DNA of 63,980 nt, filler included, from Dimargaris cristalligena (Eukaryota): the NCBI GenBank assembly GCA_003614675.1. It is 4 parts of 4 records of this genome, joined end to end, with 100 filler letters (N's around TTAATTAATTAA, not from the genome) between each part and the next. Parts side by side here need not be neighbours in the genome. Positions count along the whole stretch, not along the records: positions 16,256 to 32,371 come from ML002859.1; 3 more parts are not named here. One strand, given 5' to 3'. Under the pieces are notes generated by a model. It was not told where the DNA came from, did no database searches, and saw only the letters and a program-made list of their open reading frames with translations. The position numbers were made by a program, and so were the translations under genes. This document shows, one piece after another, positions 1 through 63,980 of the stretch (positions are counted from its first letter, which is position 1; each line of letters begins with the position of its first letter).

Positions 1-1788
1 AAAAGGTCTCCTGCCAATCGACAATTAAGTTGACTATTACCCTCACTCACTCACTTCTATCAACCTAGCCCCTGTGGCTGTGTGAATAGTTCAAGATGGT
101 AATTATTAGTTATTTGTAGCATCCAAGTCAGCATTAGTATTGCAGGTATCTATCCATTGCTACAGCGTAATTTAGCTATTAATATGTTTACCTCGCCTTT
201 GCATGTACGGTAAGGTAGGCCACAATGGTCAAACAGTAATCTAACCAACCAACCCAATCACTAACCACACTGAACCCATTCATGGCTTCTATGATATTGC
301 ATTATTTCACCAATACCAACTGGTTGTCCTAGGTCATAAAATGGCGCTTCCTCCCACGTCTATGCCGTGGCTCCCGCAATACCGCCGTCACCCTCACTCT
401 TCCTTCGAGTCTTTGTATCTTTCGTTTTCGTGGACGCTCCCTACCTTAGGCGCCCCTACCTTTAACCCTGGGTGATGTACTTCGCTTTTCATTCTAGTTC
501 TTTAAATTTAAAGGGAATCAATTCAATATAATAAATACAGTGCTGCTTTGTTATATTTCGGAGCAGTCATGTCTAGGGGGTGTTTCCTCCTGCCCAAGCC
601 AAACTCTCTTGGTGACTATTCTTTATAAAGTATCTGACAATTCCGGTTTCCGGAATAGATGCATTGTGTCTTTTGGATCAATCTGCAAATCTAACTATCA
701 GCTACCATTTCTTCCTAATTAATCCACCAGCTCGGCCCCGTATACGCGATTAAATAGCACCTGAATGCATAGATAATTACTTATATCGCCTTTGTAAATT
801 GTATTTTAATGGTTGACTCACCCGTACAGGGTAGTTATAGTGGTGAATGGTAGTCCATTCTATAAAGATTTTATCAAGGAGATAAAATTGCTTAGACCGT
901 TTTGCGCACTCTGGATATATTAACTAAACCATTGTCCTGATGGGTCAGAACCACCACGCAGACCAAACGAATCAACAGACTAGTTCCCTCAACCTCACCC
1001 TTACTGATCTTATGTATTGCCACTCCGATCCGGACTTACGGTGCAAGGCTTGGGGATGCGACTGGGGGTCGCGAGCTCTTTTGAAGAGCGCCATGGCGTC
1101 GAAGGGGACGTCTTCCGGCCGGCAGAGAGGGGGAGGCTGGTCGCTTTAGATTACACAAGCGAGGGGTGGAATATGGTAGCAACCGAGCAGTCGAAATAAC
1201 CAATAAATACTAAGTAAAATATACCGCTTTTCAACTAAAATCGGCATTTAATAAGCTATTTCGGTGGAATCGTGTAAGCAATTGAAATATATGAGCAAAT
1301 CGTCCCTATCTGTTTCGAAGAGGGCTCCCTGAACCGGGGTCGCCAAGCAATTGTTCAAATACACTAAATTACATTACACAGTTAAAATGAACGTTATATA
1401 ACCGTTAGAGCACATGGTCATTGGAATATTTGTAAAAATAATAGTCGCGTATACACTTTCCGAAGGCATGTAAATGTTTATATTATTCATCATATCTTTT
1501 GAGATCAGTTATCGACGTCTGGAATATTAGATAATCGTCAATTTGGCATGATAATCACCGACTGAGCTGATGGCCGAGCATTAAAGTCTTCTCATTAACC
1601 GCTCCACAGAACCACAGTATGCACCTTCTTCCTTTGAGATAACTGGGTCATTTCAGCATATGGGGTAGTATTTGCGGCGGATATAGAGATTTCCGGGTTG
1701 GTTGGGATGCCCACCCTATTGCAGCGATGAGGTGCTTAGACATCGGGGCGGTACCATTCAGCCTAACTAGCCACTCTGCTATTTATAT

Positions 1789-2169
1789 ATGTTCTTCTAT
1801 TCTGAACCTTCAGAGAAATCGGCCAAAATACTTGCCGACGTGTATTCGTACATACATGGTTCTCTGGAGCTACCACTGGTCTTTGAAAAGCCAACGTCCA
1901 CCCAGCTCTCTATGCACTTACTAAATGCATTATTAATTTGGCGTACGGGATTCGATATAAACGGGGATTTATTTACTGGACTTCAGCCAGATTGTCATAC
2001 ACGAGATACACTTAAATGGGAATCCATAATTAGAGTAGAGCACGCGGTTTTAATGGAATTAAATCATGACATGGCCACCGACACATACCAAATCAAAACT
2101 GTTGGGGGTATACGGCGTCGATTAAAAGGGGCACGACGATTGGCTTGTGCGGTATTTTGTATCAGATAG
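1789..2169 (+). other. Possible exon or remnant of a gene with weak resemblance to the fungal transcription factor middle homology region
   Basis: The 126-aa ORF contains KILADVYSYIHGSLELP...LSMHLLNALL, loosely like the Fungal_trans start pattern (YF..VH..P / LLLNAI). No Zn cluster is seen and no full gene model could be built. Confidence 0.2.
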
Positions 2170-4500
2170 TATCGTTTTCCCGTACATCACCCCTGGCAAC
2201 GCCATTTCACAGTCTCTCTCACTTAAAAACAATATGGCATTCATACAGGCTGTATAACGAATAATCCATTTGATGAGGTAAATATTACTGGTCAAAAGTT
2301 ATTCTCCCATACATATATTGTGTAAAATCTTATACAGTTGGGTTGAAGTTCACCCATATGCTAATATTCATCCGAAGCTCCCAGCGATGTCTGCGTCTGT
2401 ATTCTACTAAATTGGATTTGTGAGCCGTCGGATTAAAATGTCTATACCATTTGACCTGCAGGCCTAGTGCATATATATATAGCCATCCTTTAGCACTACT
2501 AATTTCCAATAAAACCCAGACGCGTACGCCAAAACCAGCCAATAAGGGCATTGTTGGCTTAGTTTGGCTGATGTGGGTTATGATATAGGAACTGTGCCTG
2601 GAGAGGCATTAGCCCGTCCTGATAATAATCGGCGAATTGTCGATTATGTCGGATTAAACTACATGTGGTCGGTTTCTTATTATACTGCTGCTGTATAGTA
2701 TTTGACAGACTGACTGACTACGTTCAACACCCTCTCGCAGTGAAAATAACATCGATATACTGGTAGATATATGTTCCATTTTATAGGCCCAGGTTAATGT
2801 TAGGTATGCACGTAGATGGCTGTGGAGTTGGCGATGGGATAGTAAACACCATGGACGAGAGCGGAAAGTATGGCCTGCTAAGTTATCACGACATTCATGG
2901 GCTGGACCAGGCACCTTGCTATTTTAGAAGGGAACTGATACCAATGTACTGTTCTAACCATACGTAGAGTTCCAGCGTCACTCATACCACGCCTATAAAC
3001 ACAGTGCCTCCCCAAACAAGTTGTCAGTACCGATGGACAGTGTATTGGCTTGGCGACTACAGCCCCAAGATTACATCAAACGATATTACTACATTGATGT
3101 AATGTTTAAATGGACATCCTCATACTACAGATATTTAACTCCAAGAGAAGATCAGCGATCTCCCCCCTTGCCTAACATTACGGCCCCTTAAACTCACCTC
3201 TGATATGGTGTAATAAATCGCCCTGAACTCGACTCTACGTTTCTCGTTTTGCATCGTTTCATACAAGAGAATTGTTCCCGACCAGATTCATTTAGCGTAA
3301 TTATCCAAGCTATACGGTTGTAAGGATATCGTTTATAGCTCCAAAGTTGGATGTCGCAAGTATAGGAATTTTTCCAATTACTCACATATAAATAATGAAG
3401 CGGTGACCAGTCAGTTCCGTGCCACTGCCGGCGAAGCTGTGAATCCTATACATAGTTAATATGGCTATATTACTTTGATGCTTATGAACTCATGAAATTG
3501 CGATGTTCACGCATATATGTTGGCAACCGAGGGAACCGGTCACTATAGGATGCCACTTTTTATATACCCTAACGGCCCGTACTGGCCTGTAATACTAAGT
3601 AATCATACTACCCTTTCTTATTTGACCTCGTCAAATAGGAATAAATATCGTTGAAGGTTTGTTTTAATCTTTTCCATCGTTATGTAGGTTTTTAAAGTGA
3701 CTACGGTGGAAAATAGGCGGGGTATGTCACATGAAGTAGAATGGCCTGGTCCAGAAAACAGATTTGCCATTATTCTGTAGCCGTCACCCAGAGTTGGAGG
3801 AAATATATCGCCCTTTCATGTAAGGTCCACCCGACTCAACAAACCAAAGCATCCGCTCACCTACCTGAATTACGCCCCGAAGTAGAACCCAAACCATAGG
3901 GGGAATGGCGCGCTTCATCTTCAACCAATGGCACTTGGCAACATTATTGGTTTTGTCAGGTTCTTATCTCTCGGGCCAGCTCCCTGGTAGCCATACAAAC
4001 GAATTGACCTTGTTCTGTTTCTACTCCCGACTATGATGGCCGCGCGTTTCGTAGGTCTAAAACCCCGACCCTTGGCACTCTTGAGCCCATTGCCAAGTGG
4101 GTCGTTTTATACCACCTCATTGGCCAAATCGAGTGCAGATGGCCCTTACGCTCCATTCCGTGGCTAGCGCCAGGCAGAGCTAACAGCTGAACGGCTCATA
4201 GGCAATGTGCCGTCTTCGCGCAGGAGGGATTGGCCTAAGCACGCCCGCCTGTATATGGGCATGCTAAACAGAAAAGGGCGGTGCAGTTAGCGGGGCTATA
4301 TCCAACCTAGAAAATGCCAGCCGAACGACGAGTACCATGCTATTCTGAATGGGAGTAGCCAGCCACCCCGTCGCCTAACACAGACCCTCCCGCTGACTGA
4401 GGCCAGACCCCGCGCCGTGTCCCTCCAAGTGTCACCCCTCCGACAGCATACGATCATAACAGATATGTGGAACCACAGTCACGCAGTTAGCCATATATGC

Positions 4501-4523
4501 ATATATATATATATATATATATA
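4501..4523. repeat. (AT)n microsatellite about 290 bp upstream of the GDH start codon
   Basis: atatatatat atatatatat ata seen directly. Confidence 0.9.
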
Positions 4524-4808
4524 ACCACCAGCTTGTGGTAAAGACCCTTCTCAAGTTAAGACTGCTTACCTCTCCTCCCTTGTTTCCTACCCATTCGTCT
4601 TTAGCCATAGCCCCTTGTCCCTCTAGAGCCGGTCTGACTGCTCTTTATCGTGTTTTGTACCTCCGACACTTGTTGTTCTTCGTCTCTTCCCCATTTCCCT
4701 CCAAACCGATTCCCCCGCCGCCCTCGCCTACTCCACCTGAAGAGGCCCCATTTAGTTCGAGTAGTCACATCTGCTACTTGTTCCTGTAGGCCCCACCTCC
4801 CTGTCGTA

Positions 4809-7474
4809 ATGCCGTGCCTAATTCGCCCTGGCCAATGGTCTTTCCAAAGGTAGGCGCTGTTATTCGGGATGGAATAGAACGGTCCTCTGATTAGCGGTTG
4901 GACTACGTCTATGGTGGCTCTTCTTCCAGCGTAGAGCTTTTCTCTGGACCACCGCCGGCCTTTCTATCTGTCCGCTTGTATATGTGCGGGTTTGGCTCTG
5001 GTTCGACAGTGCGGGTCACCTGTAGCCTTTTGTCGATATGCTATGGTATAATGCTCCGCATATCTATACCTGCCCTACTCTCTCTGTGGTACTACGAGTC
5101 AAGTCTGCTGACGTTGGCTACTTTCCAATGGCCCATTCAGTGGAGTGACTGTTGTTGGATCAACCCGCAACGGCCTGTTCTTGTGACTAGCCTTATCACG
5201 GTGGTCAGCTGCGGGGTAGTTTGCATAGGAATGGTTCTGGGACGGTTTATGGTCAGCCTCTCTAAATGGCCCGCCCACTTGATATAGACTCCCATGACAA
5301 TCAAACTCCGACAGCTGGCCTTGGTGCTCAAAACAGGGCGAGCGCCTCATTGCTTAATATATCAGGCTAAACTTATGGACAACGTGGGTCTAACTACACA
5401 CTCCGTCGCTGTGATTTTATACATTTGACCCTTTTCCAGACTGGCGACCCGGCCTTCTTTGCCCGCCCGCCACTCCCTCTTGAAGAATGCCACAAGGTCC
5501 CTAAGCACAGGTAATCATACGACGGGTCTATTGTTGGGCATGGTCCTCCCTCCTTTGTTCTGGTTCCCTTCTGCACCGCCCCAGTGCCTTGTTAATACAT
5601 AGTATACCCCGCTTTTAACCTTTACTAACATATCATCCGCTCGGCTGAAATACACCACCAACATTGCCCCCACTACGAATAATATACCCATAGCCGCTAC
5701 CAATGTGGCCACGGAGGACCACGAGCCCACGTTCCTCCAATCGGTCGAGCTGTTTTTTGACCGGGCTGCCAAAGTCAGCAATATCCACCCGAAGACCCTG
5801 GCCCATATTAAGGCCGTGGACTGCGTGCTGAGCGTGTCCTTCCCTATTGAGGTAGGTCCCCGGCATTAGTCTTCTGCAAAATTATTTAAAAATCAATTCC
5901 GTGGACTACCTCTTGTAAGGTGCTCTCTACTTAGACCTGATGGGGTTTTTCATGCCCATGCTTATACCCGTACTCATTTCCATTTCAAATATTTAATCAT
6001 GCCCATGTGCTTTACTAGATTGATGAGAACAACCACAAGATCATCCATGGCTATCGCGCCCAGCACTCGCGACACCGCCTCCCTGCTAAGGGCGGCATTC
6101 GCTTTTCGCCTGAAGTCGACTTGCACGAAGTGGAGGCCCTGGCGTCTCTTGTAAGTAAAAATGCGTGGCTGACATACCCTTGCACGAACTGGTGTTTCTT
6201 TTCTCTTACAATAGCATACGTATAGATGGCCAGTCTTAAAAATGGCATGTATCCTAGACTGGATTTGGTGCTGACATTGCTATCCGCTCCACTTCTCTGA
6301 AACCACCCTACATTACCGATAGATGACATACAAGTGTGCCGTGGTCAACGTGCCTTTCGGCGGTGCCAAAGGAGGGATCATGATTGACCCCAAGCAATGG
6401 ACACCCGCTCAGCTGGAACGCATTACTCGTCGTTACACCATGGAGCTCTGCCAGAAGGGGTTTATTGGACCTGGTATTGATGTCCCTGCCCCCGACGTGG
6501 GTACCTCCGCCCGAGAAATGTCCTGGATTATGGACACCTACCGGCAATTTAACTCCCAAGATGTCAACGCAGCCGGCTGTGTGACCGGTAAGCCCGTTGC
6601 CCTCGGGGGAGTGCGGGGTCGAACCGAAGCCACCGGTTTGGGCGTGTTCTACGGCATCCGGGAGTTCCTTACCTACCCGGAAGTGCAGGAGAAATACAAG
6701 CTACCGGGCAATGTCCAGGGTATGTCCGTGGTCATCCAAGGGTTTGGTAATGTAGGCTACTGGGCGGCCAAATTTTTTGAGAGCAACGGTGCCAGAATAA
6801 TTGCCATTGGTGAACGGGACTGCGGTGCCTTTTCCCCCAAGGGCCTAGATATCGAGAAGCTCTTCCAGCACCGGAATGAAACCGGGAGCTTTCGCGACTT
6901 TCCCGATATCCAAATTATCGAAGACCCGTTGCAGGTACTCGAGCTGGAGTGCGACGTCCTAATCCCGGCCGCTCTGGAACGCCAAATCGGGCTTAAGAAT
7001 GCCCACAAAGTCCGGGCCAAGATGGTAGGCGAGGCCGCCAATGGACCCATTACGCCCGGCGGCCACGACATTTTGGTGCAACGCGGTATCGCTGTCGTTC
7101 CCGACCTCTTGCTCAACGCTGGTGGGGTGTGTGTCTCGTATTTCGAGTGGCTCAAGAATTTGTCACACGTGCGATTCGGTCGCATGAACAAGAAGTGGGA
7201 CGAGAGGGGCAAATCCCAGCTCTTGGCACTGGTGGAACAGAACGCTGGTCGCCATTTGACGGAATCTGAACGGCGCCAGTTGATCCACGGGGCCGAGGAA
7301 CATGAATTGGTCTACTCGGGCCTGGAGGATACCATGATTGATGCTTGCGCCGAAACTCGGGCTACGGCTAACGAGCTCAAGACGGACTATCGTACCGCCG
7401 CTCTATCCAATGCGATTCGCAAGATCGCAACGGTGTACGAAGGTTCCGGCACTCTGTTCAGCTCCGGCGGATAA
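4809..7474 (+). CDS. GLUD1: Mitochondrial NAD(P)-dependent glutamate dehydrogenase, GLUD1-like. Exons 4809-4849, 5440-5510, 5694-5851, 6019-6150, 6323-7474
   Basis: All junctions are GT-AG and keep frame. Spliced protein: Arg-rich presequence [38 protein letters not shown], then [65 protein letters not shown] (Rossmann), [18 protein letters not shown]. Exons 1-2 are less certain than exons 3-5. Confidence 0.93.
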
Positions 7475-8443
7475 ATTCCCGATGTTGAGTTCCAGTACTC
7501 CTGTAGCTTTTTGGTTTGGTTCGTCTTGTCTGACAGGTGTCTTATTTGTTAGGCGTCTGTATAGGGCGCGGTGGGGTCACATGGTAACTATTGCCCCACC
7601 ACATATCAACTTTAGATTGCTCGATTCGAACGTTTCGATTATTTATGATAATAAACCATATGTATAGTGTGGGAATAGTTTTTAACACTAGAGGGTATTA
7701 AAGTTTGGTCCACGCAACCACTTACAAAATGGGCCATGTCATTTGCATTTTTTAAACCAATAACCGCGAAAGATATTGAACGAAAAGTGGCCGGTTGATG
7801 CAACGATACACGACTGGGTGTAAGAACTAATAAATAGTTACGCAGAGGTAGGCAGGGGAGTGGGTCTATCCGGCTTGTTTTAATATTACACAATCTAGCT
7901 CACGAGCCTGGGTTGTGCTGCCCTAGGAGATTGTTAATTATACTGGCCCTAAAGATACTTGGAGCTTGGTTTACCTAGAGTTCTTGGCATGTATGACCCC
8001 CAAGCAGGATTTGCGATGGCACTCACCCAGCGCATAAGCTTAGCCTGGTCGAAAAAAGAGGGTACTATTTCGCAGTTAAATGGGCAAGATATATGTTTTG
8101 GACGATACTAGGCGATTCGTTATAAACACACCCTCATTAAACCAACCACGATCTTCCCCTGCCTATTCAGTAATATGTACCGCGGTCATTTAAGATCTTA
8201 ATCGCTTTTTGAAATGGATTAGTAATTTTATGAGTGAGTGGAATACGCAAGGCATGAGACTATATAAAAAAGCGTCGGTCGCGATGGAGTTATATGATAC
8301 ATTCGAAGGCAAGTATGCACTGGACAATACAGTGTGATGTGGTCAGCCTCCGTTCATCGAAGTAGGTCGCCTATTTTATTAGGGTTATTTCTAGCTTGGA
8401 CCAGACCCTCCAGCTTGACCCCACCCAAGAAAGGGGGGGGGGC

Positions 8444-8806
8444 TCAGTCATACACATGCACCAGGCCAAAGGCCAAAGTCCAGAACAAAACAAAGGTGAA
8501 CAGCGATGAGACTAGCGTCTGCGTAGCCAGGGCGGAGGCGGCGGGGAAATAGCGGCTGGGCGAGCTACCGGTCTTGAGGGTGTGAATCGTGGCCACGCTG
8601 ACCAGCCAGCTAACTACGTAGAAGGCAAAGCCCGCCCACCCCGTTAGGCCCAGAATGCCAGCGGCGGAACCCGTGGTGCCGGCCGCGAGGGTTTGGACAT
8701 TGTCTAGAATGCGATTATTACTCTGGACATGGGGTTCGAATTGGGCGGGACCCAGTAGGGCATCGGCAGGAGAGAGGGTAGCTAAAGGAACCGTGGCGGA
8801 AGACAT
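8444..8806 (-). CDS. EMC6: ER membrane protein complex subunit 6 (Rab5ip/EMC6 family)
   Basis: 120-aa membrane protein with family motifs N.RILDNV..L, GSAAGILGLTGWAGFAFY and C-terminal LFTFVLFWTLAFGLVHVYD. Intronless, and divergent from the gene at 9571. Confidence 0.9.
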   Translation of the reverse strand: MSSATVPLATLSPADALLGPAQFEPHVQSNNRILDNVQTLAAGTTGSAAGILGLTGWAGFAFYVVSWLVSVATIHTLKTGSSPSRYFPAASALATQTLVSSLFTFVLFWTLAFGLVHVYD

Positions 8807-9570
8807 GATGAAGCCGATGCTGCAAATTCACTAAAGCCGGTGGGGGATGCACGCGTTGGGAATCGGGGTGGCGGAATGGTAAAGTACTACGAACGAGAAG
8901 GTCTACTAAGGTAGGGGGTTAGAAGTGGGTGGGAACAACGACTTGCGCCCATGTAGTGAGGAATGTTCAAGGAGACTAGCGTTGGTGGGAAAGGCTGTAT
9001 ACCGCCAAGATTCCTCTCTCGGCTGCCTAGCATGTTGATGGCCCTATCCTATTACGAGCCACCCCTATTTATTTATGGCCTGGTTTCTCCAAACCCCCCA
9101 AAAACGCTATAACGAAACTATGGGAATGGGGGGAAGAAGGAGTGGCCGAGTCGTTGGGCTGAGGCGTAAGTGTTCAGCAGCGGCTGTAGCCACTCAGAGG
9201 GCAGTTCTGCCGCTTAAGTCAGTGCCCCGCCCATACCACACGTAAAGTGACATTTTCCTTTGGCTACTATCCTTTTTGTGTTATTCGCCATTTAGTTCGT
9301 CAAACTGAGAGTAGCGCCTTTACCATAAAGCATAGTATATTTCGTTCTCTTATTGTTATTTTTCGCACCCCCCCATGCGTTGTTTTCCGCTTCTTGCACC
9401 GCTTTGTGCAACTGTAAAAAAAAACCGCTACTTTACCCAATTACGCAGCCACTGTATTGCCCGGTCCCAGCCCTTCGCTATCCATTTACATACTGATATA
9501 CCAACATTCGTTGCAGCCTACTTGCGCAATTGGCGAGCGCTCTCACTCCCCTACCTCTTGTTTGTAAACC

Positions 9571-12500
9571 ATGGCTGACCCTTCCAAGTCGCCCTCCACC
9601 CAGCCCAGTGGAAGTAGTGCCTCCGCGTCCACGTCCGCCATTGCCAACCCCGCCAAGGTCGCCAAGAATGTCCGCCAGGTTAAGGAGCGTATCATCAATA
9701 GCCACAAAGTCATTGCCTTATTCGAAGGCCAGGTCAAGGAATACCATACTTTGCAGGGCAAGTACAACCAAAGCCAGTCCGAATTACAGGCTCTGCAGGG
9801 CAAGCTCGATAAAATCCAAGCCGAAACCGCTCAGCACCGACTTGTCGTTACCACCCTCCGGGCCGCCCATGTCGATGAAGTTAAGCGGCGTGAAGCCCTG
9901 GAGCGGATGCAGGGCTCCTCCAGGGACGGATCAAATGGCGGGGGAGGAGGTACCCGTCCCCTATCCGGTCTAAAGCCCCCCGAATTGATCGAACTGGAAA
10001 AATCCCGGACCGAGAAACGCCGTCTAGAGCAGCAAATCACCGAACTCGAACAGTCCCTCGCCGATAAGGAAATGGATCTGGCCCTCATAAGGAGCCATGC
10101 TGCCGAAAATCACGAATCGGAATGGCAGCAGGAGAAACAACGCGCCGATCAACTGGCTGGCCAATTGGCCCAACTGGAGACCCAGCTCACTGAAATCCGG
10201 CGGGCCCTCGAAGACAAACAGGTGGACTACCAGAGTGTCGTGACCCGTGGGCTGTCCAAGGAACGGGAATTGGCCCAAGTCCAGGCCCAGCTGAAATCCC
10301 AGAAGGAGGCCTCCCTTGCTCTACAGACCCGCCAATCCGACCTACAGGGCCAGGTGAGCAGCCTTACGACTCAGCTTCAAGCCTCTCATCAACAACGGTC
10401 GACGGCACAGGCCGAATTGCAGGGCCGGTTTGACGTACTCACGGCTGAACTTCAAGCTACCCAACAGCAGCGGCAGCAGGTGCAGGACGAGCTAGCTCAA
10501 TCTCAACTACTTTGGGCTGACCAGCGTGCTCAATTTGACGAACGGATTCGCCAATTGTCCCAGATTCAGAAGGCCTCAACGGCAGCAACTCTTGCGACGC
10601 TCGAGCCAGCGGAACCCCTCGAAGTTTCAGAGCCTATTGTCAATGACGTAGCTGAAATACCGACGGCCCGACTGTGCCTTTGCGTTGACGAGCTGCCCAA
10701 GATCCAGGCCCAGCTCGATCTAAAAGACCAAACCATCTATCAATTAAATGGCCAGGTAGCCGGCTTACAACGGGAGGTCGACTCCCTTCAACACCAACTT
10801 AATGAACAAGCCCGGGTAAATCAGCTGAGTTCGGTCCCTGTGGCCGAGGGCCCGTCCGTGTCGGCCCAATCCGCGGGGGTTCATACGGAAATGCAGCGGG
10901 ACCTTGGCCGACTAGAAAAAGAGAACGCCGCATTTCTGGATCTCATTAAAGATCAGCAGGTCCAAATCTTTGATCTCAAAAGGTCGGCTGCCACTTTGGT
11001 AAAGGTAAGTGATACTCTCCACCAAGCGGTCTGTCTATCCATGCCTGGGTTCCGAATAGATTTTATGCCCGAATGCTAGCATGTCCTATTTCCCATTTTG
11101 GCATCTAGATTCCGTGCCCTCAAAGTCTGGTTATACATAGTGTTAACGTGATTACATTTGACTTACACACTATATATGTACCCCCCCCCATAGACCCCCC
11201 AATCCTTATCGGCTTCGTTCGACCAACCGCCTGCTCTCCCCGTATCCACACCCTCCCAAGCCACTCGAGTGCAGCTGTCAGGCATCTCCAACGCCCCGTC
11301 CTCTTCCACCTCCACTTCCGAAAAATCCGTCGTCCAACCTTCTCGAAAGCGTCGTCTATCGGTTACTCAAAATACAACCCCGGCGATGAGCGTAGGTATT
11401 AGTGGACGCCTAGCACCATCAGGGCCGTTGCCTCCTTTAACGCCCACCCTAACCACCGTCCCCCTCGACCAGGTCGCAGCAGCCCCCAAGGAAAAGAAGA
11501 AGAAGAATAAGAAAGCCAAAACTATATCCACCACTACCAACGTGAGTGCGGGTGTGGAAGCGAGTAAGCAAGGGTTCGGAGGGGTAGCAGAGACGGTGTT
11601 GTTAGAGGGCGGCCGGCAAGACAACCACCACCATCCACCACCGACCAAGATGTCCATAAAAGCCAATTCGCCTGTTCCTTCCATCGACGACCTAGACGAT
11701 CTGGAATGGTTCGATAACCGCCGGCACCCGACGGCCCCCGAACCACTGCCCCCCAGCGGCGGGAAATCAGCCAATACAGTACCATTGCCATTGTCAACAC
11801 CTCTTACTACACCATCAGCCACCTCGACCATCCCCATTTCAATTATGGAGCCGACATTGGCACCCCAGATATCCCTTTCCTCATCCCTCGCGGCATGCCA
11901 AAGTCCAGAACCCAGCCCTGTACCACTATCGCCAAGTCCAATCACTTGGGAGGCCCGTATTTGTGCGGAGAACCCGGGGGTACAAAACCTTGCGAAGCTA
12001 TTGCAGGAGCCCACCACGGCATCTTTATGTGAGTAGTTTTAATTTGATAACCGATCGTTCGTTTACATTTTTCCGCTATTACCTGACAATTGCATTATGC
12101 AATACCATTATAGTCTTAGTCCAATAACAGTTGTTTCCGGCGGACTCTTTTTGGTCGGCTATAGTGGTGGTACCCGCGCAGTCCATGGCCGGCGGACACC
12201 TTTTCCCCCCAAACATTTATAGTCTGGCGTATATTCTGTCTAAACATGTATTTATATATACCCTTCTTTTTTTCGCTTCCCTTACCATTCAGTCACCCAC
12301 AAACTAGCCTGCTCCCTTAAACTATCTGGCCCCACTCTCCATCTCGGCCTGCTTGCGGCCGATATCCGGCCCGACCAACGTATCCTCGGTCGAAAACTTA
12401 ATGATCGCATCAGAGACCACCTCTACTCCAATTTGCAGACCGGAACGTTTGTGGGGGCCTGTCTGGCCGAAATCAGCCGCGTTCAGAGCCATACGGCCGC

Positions 12501-13948
12501 GGCCCTCAATTGGAATACTCGGGTCACCGCGAGTACCGCCACTTCACCCCACGGCAGTAACCGTTGGACCCCACGCCCGACTCCGCCGCTCGAGCCTATC
12601 CTTTATTTGCCAGCATTTGTGAAGTCGGTTTACCCAGTGGAAATCAGCGCTAGTCTAACCGACGCTGAGTGCCATGTGGTTGTTCTGATGTGGATTTTGG
12701 CCTGGCGACATCAACAGCACCAGGTGGTGGACGAGTTTCTCGCCTGGGCTAGTCAAGAAACCCTACTCACCCCGGTGAATGAGTCTAGTTTGGGGTATAT
12801 ATGGTAAGTGCCAGTCACATTTAACTGTTTCTATTGTAATGTCTTCCCCCGACGAAGAACACTGCGTGCACTGCCGTGAATGTGGGGGTAAATGGGGTTA
12901 AGTCAACCCCCACCCGTTCTCTCATGTTCGTTTTTACCATTGTGGACCGGTCTAAATATTGTTAGGGGTATATAGCTTCTAAACACCCAGAGTAGTATTT
13001 CCCTGTGTATGTTGTATATTATTCCTTCACTCATAAAAATATATTGTTATTTAAATACTTATAATATCTTTAAATGCCAGTTCCTTGACTCGAGTATTTA
13101 CCGCACTCTGCCGTCTCACCAACAGCATTGAGCGTGTTCGGGTGTTAGTCTACGATTTGTTCCGCTGCACTGCATCCCCTGAGGCCGTCATCACTATTCT
13201 CAGTAACGTGGTCACCGTTTGGCCCGATCCCCTAAGTTATCAATCCGAGTGGCCTGCAAATCCATCCGCCTACCTTCCCGAGGCATCCACGACCCCCACC
13301 CCTGCCGCCTCCAATTCGTCTTCCGCCGATTCGCAGCGGGAGCAACTTTTCCCCCATCTCGCCACCTTCCATTTTCTCGAAATGTGTCAAGCCATTGCGT
13401 CCCTGGCTTTCCATCGCCTCACCTGGGAAGAACAGCAGCTTCGGGCGGTGTTGGTGGACAGTGAGGGTCGGAATATCCTGTACGCCCGGCTAGTTCTCTA
13501 TTGCGGTTGGGATGGCCCATTCCAGGATGCCCCACCTACCGTGGCCGTGGTGGCGAAAAACGCCCGGAATAGTTTACACCGACTGTTGGAAATTCGGAGG
13601 GGCGCGGATGAAGAATGTGATCTTGATTCAACCTCGGCATTGGGTGACTTGAACCCAACGCACTCGCATCGTAAGTCTAACTGATTTGCTAACCCATACC
13701 TGTGATTATTGGAAGACTCGGAACTTTGACGCGCTAAGCCATATTTGATCATTCTTGGCTTAAGGCGGTACTGGCGGTAGTACCTCGATTTGATCAGTGA
13801 GTATAGCCAAACCTTTGCCACTCTTTCTACGTGGCCGTTTAATAGTGTCTAATCAATTTCCTTCTTTGGTTTGATAGCATATTATTTAGGTGACGAATAT
13901 CTTCTCAGAATGGTTTCACGAATAGGTGGGGTACCGCAAGTAATGTAA
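9571..13948 (+). CDS. Large protein with N-terminal coiled coil, low-complexity middle and an ICE1-like helical C-terminal domain. Exons 9571-11004, 11194-12028, 12293-12803, 13081-13670, about 13878-13948
   Basis: Four ORF-track ORFs (9571, 11269, 12433, 13085) join in frame through GTAAGT/GTGAGT...YAG introns. The first ~470 aa are Q/E/L heptad rich and an NLS-like KEKKKKNKK follows. The C-terminal domain has CSLTRVFTALCRLTNSIERVRVLVYDLF...VVTVWPDPL. The last exon is tentative and the family call rests on recalled similarity. Confidence 0.7.
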
Positions 13949-14449
13949 AGTCGAAAATCATACAGTGTTTTACTGCGTGGTATCACTCTGGAATAAAATT
14001 CAAGAGATATAGCTTTAATCAGCCATTGCGTTTCAGTGGTTTTGGTTAACTGGTGGCCTGTATTGTTGAGCCCAATACCTAGTTCCCATTTATATACATA
14101 TTATATATTCTCGGTTACCTTGCTATTATAATTATCCACTTATTATTGCCTGCACGGCTATTTATTAACTAATTTTCGATACATAATGGGAGGGGACCAG
14201 CAAGCTGGTCACAGGGATATGGTATAAAAGAGAAAACGAAATAAAAAAGGAAAAAAGAGAAAAGAGAACCCATGTGCAGCAAAGGGAGAGTGCAGGCATG
14301 GGGTAAGAGGTGAGGGTGGGAGATCCCCAATGAAAAAAGAGAAAAGAAAAGGGAAAGAGGGCAGTCTGCAAAGCCGACTGACCCTATATAGAACTATTAT
14401 CATTAGTCAATAAAGGTGGAGTCCCCTCTAAAGTAGGGACACTGTCTCA

Positions 14450-15900
14450 TTATTGCCTACTGTCCGGAGGAAGGACAGCAGGAAGTAGAAAGGCATAAAA
14501 AGTGACATCTTCAAGGGAATGGGTATATGAAGCATCTATATATTGTTGCATCAAACTTAATGATGCCCAGTTGCCCATTTTCATTATTTTTGCATCTGAG
14601 GCTCCCAGGGCATGGGCTGCTGAAGCAAAAGTCCGCCGGAGGACATGCAGTTTCAAGGATGCAATTGTACTATTAGACAAGCCAATTCTGATAAGGGTGT
14701 GATCTAGTGTTTTAGCCACAACCCCATGGCGAGTAGACTGCAGGGTTGCTGGCAGTGGCAGGTACCAAGCTGAAACTGATTGAGGAGGCCAGGAGTCTAA
14801 TTAACATCACAATAACTGACCACCACTGGAGGCATACACACTATTTTGGAGTACTTTGTCAGGGCTAGTCTGATGACTCTTAGGCTGTTGAAGTCTGATG
14901 GAGATGAGTGAGATATTGATACCAAATTGATCACTGGTTAATTTTGCTAAGGTATTGGCACATAGCCCAAATAGAAGCCCTAATGTGACCAGTGCAGCAT
15001 CTTGGAGAGTTTCGGGGGTATTAGATAGATCAGGTTCCCGGAAATATGCTGCAAACTGGGGTATAGGGATAAGCATTTGGGATGTGTCTAAATGGGGATG
15101 TTCTCAAAGTGATAATGCCGAGTATCCCTGAATCAACTGTGAAATCCAACCAGTGGTATCCAATTCATGTCCCAGGAGTCAGTTAATAGACATAAGGGCA
15201 GATGTCCAGGCCTGTATAGTACTAGGAGCCATATGGGCATCATATTGGAAAGCCATAAATAGACCTAAGGAATGGTCAGTAAGTGGGAAGGCTGGGGTTT
15301 CCATTAACTTGGTGAATCATAGACAAATGGCAAAATGCTGCACATAAGCCATCCAGGTATTCCCTGAAAATTGGGCAGTTAGGGGATCTAAGACTCATTC
15401 AGCCATGGCAGTCCTACAAGAGGAGGAACTTCCCAAGTTTTGGGTCCATTGTGTTTGGAGGAGGGACTGGAGTGCAAGCCCCCATCCACTCATATAACCA
15501 GCATGCTCCAGGCAGGGTTTTGGGCAGGTTCACAGCCAATCCCGAGTGGGGTCAGTGGTAGTGCCCAGATTTGATGAGGGGGAAGGATATGGGCTTGGAT
15601 GGCCATGCCCTTGAATATGGGCCACCAGGGTTGTGATCCCCAACATGGGACAATAAGGGTGGCAACTGCCTTTTCCCATTGAATCTTTGCTAATATGGGG
15701 CCAAATAGGCCAAATGGTGGATTTACAAAATCGTTTTCTGCCCTCCAATCTACCAAAAAGGCATCCACTTGCTCACAACCATCAGGGTCTAATGAGTTGT
15801 ACCTGGGGAGCTGGTGGTTCCAGGTGACAGTGTGGTGCCTACACCACATTACATTTTCTTTCTCCCTTTTTCTCTCCATTTCCATTTCATTGGCCATGTT
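14450..15900 (-). mobile_element. Degraded DIRS-like tyrosine-recombinase retrotransposon (adenine methyltransferase-like domain followed by YR integrase)
   Basis: ORF 15490-15897 has DAFLVDW...FVNPPF...ILAKI...ATLIVPCW.SQPWWP, the DIRS1 Dam-like MT domain. ORF 14807-15076 has DAALVTLGLLFGLC..TL (YR box I, Arg lost). ORF 14450-14719 has LHVLRRTFASAAHALGASDAKIMKMGNWAS...QQYI (HxxR, W and Y catalytic motifs). The frame is broken by stops and frameshifts, and no RT/RNase H is visible. Confidence 0.85.
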
Positions 15901-16052
15901 TTACAGAACCAAATGCCACCAGCCCATTGATTGGTTTTTCCTCCTCACTGGCTAGGTTTCACATAACCATATGCCACCAGCTCCCTGAGTGGTTCGTACA
16001 TGTCACTGGCGATGTTTCACATAACTACCAGCCCACCATCCTATCAATTGGT
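15896..16052. repeat. Three imperfect tandem copies of a unit of about 58 bp
   Basis: tgttttacagaaccaaatgccaccagccc (~15897), gtttcacataaccatatgccaccagctcc (~15957), tgtttcacataactaccagcccaccatcc (~16013). Confidence 0.6.
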
Positions 16053-16155
16053 CCCCCTGTTTAGGCTAAGCCTTTCCATGTGCCAAGTCTAGTCTGATTG
16101 GTTTATAGTTCTATCACATGCATAAGTTCTCATGTTGATGACTAATCTATCATTT

Positions 16156-16255
16156 NNNNNNNNNNNNNNNNNNNNNNNNNNNNNNNNNNNNNNNNNNNNT
16201 TAATTAATTAANNNNNNNNNNNNNNNNNNNNNNNNNNNNNNNNNNNNNNNNNNNN
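16156..16255. other. Assembly gap linker N44-TTAATTAATTAA-N44
   Basis: Identical 100-nt construct occurs three times. The 12-mer places stops in all six frames. Confidence 0.97.
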
Positions 16256-19200
16256 AGGGGGGTGAGAGCCATGAGTCAATGGCCTGGAACTCGACATTAG
16301 GGAGGGCCTGTCGAATGGAATCAAGTTGGATGTGGTCAGCTGTATTGGTTAATAGTAACTGAATACCACCGTCATCCACCATATATTGGATACGGTCAGT
16401 GGGGAAGGCTGGGTCAATCGGGACAATAACTGCGCCGGCCAAACCAACACCCATATAGGCGACAATGGTGCTGGGAGCCCGGTCGACAATTAGACCAACG
16501 GGCGTTCCCCGTTCGATCCCCCGAAGCAGTAAGCGGTGGGCCAGGTTCACGGACCGGGAGTGCAGATCCGCATAGGACCACTGTAAGTTGCTAAACTCGA
16601 CTGCGATTGTGCCAGGGGCTGAATGGGCCGTTCGGGTGAATAGTTCGGGTACACAGGCCTCAAAATCAATTGCTATATGAGGGCGGGCAAGCTGCTCAGT
16701 GATCAGAGCCGTCTCACTTGTTGAAAGCATTGGAAGGTCCTTGGTGAAAACCTGCCCATCTGAATTAGCCAAGGCAGAGACCAAACCAGAGAATAGTGTG
16801 ATTAGGTGGTGCGACAAAGTCTCAATATAGCGCTGGTCAAATTCGGACGCACTCCAGTTCAAGTTCACGGCGAGTTGGCCGTGTTCAACCTGGGCAATGA
16901 CAGTTAGAGGGTAGTCCGAAGACCTAAGAACACGAGGCTCCGTGAACGTAACCGAATACTCTAGACTCTCCAAGTCGGTGTCGGGGAGATTTTCATAAAC
17001 CACCAATGTGTTGAACATATCACTCGGGCGAACCTCGCCGTCAACCCACTCATTGATCTTGGATAAATGTAGGTGTTCAAAGGGGACCATTTGTTGGGAG
17101 CATTGGTGAATCACTGTCATTAGTTCGCTCACCGTCATTTCAGATTTCAGTGAGACCCGGAAAGGCACGGTATTGATAAAGCAGCCCAGGAGGGACTCAA
17201 TGCCAGAGAGAGATAGGGCCCGTCCTGAAACGGTGTTACCAAATACCACATCGGACTGATCGGTGTATCGGCTTAGTAAGAGGGACCAGGCAGCCTTGAT
17301 GAGGGTGTACGGCGTAACATTCGCTTGGCGGGTCACTTGGTGCAATTGACGGGCGTCGGGATATAATGTAAACCATAAATCAACCTTGCAAGAGTCAGAT
17401 GTGTTAGGTGGCCTTGGCAAGGACAGCTCGGTGAGTTGTTCCACATCCCGCATATACTCTTGCCAGAACCGCTCAGCTTATGTTTTATCTGAATTTTGAA
17501 TATAGGACACATAGTCATGGAACGAAGCGGACAAGCTGGGGTTTTGCCCGACGTTTCCTTGCAGATGGGAGCGGAGCTGGTTTAACAGAATGCCGATTGA
17601 CCATCCGTCAATGAGGGCATGGTGAATAGTTAGTAGATAGCGGAACGAGTTGGGGGCCAACCGCTTAACGTATATGCGTAGGAGTGACTCATTCGGTTTG
17701 AATCCATTTTCTAGATTCACCTGTAAGAAATCTTCTTCGCTGGAAGCACCGACATCTGACCATTCATTTACGAAATACCAGCCAAACCGGGGTTCTCGGG
17801 TAACTACTTGGACACCCTGGCAGTAGCCGTTACTCCAAGAGGTCACAAACACAGTTCGTAGAATGGCATGGTGACCGACGACAGCCCGAGTAGCAGTTTG
17901 GAGCTGGTCGGAGCCCGATACACCATTCACAGTGAAGGCCAATTGAACCAAGTATTCGGCGGGGTCCTTGGCCGTGGCCGTCCACATGCCCTGCTGCATG
18001 GGCAACATGGGGTAGAGATCCTCCACATCGTGCGCGGTAAGACCAACAGTAGCAAGCTCGGTCTCGAGTGCGGCCAGTTCAGGAATAGTGGTGTTCAGAT
18101 TGGGGAAATCTGACGGGGTCCAGAGAGATGGATACTGCGACAGATCGAGATACTGCACGATATCCTTCAGAGCCTGTCGAACACAATCCAATAGAGATTC
18201 GATAGTGCTTGTTGGGATGACCTGGGGACAGTAATAAACCATGAACGTTAATCCACCGGGAGTTGGTGATCCGACCACCTCCAGTATCTGTGGACGAAGT
18301 TCGGACAGGTCACAGCTGGCCAAGTTGGCCGTCAATTCTGGGCGAAGAGTCCAGTGATACTGGCCATGTTTCATTAAAGCTTCATCCCTTACTGTGGGGT
18401 CCAAGTAGTTGAAGCAGACGCCCAGCGGTGAGTAGGGCCGCTCATTAGAAGACATGCTCTGTGGGTGGCTGGATAGTTGGTAAAGCCCATGCTGTAGCCC
18501 TTGGGGGCCGCTCGACGAGCGAAGGGCCTGTTTGGCTTGTTTAAGGAAATCTAAAATCGCAGTATTAGCATCTACCTGGATCTGGCAGGGGACCATAGAA
18601 GTGAACCAGCCGACGGTGCGACTAGGGTCGAGACTGGGTTGCCACGGATAACGACCGTGTGATTCGTTGAAGACGGTGATGGATGGGCCCTGCGAAATAG
18701 AGTGGAGGGCCTGGAACAAACCAGCAAGCATCAGCTCTAGAGGCTGGACATAAGTAGTATCGGGCTTTAGAATGGCGCTTGACAAGGCAGTATCGAGGAT
18801 GATTGATTGGCACTGGGTGTTCGCCTGGGTGTTCAAAGTTAGGCAGTCTGATCCAGTGAGTTGTAAAAAAGACGCCCTTGGACGCACTTGCGGATAGATC
18901 AGGTTGCCGCTGGAAACGGAATGTTTGGCTTTGTCAACCAACTCTGTTGCCCATTTAGAAAATTTCAAGGGCTGTGGGATTGGTGACTGCCCATTTAGAA
19001 TTCGAGCCAAGTCCTCGAGTAAAACTGACCAGGATACCAAATCCACCACCAGATGGTGGATGGTCAGGAATAGCAGTTTCCTATTAATTGGTCGAGATGC
19101 ATTTGTCAGGTGTGAAGTATCAGGTGTTGGTGTGTTACCATTATCATCCAAAAGAGTAATCAGGCCCGCAGCCAAGTGATGGCCTTGGTTTATGTCAAGT

Positions 19201-22200
19201 GATGACTGAATGGTTAGAAGCTGTTGAGACAGGTCAGAGACTGATGTACTAAGTTCCGCTACCGGAATAGGCAGCCCGGCAAAAGGTGGAAGAATTTGCT
19301 GGGACCATTGGTCTGAATGGCCAGTCGGCTCCTGGGTGAATTGGCAGCGTAACATGTCGTGGGCATTAATCAGTCGGAGCAAGGCAGGGATGAGTTCAGT
19401 GACGGCTAATGGCCGGGTCAGTTCCAGGGCAAACGACTGGTTGAAATGGCTTGGGTTGGACCACGGGTGGTCAAAGAACCCCTGCTGGATCGGGGTGAGT
19501 GAGAATTCTTTACAATATTCCACGGGATGGAATTGGCTGGGTTTTTCACTTGCCGACGAAATTAGGGACATTTTCTTAATGACATCGCGTAAGGGCCCGG
19601 ATCCCAGTAGAGCGGAGGTGGGCAAAGTAAAACCGAGTTGGCGACACTTGGACGAGACTTGGATGGCCAAGATGGAGTCACCCCCAATCTTCACAAATGA
19701 CAAGTCCGGATTGATCTGGTTGAGTGGAAGACCAAGCGTCTCCCCCAGGGACTGCATCAATATGCTTAGTGGCTGACCCTCTTCAGACAAACTGTCTAAT
19801 AGTGAGGATCGTTGCCGTTGGGTAGCTAAATGGTCAGCAAAGTGATTCTGGAGAAACTGGGTATCACATTTGCCATTGTTTGTAAGAGGAACATTTGGAA
19901 GACCTAGGATATAGCTGGGCACCATATAGGACGGTAACTGGTCGGCAACGGAAGCACGCAGTACATCCTCGCTGGCGGTAGAATCCGAGAACACGTAGCC
20001 AACTAGGAACTGGTCGTGGACAAAAACGGCACAGTCTTGGACCCCAGTCTGGCGCATCAGGACACTGCGAATTTCATCCAGCTCGATACGGAACCCCCGC
20101 AGTTTCACCTGACTGTCCATGCGCCCCAAGCACACGACCTGTCCGTTGGGTAGCCAGCGTCCCAGATCACCGGTCCGGTAGACTTTTCCTTGTCCTGTGA
20201 ATGAATTATCGGCGAATTTGGTCAGATTAAGGTCCAGTCGGTTGATGTAGCCGAGGGCAACACCGACACCACCAATGCAAATCTCACCGACGGCACCAAT
20301 CGGAACCAAACGCAGGTTTTCATCCAAAATGTAACACTCGTAGTCGGCCATTGGTCGGCCGATTGGAACACAGCCAGAGGGCGGAACTTCAGTCATAAGG
20401 CAGGCAATGGTGGCTTCAGTCGGCCCGTATACATTATAAAAATTGGTCACTGCTGACCATTGATTTGCCAATTCCCGGGGTAAATGCTCGCCGCCAACCA
20501 GCAAGCTGTTCAGGTTGGTATAGTCCTGGGGATTCAGGGTAGAGATGATGGACGGAAGCAGAATAGTCTGTTGTACTGTTTTCAGTGTTCCCGGAAGATC
20601 GTCGCCGTAGAAGACCAAGGTAGAGCCGTAGCATAAGGGAAGCAAGGTGTTCAAGAAAAAGACGTCAAACCCAGCTGCCATGCCGTTCATGGTTCGGGTA
20701 CCGGGCTGCTGCAGCATCTCGAGTGTAGGGCTGGTAAGCATATTCAAAAGACTGCGATGTTCGACCATAACGCCCTTGGGAAGACCGGTGGAGCCCGAAG
20801 TGAAGACAATGTAGGCCAGGTCTGTTGGTTGATTGGGGTGGAGGGAGGCTATGTTAGTGGTCAACTCGACAACATTGGCAAGGTCGTCAATGGTGATGAC
20901 CTCGCACCACTCTGAGTCCACTCTTGATGCATTCACCACACATGTGCACCCTGCCGTGTCGACAATGTACTTTTGACGGGCAGTTGGGAGCTTGTGATCC
21001 ACCGGTACATAGACGGCTCCAACACTCCAAACGGCCAGCATGCACATAACCGCATCTGGGTGATTGGCCACAATAACGCCGACCTTGTCGCGTGGCTGCA
21101 CCATAGCACGTTGGAGACGCTCGACCAGTCCAAAAACGCGCTGGGAGAGTTGGGCGTAGGTGTAGGTACCTTTGGCAATTTCAGTGGCCACTCGATCGGG
21201 GTACTTTTGAACCATACCAAGGAATAAGTCCAGGACATTTAGGCAGGGACTATCCCGTGTAACCGAATTAGGAGGCCCGAGTGCGAACTTGTCCAGGATG
21301 AGGCTAGCCTCAGTTGGACATACCAGTGATGCCGTGGACCACGGCTGGTGGGCGACCACTACCGAATGAGCATAGGCCAGGAAATTTTGAAGTAACCGGT
21401 TCGCCGTGTCAACGTTGAAGAGGCTCTGATTGAACCTTAACTGGCACACAGGTGTACGGCTATGACAATCAACGACTAATTGTATATCGTAAGGGAACAT
21501 CGTTCGAGGAGACTGGGACCTGACACAGTGAACTATAGTAGACTTGTTCTCGGGACCAATTGGATGGTCGAATGCAACGGATGTACGAGATAAGCCGGAA
21601 ATTCTATGCTGGCCTTCGAGAGACAAGTGGGGGGCAAGAATGTCCATTGAAGGTAAAACGTGGAGTCGGGAGTCTACGATCTGGTGGGTCAGTTGCCTGA
21701 CTACTTCGGGGAAGTCTAATGCCATATTTCCCTTCACTCGAAGAGGTCGTTCCAGTGACGACAAGGTGTCCTTGTCCACCGAAGTGTCGCCATTCTCGGA
21801 AGCCGGGGTAACGATGTCCATAATCAAATCAGTTTGCCCCGTCAGGCGCAACAAAAATGTTGCAAATAGAGAAGACCAGATCCCATATCCCATAACCGAC
21901 TCTTTCGAAGCTTGTGTCTGAATAGTTTCAAACAATCGTTGCTCAATTTTGGTTTCGGCCAAGCTACAAAGGAAAGAGGGAAAAAGGGGGCGAGGTCGGT
22001 CAGTCAGAACAGCCAGTTCAGCCGGTGGGTTCTGAAGAAGAGTGCACCAGTAGTCGAGGTCTACTTCAAATGGCTCATTAGATTTACCAGCCCTCGTGAG
22101 TTTTTTATCGGGTAGATTGGACGGTTGCCCAACCAATTGATTAGTGAGGGCACGTACGATTTCATCAAACTCACTAGTGGACCCAAAGATTTCGTGGACA

Positions 22201-25200
22201 CGGATTACAATTGCCGAATAACTACTGCCAGTTGTTGCAACCGGTAGCTGGTACAAGTCGAATCGGACCAGCACACCTTGATTCAAATCAAATTGAGGCG
22301 CATCCACATTGAACTGGTCGCCATCGAATACTTGAGAGCTGGGAAGCTGGCGCTCAAGCACTTCAGTTCGCACTTGTGGTAGAACGTGGCAGGTGAGAGC
22401 ACCTCGAACGGATATAAACCGGCAACGAAGGGATTCAAATACGGTAGCTAGGCGGTCTATAGCTCGCTGGACCTCCTCCAATTGAAGTGAGGCCTCGGAA
22501 GTAATCGTACAATGATGATAGAAGGCGAATGGCGGACTTTCCAATCGGCTGAGGGACCAGACTCGCTGTTGATGAATAGTGACAGGCATTGTACGAGTAT
22601 ACAGAGGCGACATATCCAAAGAGGTGATGTCGTTATCTTCGACGGTGGAATCGGGGGACTGCTCGTTCGTGCCTTGTTTGACAATGCTCTGGATGATGGG
22701 GGCCAAAGTACGAATCTCAGTGTGTTTAGCCAATTCACCCAAACCGACGGCAATACCGAATTTCTGGAAAATGCGATACTGAAGTAGGTCTAGTTGGGCC
22801 AAAGGAATCCTTGATGTAGACATTAGAGGCACGGTATCAATAGTTACGGCCGAATAATGATTGGAGGATGCGTATATCTCATTCACCACTACCATCAACC
22901 ACCATTCATATTCTGATAAGGATTGTGTTGAACGAGTTGGAAGCGTGGCTAGATAAGCTTGGGCAAAGTGCGGGAGAAGTTGGTCGTCAAGTTCAATCAC
23001 GTGCGGGAATGCGCTGGTCGAGATGATCACATCGGGCATGAGAGTGGCTGGAATGCCGGGTGGGGTCATGGTAGTTTTTAGCCCAATCAAGTCCGCTTCA
23101 GTAGAATTGGAAACCAGAACCACCAGCCGGTCATCAGATAAGACGAGACAGCGTGGTGATTGGGCACCGGCTTTAGTTAATGCCTGAACCAGAGTGCCGA
23201 GATGGATCTGTCGGTCATTAATGACCACTTTCTGGCTGGCCGGGCCCAGAATATGGACAACATCAGCAGTATCGCGATAACCAAGTAAGGGCTGCTTGGG
23301 AGAAGTCTTGTAATCTGGAAATGAAGAGACTAAGAATGTCAGTCTACCAACTACACCAGGGAGACAGGGCTTGCCATCTCTACCCAGCACTTCCAAAGCG
23401 TAGCCATCGTTGGGTGGTTTGTCTATAGAAGGAAGTAAGCAGGAAGCCAGTTGCTCTAGGGTGATACGCCGATGGCCATGAAAAATAGATCCAATAAAAG
23501 CTAGACAGGTGTCGGTTGATTTGGCCAAATCTTCAACATGGGGCCAAGTGTCCTCAGCTAAGTCATAAAGAACTAGACAGTCCCCTACAACCGAACCACG
23601 TGTTGGAGAATCGATGGCCACTGCATAACAATGCGAAGACTTGCCATTCTCATGCATTGGTGAATCAGGAGTCGTTATAGTCACTTGTGAGGTTAGGCAT
23701 AACAGAGTAAGCCATATGGCCTGTGGGCTGTCCAGGGGCAAGGACTCGTCCAAGATATACCACCTCTTGCTATCGATGAAGGTCCGGGTTGATGCAAGGG
23801 TGTGTTGGATGTATGAACTATCAACGTTTGATACCACTGGATTAGCCGAATTATGGCGGGATGAAAACACCAAGGAGGGATCTTGTAGGTCCACCGGTTG
23901 CTTGAATCGACGAGTGACTTGGGTTTCGTTAATTATCTGATCAATCAAGTCTGGTATACCAACCATGGCAGTATCACAATTCAGATAAGGGCGTACATTC
24001 TCAGTGTCAGTGTATGGTAGCCACACGATCTGCGCATCAACGGCCTTGGAACACACCGCCAATTGCTCAACAGTATAGGGTGATGCCAGAGGTACCAATC
24101 GGATACCCATCTTGATCGCACTCACTAGGCAGATCAGCAGATGTTCAACCCTTTCTACTACGGCCACGACGGTTGGATGGGGGGATAAGACCGACTGGCT
24201 GGATAGACCAGCGAGGGAATCAGACAACTGGTCGAGCTGACCATATGATAGAGTGTGGTCTTTTGATACTAGAGCTGGGTGATCAGAAAAATCTAGGAAG
24301 GTGCTCGCCAAACATTGATTTAACGATCGAGGTACTGGGCCAATCGCGGCGCTTCTCGATTCTCGGCCAGTGTGGATGTGGTGATTCAGCGGTAGGTGTG
24401 TGAGTGCGAGCTGGTCTATATGCCTACTAATATCCGCCTCAAGAATCTGCGTGAGAACAAGATGAATCATATCAACTACTTGAATGGCAGATTTTTCCGA
24501 ATAGATGGACGTGTCGTAAAGTAATTTAACCTTAACATACTCGGTGCCATCGATAAAGTCAATGGCCAAAGGGTATTCTGTAAACTCGTGTACGCTTAGG
24601 GCAGATAAAACTAAACTATGTGCTGGATTGACTACAAGAGCAGGGAAATTTTCGAATCCCAGAATGGCTTGGAAAAGGGGACCAGATCGGCCCGCTGAAG
24701 CCCACTTGCTAATGTCCGTTAACAACGAATGTTCGAACGGGACCATGGCCATCTGGCCCTGGTGGAGGGCCTGTAGCCAATCAACAATTAAACAATGGCC
24801 CATGCGCACCCGCAAAGGCAAAGTATTCGTACAGGGACCAATCGTTCGGTCAATTCCAGGAAGGCCTAGGTTGCGTCCGGATAGTGTCACGCCGAACACT
24901 ACTTCATCTTGGTCGAGCAGATGACCCAGAACCAAGGCAAAAGCGGCCCGGAACAGAGTAGCTAGAGTAACCCCGAATTTTTGCGAGCAATGAGTTAACT
25001 GTTCCCTTGCAATACGGACGTTCGTAAAATAAGCGGCTGATCCGGGCAATCCGATGTAGCCGGGATATAGTAGAGGCGCGGGTGTGCTTGGTGCGCCTTT
25101 TAGATAGTCTATCCAGAAGGCCTGGGTCATATCCGAATCGAGCAGACGTACATGATGGACAATTGAGGTGAAGGATGCCGATGGATTCGAAATAAGCAGA

Positions 25201-28200
25201 TTAGGGAGGTGGTAGGTTTCCATCCACGCCTGCAATAGAAGATGTAGCGACCAGCCATCGCAAAGGGAGTGATGGAAAGTAATAATTACATCATGCACCT
25301 GGCTATCAATTGTAGGGAAAACAAAATTGCGGATCATATGATCTTGTAGTGTAAAACCACGCCGGTGGTCTTCGGTAAGAAATTCGTCAAGAGACTTTAG
25401 GGGCAGGTCGGAAATAGTCCAGGCAGTGGGGCACGATCGAAGAACAGCCTGTATATAGCCCCGGGACTGTCTGGATGATGCCTCGAGAAACACAGTGCGC
25501 AGGATGGTGTGCTGTTGGGAAACAGCCTGCCAGGCCTCAAGCAATCGATCGACATTAAGGGGACCATGTAATTGGAAGACGATCTGAACTAGGTAGGTAG
25601 TGGAATCAGTAGATAATCCTGTCAACAGGCCGCTTTGAAGAGCGATGCAGGGTAGCAGGTCTTCTACCTGATCCAGTGGAATGCGACGGTGGTGGAGCTC
25701 GTTGATAATACCCTGTAATTCGGAAGCGGAAAGTTGGAGGTGGGCAAAGTCATACTGCGTGAGGATTGGCTCCAAACTAATGGATTGCGACTGGTTTATA
25801 TCGTTGGCGAGCTGGGAAAGACTCTGGCGCCACTGGGTCATGATTTCATTGACAACGCTTCGACAATAGACCAGCGGATTGTACTCCATAATAAGGCGTA
25901 AAGAGTCCCCGACCACCGTAGGCATGATATCAATGTCATACATAACCGTGTCTTGGGGGGCAAAGTCGTGTAGGCCAAAATGGTCCGACCATTCGATTGA
26001 TAAAATATCGTCGCTTAGACCACCGCCGGTACTGTCGGGATGCTCTGAATAATTGAAACGTGCGTCCAACCGGTCTGGAGACTTGGCCTCCAACTTGGCC
26101 CGCTCCTCCGCCGGTACACCGGGCATGTGTTTTAATAAGGAGTACGGGAATCCCTTCATTGGGATTTTCTGCAGGGCCTCCTTGGTGTGATGCAACAGGC
26201 CCAATAAGGGCTGATCGAGTTGAACCCGAAGAACAAGGGGATAGATGGCGGTAAACCAGCCCACGGTGCGGGTAATGTCTTGATCAGATAACCACGGCTC
26301 ACGGCCATGCCCTTCCATGCAAAAAGTAACCTGGTCCAGCCCAATAGTAGTGGCGAAGGCCTGGGTAAAAGTAGCCAGAAGTAGGTCGCGCGGGGTGACT
26401 CGCAGTTGCGGGACCAGCTGGATCAGTAGTGCCTGGGTTGATTCAGAGTCGAATTCGAAAGAAGTGGAGAGGCGAGCTGCCTGGGTACGGGTAGCATCCA
26501 ATTCATGTGGTGGATGTAGGGCACGGAAATCCCGAATGGGCTTGTCGGAGTCGACCTGAGTGGGCCAGATATCGGCCAACAGAGTTGCTGCATAGTCATC
26601 GAGCTGGGAAGCCCAGGCTTGGAAAGGCAACGTCTTCGGTGGGAGTGAGGCACCTTGGAGCAGGGCATTCAAATCCTCAATCAGAATGCGCCAGGCAACC
26701 AGGTCCACCAAGATGTGATGAATGGTGATAAACAAGCGAAATGGAGACGTACTGTCCGGGTCGTGAATCAGAGCAGCTGCCAACATGGGGCCCGTAGAAA
26801 GGTTAAGGCTGGATTGAACCCGCAGAATAAAGTCGGCATAGTCGTCAGTTGAGACCGTCTCTTCCAACAATAGAAAATCAGTGGAAATGGCTCGGGCTGT
26901 AGGAATCGACTGGACCCATGGCTGGCCATCATTATCGGGCTGGAAACGGGCCCGGAGAATATCGTGGTGGTTGGCTAGGGCCACTAGGGCGTCGGAAATG
27001 GCTGCTAGTGATATATTGGCCTTGGAATTGACCTTCAGGGTTAAGGACTGGTTAAAGTGGTGGGGGTTACGAATACCCACTGTACCAAGCCAGTACTGAC
27101 TAGGGACCAGGGCCACCTCGCCTTGGACTTGTTCCTGATAAGCGGCGTTGCCATTGGTTTGGTGACTAGAGGCCTTTTCAGTGTGCTGGGCCAACTGTTG
27201 GAGCTCGGGGTACTGGTAGATTAATGGTACGGTTAGTTGATATCCCAACTGTTGGCTCTTGGATACCAGTAAAATGGCCGAAATAGAGTCGCCACCGATT
27301 CGGAAAAAGTGGTCGGTGGTACTAATACGGTCGGGGTCCAGCTGCAGAATCTGGCCCCAGACCCGGCGAAGTTCTTCCTCTGTATCCGTTTGAGGGGCGC
27401 TGATGTCAGATCTAGGGGTGGACGACAGTGCGTGGTTTTACACTACGTGATCAACGGAGGGTAACGACCTACGATCCAGTTTGCCCGAGGTTGTATAGAT
27501 AAAGCCCTCCACGGGCATGATCAATTCAGGCACCATTTGTTTGGGGAGTCGACCCCTTAAAAAGTCCAATAAGCCGATTGAGTCGATAGTTTCGGGACTG
27601 GCGTAAATAACCAAGGATTCTTGAATTACAACCGCTATACATTGCTTAAGCCCCAGGAACTGACTTGCAATTTTCTCGATTTCTTCGATCTCGATCCGGT
27701 ACCCGCGTAGTTTGATTTGGTTGTCGATGCGTCCAATAAGTTCGATCGTTCCGCTTGGGAGCCACCGAACGTAATCACCCGTACGGTATACCCGCCCCTC
27801 CCCCAGCGGGTTTGATATAAATTTTTTAGCGGTTAGCTCAGGTAGGTTCTGGTAGCCCCGAGCCACTCCTACACCACCAATGAGCAGTTCGCCAGGAACC
27901 CCGACGGGGACTAGCTGGAGGTCATCGTCGACCACCAGATTGAAAACGTTTTGGATAGGCCGACCGATGGTGATATCGTCATCAGGCCCAATCAACGCCA
28001 CATTGCAGTAAACAGTTATTTCCGTCGGCCCATAATGGTTGGCCAATGTACAGTGGGGCGCCCACTGGGCCTGTTGTTTCGGTAGAAGGGATTCTCCACC
28101 TATAACGGCAATATCCATTTCCGGAGCATCTTGGGGATTCAAGCGAGATAGGAAGGAGGTCACAAGAAACCCTGTATTGACATGTTGCAGGTCGTCCAAT

Positions 28201-29669
28201 AGGCAATCGGTCGGGACTACAACGGTACTGCCGGTGCAAAGACACCGAAGTGTATTAACAAGAATCCCATCAAAGGCAACCGACCCAGTCTGGTAGGCGC
28301 GGCGGCCCGGGCCGTAGGCTTTACCTAAGCACGGATCTATGGATATATTAGCCACACCTAAGTGTTCAACCAAGACACCCTTGGGGCGACCGGTAGTGCC
28401 AGATGTGTAGATAACATAGGCCAAATCATTGGGTGCCGATAGGAGAGGCTGGAAGTCGGAAGGCTCCGTAAATACTGGCTTCGTGACAAACGGGTCAATG
28501 ACCATAATGGGTATATTCGGCTGACCAGGCACCTTTCCGAGCACTGAGTCGGCCACAATCATCATGGCTGCATCACTATCCGTCAGGATATACTGGATTC
28601 GATCGAAGGGGTAGTCAGGGTCAAGGGGTACATAGGCAGCCCCTGATTTGAGGACAGCCAGAATAGCCACATTATAGGCAATCGACTTGGGGATGAGCAG
28701 AGCGAAGAGAACCTCGGGGCGGGCCCCATACTGATTTACTAGAGTTCGGGCCAGCTCCGAACTGGCGTAATCCAGTTGGCCATAGGTCCACTCTTCGCCA
28801 CCGTGGACCAAGGCAAGCTGATGGGGAAAGCGTTTGGCACAGTCGCCGAATAAGTAGTGGAAAGGTTGGTAATCTCCATGGATGGGTTTGGTCATTTGGG
28901 AGAAGTCCAACAGTCGGGTTCGTTCCTGGTCGCTAACCCATGCAATTTCACGTACAAGGATGGGCTGATCACATTCAAATGCTTGGGCCACGGCCAAGAA
29001 AACAGTTTTGAACTGACTAGAGAACTCCGCTACAGCTGAATCGCGATACAGAGCCCGGCCATAAGATACGGTGACCTGGGCGTACCCCTGATGAAGTGTG
29101 CAACTTATGACCAGGTGGGCGGTGCTCTTGGTCAATAGATCCGCGATATATGGGTCGACCTCGGCCTCCTTGGGCTGGCCGTGCCTTTGGTCGATTTCAG
29201 ACATGGGATGGCCCACACTGGTGCCACCTAAATCTGTGTGGAGAACAACTTCCACCGTTGGACTAGGCGAATTGGGACAATTGGGGGGATACGTGGGGTC
29301 GTGGTTTTTCAGGATGGTGGGGGAGACCGGGGTATCAGGATCCATCTGGGCGAGAACCAGCTGAAGTGATCCATGAGACTGTTCAATGATGCCTACGGGC
29401 TCGACCCGGCCTCGCCGATGGGCGAAAGCAGCCACAGGTTGGTGGTAGTAGCGACTTAGAATAATTGCTGTGGCTAGCTGGCTGGTATGCTCAAAGTCGT
29501 CCCGGTGGAAGGGCTTCAGGCCGGAAGAGAAAACTCCGCTCACCCAGGCGGTGTAGCCGGAAAGAGAAACACGGGGCTTGCCAAGGGGTAAATCGATGGC
29601 GGGCCGGTAGTCCACGGGGACCACCGGCAAGCACAAGTTCGAGGAAGGGGTAATCGGGGCTAAGACCAT
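16256..29669 (-). CDS. Multimodular nonribosomal peptide synthetase: C(partial)-A1-[TAA]-T1-E1-C2-A2*-T2*-C3*-A3-T3-E2-C4[TAA inside]-A4, truncated by the gap (* = degenerate). May be a recent pseudogene
   Basis: ORFs 27438-29669, 17478-27248 and 16256-17453 share one frame, offset by 189 and 24 nt. A1: YVIYTSGTTGRPKG, YRTGD. T1: FFRIGGDSI (~27290). E1: HHILVDLVAW, EGHGRE, RTVGWFT. C2: HHSLCDGWS. A3: YIVFTSGSTGLPKG, NVYGPTE, NGK. T3: FVKIGGDSI (~19680). E2: HHLVVDLVSW, ESHGR, RTVGWFT. C4: HHALIDGWS, FGNTVSGR, GCFINTVP. A4 start: WSYADL, VPIDP.FP.DR. Confidence 0.95.
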
Positions 29670-32371
29670 TGTTACGGATCAGTCAGGGTTGGGAGGGCAA
29701 GTCAATCACTAGATTAAATGAATAAGAATGGCCGGCCTTAAAGAATACATAGTCTCGGCTAAGATGCCAAATGTGAAGATTAAGGTGAGACAGAGACTCG
29801 ATATCTATTTATACTACTCGGTTAATGTAAATCTATCTTTTCAACTTATTGGAAGTCATATTTCTTGAGAATCCTAGAGGATAGACTGCCCGTGGAACTG
29901 CAAATGCCCAGAACAGTATGGCTTTCGGTTAGCTAGTTTCAGATCTAGTCTTCTCAACCAGCAAAACGCAGGTGACTCATGGTCGCATTCTAGGGTATTC
30001 TGCCGCGTAGCCCCGGTACTTCTTTTTGACGAACTACAGTATGGATCATAATGTAGTGCCTAAATGGACTGTGGAACAAAGCAATGATATGCCGGTTAAG
30101 TCATCATTTTTCACTGGCTATAAAACAATGCGCAGCACCGGTTGAAGTGGCCCAGCCACTATTGTTTGGGTGCAACACTATGATAGTTTACGTTGCAGAT
30201 ACAATACTCCGACTGTTATGCGTAGTTCATTTTATTAAGAACGCCAATCAGGAGCCAGGCGTTCCTAGTAGAGGCTACGTTAAATATTCCAGGCCATCGC
30301 TCAATCTAATTAACGGGGAACTCCGCCCGTCTCCCATTTAGGATTGTTTCAAGGAGCAGTTTTAGTACCCCCAACCAAAATCAAGACGTACCTGGATCAT
30401 CAACTAGAGAGCCGCAAACAGCCTTTAGTTATAAAGTGCGGTAGCGGAAGTCTTCCAGCGACTCTTTCTCCTAAACTACAAGCACTAATTAATATAAAAT
30501 TATAAAAGAAGTTATTATCAAACAAAAACCTCATAATAATTAGGGGCCCAGTGGTCATCAGCCCGGTAATCCGTGTAATAGTGACTCGGACGTGCGTATG
30601 CAATCACTTGGGGATTGAGATTACAGGTTGTTAAACGTTGAATTTTCTATGGCAGTATTGTAACGGGGGGGAGGGGGTCGAGTAGGGCCGGGTATTTACC
30701 AATTTTGACGCTTCGTTCCGAGTGGGGAGAAATGGGGCCCGGGGGCTCGGGATAGAGACAAATTAGTAAAGGTTAAAATTATGATTTTATTGAAACACGA
30801 TCTTTTTCCGCTTTCGGGTTAAATTCGCCACTTTTATACTTCCGGTTCGGTTATGTCCTCGGTGGCAATATTCATTGCTCGCGCTCCATTTGATGCTGGC
30901 CCAAACATGTTCTGGTCACGTGATGGGGGTACATCATGCGGTTGCAGTATCTTCGGCTAGAAAATCTATTAGCAGAGGGTCTTATCAGTCCTTGGGCAGT
31001 CCTAGATGGCCAATGATACGTCAGTATTATCTAAATGGAGGCTATACATCCATTAACCAACTTGGATAATACTAGCTACGACTCAAATGTAAATTCGCAT
31101 TTTAATTGCGGCATTCGTTGATCAACTTATCGCAACATCTACCTTGGCTGATCTCAGTTGCATTGTTTAGGTGGCGGTCTAAAATTATAAACCCCTGCAT
31201 CAAAGACAGCATTTCATCACGGCAACTCAGTTGGGCTATCTGGGTATTTCCCGACAATAAGGAGTAGGGAGATAGCACCTCATCTAAAAGCCCCGACATT
31301 CCTTACTCACATTAAATTTGCTGGTTGGGAAACCGGAATTTCTAAGTCACCGCCTCGACCAATGTAGTAGTACTGTTCGGTTATGGCATGTTGTGTCTAC
31401 GGGCGGCCTTTTTTCTTTTATGTTTTCAGAAAAATGCCAAAAATGAATCGCCTTCCATGAAATACCGAACAAAACCAAACTGAAAAGAGGTGGTGCCTAC
31501 GTGGTTCTTGCCTATTTGTATATTTTACCTGTTTACCCCCGCCTCATTAGACCGATGTCATTGAACTGTATTTACACTGTTATGCCTGACGCTAATGTCA
31601 CTATTATGCATGAGGTGTTTTATCATTTATATCAAAACCCGAACATGCACTATTCGAATATCAGCCGATTATAGCCCTAGTTTCTTGAGATTCTCTTTTA
31701 AATATCCTTCATAGTATCATTTAGTAGTATTACAACCACTGGGACAGGCCGGCCATTGAAACAACATCCAAAAAGTCACCTGACCTGACCAGCAGGAATG
31801 CGCCACTAAGGCAGCAACGAGCAGTTACTAGCATAATTGATCCCACCAAAAAGAGCCTTGGATATAAAACGGAATATGGCCCTAGTTATCCCGAATTCGA
31901 CATGCCTTAATAAAATAACATTTTATATACAAACATCCCACTTGATACATTGCGGCAATACCTTGCCCACCTCGGCCTTTTTGTAACAGTATCAGTAGTG
32001 CCTTAACATTTATTCCCCCTTATTACTAACATCTCCAGTAGTAGGAAACCCTAGTACCCTCTGTGCTCCTATTCTCCCAAGCCCCATCTTTATATCACGT
32101 ACCCTCCCTGCCTAAAAAACCATATACATACCAGTCACATTTAAAAAAGTATGCCATGATGTCTGTATGGCCATGGTATAAGTGCTCAGCTAGGTAGATA
32201 GTGTAGCTGAGTAGGCCGAGTTGGGCCAGAGAACTGTGTAAATTAACTAGAAGACCAAGTGGGGTAGGCAACTAAGTAACTAAATAGATAGGGTGATCTA
32301 AAGTAATAATAAATTAATTATTCCCGGTGGGAATAATAGGTATAATCCATCTTTATTTTGGTTTTCGAACA

Positions 32372-32471
32372 NNNNNNNNNNNNNNNNNNNNNNNNNNNNN
32401 NNNNNNNNNNNNNNNTTAATTAATTAANNNNNNNNNNNNNNNNNNNNNNNNNNNNNNNNNNNNNNNNNNNN
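32372..32471. other. Assembly gap linker N44-TTAATTAATTAA-N44
   Basis: Same construct as at 16156. Confidence 0.97.
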
Positions 32472-34195
32472 AACTGATAAGTGGTCAATACCGTAACATT
32501 TAGTGGATCAGTTAGGCAACCCCTTCCCCTTCACCCTTACTACCCAGCACACGGGGGGAGGGGCTGCGTTTATGCCAGGTAGCGTCACGCTTTCCATTGC
32601 GCTTGCATGGAAGAGGGGTTGGCTTTTAGCTTCCTTTCGAGGCGGTAAATACCGGGCTATTCACCACTTCGTTGGGATTAACTGTAAAGGCAAGTCCAGT
32701 TTTTCCAAATTAAGGCCCAACATTCGTAAAAAAAGTAATAATCATCTGCCCTTCTTATTCCCGCATAGGCAGTCCCCTACTTTTTGCCTTGGACACATAA
32801 CCCCAAGAGGGGAATGGATTTGCTGCTTCCCGGTTGGCTTTGCTATAGTATTTGCTAAAAGTCACCACCCCACCTGCTGCATTCTAGAGTTCCCGGTGAT
32901 ATTGGCTACTCGCCAAATTGACTTCACCTTAGCCGTTTATAAATCGCCAGGTAAATCCTTTTGCCAGTCAGGATGAAAAACAATATAGTGGACTGTCAAT
33001 CAGGCCCCACTTTATTTAAGGAATAAGTGGTTTGTGATAAAATTTACCCACACCTATAGTGCTTACTTATCGCGCCCACGGCTCCTTGAACTGTATTTAA
33101 GTGTGTGGCACATCAGCGTGCCTCTGAGGGATAATTTACCATGTTTAAGCATTGGTCCATGGCTGTGAACCGTAATCACCCCCACCCTCTCATCTTCAGC
33201 TCACATGGATAGCTTATATTGCCATTCTATAGTGATTGATGGGAGCAAACATTATGAAGCTTGGGTGACGTTGACATGGGGAGTGGGTCATTGGAGAGTG
33301 AATAATTTAACAGCTACCCTCTCTCACCCTGGCCAAATTCCCCCATCACTCCCACAGATCCTGCGACGGTACGTCTAAGTTTCATTTATCCATTTAGGTA
33401 AATAATGAAGGGTTAATCCTACAACTCCCCCCACCCTGCCCCATTGGATTATTCGTCCATTTCTGATGTCCAACGAGATTCGGGCTTTCTGTTTACCAAG
33501 TAAAGAAGCGGGCGGACATTCGCACCATTTCTTGAAATAATATTTACGTAACCAAACTTGCGATATTCAATTATAAATAAATAAGGAATTAATTTTTATT
33601 TTAGACAATAATAAACATGTGTATTAACTATACTAAGATGTGGGGAGAAAGGGTCGCGAAACAAACTTATATATGTAATACCAAAACGTATAACTAACAA
33701 GTTATTTAATCGCCAAATGCAAACGTAGGTAAGAAAAAAAATCAACCAGGAATGTGTGAACTACTCGATAGATATCATTACAGAATAACAACCGTACTTG
33801 AGCCCGTTAAGAAAAAGGGCGCCAGTGGTGAAAGTGGGTAAATAAAAAATAAATGCAGATACCGGCCGAACCCAAAATGGCGCGTATTGGATATAATCTG
33901 TAAGCCAAAAATGGGACATAAAGTATGGACGGGGAAACAAGTGGTGGGAGGGGGCCAAGCTGACCGAGCGGGGCTTGGAAAACTGAAGCAGCGTGGCGCT
34001 AAGGGAATTCACCGCCAGTAGTGGGGCGGCGAGATCTACCATTCCCGGGTGGAAAGATATATCCACATAATAGTTGGCCTCCATGCACCGTGGTGGACGC
34101 CAGCACCATTTGGGTCAGACGTCACACACAAGGTGCCCTCACCTATGGGGAGTCGGAGGGGGGGGAGAGGAGGAGCGCCGAGTGTAAGGGGGTGA

Positions 34196-36043
34196 TTATT
34201 TCATACACTTCACGTACACAGTCCGGAAGAGCGCCTTCAGCACATCCTGGCGCACATCGTCGAAAATATCCGCCGAGAAGTCACCCATGAGGGCCCGGGC
34301 CTCCACGAGGTTAGTGAGTTCGTGGGAGACGTTTACCTTCAAATCGGACGATTCTTCAATGAACCGCTGGTAGAACATAAAATAAGCGAGTTGGAGGGAA
34401 GGATGGGACACCACATCAAGGTTATTACTAGGCACGTTGGTGGAGAGTGACGTACGGGAAGCGGAGAACTGGGAAGTGGACGGTTCACTGGGGGTGATGT
34501 TCCAGGTGTCTCGGATACTGGGGACAATTTCAGAAGGGTGGTCAATGTCAATAAAAGTGTACTTTTCGCTAATGGGTTTCAGTTCATGGGTCGAACCAGC
34601 GATGAGGGAGTCTTCGCAGGTGGGGCTGGACAAGGGGTGTTGGCCCAGTGGGACTTTACGAGGGGAAACGGGGGTCAGGGGAACGGAGTATTCGGATTCG
34701 TTGGTGGCTAATACCAGCGAGACGGAACTGGATTGGCGTTTCAGGAACGAAGGGCCTGTTGTGATCGGAGACGCCACGGTCAGCATGGTGTTCCGGAACC
34801 CCTTGTTCTCGGCGCCGGGCCGGGGAGGCGGGGGGTAGGTGCTGGCCAGAAACTTCTTGAGATCCTGGTACTCTTCAATAAAAATGATCAATTCGGTACA
34901 GAAGAACTGGGCCGACCAAATCTTAAGCTGGGCCAAACCCACTGGGTCGCTCAGCATATTCAGGAAAGCGCGCCATTGGTTGGTATGGCTGTGGGTGGAC
35001 AGCATCTGGACCTCGGGGTCGGCGCTGTTCGCAATGGTGTACTGGTGTTCGTTGGAGTAGTGGATTTGGTAAACGGGGTAGGCCACGGTAATGGCATGCA
35101 GTACGAGGAAGGAGATGGAAATCCAGGACATGGTACTGAACACGTTCGACTGGGGACCGGGCGCCATACCCCAGATAATAGTAATGGCCGATCCAATGGC
35201 CAGTAGAATACAGCAAGCAATCAGTTCTTGACGGATACCGTAGCCGTCCTTCGCGTGCCACAGTTTGGTCAGACAGTACGGGAGGAGGATGAGGGAGTTG
35301 CCGAGCAGAATGGTCAACATCACCGCGTACTGCCAGCCGAAATAGCACAGGGTCGCGGTAGGGATGATGGTGAAGCTCTTGTCCACAATCTGGATGATCA
35401 GGACGTAAATCATGACGAGACCGACGAGGGCGAACACCAGTTTGGTGACGCGCCCTTCGGACAGGAAGAACCACTTGTTCTTACTAAGCCAGCGGTTGAA
35501 AAAACCGTTGCGGTTGGCCACGTTGGCAACCAACGAACTCTGCTTCTGGGTGGAGGGACGGTTAAGCGGGGCCGAAGCGTTGGACTTCACATCCATCACC
35601 GCAAAAGGCCCACCGGCTTCCTTGGACGACGGGGCAATGTTCTGCGGCTTAATACCGAGCTTATCCTTGTTGAACTGCACCATGAATAGGAAACGCAACA
35701 CCTTGGTGGTGAAACTAAAGGCATGGGTGATACAGCAAATGTAGACTCCCCAGAGCTGGACAAAGCAGGGGTACCCGATATTCTGGCGGGTATTGGACGA
35801 GCCCGCGACCAGAATGTAGAAAAAAACCGAAACGGAAATCAAAATGGTCAAACCATGCGACCGTTGCCGCATGAATTCCGAGTGACGACTGGCCCGGTAG
35901 AAGAGGACGGTGGTGACCAAGACAAACAAAAGGGCCAGGGCGGTGAGGGAACCAATGACGATGGCGATGATTTCGTTGCCTTCGGCGCTGGGAACCCAGA
36001 ACTCGGAGTCCTGTTGGTCGATAAGCCCCGTATAATTGGTCAT
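34196..36043 (-). CDS. Seven-transmembrane receptor fused to a C-terminal RGS domain (GprK/AtRGS1-like architecture)
   Basis: 615-aa intronless ORF with about 7 hydrophobic segments, PCFVQLW before TM3 and KDGYGIRQEL after TM5. RGS motifs follow: FLNMLSDPVGLAQLK...FCTELIIFIEEYQDLK, and FYQRFIEESSDLKVNVS...DIFDDVRQDVLKALFRTVY. Confidence 0.88.
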   Translation of the reverse strand: MTNYTGLIDQQDSEFWVPSAEGNEIIAIVIGSLTALALLFVLVTTVLFYRASRHSEFMRQRSHGLTILISVSVFFYILVAGSSNTRQNIGYPCFVQLWGVYICCITHAFSFTTKVLRFLFMVQFNKDKLGIKPQNIAPSSKEAGGPFAVMDVKSNASAPLNRPSTQKQSSLVANVANRNGFFNRWLSKNKWFFLSEGRVTKLVFALVGLVMIYVLIIQIVDKSFTIIPTATLCYFGWQYAVMLTILLGNSLILLPYCLTKLWHAKDGYGIRQELIACCILLAIGSAITIIWGMAPGPQSNVFSTMSWISISFLVLHAITVAYPVYQIHYSNEHQYTIANSADPEVQMLSTHSHTNQWRAFLNMLSDPVGLAQLKIWSAQFFCTELIIFIEEYQDLKKFLASTYPPPPRPGAENKGFRNTMLTVASPITTGPSFLKRQSSSVSLVLATNESEYSVPLTPVSPRKVPLGQHPLSSPTCEDSLIAGSTHELKPISEKYTFIDIDHPSEIVPSIRDTWNITPSEPSTSQFSASRTSLSTNVPSNNLDVVSHPSLQLAYFMFYQRFIEESSDLKVNVSHELTNLVEARALMGDFSADIFDDVRQDVLKALFRTVYVKCMK

Positions 36044-39000
36044 AGTGAATTGGTTACTTTAGATCTCGGTATGGGCCAGGTGGGGTTCGGTTAGAGTGTC
36101 CGAGGGGGGAGAAACCGGTATGGCGGGGCGGAAGAAAATATTAAAGTTGGAATGCTGCAAATACTCAAGCAGGGTCCGACAGTAGGCTATACACGGAATA
36201 TGACTAGATTTTAGTGGTTGGGTGCAACAACTGTGTACCCAAGTAAGCACAGGGCGGCTAGGCACAGTACCAGAGCAAAGGGGGTGGGGCCTAGTGCGGC
36301 AGTCGAATGGGTAGCTGGGTGGGAGGTAGTAGCCCCAATTAATACCCAGAATAGCTGGGAAACGAAGTATTACGGGCAAGGAAACAGAAAGGTGTTAAAT
36401 TAATATTATAATCACTTAAGCAGTATAAGTATGCTTGGCTAACAGGTGAGACAATTTGAAAGTGATGGTGCGTGGGGAGATACAATGCAGTAGCTGAAAG
36501 TACCAGTAATGGGAGAAGCAAGAGGAACTGATGCAATATAATTAGGAAAGTAGTCGGAGCTGATTAAGAAGCTCGGTGCATAGGTAAGGCATAAGAAGAA
36601 AAAGCCGGGTTGTGAGCTAGAAGGAGGAGGGACTTGCGCTACTTTATAAAGGACTTTTGCGGTATGTCGATCTAGCTATATTGAGAAGGACAGGAAATCT
36701 ATGGCGACTAAAAGGAAAGTTCATCACGAACCGTTTCTCTAGATAAACTCCAACTTAGTGAACCTGGGAAGTCACTGAGGGCCAATGTGAAACACCTCGC
36801 AAAATAAGAGTGAAAAAAAAAGAAGACAAGGATACAGCAACGGGGCAGTGTGGGGTATCACCCCCCCTCCCATTTATACACTTCTCCTCCCCCCTCCCTT
36901 CACATTGCCTAGAAACCTCAACATGCCAAATCTTCACGGATGTAAAAACGCCTATTGTATCAAATTTGGGCGAATTACTCCCAAAGTCCGAACCCACCCC
37001 ACCCTCTCCTTAAAACGGTGGTGCGGTTCTTCGCCAGGATTGCCCTGGTCAGATTTCTAAGTGTGGTCAGGATGATAAGCGGCTAAACACATTGAACATG
37101 GGCTCAACATCATCGTCTGCTGAAGGATCGACCGCTGGCCAGTATTGCCACCATAATCATACGAGAAAAAGAATACTAAAGTAGGCGCCATATATTATAA
37201 TTATAATTATAACCAAAGGCATTATTACTTGGGAAGAGGTTGGGATCCATAAATGAGGCACCAGAAATCACAAGATTGGCAATTCGAGAAACCCCGGCTG
37301 TTCTTTAAATAAAGTAGCTGGCATCCCCCGGATCTCTGGTCTACCCACCGCGGAGTTAAGCATTTCGGATTGCCACATTATGGATGAGGTTCTAAACCCC
37401 GTCCCCACGCCAATTTCGGTTGATGGTAATATCCTAGTGGCAAACATCTTACCCGGCCAGATGCAACTATACTATTTAAGCAGAGTTTTTTTCCAACCAA
37501 TGATTTAATTATTGTACGGGTGCCGAAAGAGGTCAAGTACACACGATACTTGTCCTGTTCGAGGGACCTGGTCTATACTTTTCGGTAAGCACGACTTCTC
37601 ATATCTCCCTATTTAGAGGAACCGCCCTAGAGCCCCGTAGTAGTGACATATTTCCCACCAACTGCAGGTAACAACTCTAGGGGTTTCCAGCCGATGCATT
37701 CTCTGAGTAGGTCGCCTACCAGGGGTACATGTCCCAGATTCGACAGTTTTAGTGTACCGGTACTTGCCTTATAGGAATAAGATTTATATAAAGGTATTGT
37801 TTTTTATGTATCCACCGTGAGTTATTTTTCTAAACACGCACCTTCACCTTTGACCTAACCAGCAGGGTTCAACTCAGAAGAGGAATTGTCTTAACAAGCA
37901 GGGGATCGTGGGAGAAGATTTAAAGAGATATCCTTGTTCTGCATTCGTTCCCGTCGGAGTTGCAAAGTACGCCAGGTGAAACCGTCTAGAGAAGGTGCTG
38001 TCGGATCCTGGTGAACTAATAGACCACCGAATTCGCGAATATTCGTAGTGTATGAGAAGAGGTAGTCGGGGTTAGAAGAGAGTCTAAAGGATCGGCAAAT
38101 GGGTAATGGTATTCTAGTCAAAACAACTATACATAAAAGTACAATTCGATCACAACAGGCGTGAGTTTCCCTTCGTCTCATAAAAACACTTATGCCGAAC
38201 ATCGGGAAGGATTGTTAGTCAATATAACCGCCCAAGCTATTAGCCACCAATCAAGTCCACATTTTTGTCGGGAGAAATTCGACTAGTGTTTACGCATATT
38301 TATGGGAAATGAGGGAGTATTAATTATAATGCCATTTTATATTCACTCACCAGACTGACCATGCGAACAGGTTTTTTGACACGGCCATATTCCCTGCAAA
38401 ATTGTGGCCTAGAAAATAAGGGAACGGGACATTATCTGGCATAGTAATTCATTGGCAGAATGCTACAGAGTGTAAGACTATTCCCCGTAATACAGGTGTT
38501 TTATTCCCATGGGCTCATTGAGTGATGCGGCTGCCCCCTCTTTAACTTTGGGCAATGATTCTAATGTAAGTGTTACAAACCGAAATCGGACTTTAGCCAA
38601 CCATTAATAGGCCATTGGCTAATCTATATCTAATCCGTAGTCCAGCCAACTCACCAATAGTATACCAAGATAAGGAGCCCCTTCTCCCTCCCTCGCTCGA
38701 TAGCTAGAGTGGGATGGGTCGGTTTGGTCAGCACTTTGGTTTTTTTCTGCTCCCTCTTCAATCGATTAGGAGGGTGTATTACAGGTGACCCCTTCCGAGT
38801 GTGTTCATAATAGAATCGGCGGGCACCAGTGCCAACCCACTGTGTCATCTGATATTGGCAAATCCTTTGGGTTAATGGACAGTAGGTATGGTATTTTTAG
38901 GGGTATTGTTACCAATTGCAACCGGGGATTGAATTATAGCTTACTAACATGACGAAAGTGTCATCTAGTAAAAGCTACTAAGGTGTATCCGAGAATGTCG

Positions 39001-40410
39001 GAAGGATAATCAGCTAGATTAGCTAGTGCCGGGGGGAGATGCGTCCGCTTTATTGTTTTATCCATAAACTACATGAATATGTATATAGAACAATCATGGA
39101 TAATGGTTAGGGTAACTGTACCAGATGAAATAAAAGCCCCACCACCAACTTTGTATTATCTAAACTAGCGAAAGCTGAATGGACTGGTGGGGGGGGGGAG
39201 AAATAAGTCACTTAGACGGATTGTTTGTAGCGAATTTAGGTGCACTATCGTCCCAATCCTCCCCATCGTAAAGTCAATCCGTAAGCCAGACTACCCTTTC
39301 TGTGGATTTGTTTTGGTAATCACCATGCGGTCTGGGCCAATTCGCACAATACCGGTGAAACACTGAACTCTGACGCATCTGGGGTTAGGTTATATCAGCG
39401 TTGGGGCCGTTGGGATTAACTAACCACCGCTAACTCTAAAATGCCGACCCAGCCGATTACGCCAAAATCACTATTTGATTCCTTTAAACCTGGTAGTCGA
39501 GGCATACTGCCGCTTCTGGCCTGAATTATAATACAGGCAACCGGGAAGCTCTAACAAATGGTCCAGTGCATTAAAGTTGTGCGACTGGGACTACAAATTA
39601 CCCGATCAGTTCAGGCGTTGCCTCTAGATACTCCGCATTTCAGGGGTCCGACTGACCTATGATTTGGCATTTTTTTATATGATATTTTTTTTGGCGGGGT
39701 AGGCGTTCCCTCCACCCCCCCCTCTTTTAATCCCTTCGTCCGGTTCCCACACTTTGAAACATACACACCTATACCCACCACAGTACTGCCACTCCCTGAT
39801 TCAGAAAATGAGATATTAGTTACACACATGGCTGGTAATTAGGGCAAGATGCGATGGTGTCGATCCTCTCAAAGAGGAGAAACGTTTCTAGTGGTACTTG
39901 GGCACTTTAACGTAGCGACCAGTGAGTTTACAGCTGCCAAATCAGACTGAGGGGGATGTCAGCGATGCCATTTCTCCAGTCGAATTTCCAATTAAAGTCC
40001 GACTATAGACTGGTGATGGTACCGGACACTGTTGTTCAGTCAGTGAGAGCAGAGGACCGAAAGAAAAAATATAACAGCACCCCCCACCATCACACTCCCG
40101 TTTAAAGTGCTGGGCAAGTTTGATGACATTCAACACTAGCGGAGGAACCGAGTGGCTAATTCAAGTGTGTTAGTGTGAACGAAACTGGTAATCTTACTCA
40201 ACTTACCCATCAACTAAATAAGTGTGGGGCCTGATTTGTGACGCTGTGTAGCACTTAGCATCGCTTGTATATAGTAGCAATCATGCTGAGTTTTTCTCCC
40301 CTACAGTGTAAAGGGTGGCCGGGTGGGAAGAATACCATGCACCATGGTATCGTGGCGTGGCGTTTAGCCCAATGTGGAGAATTAAAGGTCAGCAAAACAA
40401 CTTAATAGAA

Positions 40411-40455
40411 GCTTGTGGGTCAAATATATATATATTTATATTTGACCCACGAAGC
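40411..40455. repeat. Short perfect inverted repeat (14-bp arms) around an AT core
   Basis: gtgggtcaaatata (40415-40428) pairs with tatatttgacccac (40437-40450). gctt/aagc extends the stem with a 1-nt bulge. Confidence 0.8.
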
Positions 40456-41547
40456 CAACTTGCGCATTTTTAAAAAACTAAATACGGGGAAAACATTTTA
40501 TAACCTGGGTTGTAAAAAAATTAGAAATGTTGGCTGAAAGGTGAAACGTGAGTGTGGTAGAATACCCCCACCAATATGGGAGGCACCATCAAAAAAGGGC
40601 TAATATTTTTGCCGGAGAACCTTGGCTAAAGTTCTTCTATCCGACTCAACACTCTATGGTACATCATTATTTAGCTGTTGGCGGAGTTGAAATTTAAAGA
40701 TCTACCAATTTACGGTAACCCCACCTCGCCCAACAAAAAAAAAGGCTACGGTAATATAATGGGGAAGGGGGGGGGGTGGCTACAAAAGCAGTGTATTGGA
40801 GGTTTTTTTAAAAAAAATTGAAATCAATGGCTACGTCCTACCACTCAAAATGCCCAGCTTTATCCATCTGTCAGTGATTTGTATATTGTAGTCGTTGGAA
40901 TCATAGCTTAAATTGGACGATGGGATCTGTAGGGGTGTACTATAACATATAAAGGGCTATGTACTCTTCAGCTTCTCGGGCAAATAATCGTCGAGACTAT
41001 ATTATACATAAACAACCGGCAATTATTATTAGCTGGTATTTTGGCACGATTTACGGGTATTGTTCCTGGTGGTAAAAATCCTCTTAATGAGGTGGATACT
41101 TGCCTTTCTTCATACATTGTTTTCCAATATCTAAAGTCATTCATTATTCTGGAATGCTTCAAAGCTTGATAGCTTAGCCCTCAGTGACCTTGGTCCTGTC
41201 ATAGCATAGCTGTTGGATTGCAATACGATTAGAATTGCTTGACAATGCGTGCTCAAACCCAACCGACAAGAACCACACCTTCGTTCACAGTAGCTATGGG
41301 GTGGATGCTTAACATGAAATAACACAAGTCTGACCAAATTCTAGCATATTCCCTGCTGGGCTCATCCGTCAGTTACGAATCATATACAGAACCATGTACA
41401 GTTCTTAAGAGTTGTCGTCGGGGAGAAGACAAATAAAACATGGTGTAGTTTGTGATCCAAATAATTGGTGTAATGGCCCGTGCATATAAAAGACGGGTGC
41501 CTACTAAAATATCGACCTGCAGTGGTTTATTGGACATCGTCAGCTAG

Positions 41548-42300
41548 TCAGAGGGTTAAATAAAAACAGATATCCAACAAATAAAAGGCAGTCATGTCAT
41601 TCAAACTACCCCGCTTTAGTTTAATATAATACACCTCGTTACCTCCACCTTGATTTCGCTGTAGCCATTCGTTACTGGTGTATACTTGGACATGTTCATG
41701 TTCAGTGACTAAAGCCAAATATTCATATTTCTCATCTGGCCTGGGCAATGATGATGCTTTTCTAAGCAGTATGCCGTCTGGTTTCTTACAATTGTAAAGC
41801 TGGAAGGCCATTTTCAATCTCCGGGTCGCTCGGATTACATGTTTGACGTCAATTACGGGAGTATCGTGCCTTAGGTAGGCACTGGGGTGGATAATAGTGC
41901 GGAATGTACTTCTCAAGTAGGACATACCATGCCGTGAATATTCTTTCACGGTTGGGTTGGTCAGATCCCGACACTGTTCGCTCTCCGAGTATCTATCGCG
42001 ATTACTGGATTTCCCCAGCGAGCCCGTTACGAGTCTACCACTTTGACTACTAATATCGGTAGTGTAAGGGAAGACATCGTCATCGTCATCATCTGGGAAA
42101 AGGGGGGAGATGTCATCTTGAGGGGGATTATCAGTATTCTGTTGTGGGCTCGGGACTTTGGCGAATACTTCAGGCTTAGGGTCATTGATTTTGGGAGCAT
42201 TGTCAGCCTCATTGGGGAAGCTCATAGCCAATGCCCAAAGAGGTACGACAATTGCACTCCCAAAGACAATGTAGGCGAGTAGGCCGTGTGATACTCTCAT
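41548..42300 (-). CDS. Hypothetical secreted or membrane-anchored protein, 250 aa
   Basis: ATG-initiated ORF in an otherwise ORF-poor region. Hydrophobic N-terminus (GLLAYIVFGSAIVVPLWALA), an acidic Pro/Asp linker, then a globular-looking domain. No family recognised. Confidence 0.65.
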   Translation of the reverse strand: MRVSHGLLAYIVFGSAIVVPLWALAMSFPNEADNAPKINDPKPEVFAKVPSPQQNTDNPPQDDISPLFPDDDDDDVFPYTTDISSQSGRLVTGSLGKSSNRDRYSESEQCRDLTNPTVKEYSRHGMSYLRSTFRTIIHPSAYLRHDTPVIDVKHVIRATRRLKMAFQLYNCKKPDGILLRKASSLPRPDEKYEYLALVTEHEHVQVYTSNEWLQRNQGGGNEVYYIKLKRGSLNDMTAFYLLDICFYLTL

Positions 42301-43468
42301 TTCGGTAAAAGGTTTAGTGGTGATAACTATTATTAAAAGGGCACACTGGTCGTATTGGTTAGCTTATGGGCAAAAATATAGTATTATCGGATACTAGGAT
42401 AACGAAAACACGGACGAGCAGTGTTTGGACAAAAACATACATATTGCGCTATAGGGGGGCGGTGATAGTGTTCGTATTTATATACTCGCTTATTTTCAAA
42501 ATCTGCTTTAATAATTTGGACAGCGGGGCCGGGGGAGCTCACTCGTTGACCGACGTTCCCCCTACTTTGGACAAATGAGTCGGTTGAATCATTTGATGAG
42601 GAATGTTTTGTTGTGTTCACATTGGTGTTCGTACACCGTGAAGCCTAACTATGGATTAGTGTACGACGGCACTCCTTGCGACTACCGCATTTCCATTGGG
42701 ATGTCATCGCAGAGATAAACTTGGCGGCTTTGTTTTCAGTTTGGGGCTGCGCTCAAAAAGATAGTATTACAATTCAGTTTTTTTTTCAAAGAAAAATGCA
42801 GTGTGACTCGTATGTGCAGCGGCGTGGACTAAATTTGTCACCGATATCTAGTGGTCGACAGTCCACTGTCTGTAAATATTAATCGGACCTCTTCTTCTGG
42901 GGCGTGTTATTAAAATTTTCGACAAGGTGGTGTGCCAAAACTATCGGTTACACCTTGGCGTGTATCATATTGTCGCTAGGTCCAAAGGCGGGGGCCAATG
43001 TGCTTCAATTGACGGTTCTATTAAAAGTGGTGTAATCCCAAACGGTGACACTTAAATGTTGAGGGGGCTAATTCTAGCCAGTCTCTAGTCTTCCGATATG
43101 GCCATTGGGGCTGTCTGTATTCCATCACTATGGGGGCCTAGCCATCCCGCCGTTTATCATTTTTGTTCTCAAAACGAGGGCTGTGGGTTGACCAGAGGGG
43201 ATGGGAGTACCACTTTTTAAAGGGGCTATCGAGATGATCTCTGGACAGGCCCTAGCCCCGCACCCTTGTTTGATTATACACTGGTGATCCAATATCGAAA
43301 ATCCGAAGGACTGGTGGCGAATACAGGCCCCTAATGGTTATATTCATGACCCAGTAGGTCGAATTGGGGGCTAGAATGGTAGCGTTACAATGTCGGGTAT
43401 TGATAATAGAGGGTTTATTAGATTTATAGGCAGGGGGATTAGGGGGAGACTTCAAGCGGTCCAGACAC

Positions 43469-44334
43469 TTAATGACCCAATTCCCCTTTAGTTAGCCGAG
43501 GTAGAACTGGGATGATTTGGTTGTTGTTACGCGACAGTACAGACACATAGGTCCCGGGAGTGGTGGCCTGGGCTTGGTTCAGAAGCTGACTGGCTTCCTG
43601 GCGTAAAGCCGTCTCTTCATTGTGTTTCCGTAAGATCTGATGAGGGAGGATGATATGGTAGTCGAGGTTGGGTATGGTAATTAGATTTGGGAACTCAAGG
43701 GTATCGTATTATTGCGGCAGATCTAGGACATATGTTAACACTTCCAAGGTGGCAGGTACACGATAGGGGGACTTACATTGAGATGGGCCTTTGACGATTC
43801 GATAGGGGGTGAGCGGATAGGTGGGGAAAACGGGCCGGGGTTTTGACTAGCCAGGCCGGTATATTCCACACGGCCTAACGGAGTGGGGCGGTGAGGGCCA
43901 CCGGGGTGGCGACTAAGCATCGGGTTAGCGAGGCCTGTCGGGCGGTGGCCCTGCGAAGGGGGTAAGGGGCCGCCGGGGAGTTGAGGACGGCGGGCATAAG
44001 GACCGGGAGGGCCAGCACCTGGGCCATTACCGAGGGACTGCCGGTGTGGGGGATGCTCACTCCGGTTGGGGGAGCGTGAGGGGTGGAGGCCGTGGCCGCG
44101 ACGGGGCGACCGATCCCGACCAGCCATGGACGAGTTGGCAGGGTTGGTGGGTAGTGGCTGGCGGGGATGGCGGTAGTTGTCGTTGGTGGAAGGGGCCATG
44201 GGGCCGGCGGGGGCAGGCCGCGAGGGGCTGTTGTGCATTGAACCGCTTCGACCCCGGCCGCGGCCGGACCGGTACTCGGTGGGAGAGCGGTCGTGGGCCG
44301 AATTGTTTTGGTTGTGACTGTGGCTTCGATACAT
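43469..44334 (-). CDS. Hypothetical Pro/Arg/Ser-rich protein. Exons 44334-43777 and 43636-43469
   Basis: GC-rich ORF from ATG 44334 (MYRSHSH...) with RSP motifs. Donor GTAAGT at 43776 and acceptor tcctccctcatcag join in frame to ILRKHNEETALRQEASQLLNQAQ. The 3' end is uncertain. Divergent from the CCDC6-like gene. Confidence 0.6.
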
Positions 44335-45174
44335 GTGAATGCCACCGGCGAGAGGTGAGGTATAAGAAAGGAATAGAAAAGGCGGGGAGTAGGAAAAAAG
44401 GTTGTGTGTAATAGAAATAGGAGGAGGAGGGGCCAATAGAATGTCTGACCTTCAAAAGACAAACCAAAGTGAATGGCGCTTATTCTAAAGAGAGTGGGGG
44501 ACTTCCGAAGTGGAAGGGCAGCTCATTAGGTGGAATACACAAAGGGAAAAGAGTATCAACGGATATTTTATCTCTTGCGGTTATCAGTGTTCTTGTAAAA
44601 GCCACTAACGGAAAAGAATCAAGCCTTGGAAAGTGTAGACTGGTGGGATTCCTATTCCCCTGCTTATTGTGGCAACGGCGCATATACAGTATATAGCAGG
44701 TAGCATATAGCATATAGCGTATATGCCCCATCCACAAATATACTACTGCAACAGTGGGAAGGAGGGAGGAGGGATCACGGCTGGCGCAGCGGAGAGAGGG
44801 GCGTCATCGTTTCTGGGACTTAGTGGTCTTCCTTCCTCCGCCGCCCATTGAGGTGGGTCCCGTTTTTTAGGTGTACACCCTGTTTCCCTTTTTCCCTGGC
44901 CCATTTCCTCGTTTTCGTCCCTCCTCCTCCTTCGTTTGCAAACCCCGCTTTTAGCTTCGTTGACGAGCCCACTAACTCCGCCTCCCCTACTCTTAGACCC
45001 CGTTTATAACCTTTCGGGATCCCCTCCTTCCCTTCTTTACTCAACTCGTCGACTTCTCTACCCGTACCCTTTATCCGTCACTGTTTTCCCGAACACCCGC
45101 CTCCTCGGCCCGGCCCGACCCGAACCCTCCCGATTCCCGAACGTGCTTCGTCACCTTCTGAATTAGCCCCACCA

Positions 45175-47135
45175 ATGTCCAGCGATAGCCCGCTAGTAAG
45201 TGTTCGCCTTCCACCATGTTTCAGCTACTCGCTCCCAAGGCACTGTGCCTCTTCCTCATTTCTTGAAAGCCCGTTGCCAAGGGTAGTGTTCGTAGATACC
45301 CCCCCTTCTCGACTTTGCTTTGTTTTGGCAGCGGCCGACGGGTTGGATAGACCCACCTAGGCCCTCCTCCCATTCGCAGGCTACATCTCGACTCACCCAA
45401 CCAACTCTCTGGCCTTATACACTCCTGTTCAGTTCACTAACTGCCTCCTGCTTCTATGTTAACCATCTAATCCGCTGCATTTCACCAACATTTGCTATCG
45501 TGTCACCCTAGAGTGATCAAAAAATGGCCTCCTCGACCACCAAACCCATCAAAATCACCCAGCCCACCCTGTCCCTCGAAAGCCTGCCTGATCCCCTGGA
45601 GTAAGTACGCCCACTTCATCATTAATCATCCACCCTCGAATGGGGGTGGAGCCGTCCCCGGCATCCGTACCCTACTTACCACCCCATACGTCATATTCGC
45701 GGGGTAATAACCTGCGTTTTTCGCCTTCAATGTACCTTGCCCTGTGACCCTCCCCCATGTAGTCCTGCCGTCAATGTCGATGAGCTGCGCAAGGCCCTTA
45801 GTCTGGCCATCGACATTGCCCAGAGCAAAACCCAGAGTGTGGCGAAGCTCCAGCAGGAAGTGGACTACGAACGCGGCCAGGTCAAAATCCTGCGCCACGA
45901 TATCCAAAAACTGCGCAAACAAGCGGTTGAGCTGGTAAGTTATTTGGAAAGTTTGGAAATTTACGACCCTGATAGTTTAATAGACTTCGACTTAGTATAC
46001 CCCCAATATCACGAGCATCTTTGGTTATTCGTAATAATCGCCGGTGGTGTATAATATACTCTTTGATCTCCCCTCGGGGCATTCATCCCCCCCCCCCTCG
46101 TCTCCTTCATTAGCAAGTAACCGCCGAAACCGAGGAAGAATTCATCTCCAATACCCTCCTCAAGCGTATCTCGGATATGAAAAAGGAAAAGAACGACCTG
46201 ATGATTGAAGTGGAGCGTGAGGAGGAATATCTCACCAACACTCTTCAGAAGAAACTGACCCAGCTCCAGAAGGAGAAAATCGACTTGGAAAACGCCCTAG
46301 AGCAGGAGCAGGAGCGTCTTGTCAACCAGCTCCAACGACAGCTCGATTTGACTCGCACCCAGTCCCCCTCGAGCGCCGGAGTCTCGATTGCCAGCAGCCC
46401 CGCCAGCTCCCTCGGCATCCCCCTTTCCTCGCCCTCGCCCCATAAGCGCCGCCCCAGCCACTCCTTCCTGGGAGGCGACTCCATGTTGCCAACCAATAGC
46501 CTGGTGGAGATGTTGAAGTCCGACGTCAACTCCCTGCGTATCAAGGTCACCGACCTTGAAAAGGAACTCATTTCCACCTACAACCAGTCCCAGGTCTACA
46601 AGCACGAGGTCATCCAACTCCGCCAAAAACTCGGCCTGCCTATTGCTCATCTCCAGGATGACGATGTAACGCCGAATGTGGTCCGCCTTTTGTTCCCCGA
46701 CCGCCCGGTGCGGGCCCGCCGCTCCATGTCGTCGTCCCAGTCCGACTCGCCCTTCTTCCCGGCCCATCCCAGCATGTTCCAGCCCGAACCGACCGGTCGG
46801 TCCTTTGGCCGTTATTCAGACACTATGCGCCGCACCTCGGATATCGGCGTCTTTCAAAGACACGGAGGTAAGCACTAACCCGGTCCCTCGTCCCATTGTT
46901 CGGATATATTTAGTGTGCATACATTCGCTTGTGGTTCGAACTTATCCTAACGATTAAATGCTAATACGGTTGTTATTCCTAATCCCTGGTATTTTCTCTT
47001 ATTTCATTATGCCTATCCTCGCTCAAAATAGGTCCCGATTTCGCTCTCCACAACCCCTTCGAAACCGGCAGTAGCTACCGCAACGTTCCCAGTTCCGCCC
47101 CTCCGTCCAATAGCCGTGCCCCCAAGAAGACCTAA
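45175..47135 (+). CDS. CCDC6: Coiled-coil protein of the CCDC6/H4 (DUF2046) family. Exons 45175-45195, 45512-45600, 45763-45934, 46114-46867, 47032-47135
   Basis: Signature repeats AETEEEFISNTLLKRI..MKKEK, EREEEYLTNTLQKKL.QLQKEK and LENALEQEQERLVNQL. All four introns are GTAAG...AG and keep frame. Confidence 0.85.
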
Positions 47136-48548
47136 GTCCTCCTAACTGGGTTTCCACTTTCTCATTGCTGGCTGAGACTCTTCCGCCTTCTCGTTTGTAA
47201 TTTTCCGCTTCTCCCGATCCCTTCCATAGTACCTTGCCCATTCATCGCTGTGTTTTATTTCATCCCCCCCCCTTATATCATTATCCCCCATTCCATTAAT
47301 CCTTCACGCCAGACACGACTTCTTCGCCTGTCTATCCGTGGCTTCGTCGCATACTTCTTTATATTATTATTACCCAAGCGGTAGCTACTTTTTTGTAGGC
47401 GTGCCTGTCAATCATTACATTCATTTTTTTTTTCAAAGTAGTTGAAGTTGCCTAGCCGGCGACTGTCTCTTATTTAGGGTAGGGGGCCCTCTTTTTCCGA
47501 CTGTTCGATATCTGAGAAATTCAACACAATTATATCCAAGAATTTGTAATGGAATACGTGGAAAAGCCAATGGATTATATACATTTTTTTTTTAAAAAAA
47601 AATAGTCAAATCCGGCCTAGCAGTTGAGTTTTTTATTACACGCCCGGACTGGGCTTCTCTCTGATCTATTTCAACTTGTTGTCACCGAATATGGATTTTA
47701 AGAATAGTGGAATGTATTTTCATCCGAACGTAACGGGTTCATTATAATCAATTATTTTTGACGAGGTATTGGTTGTGAACACTTGGTGTGGTTTGAGGTG
47801 CACTAAGCTAAGCTTGCTCGCGTAGAAATAGTTGGTGCCGGAGTCAAATTTCCTTATACACAAATAGGTTCCAGGTATTTTCTCTAGACCTACTGTCACA
47901 TTCAAGAAGGTTCAATTGGTTTGATAGTGTCTAAGGGATTAATGTGAATGCAGCCATATTTATTCCTCTATTGATGACTAACGACCGCTCCTGGGTGCCG
48001 CTATTTTTTGATGGTCGTCGCCATGTGACCCCCACAGCTAACACGAGGCCTGACCAATATAGAGCTGTTCATATATTTAATGGACTTGACGGACTACTAT
48101 TATAGGAGGGGGGGTGCCCTGTTGGAATAGATTTAAGGAAACCGCATAAATTATGGTCATTTGGCGTTTATTTGGCAGAGGAAGGTGGGACAGCAGGTTG
48201 CTGGCTTTGTTGGTATTGGTAGAGCAGTAGTTGCCTACACCCCACACCCATAACTCCGCTTGGGTTCCGTCTCGCGGTTACTATATGTGCGTGGGGTCTA
48301 CCCATGGGCATTTCCTAAACAACGACAAGAGCTCCGCGCTCTTTCCAACTCACTATTACTCTTGCTTTACTCTGTTGTGACAGGTACTGAACACCCTTAA
48401 GCTTTGGTGATGTCACCGATGATGTACCTAACGTCCATTAATCAAATTACTACCGTTTTACTATATTTAGCTTAGTTTATCAATTGCAATGTCATATCAT
48501 AGCTATATCCATTTATCACCTTCTATATCATAGTTATATTTCGTTTAT

Positions 48549-48648
48549 NNNNNNNNNNNNNNNNNNNNNNNNNNNNNNNNNNNNNNNNNNNNTTAATTAA
48601 TTAANNNNNNNNNNNNNNNNNNNNNNNNNNNNNNNNNNNNNNNNNNNN
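48549..48648. other. Assembly gap linker N44-TTAATTAATTAA-N44
   Basis: Same construct as at 16156. Confidence 0.97.
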
Positions 48649-48879
48649 GTGGTGATAAACTCTTCCCCTCCCTCATGTCGCCGCGCCTCTCCCCTATTAT
48701 CACTGACTCCTTCCCCATTCCACACCACGCACATGACACCCTATATCTCTCTATATGAGACTGCTAAATTTTTCTTATAAAGGTAGCTTCGCTCAGCCTA
48801 CCCGTTACTGGTTTGCCGCCTGTTTTTTTATAATCCGGTTCCTCTTTTGAACCTCCTTTTCCCTATTAGTCTGCCTTTT

Positions 48880-48916
<37 letters not shown>

Positions 48917-49313
48917 TTAAAAAAATCCTTTGACTTATTTACCATGCTACGTCACCGCGTCCACTGGGCCCCCCGTACTTGGAAGACCCCCCTTTCCGCC
49001 GCCAGAGCCACAGCGCCGGCGCTCCCCACCCAGCGCCTCGCCTGGCTGCCCGCCTCGCAGCAGCCCCCGCGGTCCCGCCGATACTCCACGGCCTCCCACC
49101 CCGCCGCCCTACCGACTGAGACCCTCTCGCCTTCGCCTCCCACCCAACAGGGCCCTCCGTCGTCGCGCACCACCCTGTCCTTTTCCATCACGGACCGGGT
49201 GGGTGTATTGGACGAATGTCTAGCCGCCCTGCGCAATCGGGCCATCTCCCTCACCCGCATCGAATCCCGACCCAGTCGCACCCCGGATTGGGACTACGAC
49301 TTTTACGTGGACT
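48649..49313 (+). repeat. 665-bp direct duplicate of 51701-52365 (PAH promoter and first ~123 codons)
   Basis: Sequence reads identically at a constant offset of 3052, including the length of the TA tract. ORF pairs 48930/51982, 48944/51996 and 48952/52004 match. Confidence 0.95.
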
Positions 49314-49330
49314 GGGGAAGGAGTCAGTGA
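48944..49330 (+). pseudogene. Truncated PAH copy (presequence plus partial ACT domain), possibly an artefact
   Basis: Identical to PAH up to ...DYDFYVD, then runs into inverted promoter sequence and ends WGRSQ-stop. Confidence 0.6.
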
Positions 49331-49381
49331 TAATAGGGGAGAGGCGCGGCGACATGAGGGAGGGGAAGAGTTTATCACCAC
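49313..49381 (-). repeat. 69-bp inverted copy of 48649-48717 (equivalent to 51701-51769)
   Basis: tggggaaggagtcagtgataatagggg...gagtttatcaccac is the exact reverse complement of gtggtgataaactc...gactccttcccca. Confidence 0.95.
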
Positions 49382-50830
49382 AATAAAGCTAGAGGTTTTC
49401 ATTTATTCTTTCATTCATTTCAAACTTTCTAACATATCAGGCCCAAGTCATCACAAACTTTGGACTACACCTGTTTTCAATTCTGTGGAGTAAGCACTTT
49501 ACTACTGATGAAGCAAACTATCCTACTAATAATGGTAGTTAATCTGGGTCATTTGAAGAAACAATTCCTGTGCAGTATATACTAATGCTATTCATTTCCA
49601 CCATTAAGAGTTTGCCATATAATCCGACCATGCCACAATTCTGACAAATGCTTCTGCAAACTAATAAGGCCATATGAAGTCCAATTCCAAGTCAACAATT
49701 TGACAATCTCATTGATAATTTACTCAATTCCTTCAGAATTAATTAATCTTCTTAGCTGTCTACCACAGGATGCCCCATATTGGGCTCTCATTTGTCATTT
49801 ACAAAATCAAATCAGAACTTTATGACTGGGCCAGCAGCCTCCCTTGATTGTTGCTCCTGCCTTACTATTTATCTTGATCTGTATTATGTATGTCACAATG
49901 ATCTATCCTATTATATATCCAACCTCTTTTAGTGCTGATTCTAGTAAATTTAGTTAATGTATAGCTCTGGATCACCAGCTAACTTGGTTGTATAAAGCCA
50001 AGCTTTAAATAAAGAATTACTTAACCATACATGTTGCTTATTTTGCAAATAGCATGCAATTTGATACTTTGCCCTGTTGGTATGATACATGGCAGGTGAT
50101 ATCTATACTTACCATTTGAATCTCTTTTTGTATATTGTAATGTGTACCCTTTCAGTATGCTCTACCTTGGTGCAGACTATTTGAATCATTGTGTTGAATA
50201 TTTCTTCTTTATTTACAATGGCAATATGTAATTAGCCAACACCCCCTTCCCCTACCCACTCTTGGATAAGTGGGAATCCAACACTTGCTATTGTGTGGAG
50301 GTTGTAGCTACTGGTATCTCCAGTCAAAACCAAGTTTTTTTTGGATATATGTTGCATGCATATATGTCCACACAGTACCTATTGACCATCAGATTAGGTT
50401 ATCTCCACTTTTATGGCACCTGCCCTAATGATAGATGTAGCCTACTTTATAATCATTTATGATTACCAAAATACAGGAGGGGATATTTCTATAGCCCAGG
50501 TTTACTATTGGTTCTGTCTAGCTCATTTTATTTAATGTCAGACTGATTCAATAATAACTAGAGGGAAAACTAAGTACATGTAGTGGATACACCAGAAACG
50601 TCTGGCAGGTCACCTGGAACAGCCTCCCAGGGCTAGACTGGACACCCTCTTCTTTCATTTATGTCCACTGTTTTTCTACTTTCTGGCATTACTAATTCAT
50701 ACTAGAACGTAATATAGGAAAATATATGCCCAACAAAGGTTGTCAGATATTTATTTGACCATATTTGATGAAGTGTCTCCTGCAAAAGTCTCCAAAATTT
50801 TTTGGGATGACAAGTGTATTGTTGCCCAGT
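49382..50830. other. AT-rich, strongly CpG-depleted block, probably a decayed repeat or transposon
   Basis: By eye only a handful of CG dinucleotides in ~1.45 kb (e.g. ~49625, ~50599, ~50708), with abundant TG/CA. No long ORF and no recognisable family motif. Confidence 0.45.
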
Positions 50831-51931
50831 ATGACATGAGTTATTATCACCCGTGGATATCTGTGTTGAGATTATAAATCGGAGGGAGGGGGTGTGTAAA
50901 CACGGTGTCTTCCCGAAGCAACTTTATAGGGATATTAGAAGAGAGAAAGAACCGCATGTAGCACTTTTAACTACTTGCGGTTGGATCTATTGAGTTAGAT
51001 AAAAGCAATAATAAATATAGATTGGTGTCCCGAGTATAGGACTATCTAAACAGAGATCTTGAATTGGTGGGACGGGAAAAGGAATTGCCAGCATTTCGGT
51101 GTTTACCCAGACAGGTATTGTTTGAATTGCCTGCAAGCCACATTGGCCGGAATGCCCTATTATTATTTATAGCAATTGTTGTCGAACCTACTGCATATTG
51201 CAGCTAATTTATAACTATACTAACCACAACAATCCACATTCTATAGTACTGCAGCGGATTATAGTTTATAGTTGGATTTAGGTTAGGATGGTTATAATTA
51301 TCACTCAGCTGATTCCCACCTGATACATTGGGCCGGAGGTAATGGACAATCCCCTTTTGCCTTATTTATACACGATATAGCATATTGTAACGGGGAGGAT
51401 TATAGTCTGGGTAGGTTTCAGGTTGGAGTAATACTTTGATGGGCAACGTAGAGTGGCTGGAATGTGGGGTCGACGAATTAGGGAAGACGGCGGCTCTGCA
51501 CCTCTCCTGGTTGATTGGCTGTGACTGCTTTTGATTGGGCCTGCGGCCGCTGTCCAGGGGCACGTGCTTCTTCCAGCGTGTGCGGTTTCTCCTGTGTAAT
51601 TTTATTCATCAGACAGACTTTACCAATCCCTTCTCCCTCCTCTGCTGTATTATGGTATAGTATAGTGTGTTTGGTGGAGATCGCAGCTGGACTTATTATG
51701 GTGGTGATAAACTCTTCCCCTCCCTCATGTCGCCGCGCCTCTCCCCTATTATCACTGACTCCTTCCCCATTCCACACCACGCACATGACACCCTATATCT
51801 CTCTATATGAGACTGCTAAATTTTTCTTATAAAGGTAGCTTCGCTCAGCCTACCCGTTACTGGTTTGCCGCCTGTTTTTTTATAATCCGGTTCCTCTTTT
51901 GAACCTCCTTTTCCCTATTAGTCTGCCTTTT

Positions 51932-51933
<2 letters not shown>

Positions 51934-51964
<31 letters not shown>
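51934..51964. repeat. (TA)n microsatellite about 30 bp upstream of the PAH ATG (duplicate at 48882-48912)
   Basis: Seen directly. Confidence 0.9.
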
Positions 51965-51968
<4 letters not shown>

Positions 51969-51995
51969 TTAAAAAAATCCTTTGACTTATTTACC

Positions 51996-53699
51996 ATGCT
52001 ACGTCACCGCGTCCACTGGGCCCCCCGTACTTGGAAGACCCCCCTTTCCGCCGCCAGAGCCACAGCGCCGGCGCTCCCCACCCAGCGCCTCGCCTGGCTG
52101 CCCGCCTCGCAGCAGCCCCCGCGGTCCCGCCGATACTCCACGGCCTCCCACCCCGCCGCCCTACCGACTGAGACCCTCTCGCCTTCGCCTCCCACCCAAC
52201 AGGGCCCTCCGTCGTCGCGCACCACCCTGTCCTTTTCCATCACGGACCGGGTGGGTGTATTGGACGAATGTCTAGCCGCCCTGCGCAATCGGGCCATCTC
52301 CCTCACCCGCATCGAATCCCGACCCAGTCGCACCCCGGATTGGGACTACGACTTTTACGTGGACTTCACTGCCGATGCCCCCGCTACTGTCCAAACCGCC
52401 ATTACCGCCTTAAAGGGATTGGCCAAGAACGTACGGGTCATTACCACCCATGTAAGGGAGACTCCCGAGACCAAGCCTATCGTGGCCGCCTGCCCTTCAG
52501 CCGCCGGTAAGCCAGGGGCTGCTGAACGACCGTCCGCGGCGACCCTTCCCTCGGCTCCGACCTCGGACTCGGCTTCAGCTTCGGCCGCCGTTGGGGGCAC
52601 AGGTTCCGGCACGGGCAGCCAAGCGGTGGTGAACCCCGCTGTCCCGTTCAGCGTAGACAGCACCCCGTGGTTCCCCCTCCGCATGCGGGACTTGGACAGT
52701 TTCGCTGACCGCGTGCTGGCGATGGGCGAGGAGTTAGCCTCTGACCACCCCGGCGCCACTGACCCGGACTACCGACGGCGCCGCGGGCGCATCACGGAAA
52801 TGGCCAAGGCCTACCGAACGGGGCAGCCCCTTCCGCATGTGTCCTACACCCCCGCGGAAGTCCGTACGTGGGGGGCGGTATTCAACCAACTGACCTCGTT
52901 GTATCCCGACTACGCGTGCCGGGAGTATAACCATCTCCTGCCGCTCTTCGTGACTAACTGCGGGTACCGGGAGGACCATATCCCCCAGATCGAAGACATT
53001 TCCCGTTTCCTGCAGGAGTGCACCGGATTCACCCTGCGTCCGGTCATGGGCCTGCTCTCGTCCCGGGACTTCCTCAACGCCCTGGCCTTCCGGGTGTTTC
53101 ATTCCACCCAGTACATTCGGCATCCTTCCAAACCCCTTTATACCCCCGAGCCCGACGTGTGCCACGAATTGCTGGGCCACGTTCCCCTATTCGCTAATCC
53201 GGAATTCGCCGCCTTTTCGCAGGAAATCGGCCTTGCTTCCCTGGGGGCGTCCGACGCCGACGTGGAAAAGTTGGCCACTATTTACTGGTTCACCGTAGAA
53301 TACGGACTTTGCCGGGAAACGGTGCGCGGTCCCGATGGAACTCCCCAGTCGGTCGTCCGGGCTTTCGGGGCGGGCCTCCTTTCATCCTTCGGTGAGTTGG
53401 CCTACTCATTATCTGACCAGCCCGAGTACCGGGCCTTCGAACCCGCCCGGACGGCGGAACAAAAGTACCCCATCACCGAGTACCAGCCCGTCTATTTCGT
53501 GGCCGAGAGTTTCAAGGATGCCAAGGAAAAGGTGCGGGAGTTCGCCAAAACCCTTCAGCGTCCGTTCGATGTGCGTTACGACCCTTACTCCCAGCGCGTG
53601 ATTGTGCTGGATTCCAAGGAAAAGGTCCTGCGCTATGCCCAAACTATCAACTCGGACATGCAGACCTTGACGCATGCCCTGGAGAAACTTCATTCGTAG
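51996..53699 (+). CDS. PAH: Phenylalanine-4-hydroxylase (pterin-dependent aromatic amino acid hydroxylase) with ACT domain and putative mitochondrial presequence
   Basis: ACT domain: LSFSITDRVGVL...SLTRIESRPS...YDFYVD. Catalytic domain: PWFP, DHPGATDPDYRRRR, GFTLRPVMGLLSSRDFL..LAFRVFHSTQYIRH, YTPEPDVCHELLGHVP (Fe His ligands), YWFTVEYGL (Fe Glu), GAGLLSS, YQPVYFVAESF. C-terminal oligomerisation helix. Intronless. Confidence 0.95.
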   Translation: MLRHRVHWAPRTWKTPLSAARATAPALPTQRLAWLPASQQPPRSRRYSTASHPAALPTETLSPSPPTQQGPPSSRTTLSFSITDRVGVLDECLAALRNRAISLTRIESRPSRTPDWDYDFYVDFTADAPATVQTAITALKGLAKNVRVITTHVRETPETKPIVAACPSAAGKPGAAERPSAATLPSAPTSDSASASAAVGGTGSGTGSQAVVNPAVPFSVDSTPWFPLRMRDLDSFADRVLAMGEELASDHPGATDPDYRRRRGRITEMAKAYRTGQPLPHVSYTPAEVRTWGAVFNQLTSLYPDYACREYNHLLPLFVTNCGYREDHIPQIEDISRFLQECTGFTLRPVMGLLSSRDFLNALAFRVFHSTQYIRHPSKPLYTPEPDVCHELLGHVPLFANPEFAAFSQEIGLASLGASDADVEKLATIYWFTVEYGLCRETVRGPDGTPQSVVRAFGAGLLSSFGELAYSLSDQPEYRAFEPARTAEQKYPITEYQPVYFVAESFKDAKEKVREFAKTLQRPFDVRYDPYSQRVIVLDSKEKVLRYAQTINSDMQTLTHALEKLHS

Positions 53700-55367
53700 G
53701 CGCAGCGGTGGGAAGAGGTCAGGTGGAATACCCCAATGTATCACCATGCCTTTACCGTATGTTGTCCATGTATAACCTTCTCTAGCTGCAGGGGTCTTTC
53801 CTGAGTGTATAGACTCGGCCCAAATATTGTTGTTATTTTGCCCAAGATTTACGAATAGCAAATACACGGAGGGATCCCACCGCGGTACTGGTACAATTTA
53901 TTTACCAATATTCACCAGTTGGAGACCCCTTTCGTGTTGTAGATGCGCGGGGCTTACCGCTAGGTAGTCGGGCTGCACTTAGTAAGTCTATTTCCGGTAT
54001 ATACTAATAAATCCTAGGGTTTGCCCTATTTTCTAGCACCGGGGTGCTTTTTACCATTATTATCAATTGCATTGACGGAGTTAACTTTTTAAATGGTCAT
54101 CTTGGGGTATAGGGTTTGTATCCCGAGATTTAAGTTCCTACTGAGTAATTCTATTGCACTGATGTCTGTCTTCCAAAAAATGAACCCTGAAACCCATATG
54201 GCCCAGGTCTCCATAGCAACATGGTAGTTAGCAGGCCATGTGCCAGTGGGTTAGCGGCTGCTGTGGTATTATACACTGCCAAGGCGGTAAAAAAGCCCCG
54301 TGGTGGATTCACTTCCTTCCATTCAAGTTAGTAAATACATACATCCACATCCAATGGACTATTACCAGAGTTTCCTACTGAAGTCCACACCACCGAGCCA
54401 GTCTTACCCATTAGACCTCTTGGTTGGTAAGTCGCTTCTGGGGCATTAAACTTGGTGGGCTGTCGGGCCTCGGATGTGCAAATGGCCAAGCCTTTCTACC
54501 TTACCCATTAGGCCGGCTCTAGCCTACGGTCTGGTATCACGAATGACCGTCTCATTCTTTTGGAATATAGCCGGAATACATGCTGATCGTACGTGTACAA
54601 GGTCTTGGGAACTACTAAGGACACTGGCTAAGGGACGGTTATAGATGGCACCAACTATTTCACCAGATAGAGGAGAGGGTGGTCTGCTAAACTCTGTAGA
54701 GTGAGGAAGTCAGTAAAACCAACTGAGGCCGCTATCATAAAAATACGGCGCATTCCTATTTAGATACGGAAGATCTGATCCGTCCCTGTGGGCAATAAGC
54801 AAGGAGGGATGTTGTGGTACAGGCACGTGCAAAGGCGGCCACATTGGGCAAACCTTGACCCACTCGGTGATACAATAGCCCGTTTTTGAAAGTTCGGAAA
54901 TAAGGGGGCTGAACTTCGTGGCCTCAGCGAAATGCCGCCACCGTTGCATGCATAGTTAGCAACGGATGTGATTTAAGTGAAGATATACCACCCGAAGGTG
55001 TTCTATGCTTTTACTACAGCTTATTGTCGCCATTATAAGATTCAGTGTAACCGTGATTCAGCCGATTATTCAGAGCAAGCGCCGGTGGACTAATGCGGCT
55101 GAGGGGAAGCGCATCGATCATACTTACGGCTCCATCCGGTCCAGGTCGACTATAAAAGCACCCCCGTTTTGCCCTCTATCGGAATAATCATCACCCACTC
55201 TCTAGATGTCTTTACCTTGCCCTATCGCCCAGCTTTAAATTCCGCCTTTTTGACCATTACTCGGTTGTCCGCTTCGCTTATTCCCCCCTTTTTAACCCCA
55301 CCACTCTAATCTAGTACCTTATCGTACTTCTTCTTGTTCCGACTTTCCTTTGTAGACCTACTCCACA

Positions 55368-55880
55368 ATGAAGCTGCTCGCCGTTAGTATCCTGGCCGCT
55401 ACTCTGCCCACCGTGTTCGCCACCAGTCTTTCGACCGGCCGGGATTTCTTTCCGGCCACGTGTACCGCCAGCGACCTTCGCAAGATCCAACCCGCTGTGG
55501 AGGAACTGAATGCCATGGCGAGTCTCTATAATCCTACCGAGGTCCAAGTCGCTGTTGGCCATTTTATCCAAGAATACCATTATGCTGATCAATCTTGTCG
55601 CGATGAACAGGAGTGTAGCGGCCGTCGCGCTCAGTTGCGCGATTATTTGCAGTTGAAGCTGGACCAGCCGGGAACCTTGGACGACATGCCTACTACTTCC
55701 TCCTACTCACCCAAATACCGCCGCTCCATCGATTTTCTTGACCCCTTTGAGCTTGCCGATCGACGTTTTGAAGAACCTAATCCCTTGTCCTGCCCTTTGG
55801 GTATGCTTTACATGTTGCCTTGCTTGGCGGCCAATATTGGTATCGGCTGCTTTAAGTGCGTGACTTGCCAGATTGAATAA
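55368..55880 (+). CDS. Small secreted cysteine-rich protein, 170 aa
   Basis: Classical signal peptide MKLLAVSILAATLPTVFA. Eight Cys, five of them in the last ~30 aa. Good start context (cacaATG) and a TATAAAA at ~55151. Confidence 0.75.
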   Translation: MKLLAVSILAATLPTVFATSLSTGRDFFPATCTASDLRKIQPAVEELNAMASLYNPTEVQVAVGHFIQEYHYADQSCRDEQECSGRRAQLRDYLQLKLDQPGTLDDMPTTSSYSPKYRRSIDFLDPFELADRRFEEPNPLSCPLGMLYMLPCLAANIGIGCFKCVTCQIE

Positions 55881-57862
55881 GTCGTCTTGTGGTTTATGGA
55901 AGATGGTTTCGTATCCCTGTCCATCTAAGTTGACTATTGTATTCCCACTATGCAAATAAATGGTATATATGAATTGGACTCGATAGTATTATAGTTTATT
56001 CTTTTGGGGATGTAAAAATTCTAAAATGCTGGTGGTGGAGTCAAAACCAATGAAGACGAGAGACAGGGGGGGGTAGCTATGGCTGTTGGCTATAGTTGCA
56101 GGTTCACCTTAGCCATTATTACCAGATAGACATGTATATTCTGGCGGGTGTGTTTTGTTAAGCCGCCCCAATAGCCGGCCGCCACAAGTGTGGTTGGGGT
56201 ACATTGCCCCACTATGGATTAGTTTGGGGCGGAAAAATAGATGATACCATTTCTTGGGCACGGTGCTGGGTCCAAGATTACTCGACCAACTAAACCGATT
56301 GCATATAGTAGAGTGGGAGAAAGGGCTGGGGACCCCTTCGTCTCGGACCTTTACAAGCTCGGAATGCCAAGAGCGATATTTGCCATTCACCAGATCTAGC
56401 TTATAGGGACGGATCAGCAACGAGTAGCAGCACTCTCCGTAAGCCGGTCGAACCATATTCTAGCCAGCCCCGAATGGTCCACGGCCCTTATCTCAGACCG
56501 TGCGGCGATCTGGCTACCCAAATCAGCTAGTGTAAAAGGTTAATCAAATAGGGTGGTTCGTTAGGTTATGTATTGCCATCAGGCAAGCGAACACACCAAT
56601 AATACGCAGCCGCTTCTCTCTCCCTCTCTCTTGCAATTACGGAATGATGCGGCGGATAAGAAAGAAGCATTACTAAGGGCCTAGAAAAGTAGGGGGAACC
56701 AAGACTGCAGGGCAGGGGCAAGTGCAATGTAGTAACAATGTCATTCTTCTAGGGTGGTGTGGCCAAGCAGTGGATAAATAGAGCCCTAAAAGTGTATACA
56801 CTGTTCGTGTGACCCATGTGGGGGAGAGAGAAGGGCGTTTTGGGCAGCGATGATTGGATCAAGAAGAGCCTATCCAAGAACTCGGCAGTTACATACGATA
56901 TAGTGCTATTAATAATAATGCCCCCCCCCCGTGTGATGCTTTCTATAAACAATATAGTATAGTATAAGTAGAGTGGTATAAGGGGAGACTAATGAAGGGG
57001 TCCAGATAAGCACGTGATGCCAAATATCGAAGCGCGACTTCGCTACTCCCAGCTGATTCCGAACACACGGTGTCATGTCACTGCGATTATCGGGGTCGGG
57101 GTCGATATTATTAATGGGCCTGATCTTTATGGGGGCAATGGAGGCCCTCCGATCCGTTGGACTGAAGTCGCTGTGGCGGCAGCGCTCCTAAAAATGGCCG
57201 AGTGTAAGAAGGATATATGTAATAAATAATAAACACCTTGGGGAATCTCGCTGGGGATGATGGGAGCGCCAACCATCTGGGGGATATCACTGATATAGGA
57301 GACCTCCACAGGTCCATTCTTCTCTGGGTTGGCAGCTGTTGTCCCTCCTCCCTCTCCTGTACCATTACATTACCATGGCCAGTTAGACAAATGAGGCTAT
57401 GTATATTTGTGGTGGTCTATTATCCCTCCGTCCTGCGCCTGGACCGTACTATTCCATTGCCCTGTAGCCCGCGAGCAGCGCAGGTAGGTGTAGTAGAGGT
57501 GGATATGGGAGAAGGAGATGTGTGATGGCTCTTCGCCTTTAACACCTGCCCCGCGCTCAGCCCTCCCAACTAAAACCCCCTCGCACGCCGTTCCTTTGTA
57601 TCTATCTGTGCGCGACCCTCGCCACTTTCGTATATAACCCATCCGCTCCACACACCCCCTCGCAACTCTTGCCCTTTTCCATCCCCCGTTCCTTCGCTCT
57701 GGCCATTCCCCCTCACTCCATTCCATTCTACTCCACTCCATTCGACCAGACTAGACTAGACCTCTCTGCCCGTTATATTGCTTTTTTTATATTATTACTA
57801 TTATTGTATTGCCTTGCTCTATATATCGCTTTGTTTATACTCCCGGTTCCCGTTGCCCCCAC

Positions 57863-60800
57863 ATGTCTACAGATACCCCGTCGGGGTCCCTGGTCACCAT
57901 GAATACATCCGGCGATGCCTTTCCACCCGCCGCCAACCCCCAGTCCACCACCACCCCTCGATCCCGCACCGCTCGCATAGAGGTCACCATAGACCCTCGC
58001 ACATGCACTTTTTTCTCATACCCGGATCTCGTTCGTAAGCAATGCCCCCAGATTCTAGACCCTACCTCGCTCCAAGGAAAAAAGTCGGCTTCCCACATGG
58101 GTAATGGGCCCACCCAACCCCGCGGTCAGGGCGGTGACTCGGACCTCGGGGCCGCTGAGGACGATGGCGACGGTGACGACGACGACGATGAAGAAGAGGA
58201 AGAAGAAGAAGAAGCGGAAGACGACGTGGGCGGCGACTCCGACGCTTCCACATCCGACCCCGTGACCGCTACGGCCCAGCCGCCCAAATTCGGTGACGAT
58301 GCCTTCTTTGAGAATCTACTGAAGCGGGCTGAAAAATACGGCGACGATAAGCCCCAAAAAAGGGTCAGTGCCATGCAGCTATTATACCTCTCTCTCTCCC
58401 CCTCCCACCTAATGCATATTTGCGTAAAAAGTATCTTCGCTGGTCCCACTGGTCTAGCTCTATTCCCCCGCTTTGCTTAGTGGGAGAATAGTGTGGGGTT
58501 GGCTCTGATTCTTTTTCCCACTAGGCCTACCCGGGTTTCCGGCCCCTCCCTCACCCATGTTTGCTGCACTGTAGTTAATCCCATGACTGTCCGAGCGCAA
58601 CAATATCCGGCCTCCTTTTTAACCTGCGTAAACTCAGTCTGCTTAATATTTTCATACCCATATTTGTTTTTGCATTACCCAGAGGCGAGAAGCCCGAGTG
58701 AGTCTCTACGAGGACTACGACCTTCACGATCCATTTATCGACGATAGTGATATCCAGGGCCACGTCGAGGATGGCACTCGGTTACGGGAAGACGGATTTT
58801 TCGTGTTTTACGGCCCCCTAGAATTCGTCACCGAAGAAGAACCGTCCGATCCTGTTGCCGAGGAACTCCGGCCCAGCAAAAAGCGTAAAATGCAGAAGAA
58901 AAAGGACGAGGACAACGCCCCTAATATAACCCCTACTATCAAGGGTAAGGCCAAGGACAAGGACAAAGACAAGGAAAGGGACAAGGACAAAGATAAGGAT
59001 AAGGATAAACCCGCTGACGATACCACCGCTTCGGCCAACGGCAAATCAAAGAAAAAACCCCGTACGAATGGGGACAGTCCCCCTGATGAACCTTCCGCCA
59101 AAAAACCTCCTAAACCGAAACCTGCCAAATCCAATGACTCAACGGCCGAGCCGACCGTTTCTACAGCTACCAAGAAAAAACCGCCCTCGTCCGAAAAGGC
59201 CAAAAAACCCGTGGCGCCCATTAAACGTAAACTGAGCACAGACGGCGTTGCCGAGCCCACTCCCGCCCCTGTACCTGCCCCAATTCCAGCGACGTCAGCG
59301 GCACTCATGGACTCCTCCTCCAAATCAACTCCCCCGGCCACCGAAGGGCCCTCTAATTTCGGGACTAAACCCCCCCACCGTACCGAACAGGGCTACGATT
59401 CCGAGCCCGAACCCGAGCGTAAGCCCCTTCGGCCATCCATCTTCAATCTTATCGACCACGATGACGACGGAGACGATGAAGCGAACCAGTACGACTTCTC
59501 GCCCCTTAAATACCACGGCACATCCAATTCTTGCCGGGGACCAGCCCCTCCCCCAAGTTTTCCCGACCGAATGTCCGCCCGACCTCCATTCGAAGCCCTT
59601 TCAACTATTCATCCGTTTCGCAGTGCCGATAATACGCCCTGTAAACCCCCCCATACCGCCACGGAATCCCCACTGTCTGCCATGCGGCCCTTGATGCGCG
59701 AATCACCAGCACCGACACCAACCCCACCCACAATGCATAGCTACCCATCCTCGCCCCCTATCAAACCACCCCCCCGGACGCCTCCGTTAGACGATTCCCT
59801 CCTCCCCACATCGACCCCCTCCTCCGTCAATTCTGAGGCGCTCACCCAAGACTTTATTGCAGCCGCACATCGGGAAACCTTCGACAACCAAAAGAAATTC
59901 CCCACTGTACTTAAAACCATTCTCACTGACTTGGCCATGACCACCATGATCGAACTGGGTGCCCATTTTAGCGATGTGGGACATCTGGTGGCGGCCTACC
60001 AAGCCCTCAACGGGAGCAGTGATCCGGGGGCGACGGCCGCCGATAAGGACAAGCACAAGGACAAGGAGAAAGATAAGGCCCAAACCCCCTCATCCGATAC
60101 TACCGAGGCCGCCCCGAATACTTCATCATCCGCCTCCAAGCCGAAAGCCGGGACGACGGGGTCGAGCCTACGCAACCACGAGCTGGCCTTTGCGGTGGTT
60201 ACCCGCGACGGCAAATTACGGGAATTGCTCGATGCCAATTTTTACCGCCGGATCACCGAATGCGTTCCCTATAATCGCGCCACTATCCGCAAGGTCATCG
60301 CCCGCTTGACCCTGCAGGAACGCATTAAAATCAAGGAAACCCTGGCCCAGACGATTTTCAACCAACTCAAACAGCTTGTCGAAGCGGCGGTGGCCCAGTT
60401 ACCTCCCCTACCGCCACCCCAGCCATCCGCAGCCGCTTCTGCCATCCCAGCCCTACGTACGCCCGGGTCCACTGGTTCTAAACCGACCAGCCATCCTAAT
60501 ACTCCGCCCCCTCCACTACCCGCATTCAACTCCCAATCCCAAGCATCGCCTTCTCCCTCGGGACCGCCGCCGCAGGGAGGAAAACCACCCGGAAACGCAA
60601 CCACTTCCATCCCGATTAAACCGGAAAGGGACGACGGAACCTTCCCATCTTCACTGGCATCGTCGTCGGCGTTGCCATTAACGACGCCATTGCCGCAACC
60701 CCCACCCGTAGTGGTGGAATCGGCCCCTCCGGCCCCGAAACGCCCCGGAGGGCTGCACTACCTACTTAACCACTCCGACAGTGAAAAAGACCCCAGTGAC

Positions 60801-61433
60801 GATAATATATATGCTTCCGCGGTCGCTCCGACCGCTTCAGTAGACGAAGTCAGACCGGCTGACCGGGAGTCGCCCTTGGATGATACCGTAACGAGTAAAG
60901 GTAGGTATTATGCCGCTAGACCATTCTTGGTCAGCCTTTGATTAGGTTGGATTGTTTTTGGATTATAGATTAAGATATTTAGTTTTATATAGGTTGTTTG
61001 GTGAGGTCCCAGGGTCCTTTTAGTGAAAGGCGATGCCTTACCTATGTATGGCCGGCTTAATGGCTTAGACCTCATCACCAATTACTGCCCCTTGAATATC
61101 ACTAACCTAAACCTATAACATGTTATTCCACTCCCCTCGCACGGTACCACTGCCACCACCATGTCAGGCGTGACTCGCAAATTCCCCTGGACCGAACCGA
61201 TCCGCCAGTCCCTATGGACCTATGTTCAAAATGAAATTGAAATTGCTATCCTGCGTAGCCAGCTGGCCGAAGTGGAGGGCAAAACCCTGGTGGTTAAGGA
61301 AACTGCGATTCGGCGTGTTGCTTACCAGAAAGTACTGCCTCTCTGGCCAGAGGGTTGGACGACGACGATTGATATTAGCAAAGAGTATGGACTTAAGAAA
61401 CGCAAACTCGAGAAAAAGATGAGTGCCGGCTGA
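57863..61433 (+). CDS. HPC2: HIR/HIRA histone chaperone subunit Hpc2/ubinuclein. Exons 57863-58363, 58683-60900, 61168-61433
   Basis: N-terminal RIEVTI...FFSYPDLV and FFENLLKRAEKYG, HUN domain YEDYDLHDPFIDDSD...DGFFVFYGPL, middle domain FDNQKKFPTVLK...VPYNRATIRK, and C-terminal RKFPWTEPIR...LWPEGWTTTIDISKEY. Both introns are GT-AG and keep frame. Contains (KD)n and acidic tracts. Confidence 0.88.
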
Positions 61434-62674
61434 ACGTAGATATTCAAATACGTCTCTATCAACCTACATAGTACACTTTATATCTATCTATATAGATATA
61501 AAGTAGAGAAATAATGCCCACTCTCTCCCTGCTGTACCCATGATCTCCTCTGCCGCGGCCTACTTTTGTGTTATTTGTTCATTACTGATAATAAAATTAT
61601 GAAATCCAATTATTTACGTGCTCCCCTCTCTCCTTTTCTTCTCCTCCCAGTCTCTATTTCCCCATTAACAGCACCCACTTTGTTTTTTAACGCTGCATTT
61701 TATTACCACACTTGATTAGCTCATTGTCATCCAACTAGTCTAGTTTATTTATTTATACAATGTTAAATTTTTTAAATACTTTTTGTATCTTTTTCCATTC
61801 ACTCACACACACACACACACTCTCTCTCTATCTGAACTGTACACTATACTCAGTGACTTTTGTAACCGAGGTATTCAGATACAATATATCACCCCCGTTT
61901 GTCCCATCTATTAATTTAGTGGACATTTTGTTTTTCCTTGACTATCAAGATGAATTTGTCGCCTTGAATGCTAAATACTCGACTTGTGATTCCCATCGAA
62001 AATAATTAATGCCCATAACTTTAATGATAACCAAGCATATATTGTAATTGGCAAACGGATTTTTTCTAAAAAAATAATGCAAGATCTTTAAATGAATGAC
62101 TACGTCTACAATTCTTTTAATGCTATTTTTAATATATTTTTTTGGTACTGAAGTTCCTGTCTTTGCAAATGTATAAAATGTATTCAAAGGCAAAATTCGA
62201 GCCGCCTGGGCGTAGGCAAAGTACATTGGAAGGGTACACGTTAGAAGGTGCAAAAGATGAATAAATGGTTAGTCATAAGAGCAGCCTGATATACACCATA
62301 AAATGGGGCGAACAATGGTACCATATGATATTTATTAAATAAGTGAAGTGTCTAGTTGAATAATTATTTATTTAAACCTTGGCTTTATATGACCATTTTT
62401 GACTATGATTCGGAGCAATAGGATATCTAAATCTACTAAAACTGCCACTAAAAGAGTTTGGATACATAAAAAGATTGATTGTTGTCACTCGGGTTAACTA
62501 CTCTTAGTCCATTAAGAGTCCTAAGGATAAACTTCCAATGGAAGATAGGGCTTGGGCTCAGCTAAGCAGGTCTTAGTATTAGGTGAGGGAATGGTACTAA
62601 CTAATAAAGGCTACAAAATGCAGGTATAAGTAAGGGATGTGTAGTGAGTATACTTACTAGTTGATATAAAGGTG

Positions 62675-62752
62675 GTAAGTATATATTAAGTTTATTGGGA
62701 GTAAGTATATATTAAGTTTATTGGGAGTAAGTATATATCAAGTTCATTGGGA
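62675..62752. repeat. Tandem repeat, 3 x 26 bp
   Basis: gtaagtatatattaagtttattggga twice exactly. The third copy, gtaagtatatatcaagttcattggga, has two T/C differences. Confidence 0.92.
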
Positions 62753-63233
62753 TAGACTAAGGGATAAGAATAAGCTGAAGAATATAACCAGTCCCAATGG
62801 GCTGTCGCCCCTTCTAATCCATCCTAATCCAATACTATGATCACCATCATAACAGGCCATATAGCGCCATACTGAACCCCAGCCCTAATGAGGTCGGACA
62901 TCAAATATATCATCTTACCAGCTGGACCCCCCAGAGTTTGCACTACTCACTCTTAGGTGATCTTAGTGTCTTCCACTTCCCATGGAAGTCTCCACCCAGA
63001 TGAGGACCACCCGGCCCTCCTTATTGTTATCTCCATCATGTAGTTTTCCCCTTGGGACCTCCCCTTTGGAGTAGTCCCCCATATATATATAACCAGGATC
63101 CCATTGGGACCAGTTGACACATTAGCTTTTTCTTACCCCCTTAGTTTACCTCAATAAACACTATATGTGCTCACCCCCTCTGTATTAACCAGTAAGTGTG
63201 CATCAGTGTATGTCCCCCACATACATAGTCAAC

Positions 63234-63520
63234 ACTTACTTTATTTGGTTAGTACCCGCCCTACCTAATGCTAGTAGCCTGCTTGGCCATGTCCAACACC
63301 CCGCCTACTATTAGAAGCCTATCCCCGAGACTCTTGACAGACTAAGAGTGGTTAACTTGGGCAACATTACCAAATGTATTATTTATTTATTGCCCAGGTT
63401 ATCCACTCTTAATCTGTTAAGAGTCCCAGGGATAGGCTTCTAACAGTAGGTGGGGCTTTAGACTTGGCCAAGTGGGCTACTAGCTTTAGGTAAGGCACAG
63501 TATTAACTAAATAAAGTAAG
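63234..63520. mobile_element. Long imperfect inverted repeat (arms ~130 bp, ~25-bp AT spacer), foldback or MITE-like. A diverged third arm lies at ~62487-62610
   Basis: cttactttatttggttagtac pairs with gtattaactaaataaagtaag. ttagaagcctatcccc pairs with gggataggcttctaa. aagagtggttaacttgggcaa pairs with ttgcccaggttatccactctt. Mismatches are mostly transitions. Confidence 0.7.
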
Positions 63521-63980
63521 GGTGGGTAACTTATATAAGGGACGTATGTGTTGCCAATAATTTGAGGGACTCCACTGGCATGCCTTTGGGAGAGTTGGTA
63601 GGAGGGGGAACCTCCAGTTTCTTTCCACTAGATGACTCACCATATTTTGTCATGTAATGCAGAATGTTGGACTATGCTGGGTTTGGGGGGGTTGCAACTG
63701 AGGTGGCCTTAGGGAAGTTGCCACTAGGTTTCTGGCCATCCATTGCACTGTATGTTGTTATCTTGTATTGTTGGTTGTTAAAGAAAACATTATATTCAAA
63801 TGGTATAATCAACTTAGTACTCAGAGGTACTAAAACTTTGAACTGAATAAATAAAAATAAGTAAATTGGAGTAGTGGTAATAAAATAATTGGTAATAATA
63901 AAACTGGGTAAAAGGTTAATTGTCAGTATTGTCTGGTGAAGTTAAAACAGATATTTATTCATTTATCTCAAAACTAACTT

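Follow-up and report, generated by a model that had tools for sequence, protein, structure and literature searches.

Programmed stop-codon readthrough exists, and in fungi A-to-I editing corrects premature stops. Inverted chimeras formed by multiple displacement amplification (MDA) have been described by Lasken and Stockwell (2007; PMC1855051). A published genome of Dimargaris cristalligena, a fungus-parasitic, early-diverging fungus, is a SPAdes co-assembly of 1-cell to 100-cell libraries prepared by MDA, and 27 nonribosomal peptide synthetase (NRPS) genes and a lineage-specific expansion were reported, according to the available text of PMC6784888.

A giant NRPS gene of this species contains two in-frame stops, TAA 1 and TAA 2. 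With fairly high confidence, TAA 1 is attributed to a fold-back chimera and TAA 2 to a real, strain-specific nonsense mutation, with no part played by readthrough, editing or introns. One stop being in all likelihood an artefact and the other a plain nonsense mutation, no special decoding is needed.

The NRPS frame and its domains

The window, which is the whole stretch of 63,980 bases that was analysed, consists of four short contigs with artificial N linkers between them. These joins (44 N, TTAATTAATTAA, 44 N) are located at 16156..16255, 32372-32471 and 48549-48648. The NRPS contig is a draft contig of 16,116 bases, and the NRPS frame is cut at the contig end. This partial coding frame (16257..29669, minus strand) runs from an ATG at 29669 to 16257 as a single frame of 4471 codons, with X at codons 744 and 4064. 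The stop-to-stop open reading frames of the minus strand (27438..29678, 17478..27437 and 16200..17477) all lie in that frame, which is broken only by TAA at 27438-27440 (codon 744) and at 17478-17480 (codon 4064). An earlier, sequence-only reading of one frame interrupted by two TAA codons is therefore confirmed. Its extent of 16256-29669 stands as 4471 codons but not as the limit of the gene: the frame ends at 16256 because the contig ends there, and P0002, a protein of the other strain, goes on.

The nearest relatives of the frame are D. cristalligena NRPS-like proteins. As in a multi-module NRPS, adenylation, carrier (PP-binding) and condensation domains are repeated in one polypeptide, with Pfam totals of 685.3 bits in six stretches for Condensation, 537.7 bits in four for AMP-binding and 79.5 bits in two for PP-binding. 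The core motifs of active domains, which we take to be HHxxxD in C, GGxS in T and SGTTGxPKG in A, are seen in modules 1 and 3 and also in C4.

All domains are encoded on the minus strand. Adenylation domain 1 (aa 277-606; 27852..28841; PF00501, 211.7 bits) carries SGTTGRPKG at aa 423, and carrier domain 1 (aa 765-829; 27183..27377; PF00550, 50 bits) carries GGDS at aa 792. These are followed by a Condensation-family domain (aa 848-1295; 25785..27128; PF00668, 166.1 bits; HHILVD at aa 984), which, from a motif, is a candidate for the epimerisation type, and by condensation domain 2 (aa 1340-1744; 24438..25652; PF00668, 151.7 bits; HHSLCD at aa 1466). The second module (21312..24290) is degenerate by Pfam matches and motif scan. 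AMP-binding is matched there only in part (aa 1794-1891, 37.6 bits), PP-binding not at all, and Condensation weakly (aa 2532-2786, 63.2 bits) and with HHxxxD missing. The A-core and GGxS are missing from module 2 and HHxxxD from this third C-like domain in P0002 likewise, and over the shared part P0002 has an identical set of four HHxxxD and two GGxS matches.

Adenylation domain 3, including a C-terminal subdomain (aa 2820-3267; 19869..21212), matches PF00501 with 226.1 bits and PF13193 with 37 bits, and carrier domain 3 (aa 3304-3363; 19581..19760; PF00550, 35.2 bits) carries GGDS at aa 3329. The next Condensation-family domain (best stretch aa 3529-3842; 18144..19085; PF00668, 109.6 bits) carries HHLVVD at aa 3538. 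Condensation domain 4 (aa 3883-4303; 16761..18023) is split by TAA 2. Profile positions 2-181 are matched in aa 3883-4059 and positions 195-440 in aa 4066-4303, so one Condensation match lies on both sides of the stop, as had been claimed, and when read through with X the domain is a single stretch, 3883-4303. The last match is the start of a further adenylation domain (aa 4344-4456; 16302..16640; profile 1-119 of 384), which is cut by the contig end. P0002 extends this domain 192 residues beyond the end of the window's frame, to SGTTGRPKG and further.

The first stop and an inverted repeat

Four public runs (X1-X4) were compared with the NRPS contig, X1 being flagged as a possible source. Study P1 comprises X1, X3 and X4 (two samples), and study P2 comprises X2, another strain. 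X1 and X3/X4 are separate samples of a single study, presumably of one culture. To judge from the available part of the species' genome paper (PMC6784888), X1, X3 and X4 would be amplified libraries. The runs were seen as contigs, which drop rare variants, and minority molecules could escape notice. At the sites that mark X2 only (17480, 17598, 18851, 19226, 19865, 21659, 23033, 23148, 23658, 24055 and 28506), X3 and X4 have the window's genotype, with non-zero depth and zero depth of other letters among the sites listed, an identity limited to the markers that each run covers. Many other letters are found between 20580 and 21323, in short contigs with a summed depth of up to 1730. They are interpreted as paralogues aligned at 90% likeness, since the residues of P0002 are unchanged over this stretch, and were excluded from the strain comparison.

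TAA 1 (27438..27440, minus strand; codon 744) lies in the linker that joins adenylation domain 1 to carrier domain 1, and the carrier domain behind it is intact, as the sequence-only reading had noticed. The stop is kept in X1 alone of the four runs (0 other of depth 80.8). The gene strand has GCC in single contigs of X2 (203/203), X3 (83.9/83.9) and X4 (5.09/5.09 depth, the depth of X4 being only about 5 at both TAA sites), where a minority with TAA 1 is possible in X3 and X4, and the residue in P0002 is Ala. The stop belongs to a nine-base block (27438..27446, minus strand; codons 742-744) with five letters (27438, 27439, 27440, 27443 and 27446) that are found only in the window and X1. The three codons are GTA GTG TAA (VV and the stop) in the window and X1, and TTA TTG GCC (LLA) in X2, X3 and X4, the latter matching P0002. 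The block is present in one of the three P1 runs and in none of the single P2 run, so it is confined to one library, as is expected of an MDA chimera.

The block lies within an inverted repeat. Arm A (25339..25362) is located inside condensation domain 2 and arm B at 27430..27453, and the pair (24 nt, 92% complementary) is 2067 nt apart. The arms are complementary at 22/24 positions in the window, but at 16/24 in the letters of the other runs. The nine-base block is the inverted copy of 25350-25358, a reverse-complement match to sequence close by in the same molecule. The 18-mer around TAA 1 has a single other match in the 63,980-base window, at 25341-25358 on the opposite (+) strand with two mismatches, whereas 0.02 are expected by chance and two matches occurred in 0 of 100 shuffles. 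AACC and TGATC are common to both arms at the block edges, and these lengths fall within the short junctions of 2-21 nt given in the available text of PMC1855051.

The X1 contig that carries TAA 1 (record 6) extends over 25329-27453, so that its end lies 13 bases beyond the stop. Behind 27453 it has a loose end of 10 letters that is the exact reverse complement of 25329-25338, and X1 is without cover in 27554-29705. At this contig end, two letters (AC vs TT at 25344-25345) are those of arm B and the rest is a copy of arm A, and a single simple junction therefore cannot account for it. The window letter at 25359, in arm A, is arm B's letter and differs from all of X1-X4 (A>C). Just outside arm A, the T at 25366 also differs from all four runs (T>C), and neither arm accounts for it. 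A joint in X1 from 27308 to 16257 (back 11052) was considered as the chimera behind the contig end and dropped, its shorter side being only 36 letters; it may represent a carrier-domain look-alike downstream, with the contig running past the window's contig end.

The block and the dead-ending X1 contig are what a fold-back amplification chimera is expected to leave. Most probably TAA 1 is an artefact that arose in DNA amplification and assembly, and it would be absent from the organism's DNA. In one library, a DNA molecule would have folded back between the imperfect inverted repeats 2 kb apart (25339-25362 and 27430-27453), which would put nine opposite-strand bases, GTA GTG TAA, in place of the genomic TTA TTG GCC. 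The assembly consensus would then have taken over the chimeric block. The presence of arm B's letter at 25359 in the window is proposed to result from the same event.

In-vivo template-switch mutations look like clean conversions that make the arms of a repeat more alike. TAA 1 might accordingly be real in some nuclei or cells, through a template switch (quasi-palindrome correction) between the inverted repeats in a nucleus that X1 happened to sample. The block is a clean conversion that brings the arms closer (22/24 vs 16/24), it has full depth in X1 (80.8), and the window has the reciprocal letter at 25359. This explanation is nevertheless unlikely, as the block is missing from X3 and X4, which have the same genotype and belong to the same study, and 2067 nt is far for events of this type. 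Furthermore, the X1 contig goes into 10 letters of arm A's flank instead of the true upstream sequence and the next 2.1 kb are uncovered, which points to a chimeric molecule and away from a converted chromosome. The artefact that had been suggested from the sequence, C>T damage from amplification or sequencing, agrees with a fold-back origin of TAA 1 in being an artefact, but TAA 1 has the form of an inverted nine-base block and not of C>T damage.

The second stop and the strain difference

TAA 2 (17478..17480, minus strand; codon 4064) lies inside condensation domain 4. It is present in all three P1 runs (0 other of 102.5 in X1, 0 of 16.9 in X3 and 0 of 4.9 in X4), in contigs that reach at least 260 bases to each side and beside which a minority with GAA is possible. 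X2 reads GAA (Glu) at this codon (186/186 depth), and P0002 also has Glu. The paralogous NRPSs, whose alignment had been proposed as a check, agree: the closest ones (P0004, P0007 and P0008) have Glu at this position in their best-matching modules. In the sequenced strain TAA 2 is thus real DNA, a strain-specific G>T nonsense polymorphism (GAA to TAA). It could have originated in culture rather than in the wild strain, because X1 and X3/X4 presumably come from one culture. Comparison with another isolate and further runs, another of the checks proposed, thus supports an artefact at TAA 1 and an allele at TAA 2.

G>T is a typical damage-type change. Both stops would be artefacts if TAA 2 were also an error, such as G>T damage common to the libraries of one study, and the three runs that hold it do all come from one study, with a depth of only 4.9 in X4. 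This is distinctly improbable, since TAA 2 is found in two samples and three runs, in long clean contigs with depths of 102.5, 16.9 and 4.9. The P1 libraries appear to be separate preparations, because the TAA 1 chimera is present in X1 and absent from X3 and X4, yet all of them contain TAA 2. A search of the window found no repeat near TAA 2 and no second copy of its surroundings.

The differences between X2 and the window in the pieces with a full list of them (16281-19576, 22889-26298 and 26684-27237), two window-only letters being set aside, comprise six missense, one nonsense and three synonymous changes. There are 3.12 nonsynonymous sites for each synonymous one, which gives a ratio of about 0.64, the changes being too few to tell relaxed from purifying selection.

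Repeat-induced point mutation produces C>T (G>A) changes mostly at CpA. The NRPS family is much duplicated (relatives were found, and the available part of PMC6784888 reports its expansion), and the two CAA>TAA changes considered in the sequence-only reading would fit such a process. It has scarcely any probability as the source of the stops, however, as the other runs read GCC at TAA 1 and GAA at TAA 2. TAA 2 goes back to GAA through G>T, and TAA 1 took the place of GCC in a five-letter block replacement, so neither shows the expected change, and the other strain differences, among those listed, are of mixed types. The recent nonsense allele envisaged earlier fits TAA 2, but as GAA>TAA and not as CpA>TpA.

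TAA 2 would end translation inside condensation domain 4, so that the product of this strain would at best be a protein of three modules that lacks the later ones. The most likely reading of TAA 2 is a loss-of-function allele of recent origin in a gene family with many duplicates. There is a slender chance that it is tolerated, either because low-level readthrough gives some full-length synthetase or because the truncated enzyme, with its three modules, yields another, shorter product, as a strain-level chemistry switch. If so, the TAA 2 polymorphism would be a natural chemistry switch within the expanding NRPS family of a mycoparasite.

Decoding of the stops and comparison with known systems

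A gene switch in which programmed readthrough, editing of the RNA or a small intron bypasses TAA 2, or both stops, has a very slight probability. The domain is intact on either side of TAA 2, and the stretch downstream of it (16281-17477) has a single further difference from the other strain, but intact motifs are expected equally of a very young nonsense allele. Conservation of the stop, which marks recoding sites, is not observed. The other strain has Ala (GCC) and Glu (GAA) in place of the two stops and the paralogues have sense residues, and there is accordingly no conserved recoding signal. Conversion of UAA to Trp would take two edits. The 113 nt from TAA 2 on contain no stable fold (z-score +0.78; the fold is as good or better in 159 of 200 shuffles), and the NRPS contig has no Rfam match.

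TAA also functions as a normal terminator in the window. The open reading frame for glutamate dehydrogenase (GDH; 6323-7474) ends in TAA four residues past the end of its alignment (residues 1-379 of 383 aligned to 106-495 of 6dqg_A, a chain of 496 residues), which puts the terminator of the GDH gene at the point where solved GDH chains stop. The use of TAA as a terminator in neighbouring genes had been pointed out before. It holds for GDH, but GDH and the other genes named are not physical neighbours of the NRPS gene, because the window joins four contigs and only 29670-32371 adjoins the frame. Introns over both stops were rejected, since other runs have open coding sequence there and the Pfam matches run on without a break; the match that spans TAA 2 leaves no room for one. 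The 30- or 42-nt introns proposed over TAA 1 are not needed, because the stretch is open in three of the four runs and is read through in P0002. With stops that are not shared with the other strain, no fold, no Rfam match and a normal TAA in GDH, the suggestion of regulated readthrough or RNA-level repair is without support.

The locus is mainly a caution that in a public draft genome of an early-diverging fungus a single NRPS gene contains both a false stop, most likely chimera-derived, and a true nonsense codon. The gene model P0003 treats 31 codons around TAA 1 as spliced out and has its end at TAA 2, and NRPS family counts and domain maps built on models of this type will be distorted. One member of the Dimargaris NRPS expansion is broken in one strain and open at both sites in another. 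Such broken and open alleles represent ordinary gene birth and death and give no lead to a new decoding mechanism.

Programmed readthrough and A-to-I stop editing share with this locus an in-frame stop in an otherwise intact long frame, whereas the NRPS stops are not conserved and have no known leaky context or structure. Compared with the MDA inverted chimera of Lasken and Stockwell (2007; available text of PMC1855051), the window shows a clean nine-base substitution with no junction, and the end of the X1 contig is a mosaic with two arm-B letters within the arm-A copy. TAA 1 resembles that chimera in being an inverted copy from the same molecule 2 kb away, with TGATC and AACC shared at the block edges, in one library only, presumably an MDA preparation, and with a contig that dead-ends in the flank of the other site. 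TAA 2 resembles strain-specific nonsense polymorphisms and young pseudogenes, with a presumed loss of function and a single base that separates its stop from the sense codon of the other strain, within an expanded gene family.

The NRPS frame and its surroundings

Three joins (16156-16255, 32372-32471 and 48549-48648), each composed of 44 N, TTAATTAATTAA and a further 44 N, are present in the window, which therefore consists of four short draft contigs placed end to end; gene order across the joins is meaningless. The NRPS gene belongs to the second contig (16256-32371, 16,116 bases), whose end cuts it short. The genes that a sequence-only reading had called its neighbours, including glutamate dehydrogenase (GDH), are sited on other contigs and are not its neighbours. 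Upstream of the ATG (29670-32371), the sole open reading frame of at least 70 codons is one of 85 codons on the opposite strand. Another contig contains a 567-amino-acid open reading frame (51996-53699, plus strand) that combines an ACT domain with a complete biopterin-dependent aromatic amino acid hydroxylase domain (530.6 bits); enzymes of this type are said to be rare in fungi.

Three minus-strand stop-to-stop open reading frames (27438..29678, 17478..27437 and 16200..17477) share one frame and are separated by TAA at 27438-27440 (TAA 1) and TAA at 17478-17480 (TAA 2). The frame comprises 4471 codons when counted from the ATG at 29669; TAA 1 is codon 744 and TAA 2 codon 4064. A Pfam scan of the frame read through with X at the stops (P0001) detected six Condensation, four AMP-binding and two PP-binding stretches. 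For domain placement, P0001 was cut into nine segments, each scanned separately. The domains are AMP-binding (residues 277-606), PP-binding (765-829), Condensation (848-1295 and 1340-1744), a 98-residue AMP-binding remnant (1794-1891, 37.6 bits), a weak Condensation domain (2532-2786, 63.2 bits), AMP-binding with its C-terminal subdomain (2820-3267), PP-binding (3304-3363), Condensation (best stretch 3529-3842, and 3883-4303) and the start only of AMP-binding (4344-4456). TAA 1 lies in the linker preceding an intact carrier domain, and TAA 2 lies within a single condensation domain, where the profile match breaks off at position 181 and resumes at 195. The original description of one NRPS frame broken by two TAA codons was correct.

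The second module (21312-24290, residues 1794-2786) looks degenerate in both strains compared. Neither a PP-binding match nor a GGxS motif was found in it by Pfam and motif scan, and HHxxxD is missing from its weak C-like domain. Possible readings are an inactive spacer module or the trace of an older decay.

Strains and public gene models

The stretch is present in five public sequencing runs, which come from two studies; none of them is on record as RNA. Four runs (X1-X4) were compared over the whole NRPS contig, as contigs rather than raw reads. X1, a possible source of the window, is from sample S1 and X3 and X4 are from one sample, S3, all in study P1; X2, from sample S2 of study P2, is another strain. 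Differences found in X2 only occur at 17480, 17598, 18851, 18920, 19226, 19865, 21150, 21659, 23033, 23148, 23658, 24055 and 28506. X3 and X4 match the window at the 11 of these 13 sites that both cover, X3 being without cover at 18920 and 21150. Over the pieces where every difference is listed, X2 and the window differ by 6 missense, 1 nonsense and 3 synonymous changes; with 3.12 nonsynonymous sites per synonymous site in the NRPS gene, the ratio is about 0.64, from numbers too small to draw on. Upstream of the gene, X2 carries one extra base behind 30095, and three of its further differences may fall in the region 29670-30802.

A protein search with the NRPS returned 625 proteins at E <=0.001 among 1472 scored candidates, and the top matches are named Dimargaris cristalligena by their sources. 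The public gene model P0003 (3596 amino acids), encoded on a contig likewise 16,116 bases long, is identical to the window frame save for two residues that border gaps. Codons 733-763, 1748-2118 and 3511-3575 are missing from it, and 4063 is its last codon; it splices round TAA 1 and terminates at TAA 2. P0002 (4582 amino acids, partial), from a different assembly of the species, shows 16 residue differences from the window. It reads Leu-Leu-Ala at 742-744 (Val-Val-stop in the window) and Glu at 4064, and extends 192 residues past the window's contig end, through an adenylation core motif. In-frame stop-free stretches were removed as introns from P0002 (81 codons, 24237-24479) and from P0003 (31, 371 and 65 codons; 27381-27473, 23316-24428 and 18945-19139, respectively). 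These introns fall in open frame and are probably gene-caller workarounds or artefacts; X2 DNA over the 81-codon stretch is collinear and gapless.

TAA 2 and the case for recoding

TAA 2 is retained in X1, X3 and X4 (0 other letters at depths of 102.5, 16.9 and 4.9), in contigs with at least 260 bases on either side and no other difference. X2 has C for A at 17480 (186 of 186 depth), giving GAA on the gene strand. The 20 letters round TAA 2 have no second copy in the window. Two samples carry this stop; one shows the chimera at TAA 1 and the other does not, so the two were prepared separately. At the aligned position, P0002 has Glu, as do the paralogues P0004, P0007 and P0008 in the modules that match best, P0006 has Asp and P0009 has Ser; among 267 aligned segments of 120 listed proteins, Ala (73), Glu (40), Gln (39) and Lys (20) are commonest. 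TAA 2 is very probably a real G>T nonsense change and a strain-specific allele. It would truncate the protein inside condensation domain 4, beyond the HHALID motif at residue 4016, costing it the remainder of that domain and every later module; we infer loss of function.

A CAA>TAA change had been proposed at both stops, and the other runs contradict it, with GCC at TAA 1 and GAA at TAA 2. 

A recoding mechanism in which readthrough, editing or splicing bypasses the stops is highly improbable. The other strain lacks both stops, the 113 nt from TAA 2 onward are no better folded than shuffles (z-score +0.78), and an Rfam search of the NRPS contig matched no family. Against splicing, the introns of the public models lie in open frame. 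The TAA of the GDH open reading frame (6323-7474) comes four residues after the end of its alignment to solved GDH chains, and one of these chains itself stops one residue past its own last aligned residue; the earlier view that TAA terminates GDH normally is borne out by this ending near the end of the solved chains. Readthrough, editing and splicing are unsupported because of the non-shared stops, the lack of a fold or Rfam match, the normal GDH TAA and the probable intron workarounds. The sequence is as first described, and the biology is ordinary.

TAA 1 and its inverted copy

The window's letters at TAA 1 agree with X1 alone among X1-X4. X2, X3 and X4 carry other letters at 27438, 27439, 27440, 27443 and 27446 at full depth (203/203, 83.9/83.9 and 5.09/5.09, respectively), and their codons read TTA TTG GCC (Leu-Leu-Ala). 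A single 3587-base contig of X3 spans TAA 1 with only five differences from the window, all of them letters of this block. The 18 letters round TAA 1 match the window at one other place, on the opposite strand (25341-25358, 2 mismatches); the number of matches expected by chance is 0.02. A repeat search paired 25339-25362 (arm A) with 27430-27453 (arm B) as an inverted repeat of 24 nt, 92% complementary and 2067 nt apart. The arms are complementary at 22/24 positions in the window versus 16/24 with the letters of X2, X3 and X4, and in each of its five window-only letters the block agrees with the other arm.

The X1 contig with the block covers 25329-27453 and stops 10 letters on. These end letters mismatch the window's continuation and instead reproduce exactly, as reverse complement, positions 25329-25338, which flank arm A; two letters within the contig end are arm B's rather than arm A's. 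X1 cover is zero in 27554-29705. At 25359, in arm A, the window has A, the letter of arm B, versus C in all four runs. The inverted copy, the X1 contig end and position 25359 together suggest that molecules in one library joined the two arm sites in inverted orientation; the consensus would then have taken up pieces of the inverted join at both sites. At 25366, the window has T (His1435) versus C (Arg) in all four runs, and neither arm accounts for this. A perfect 12-base palindrome, GATCATATGATC, lies at 25332-25343, at the edge of arm A where X1 contigs break, and may favour fold-back.

TAA 1 is, with high probability, an artefact of amplification and assembly. A published Dimargaris cristalligena genome is described as a SPAdes co-assembly of amplified 1-cell to 100-cell libraries, in which the majority of the 27 NRPS genes each sit singly on a short contig (PMC6784888). 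According to one account of multiple displacement amplification, over 70% of chimeras are primed at 2-21 complementary bases, and the proposed inverted join at TAA 1 matches the behaviour described there (PMC1855051).
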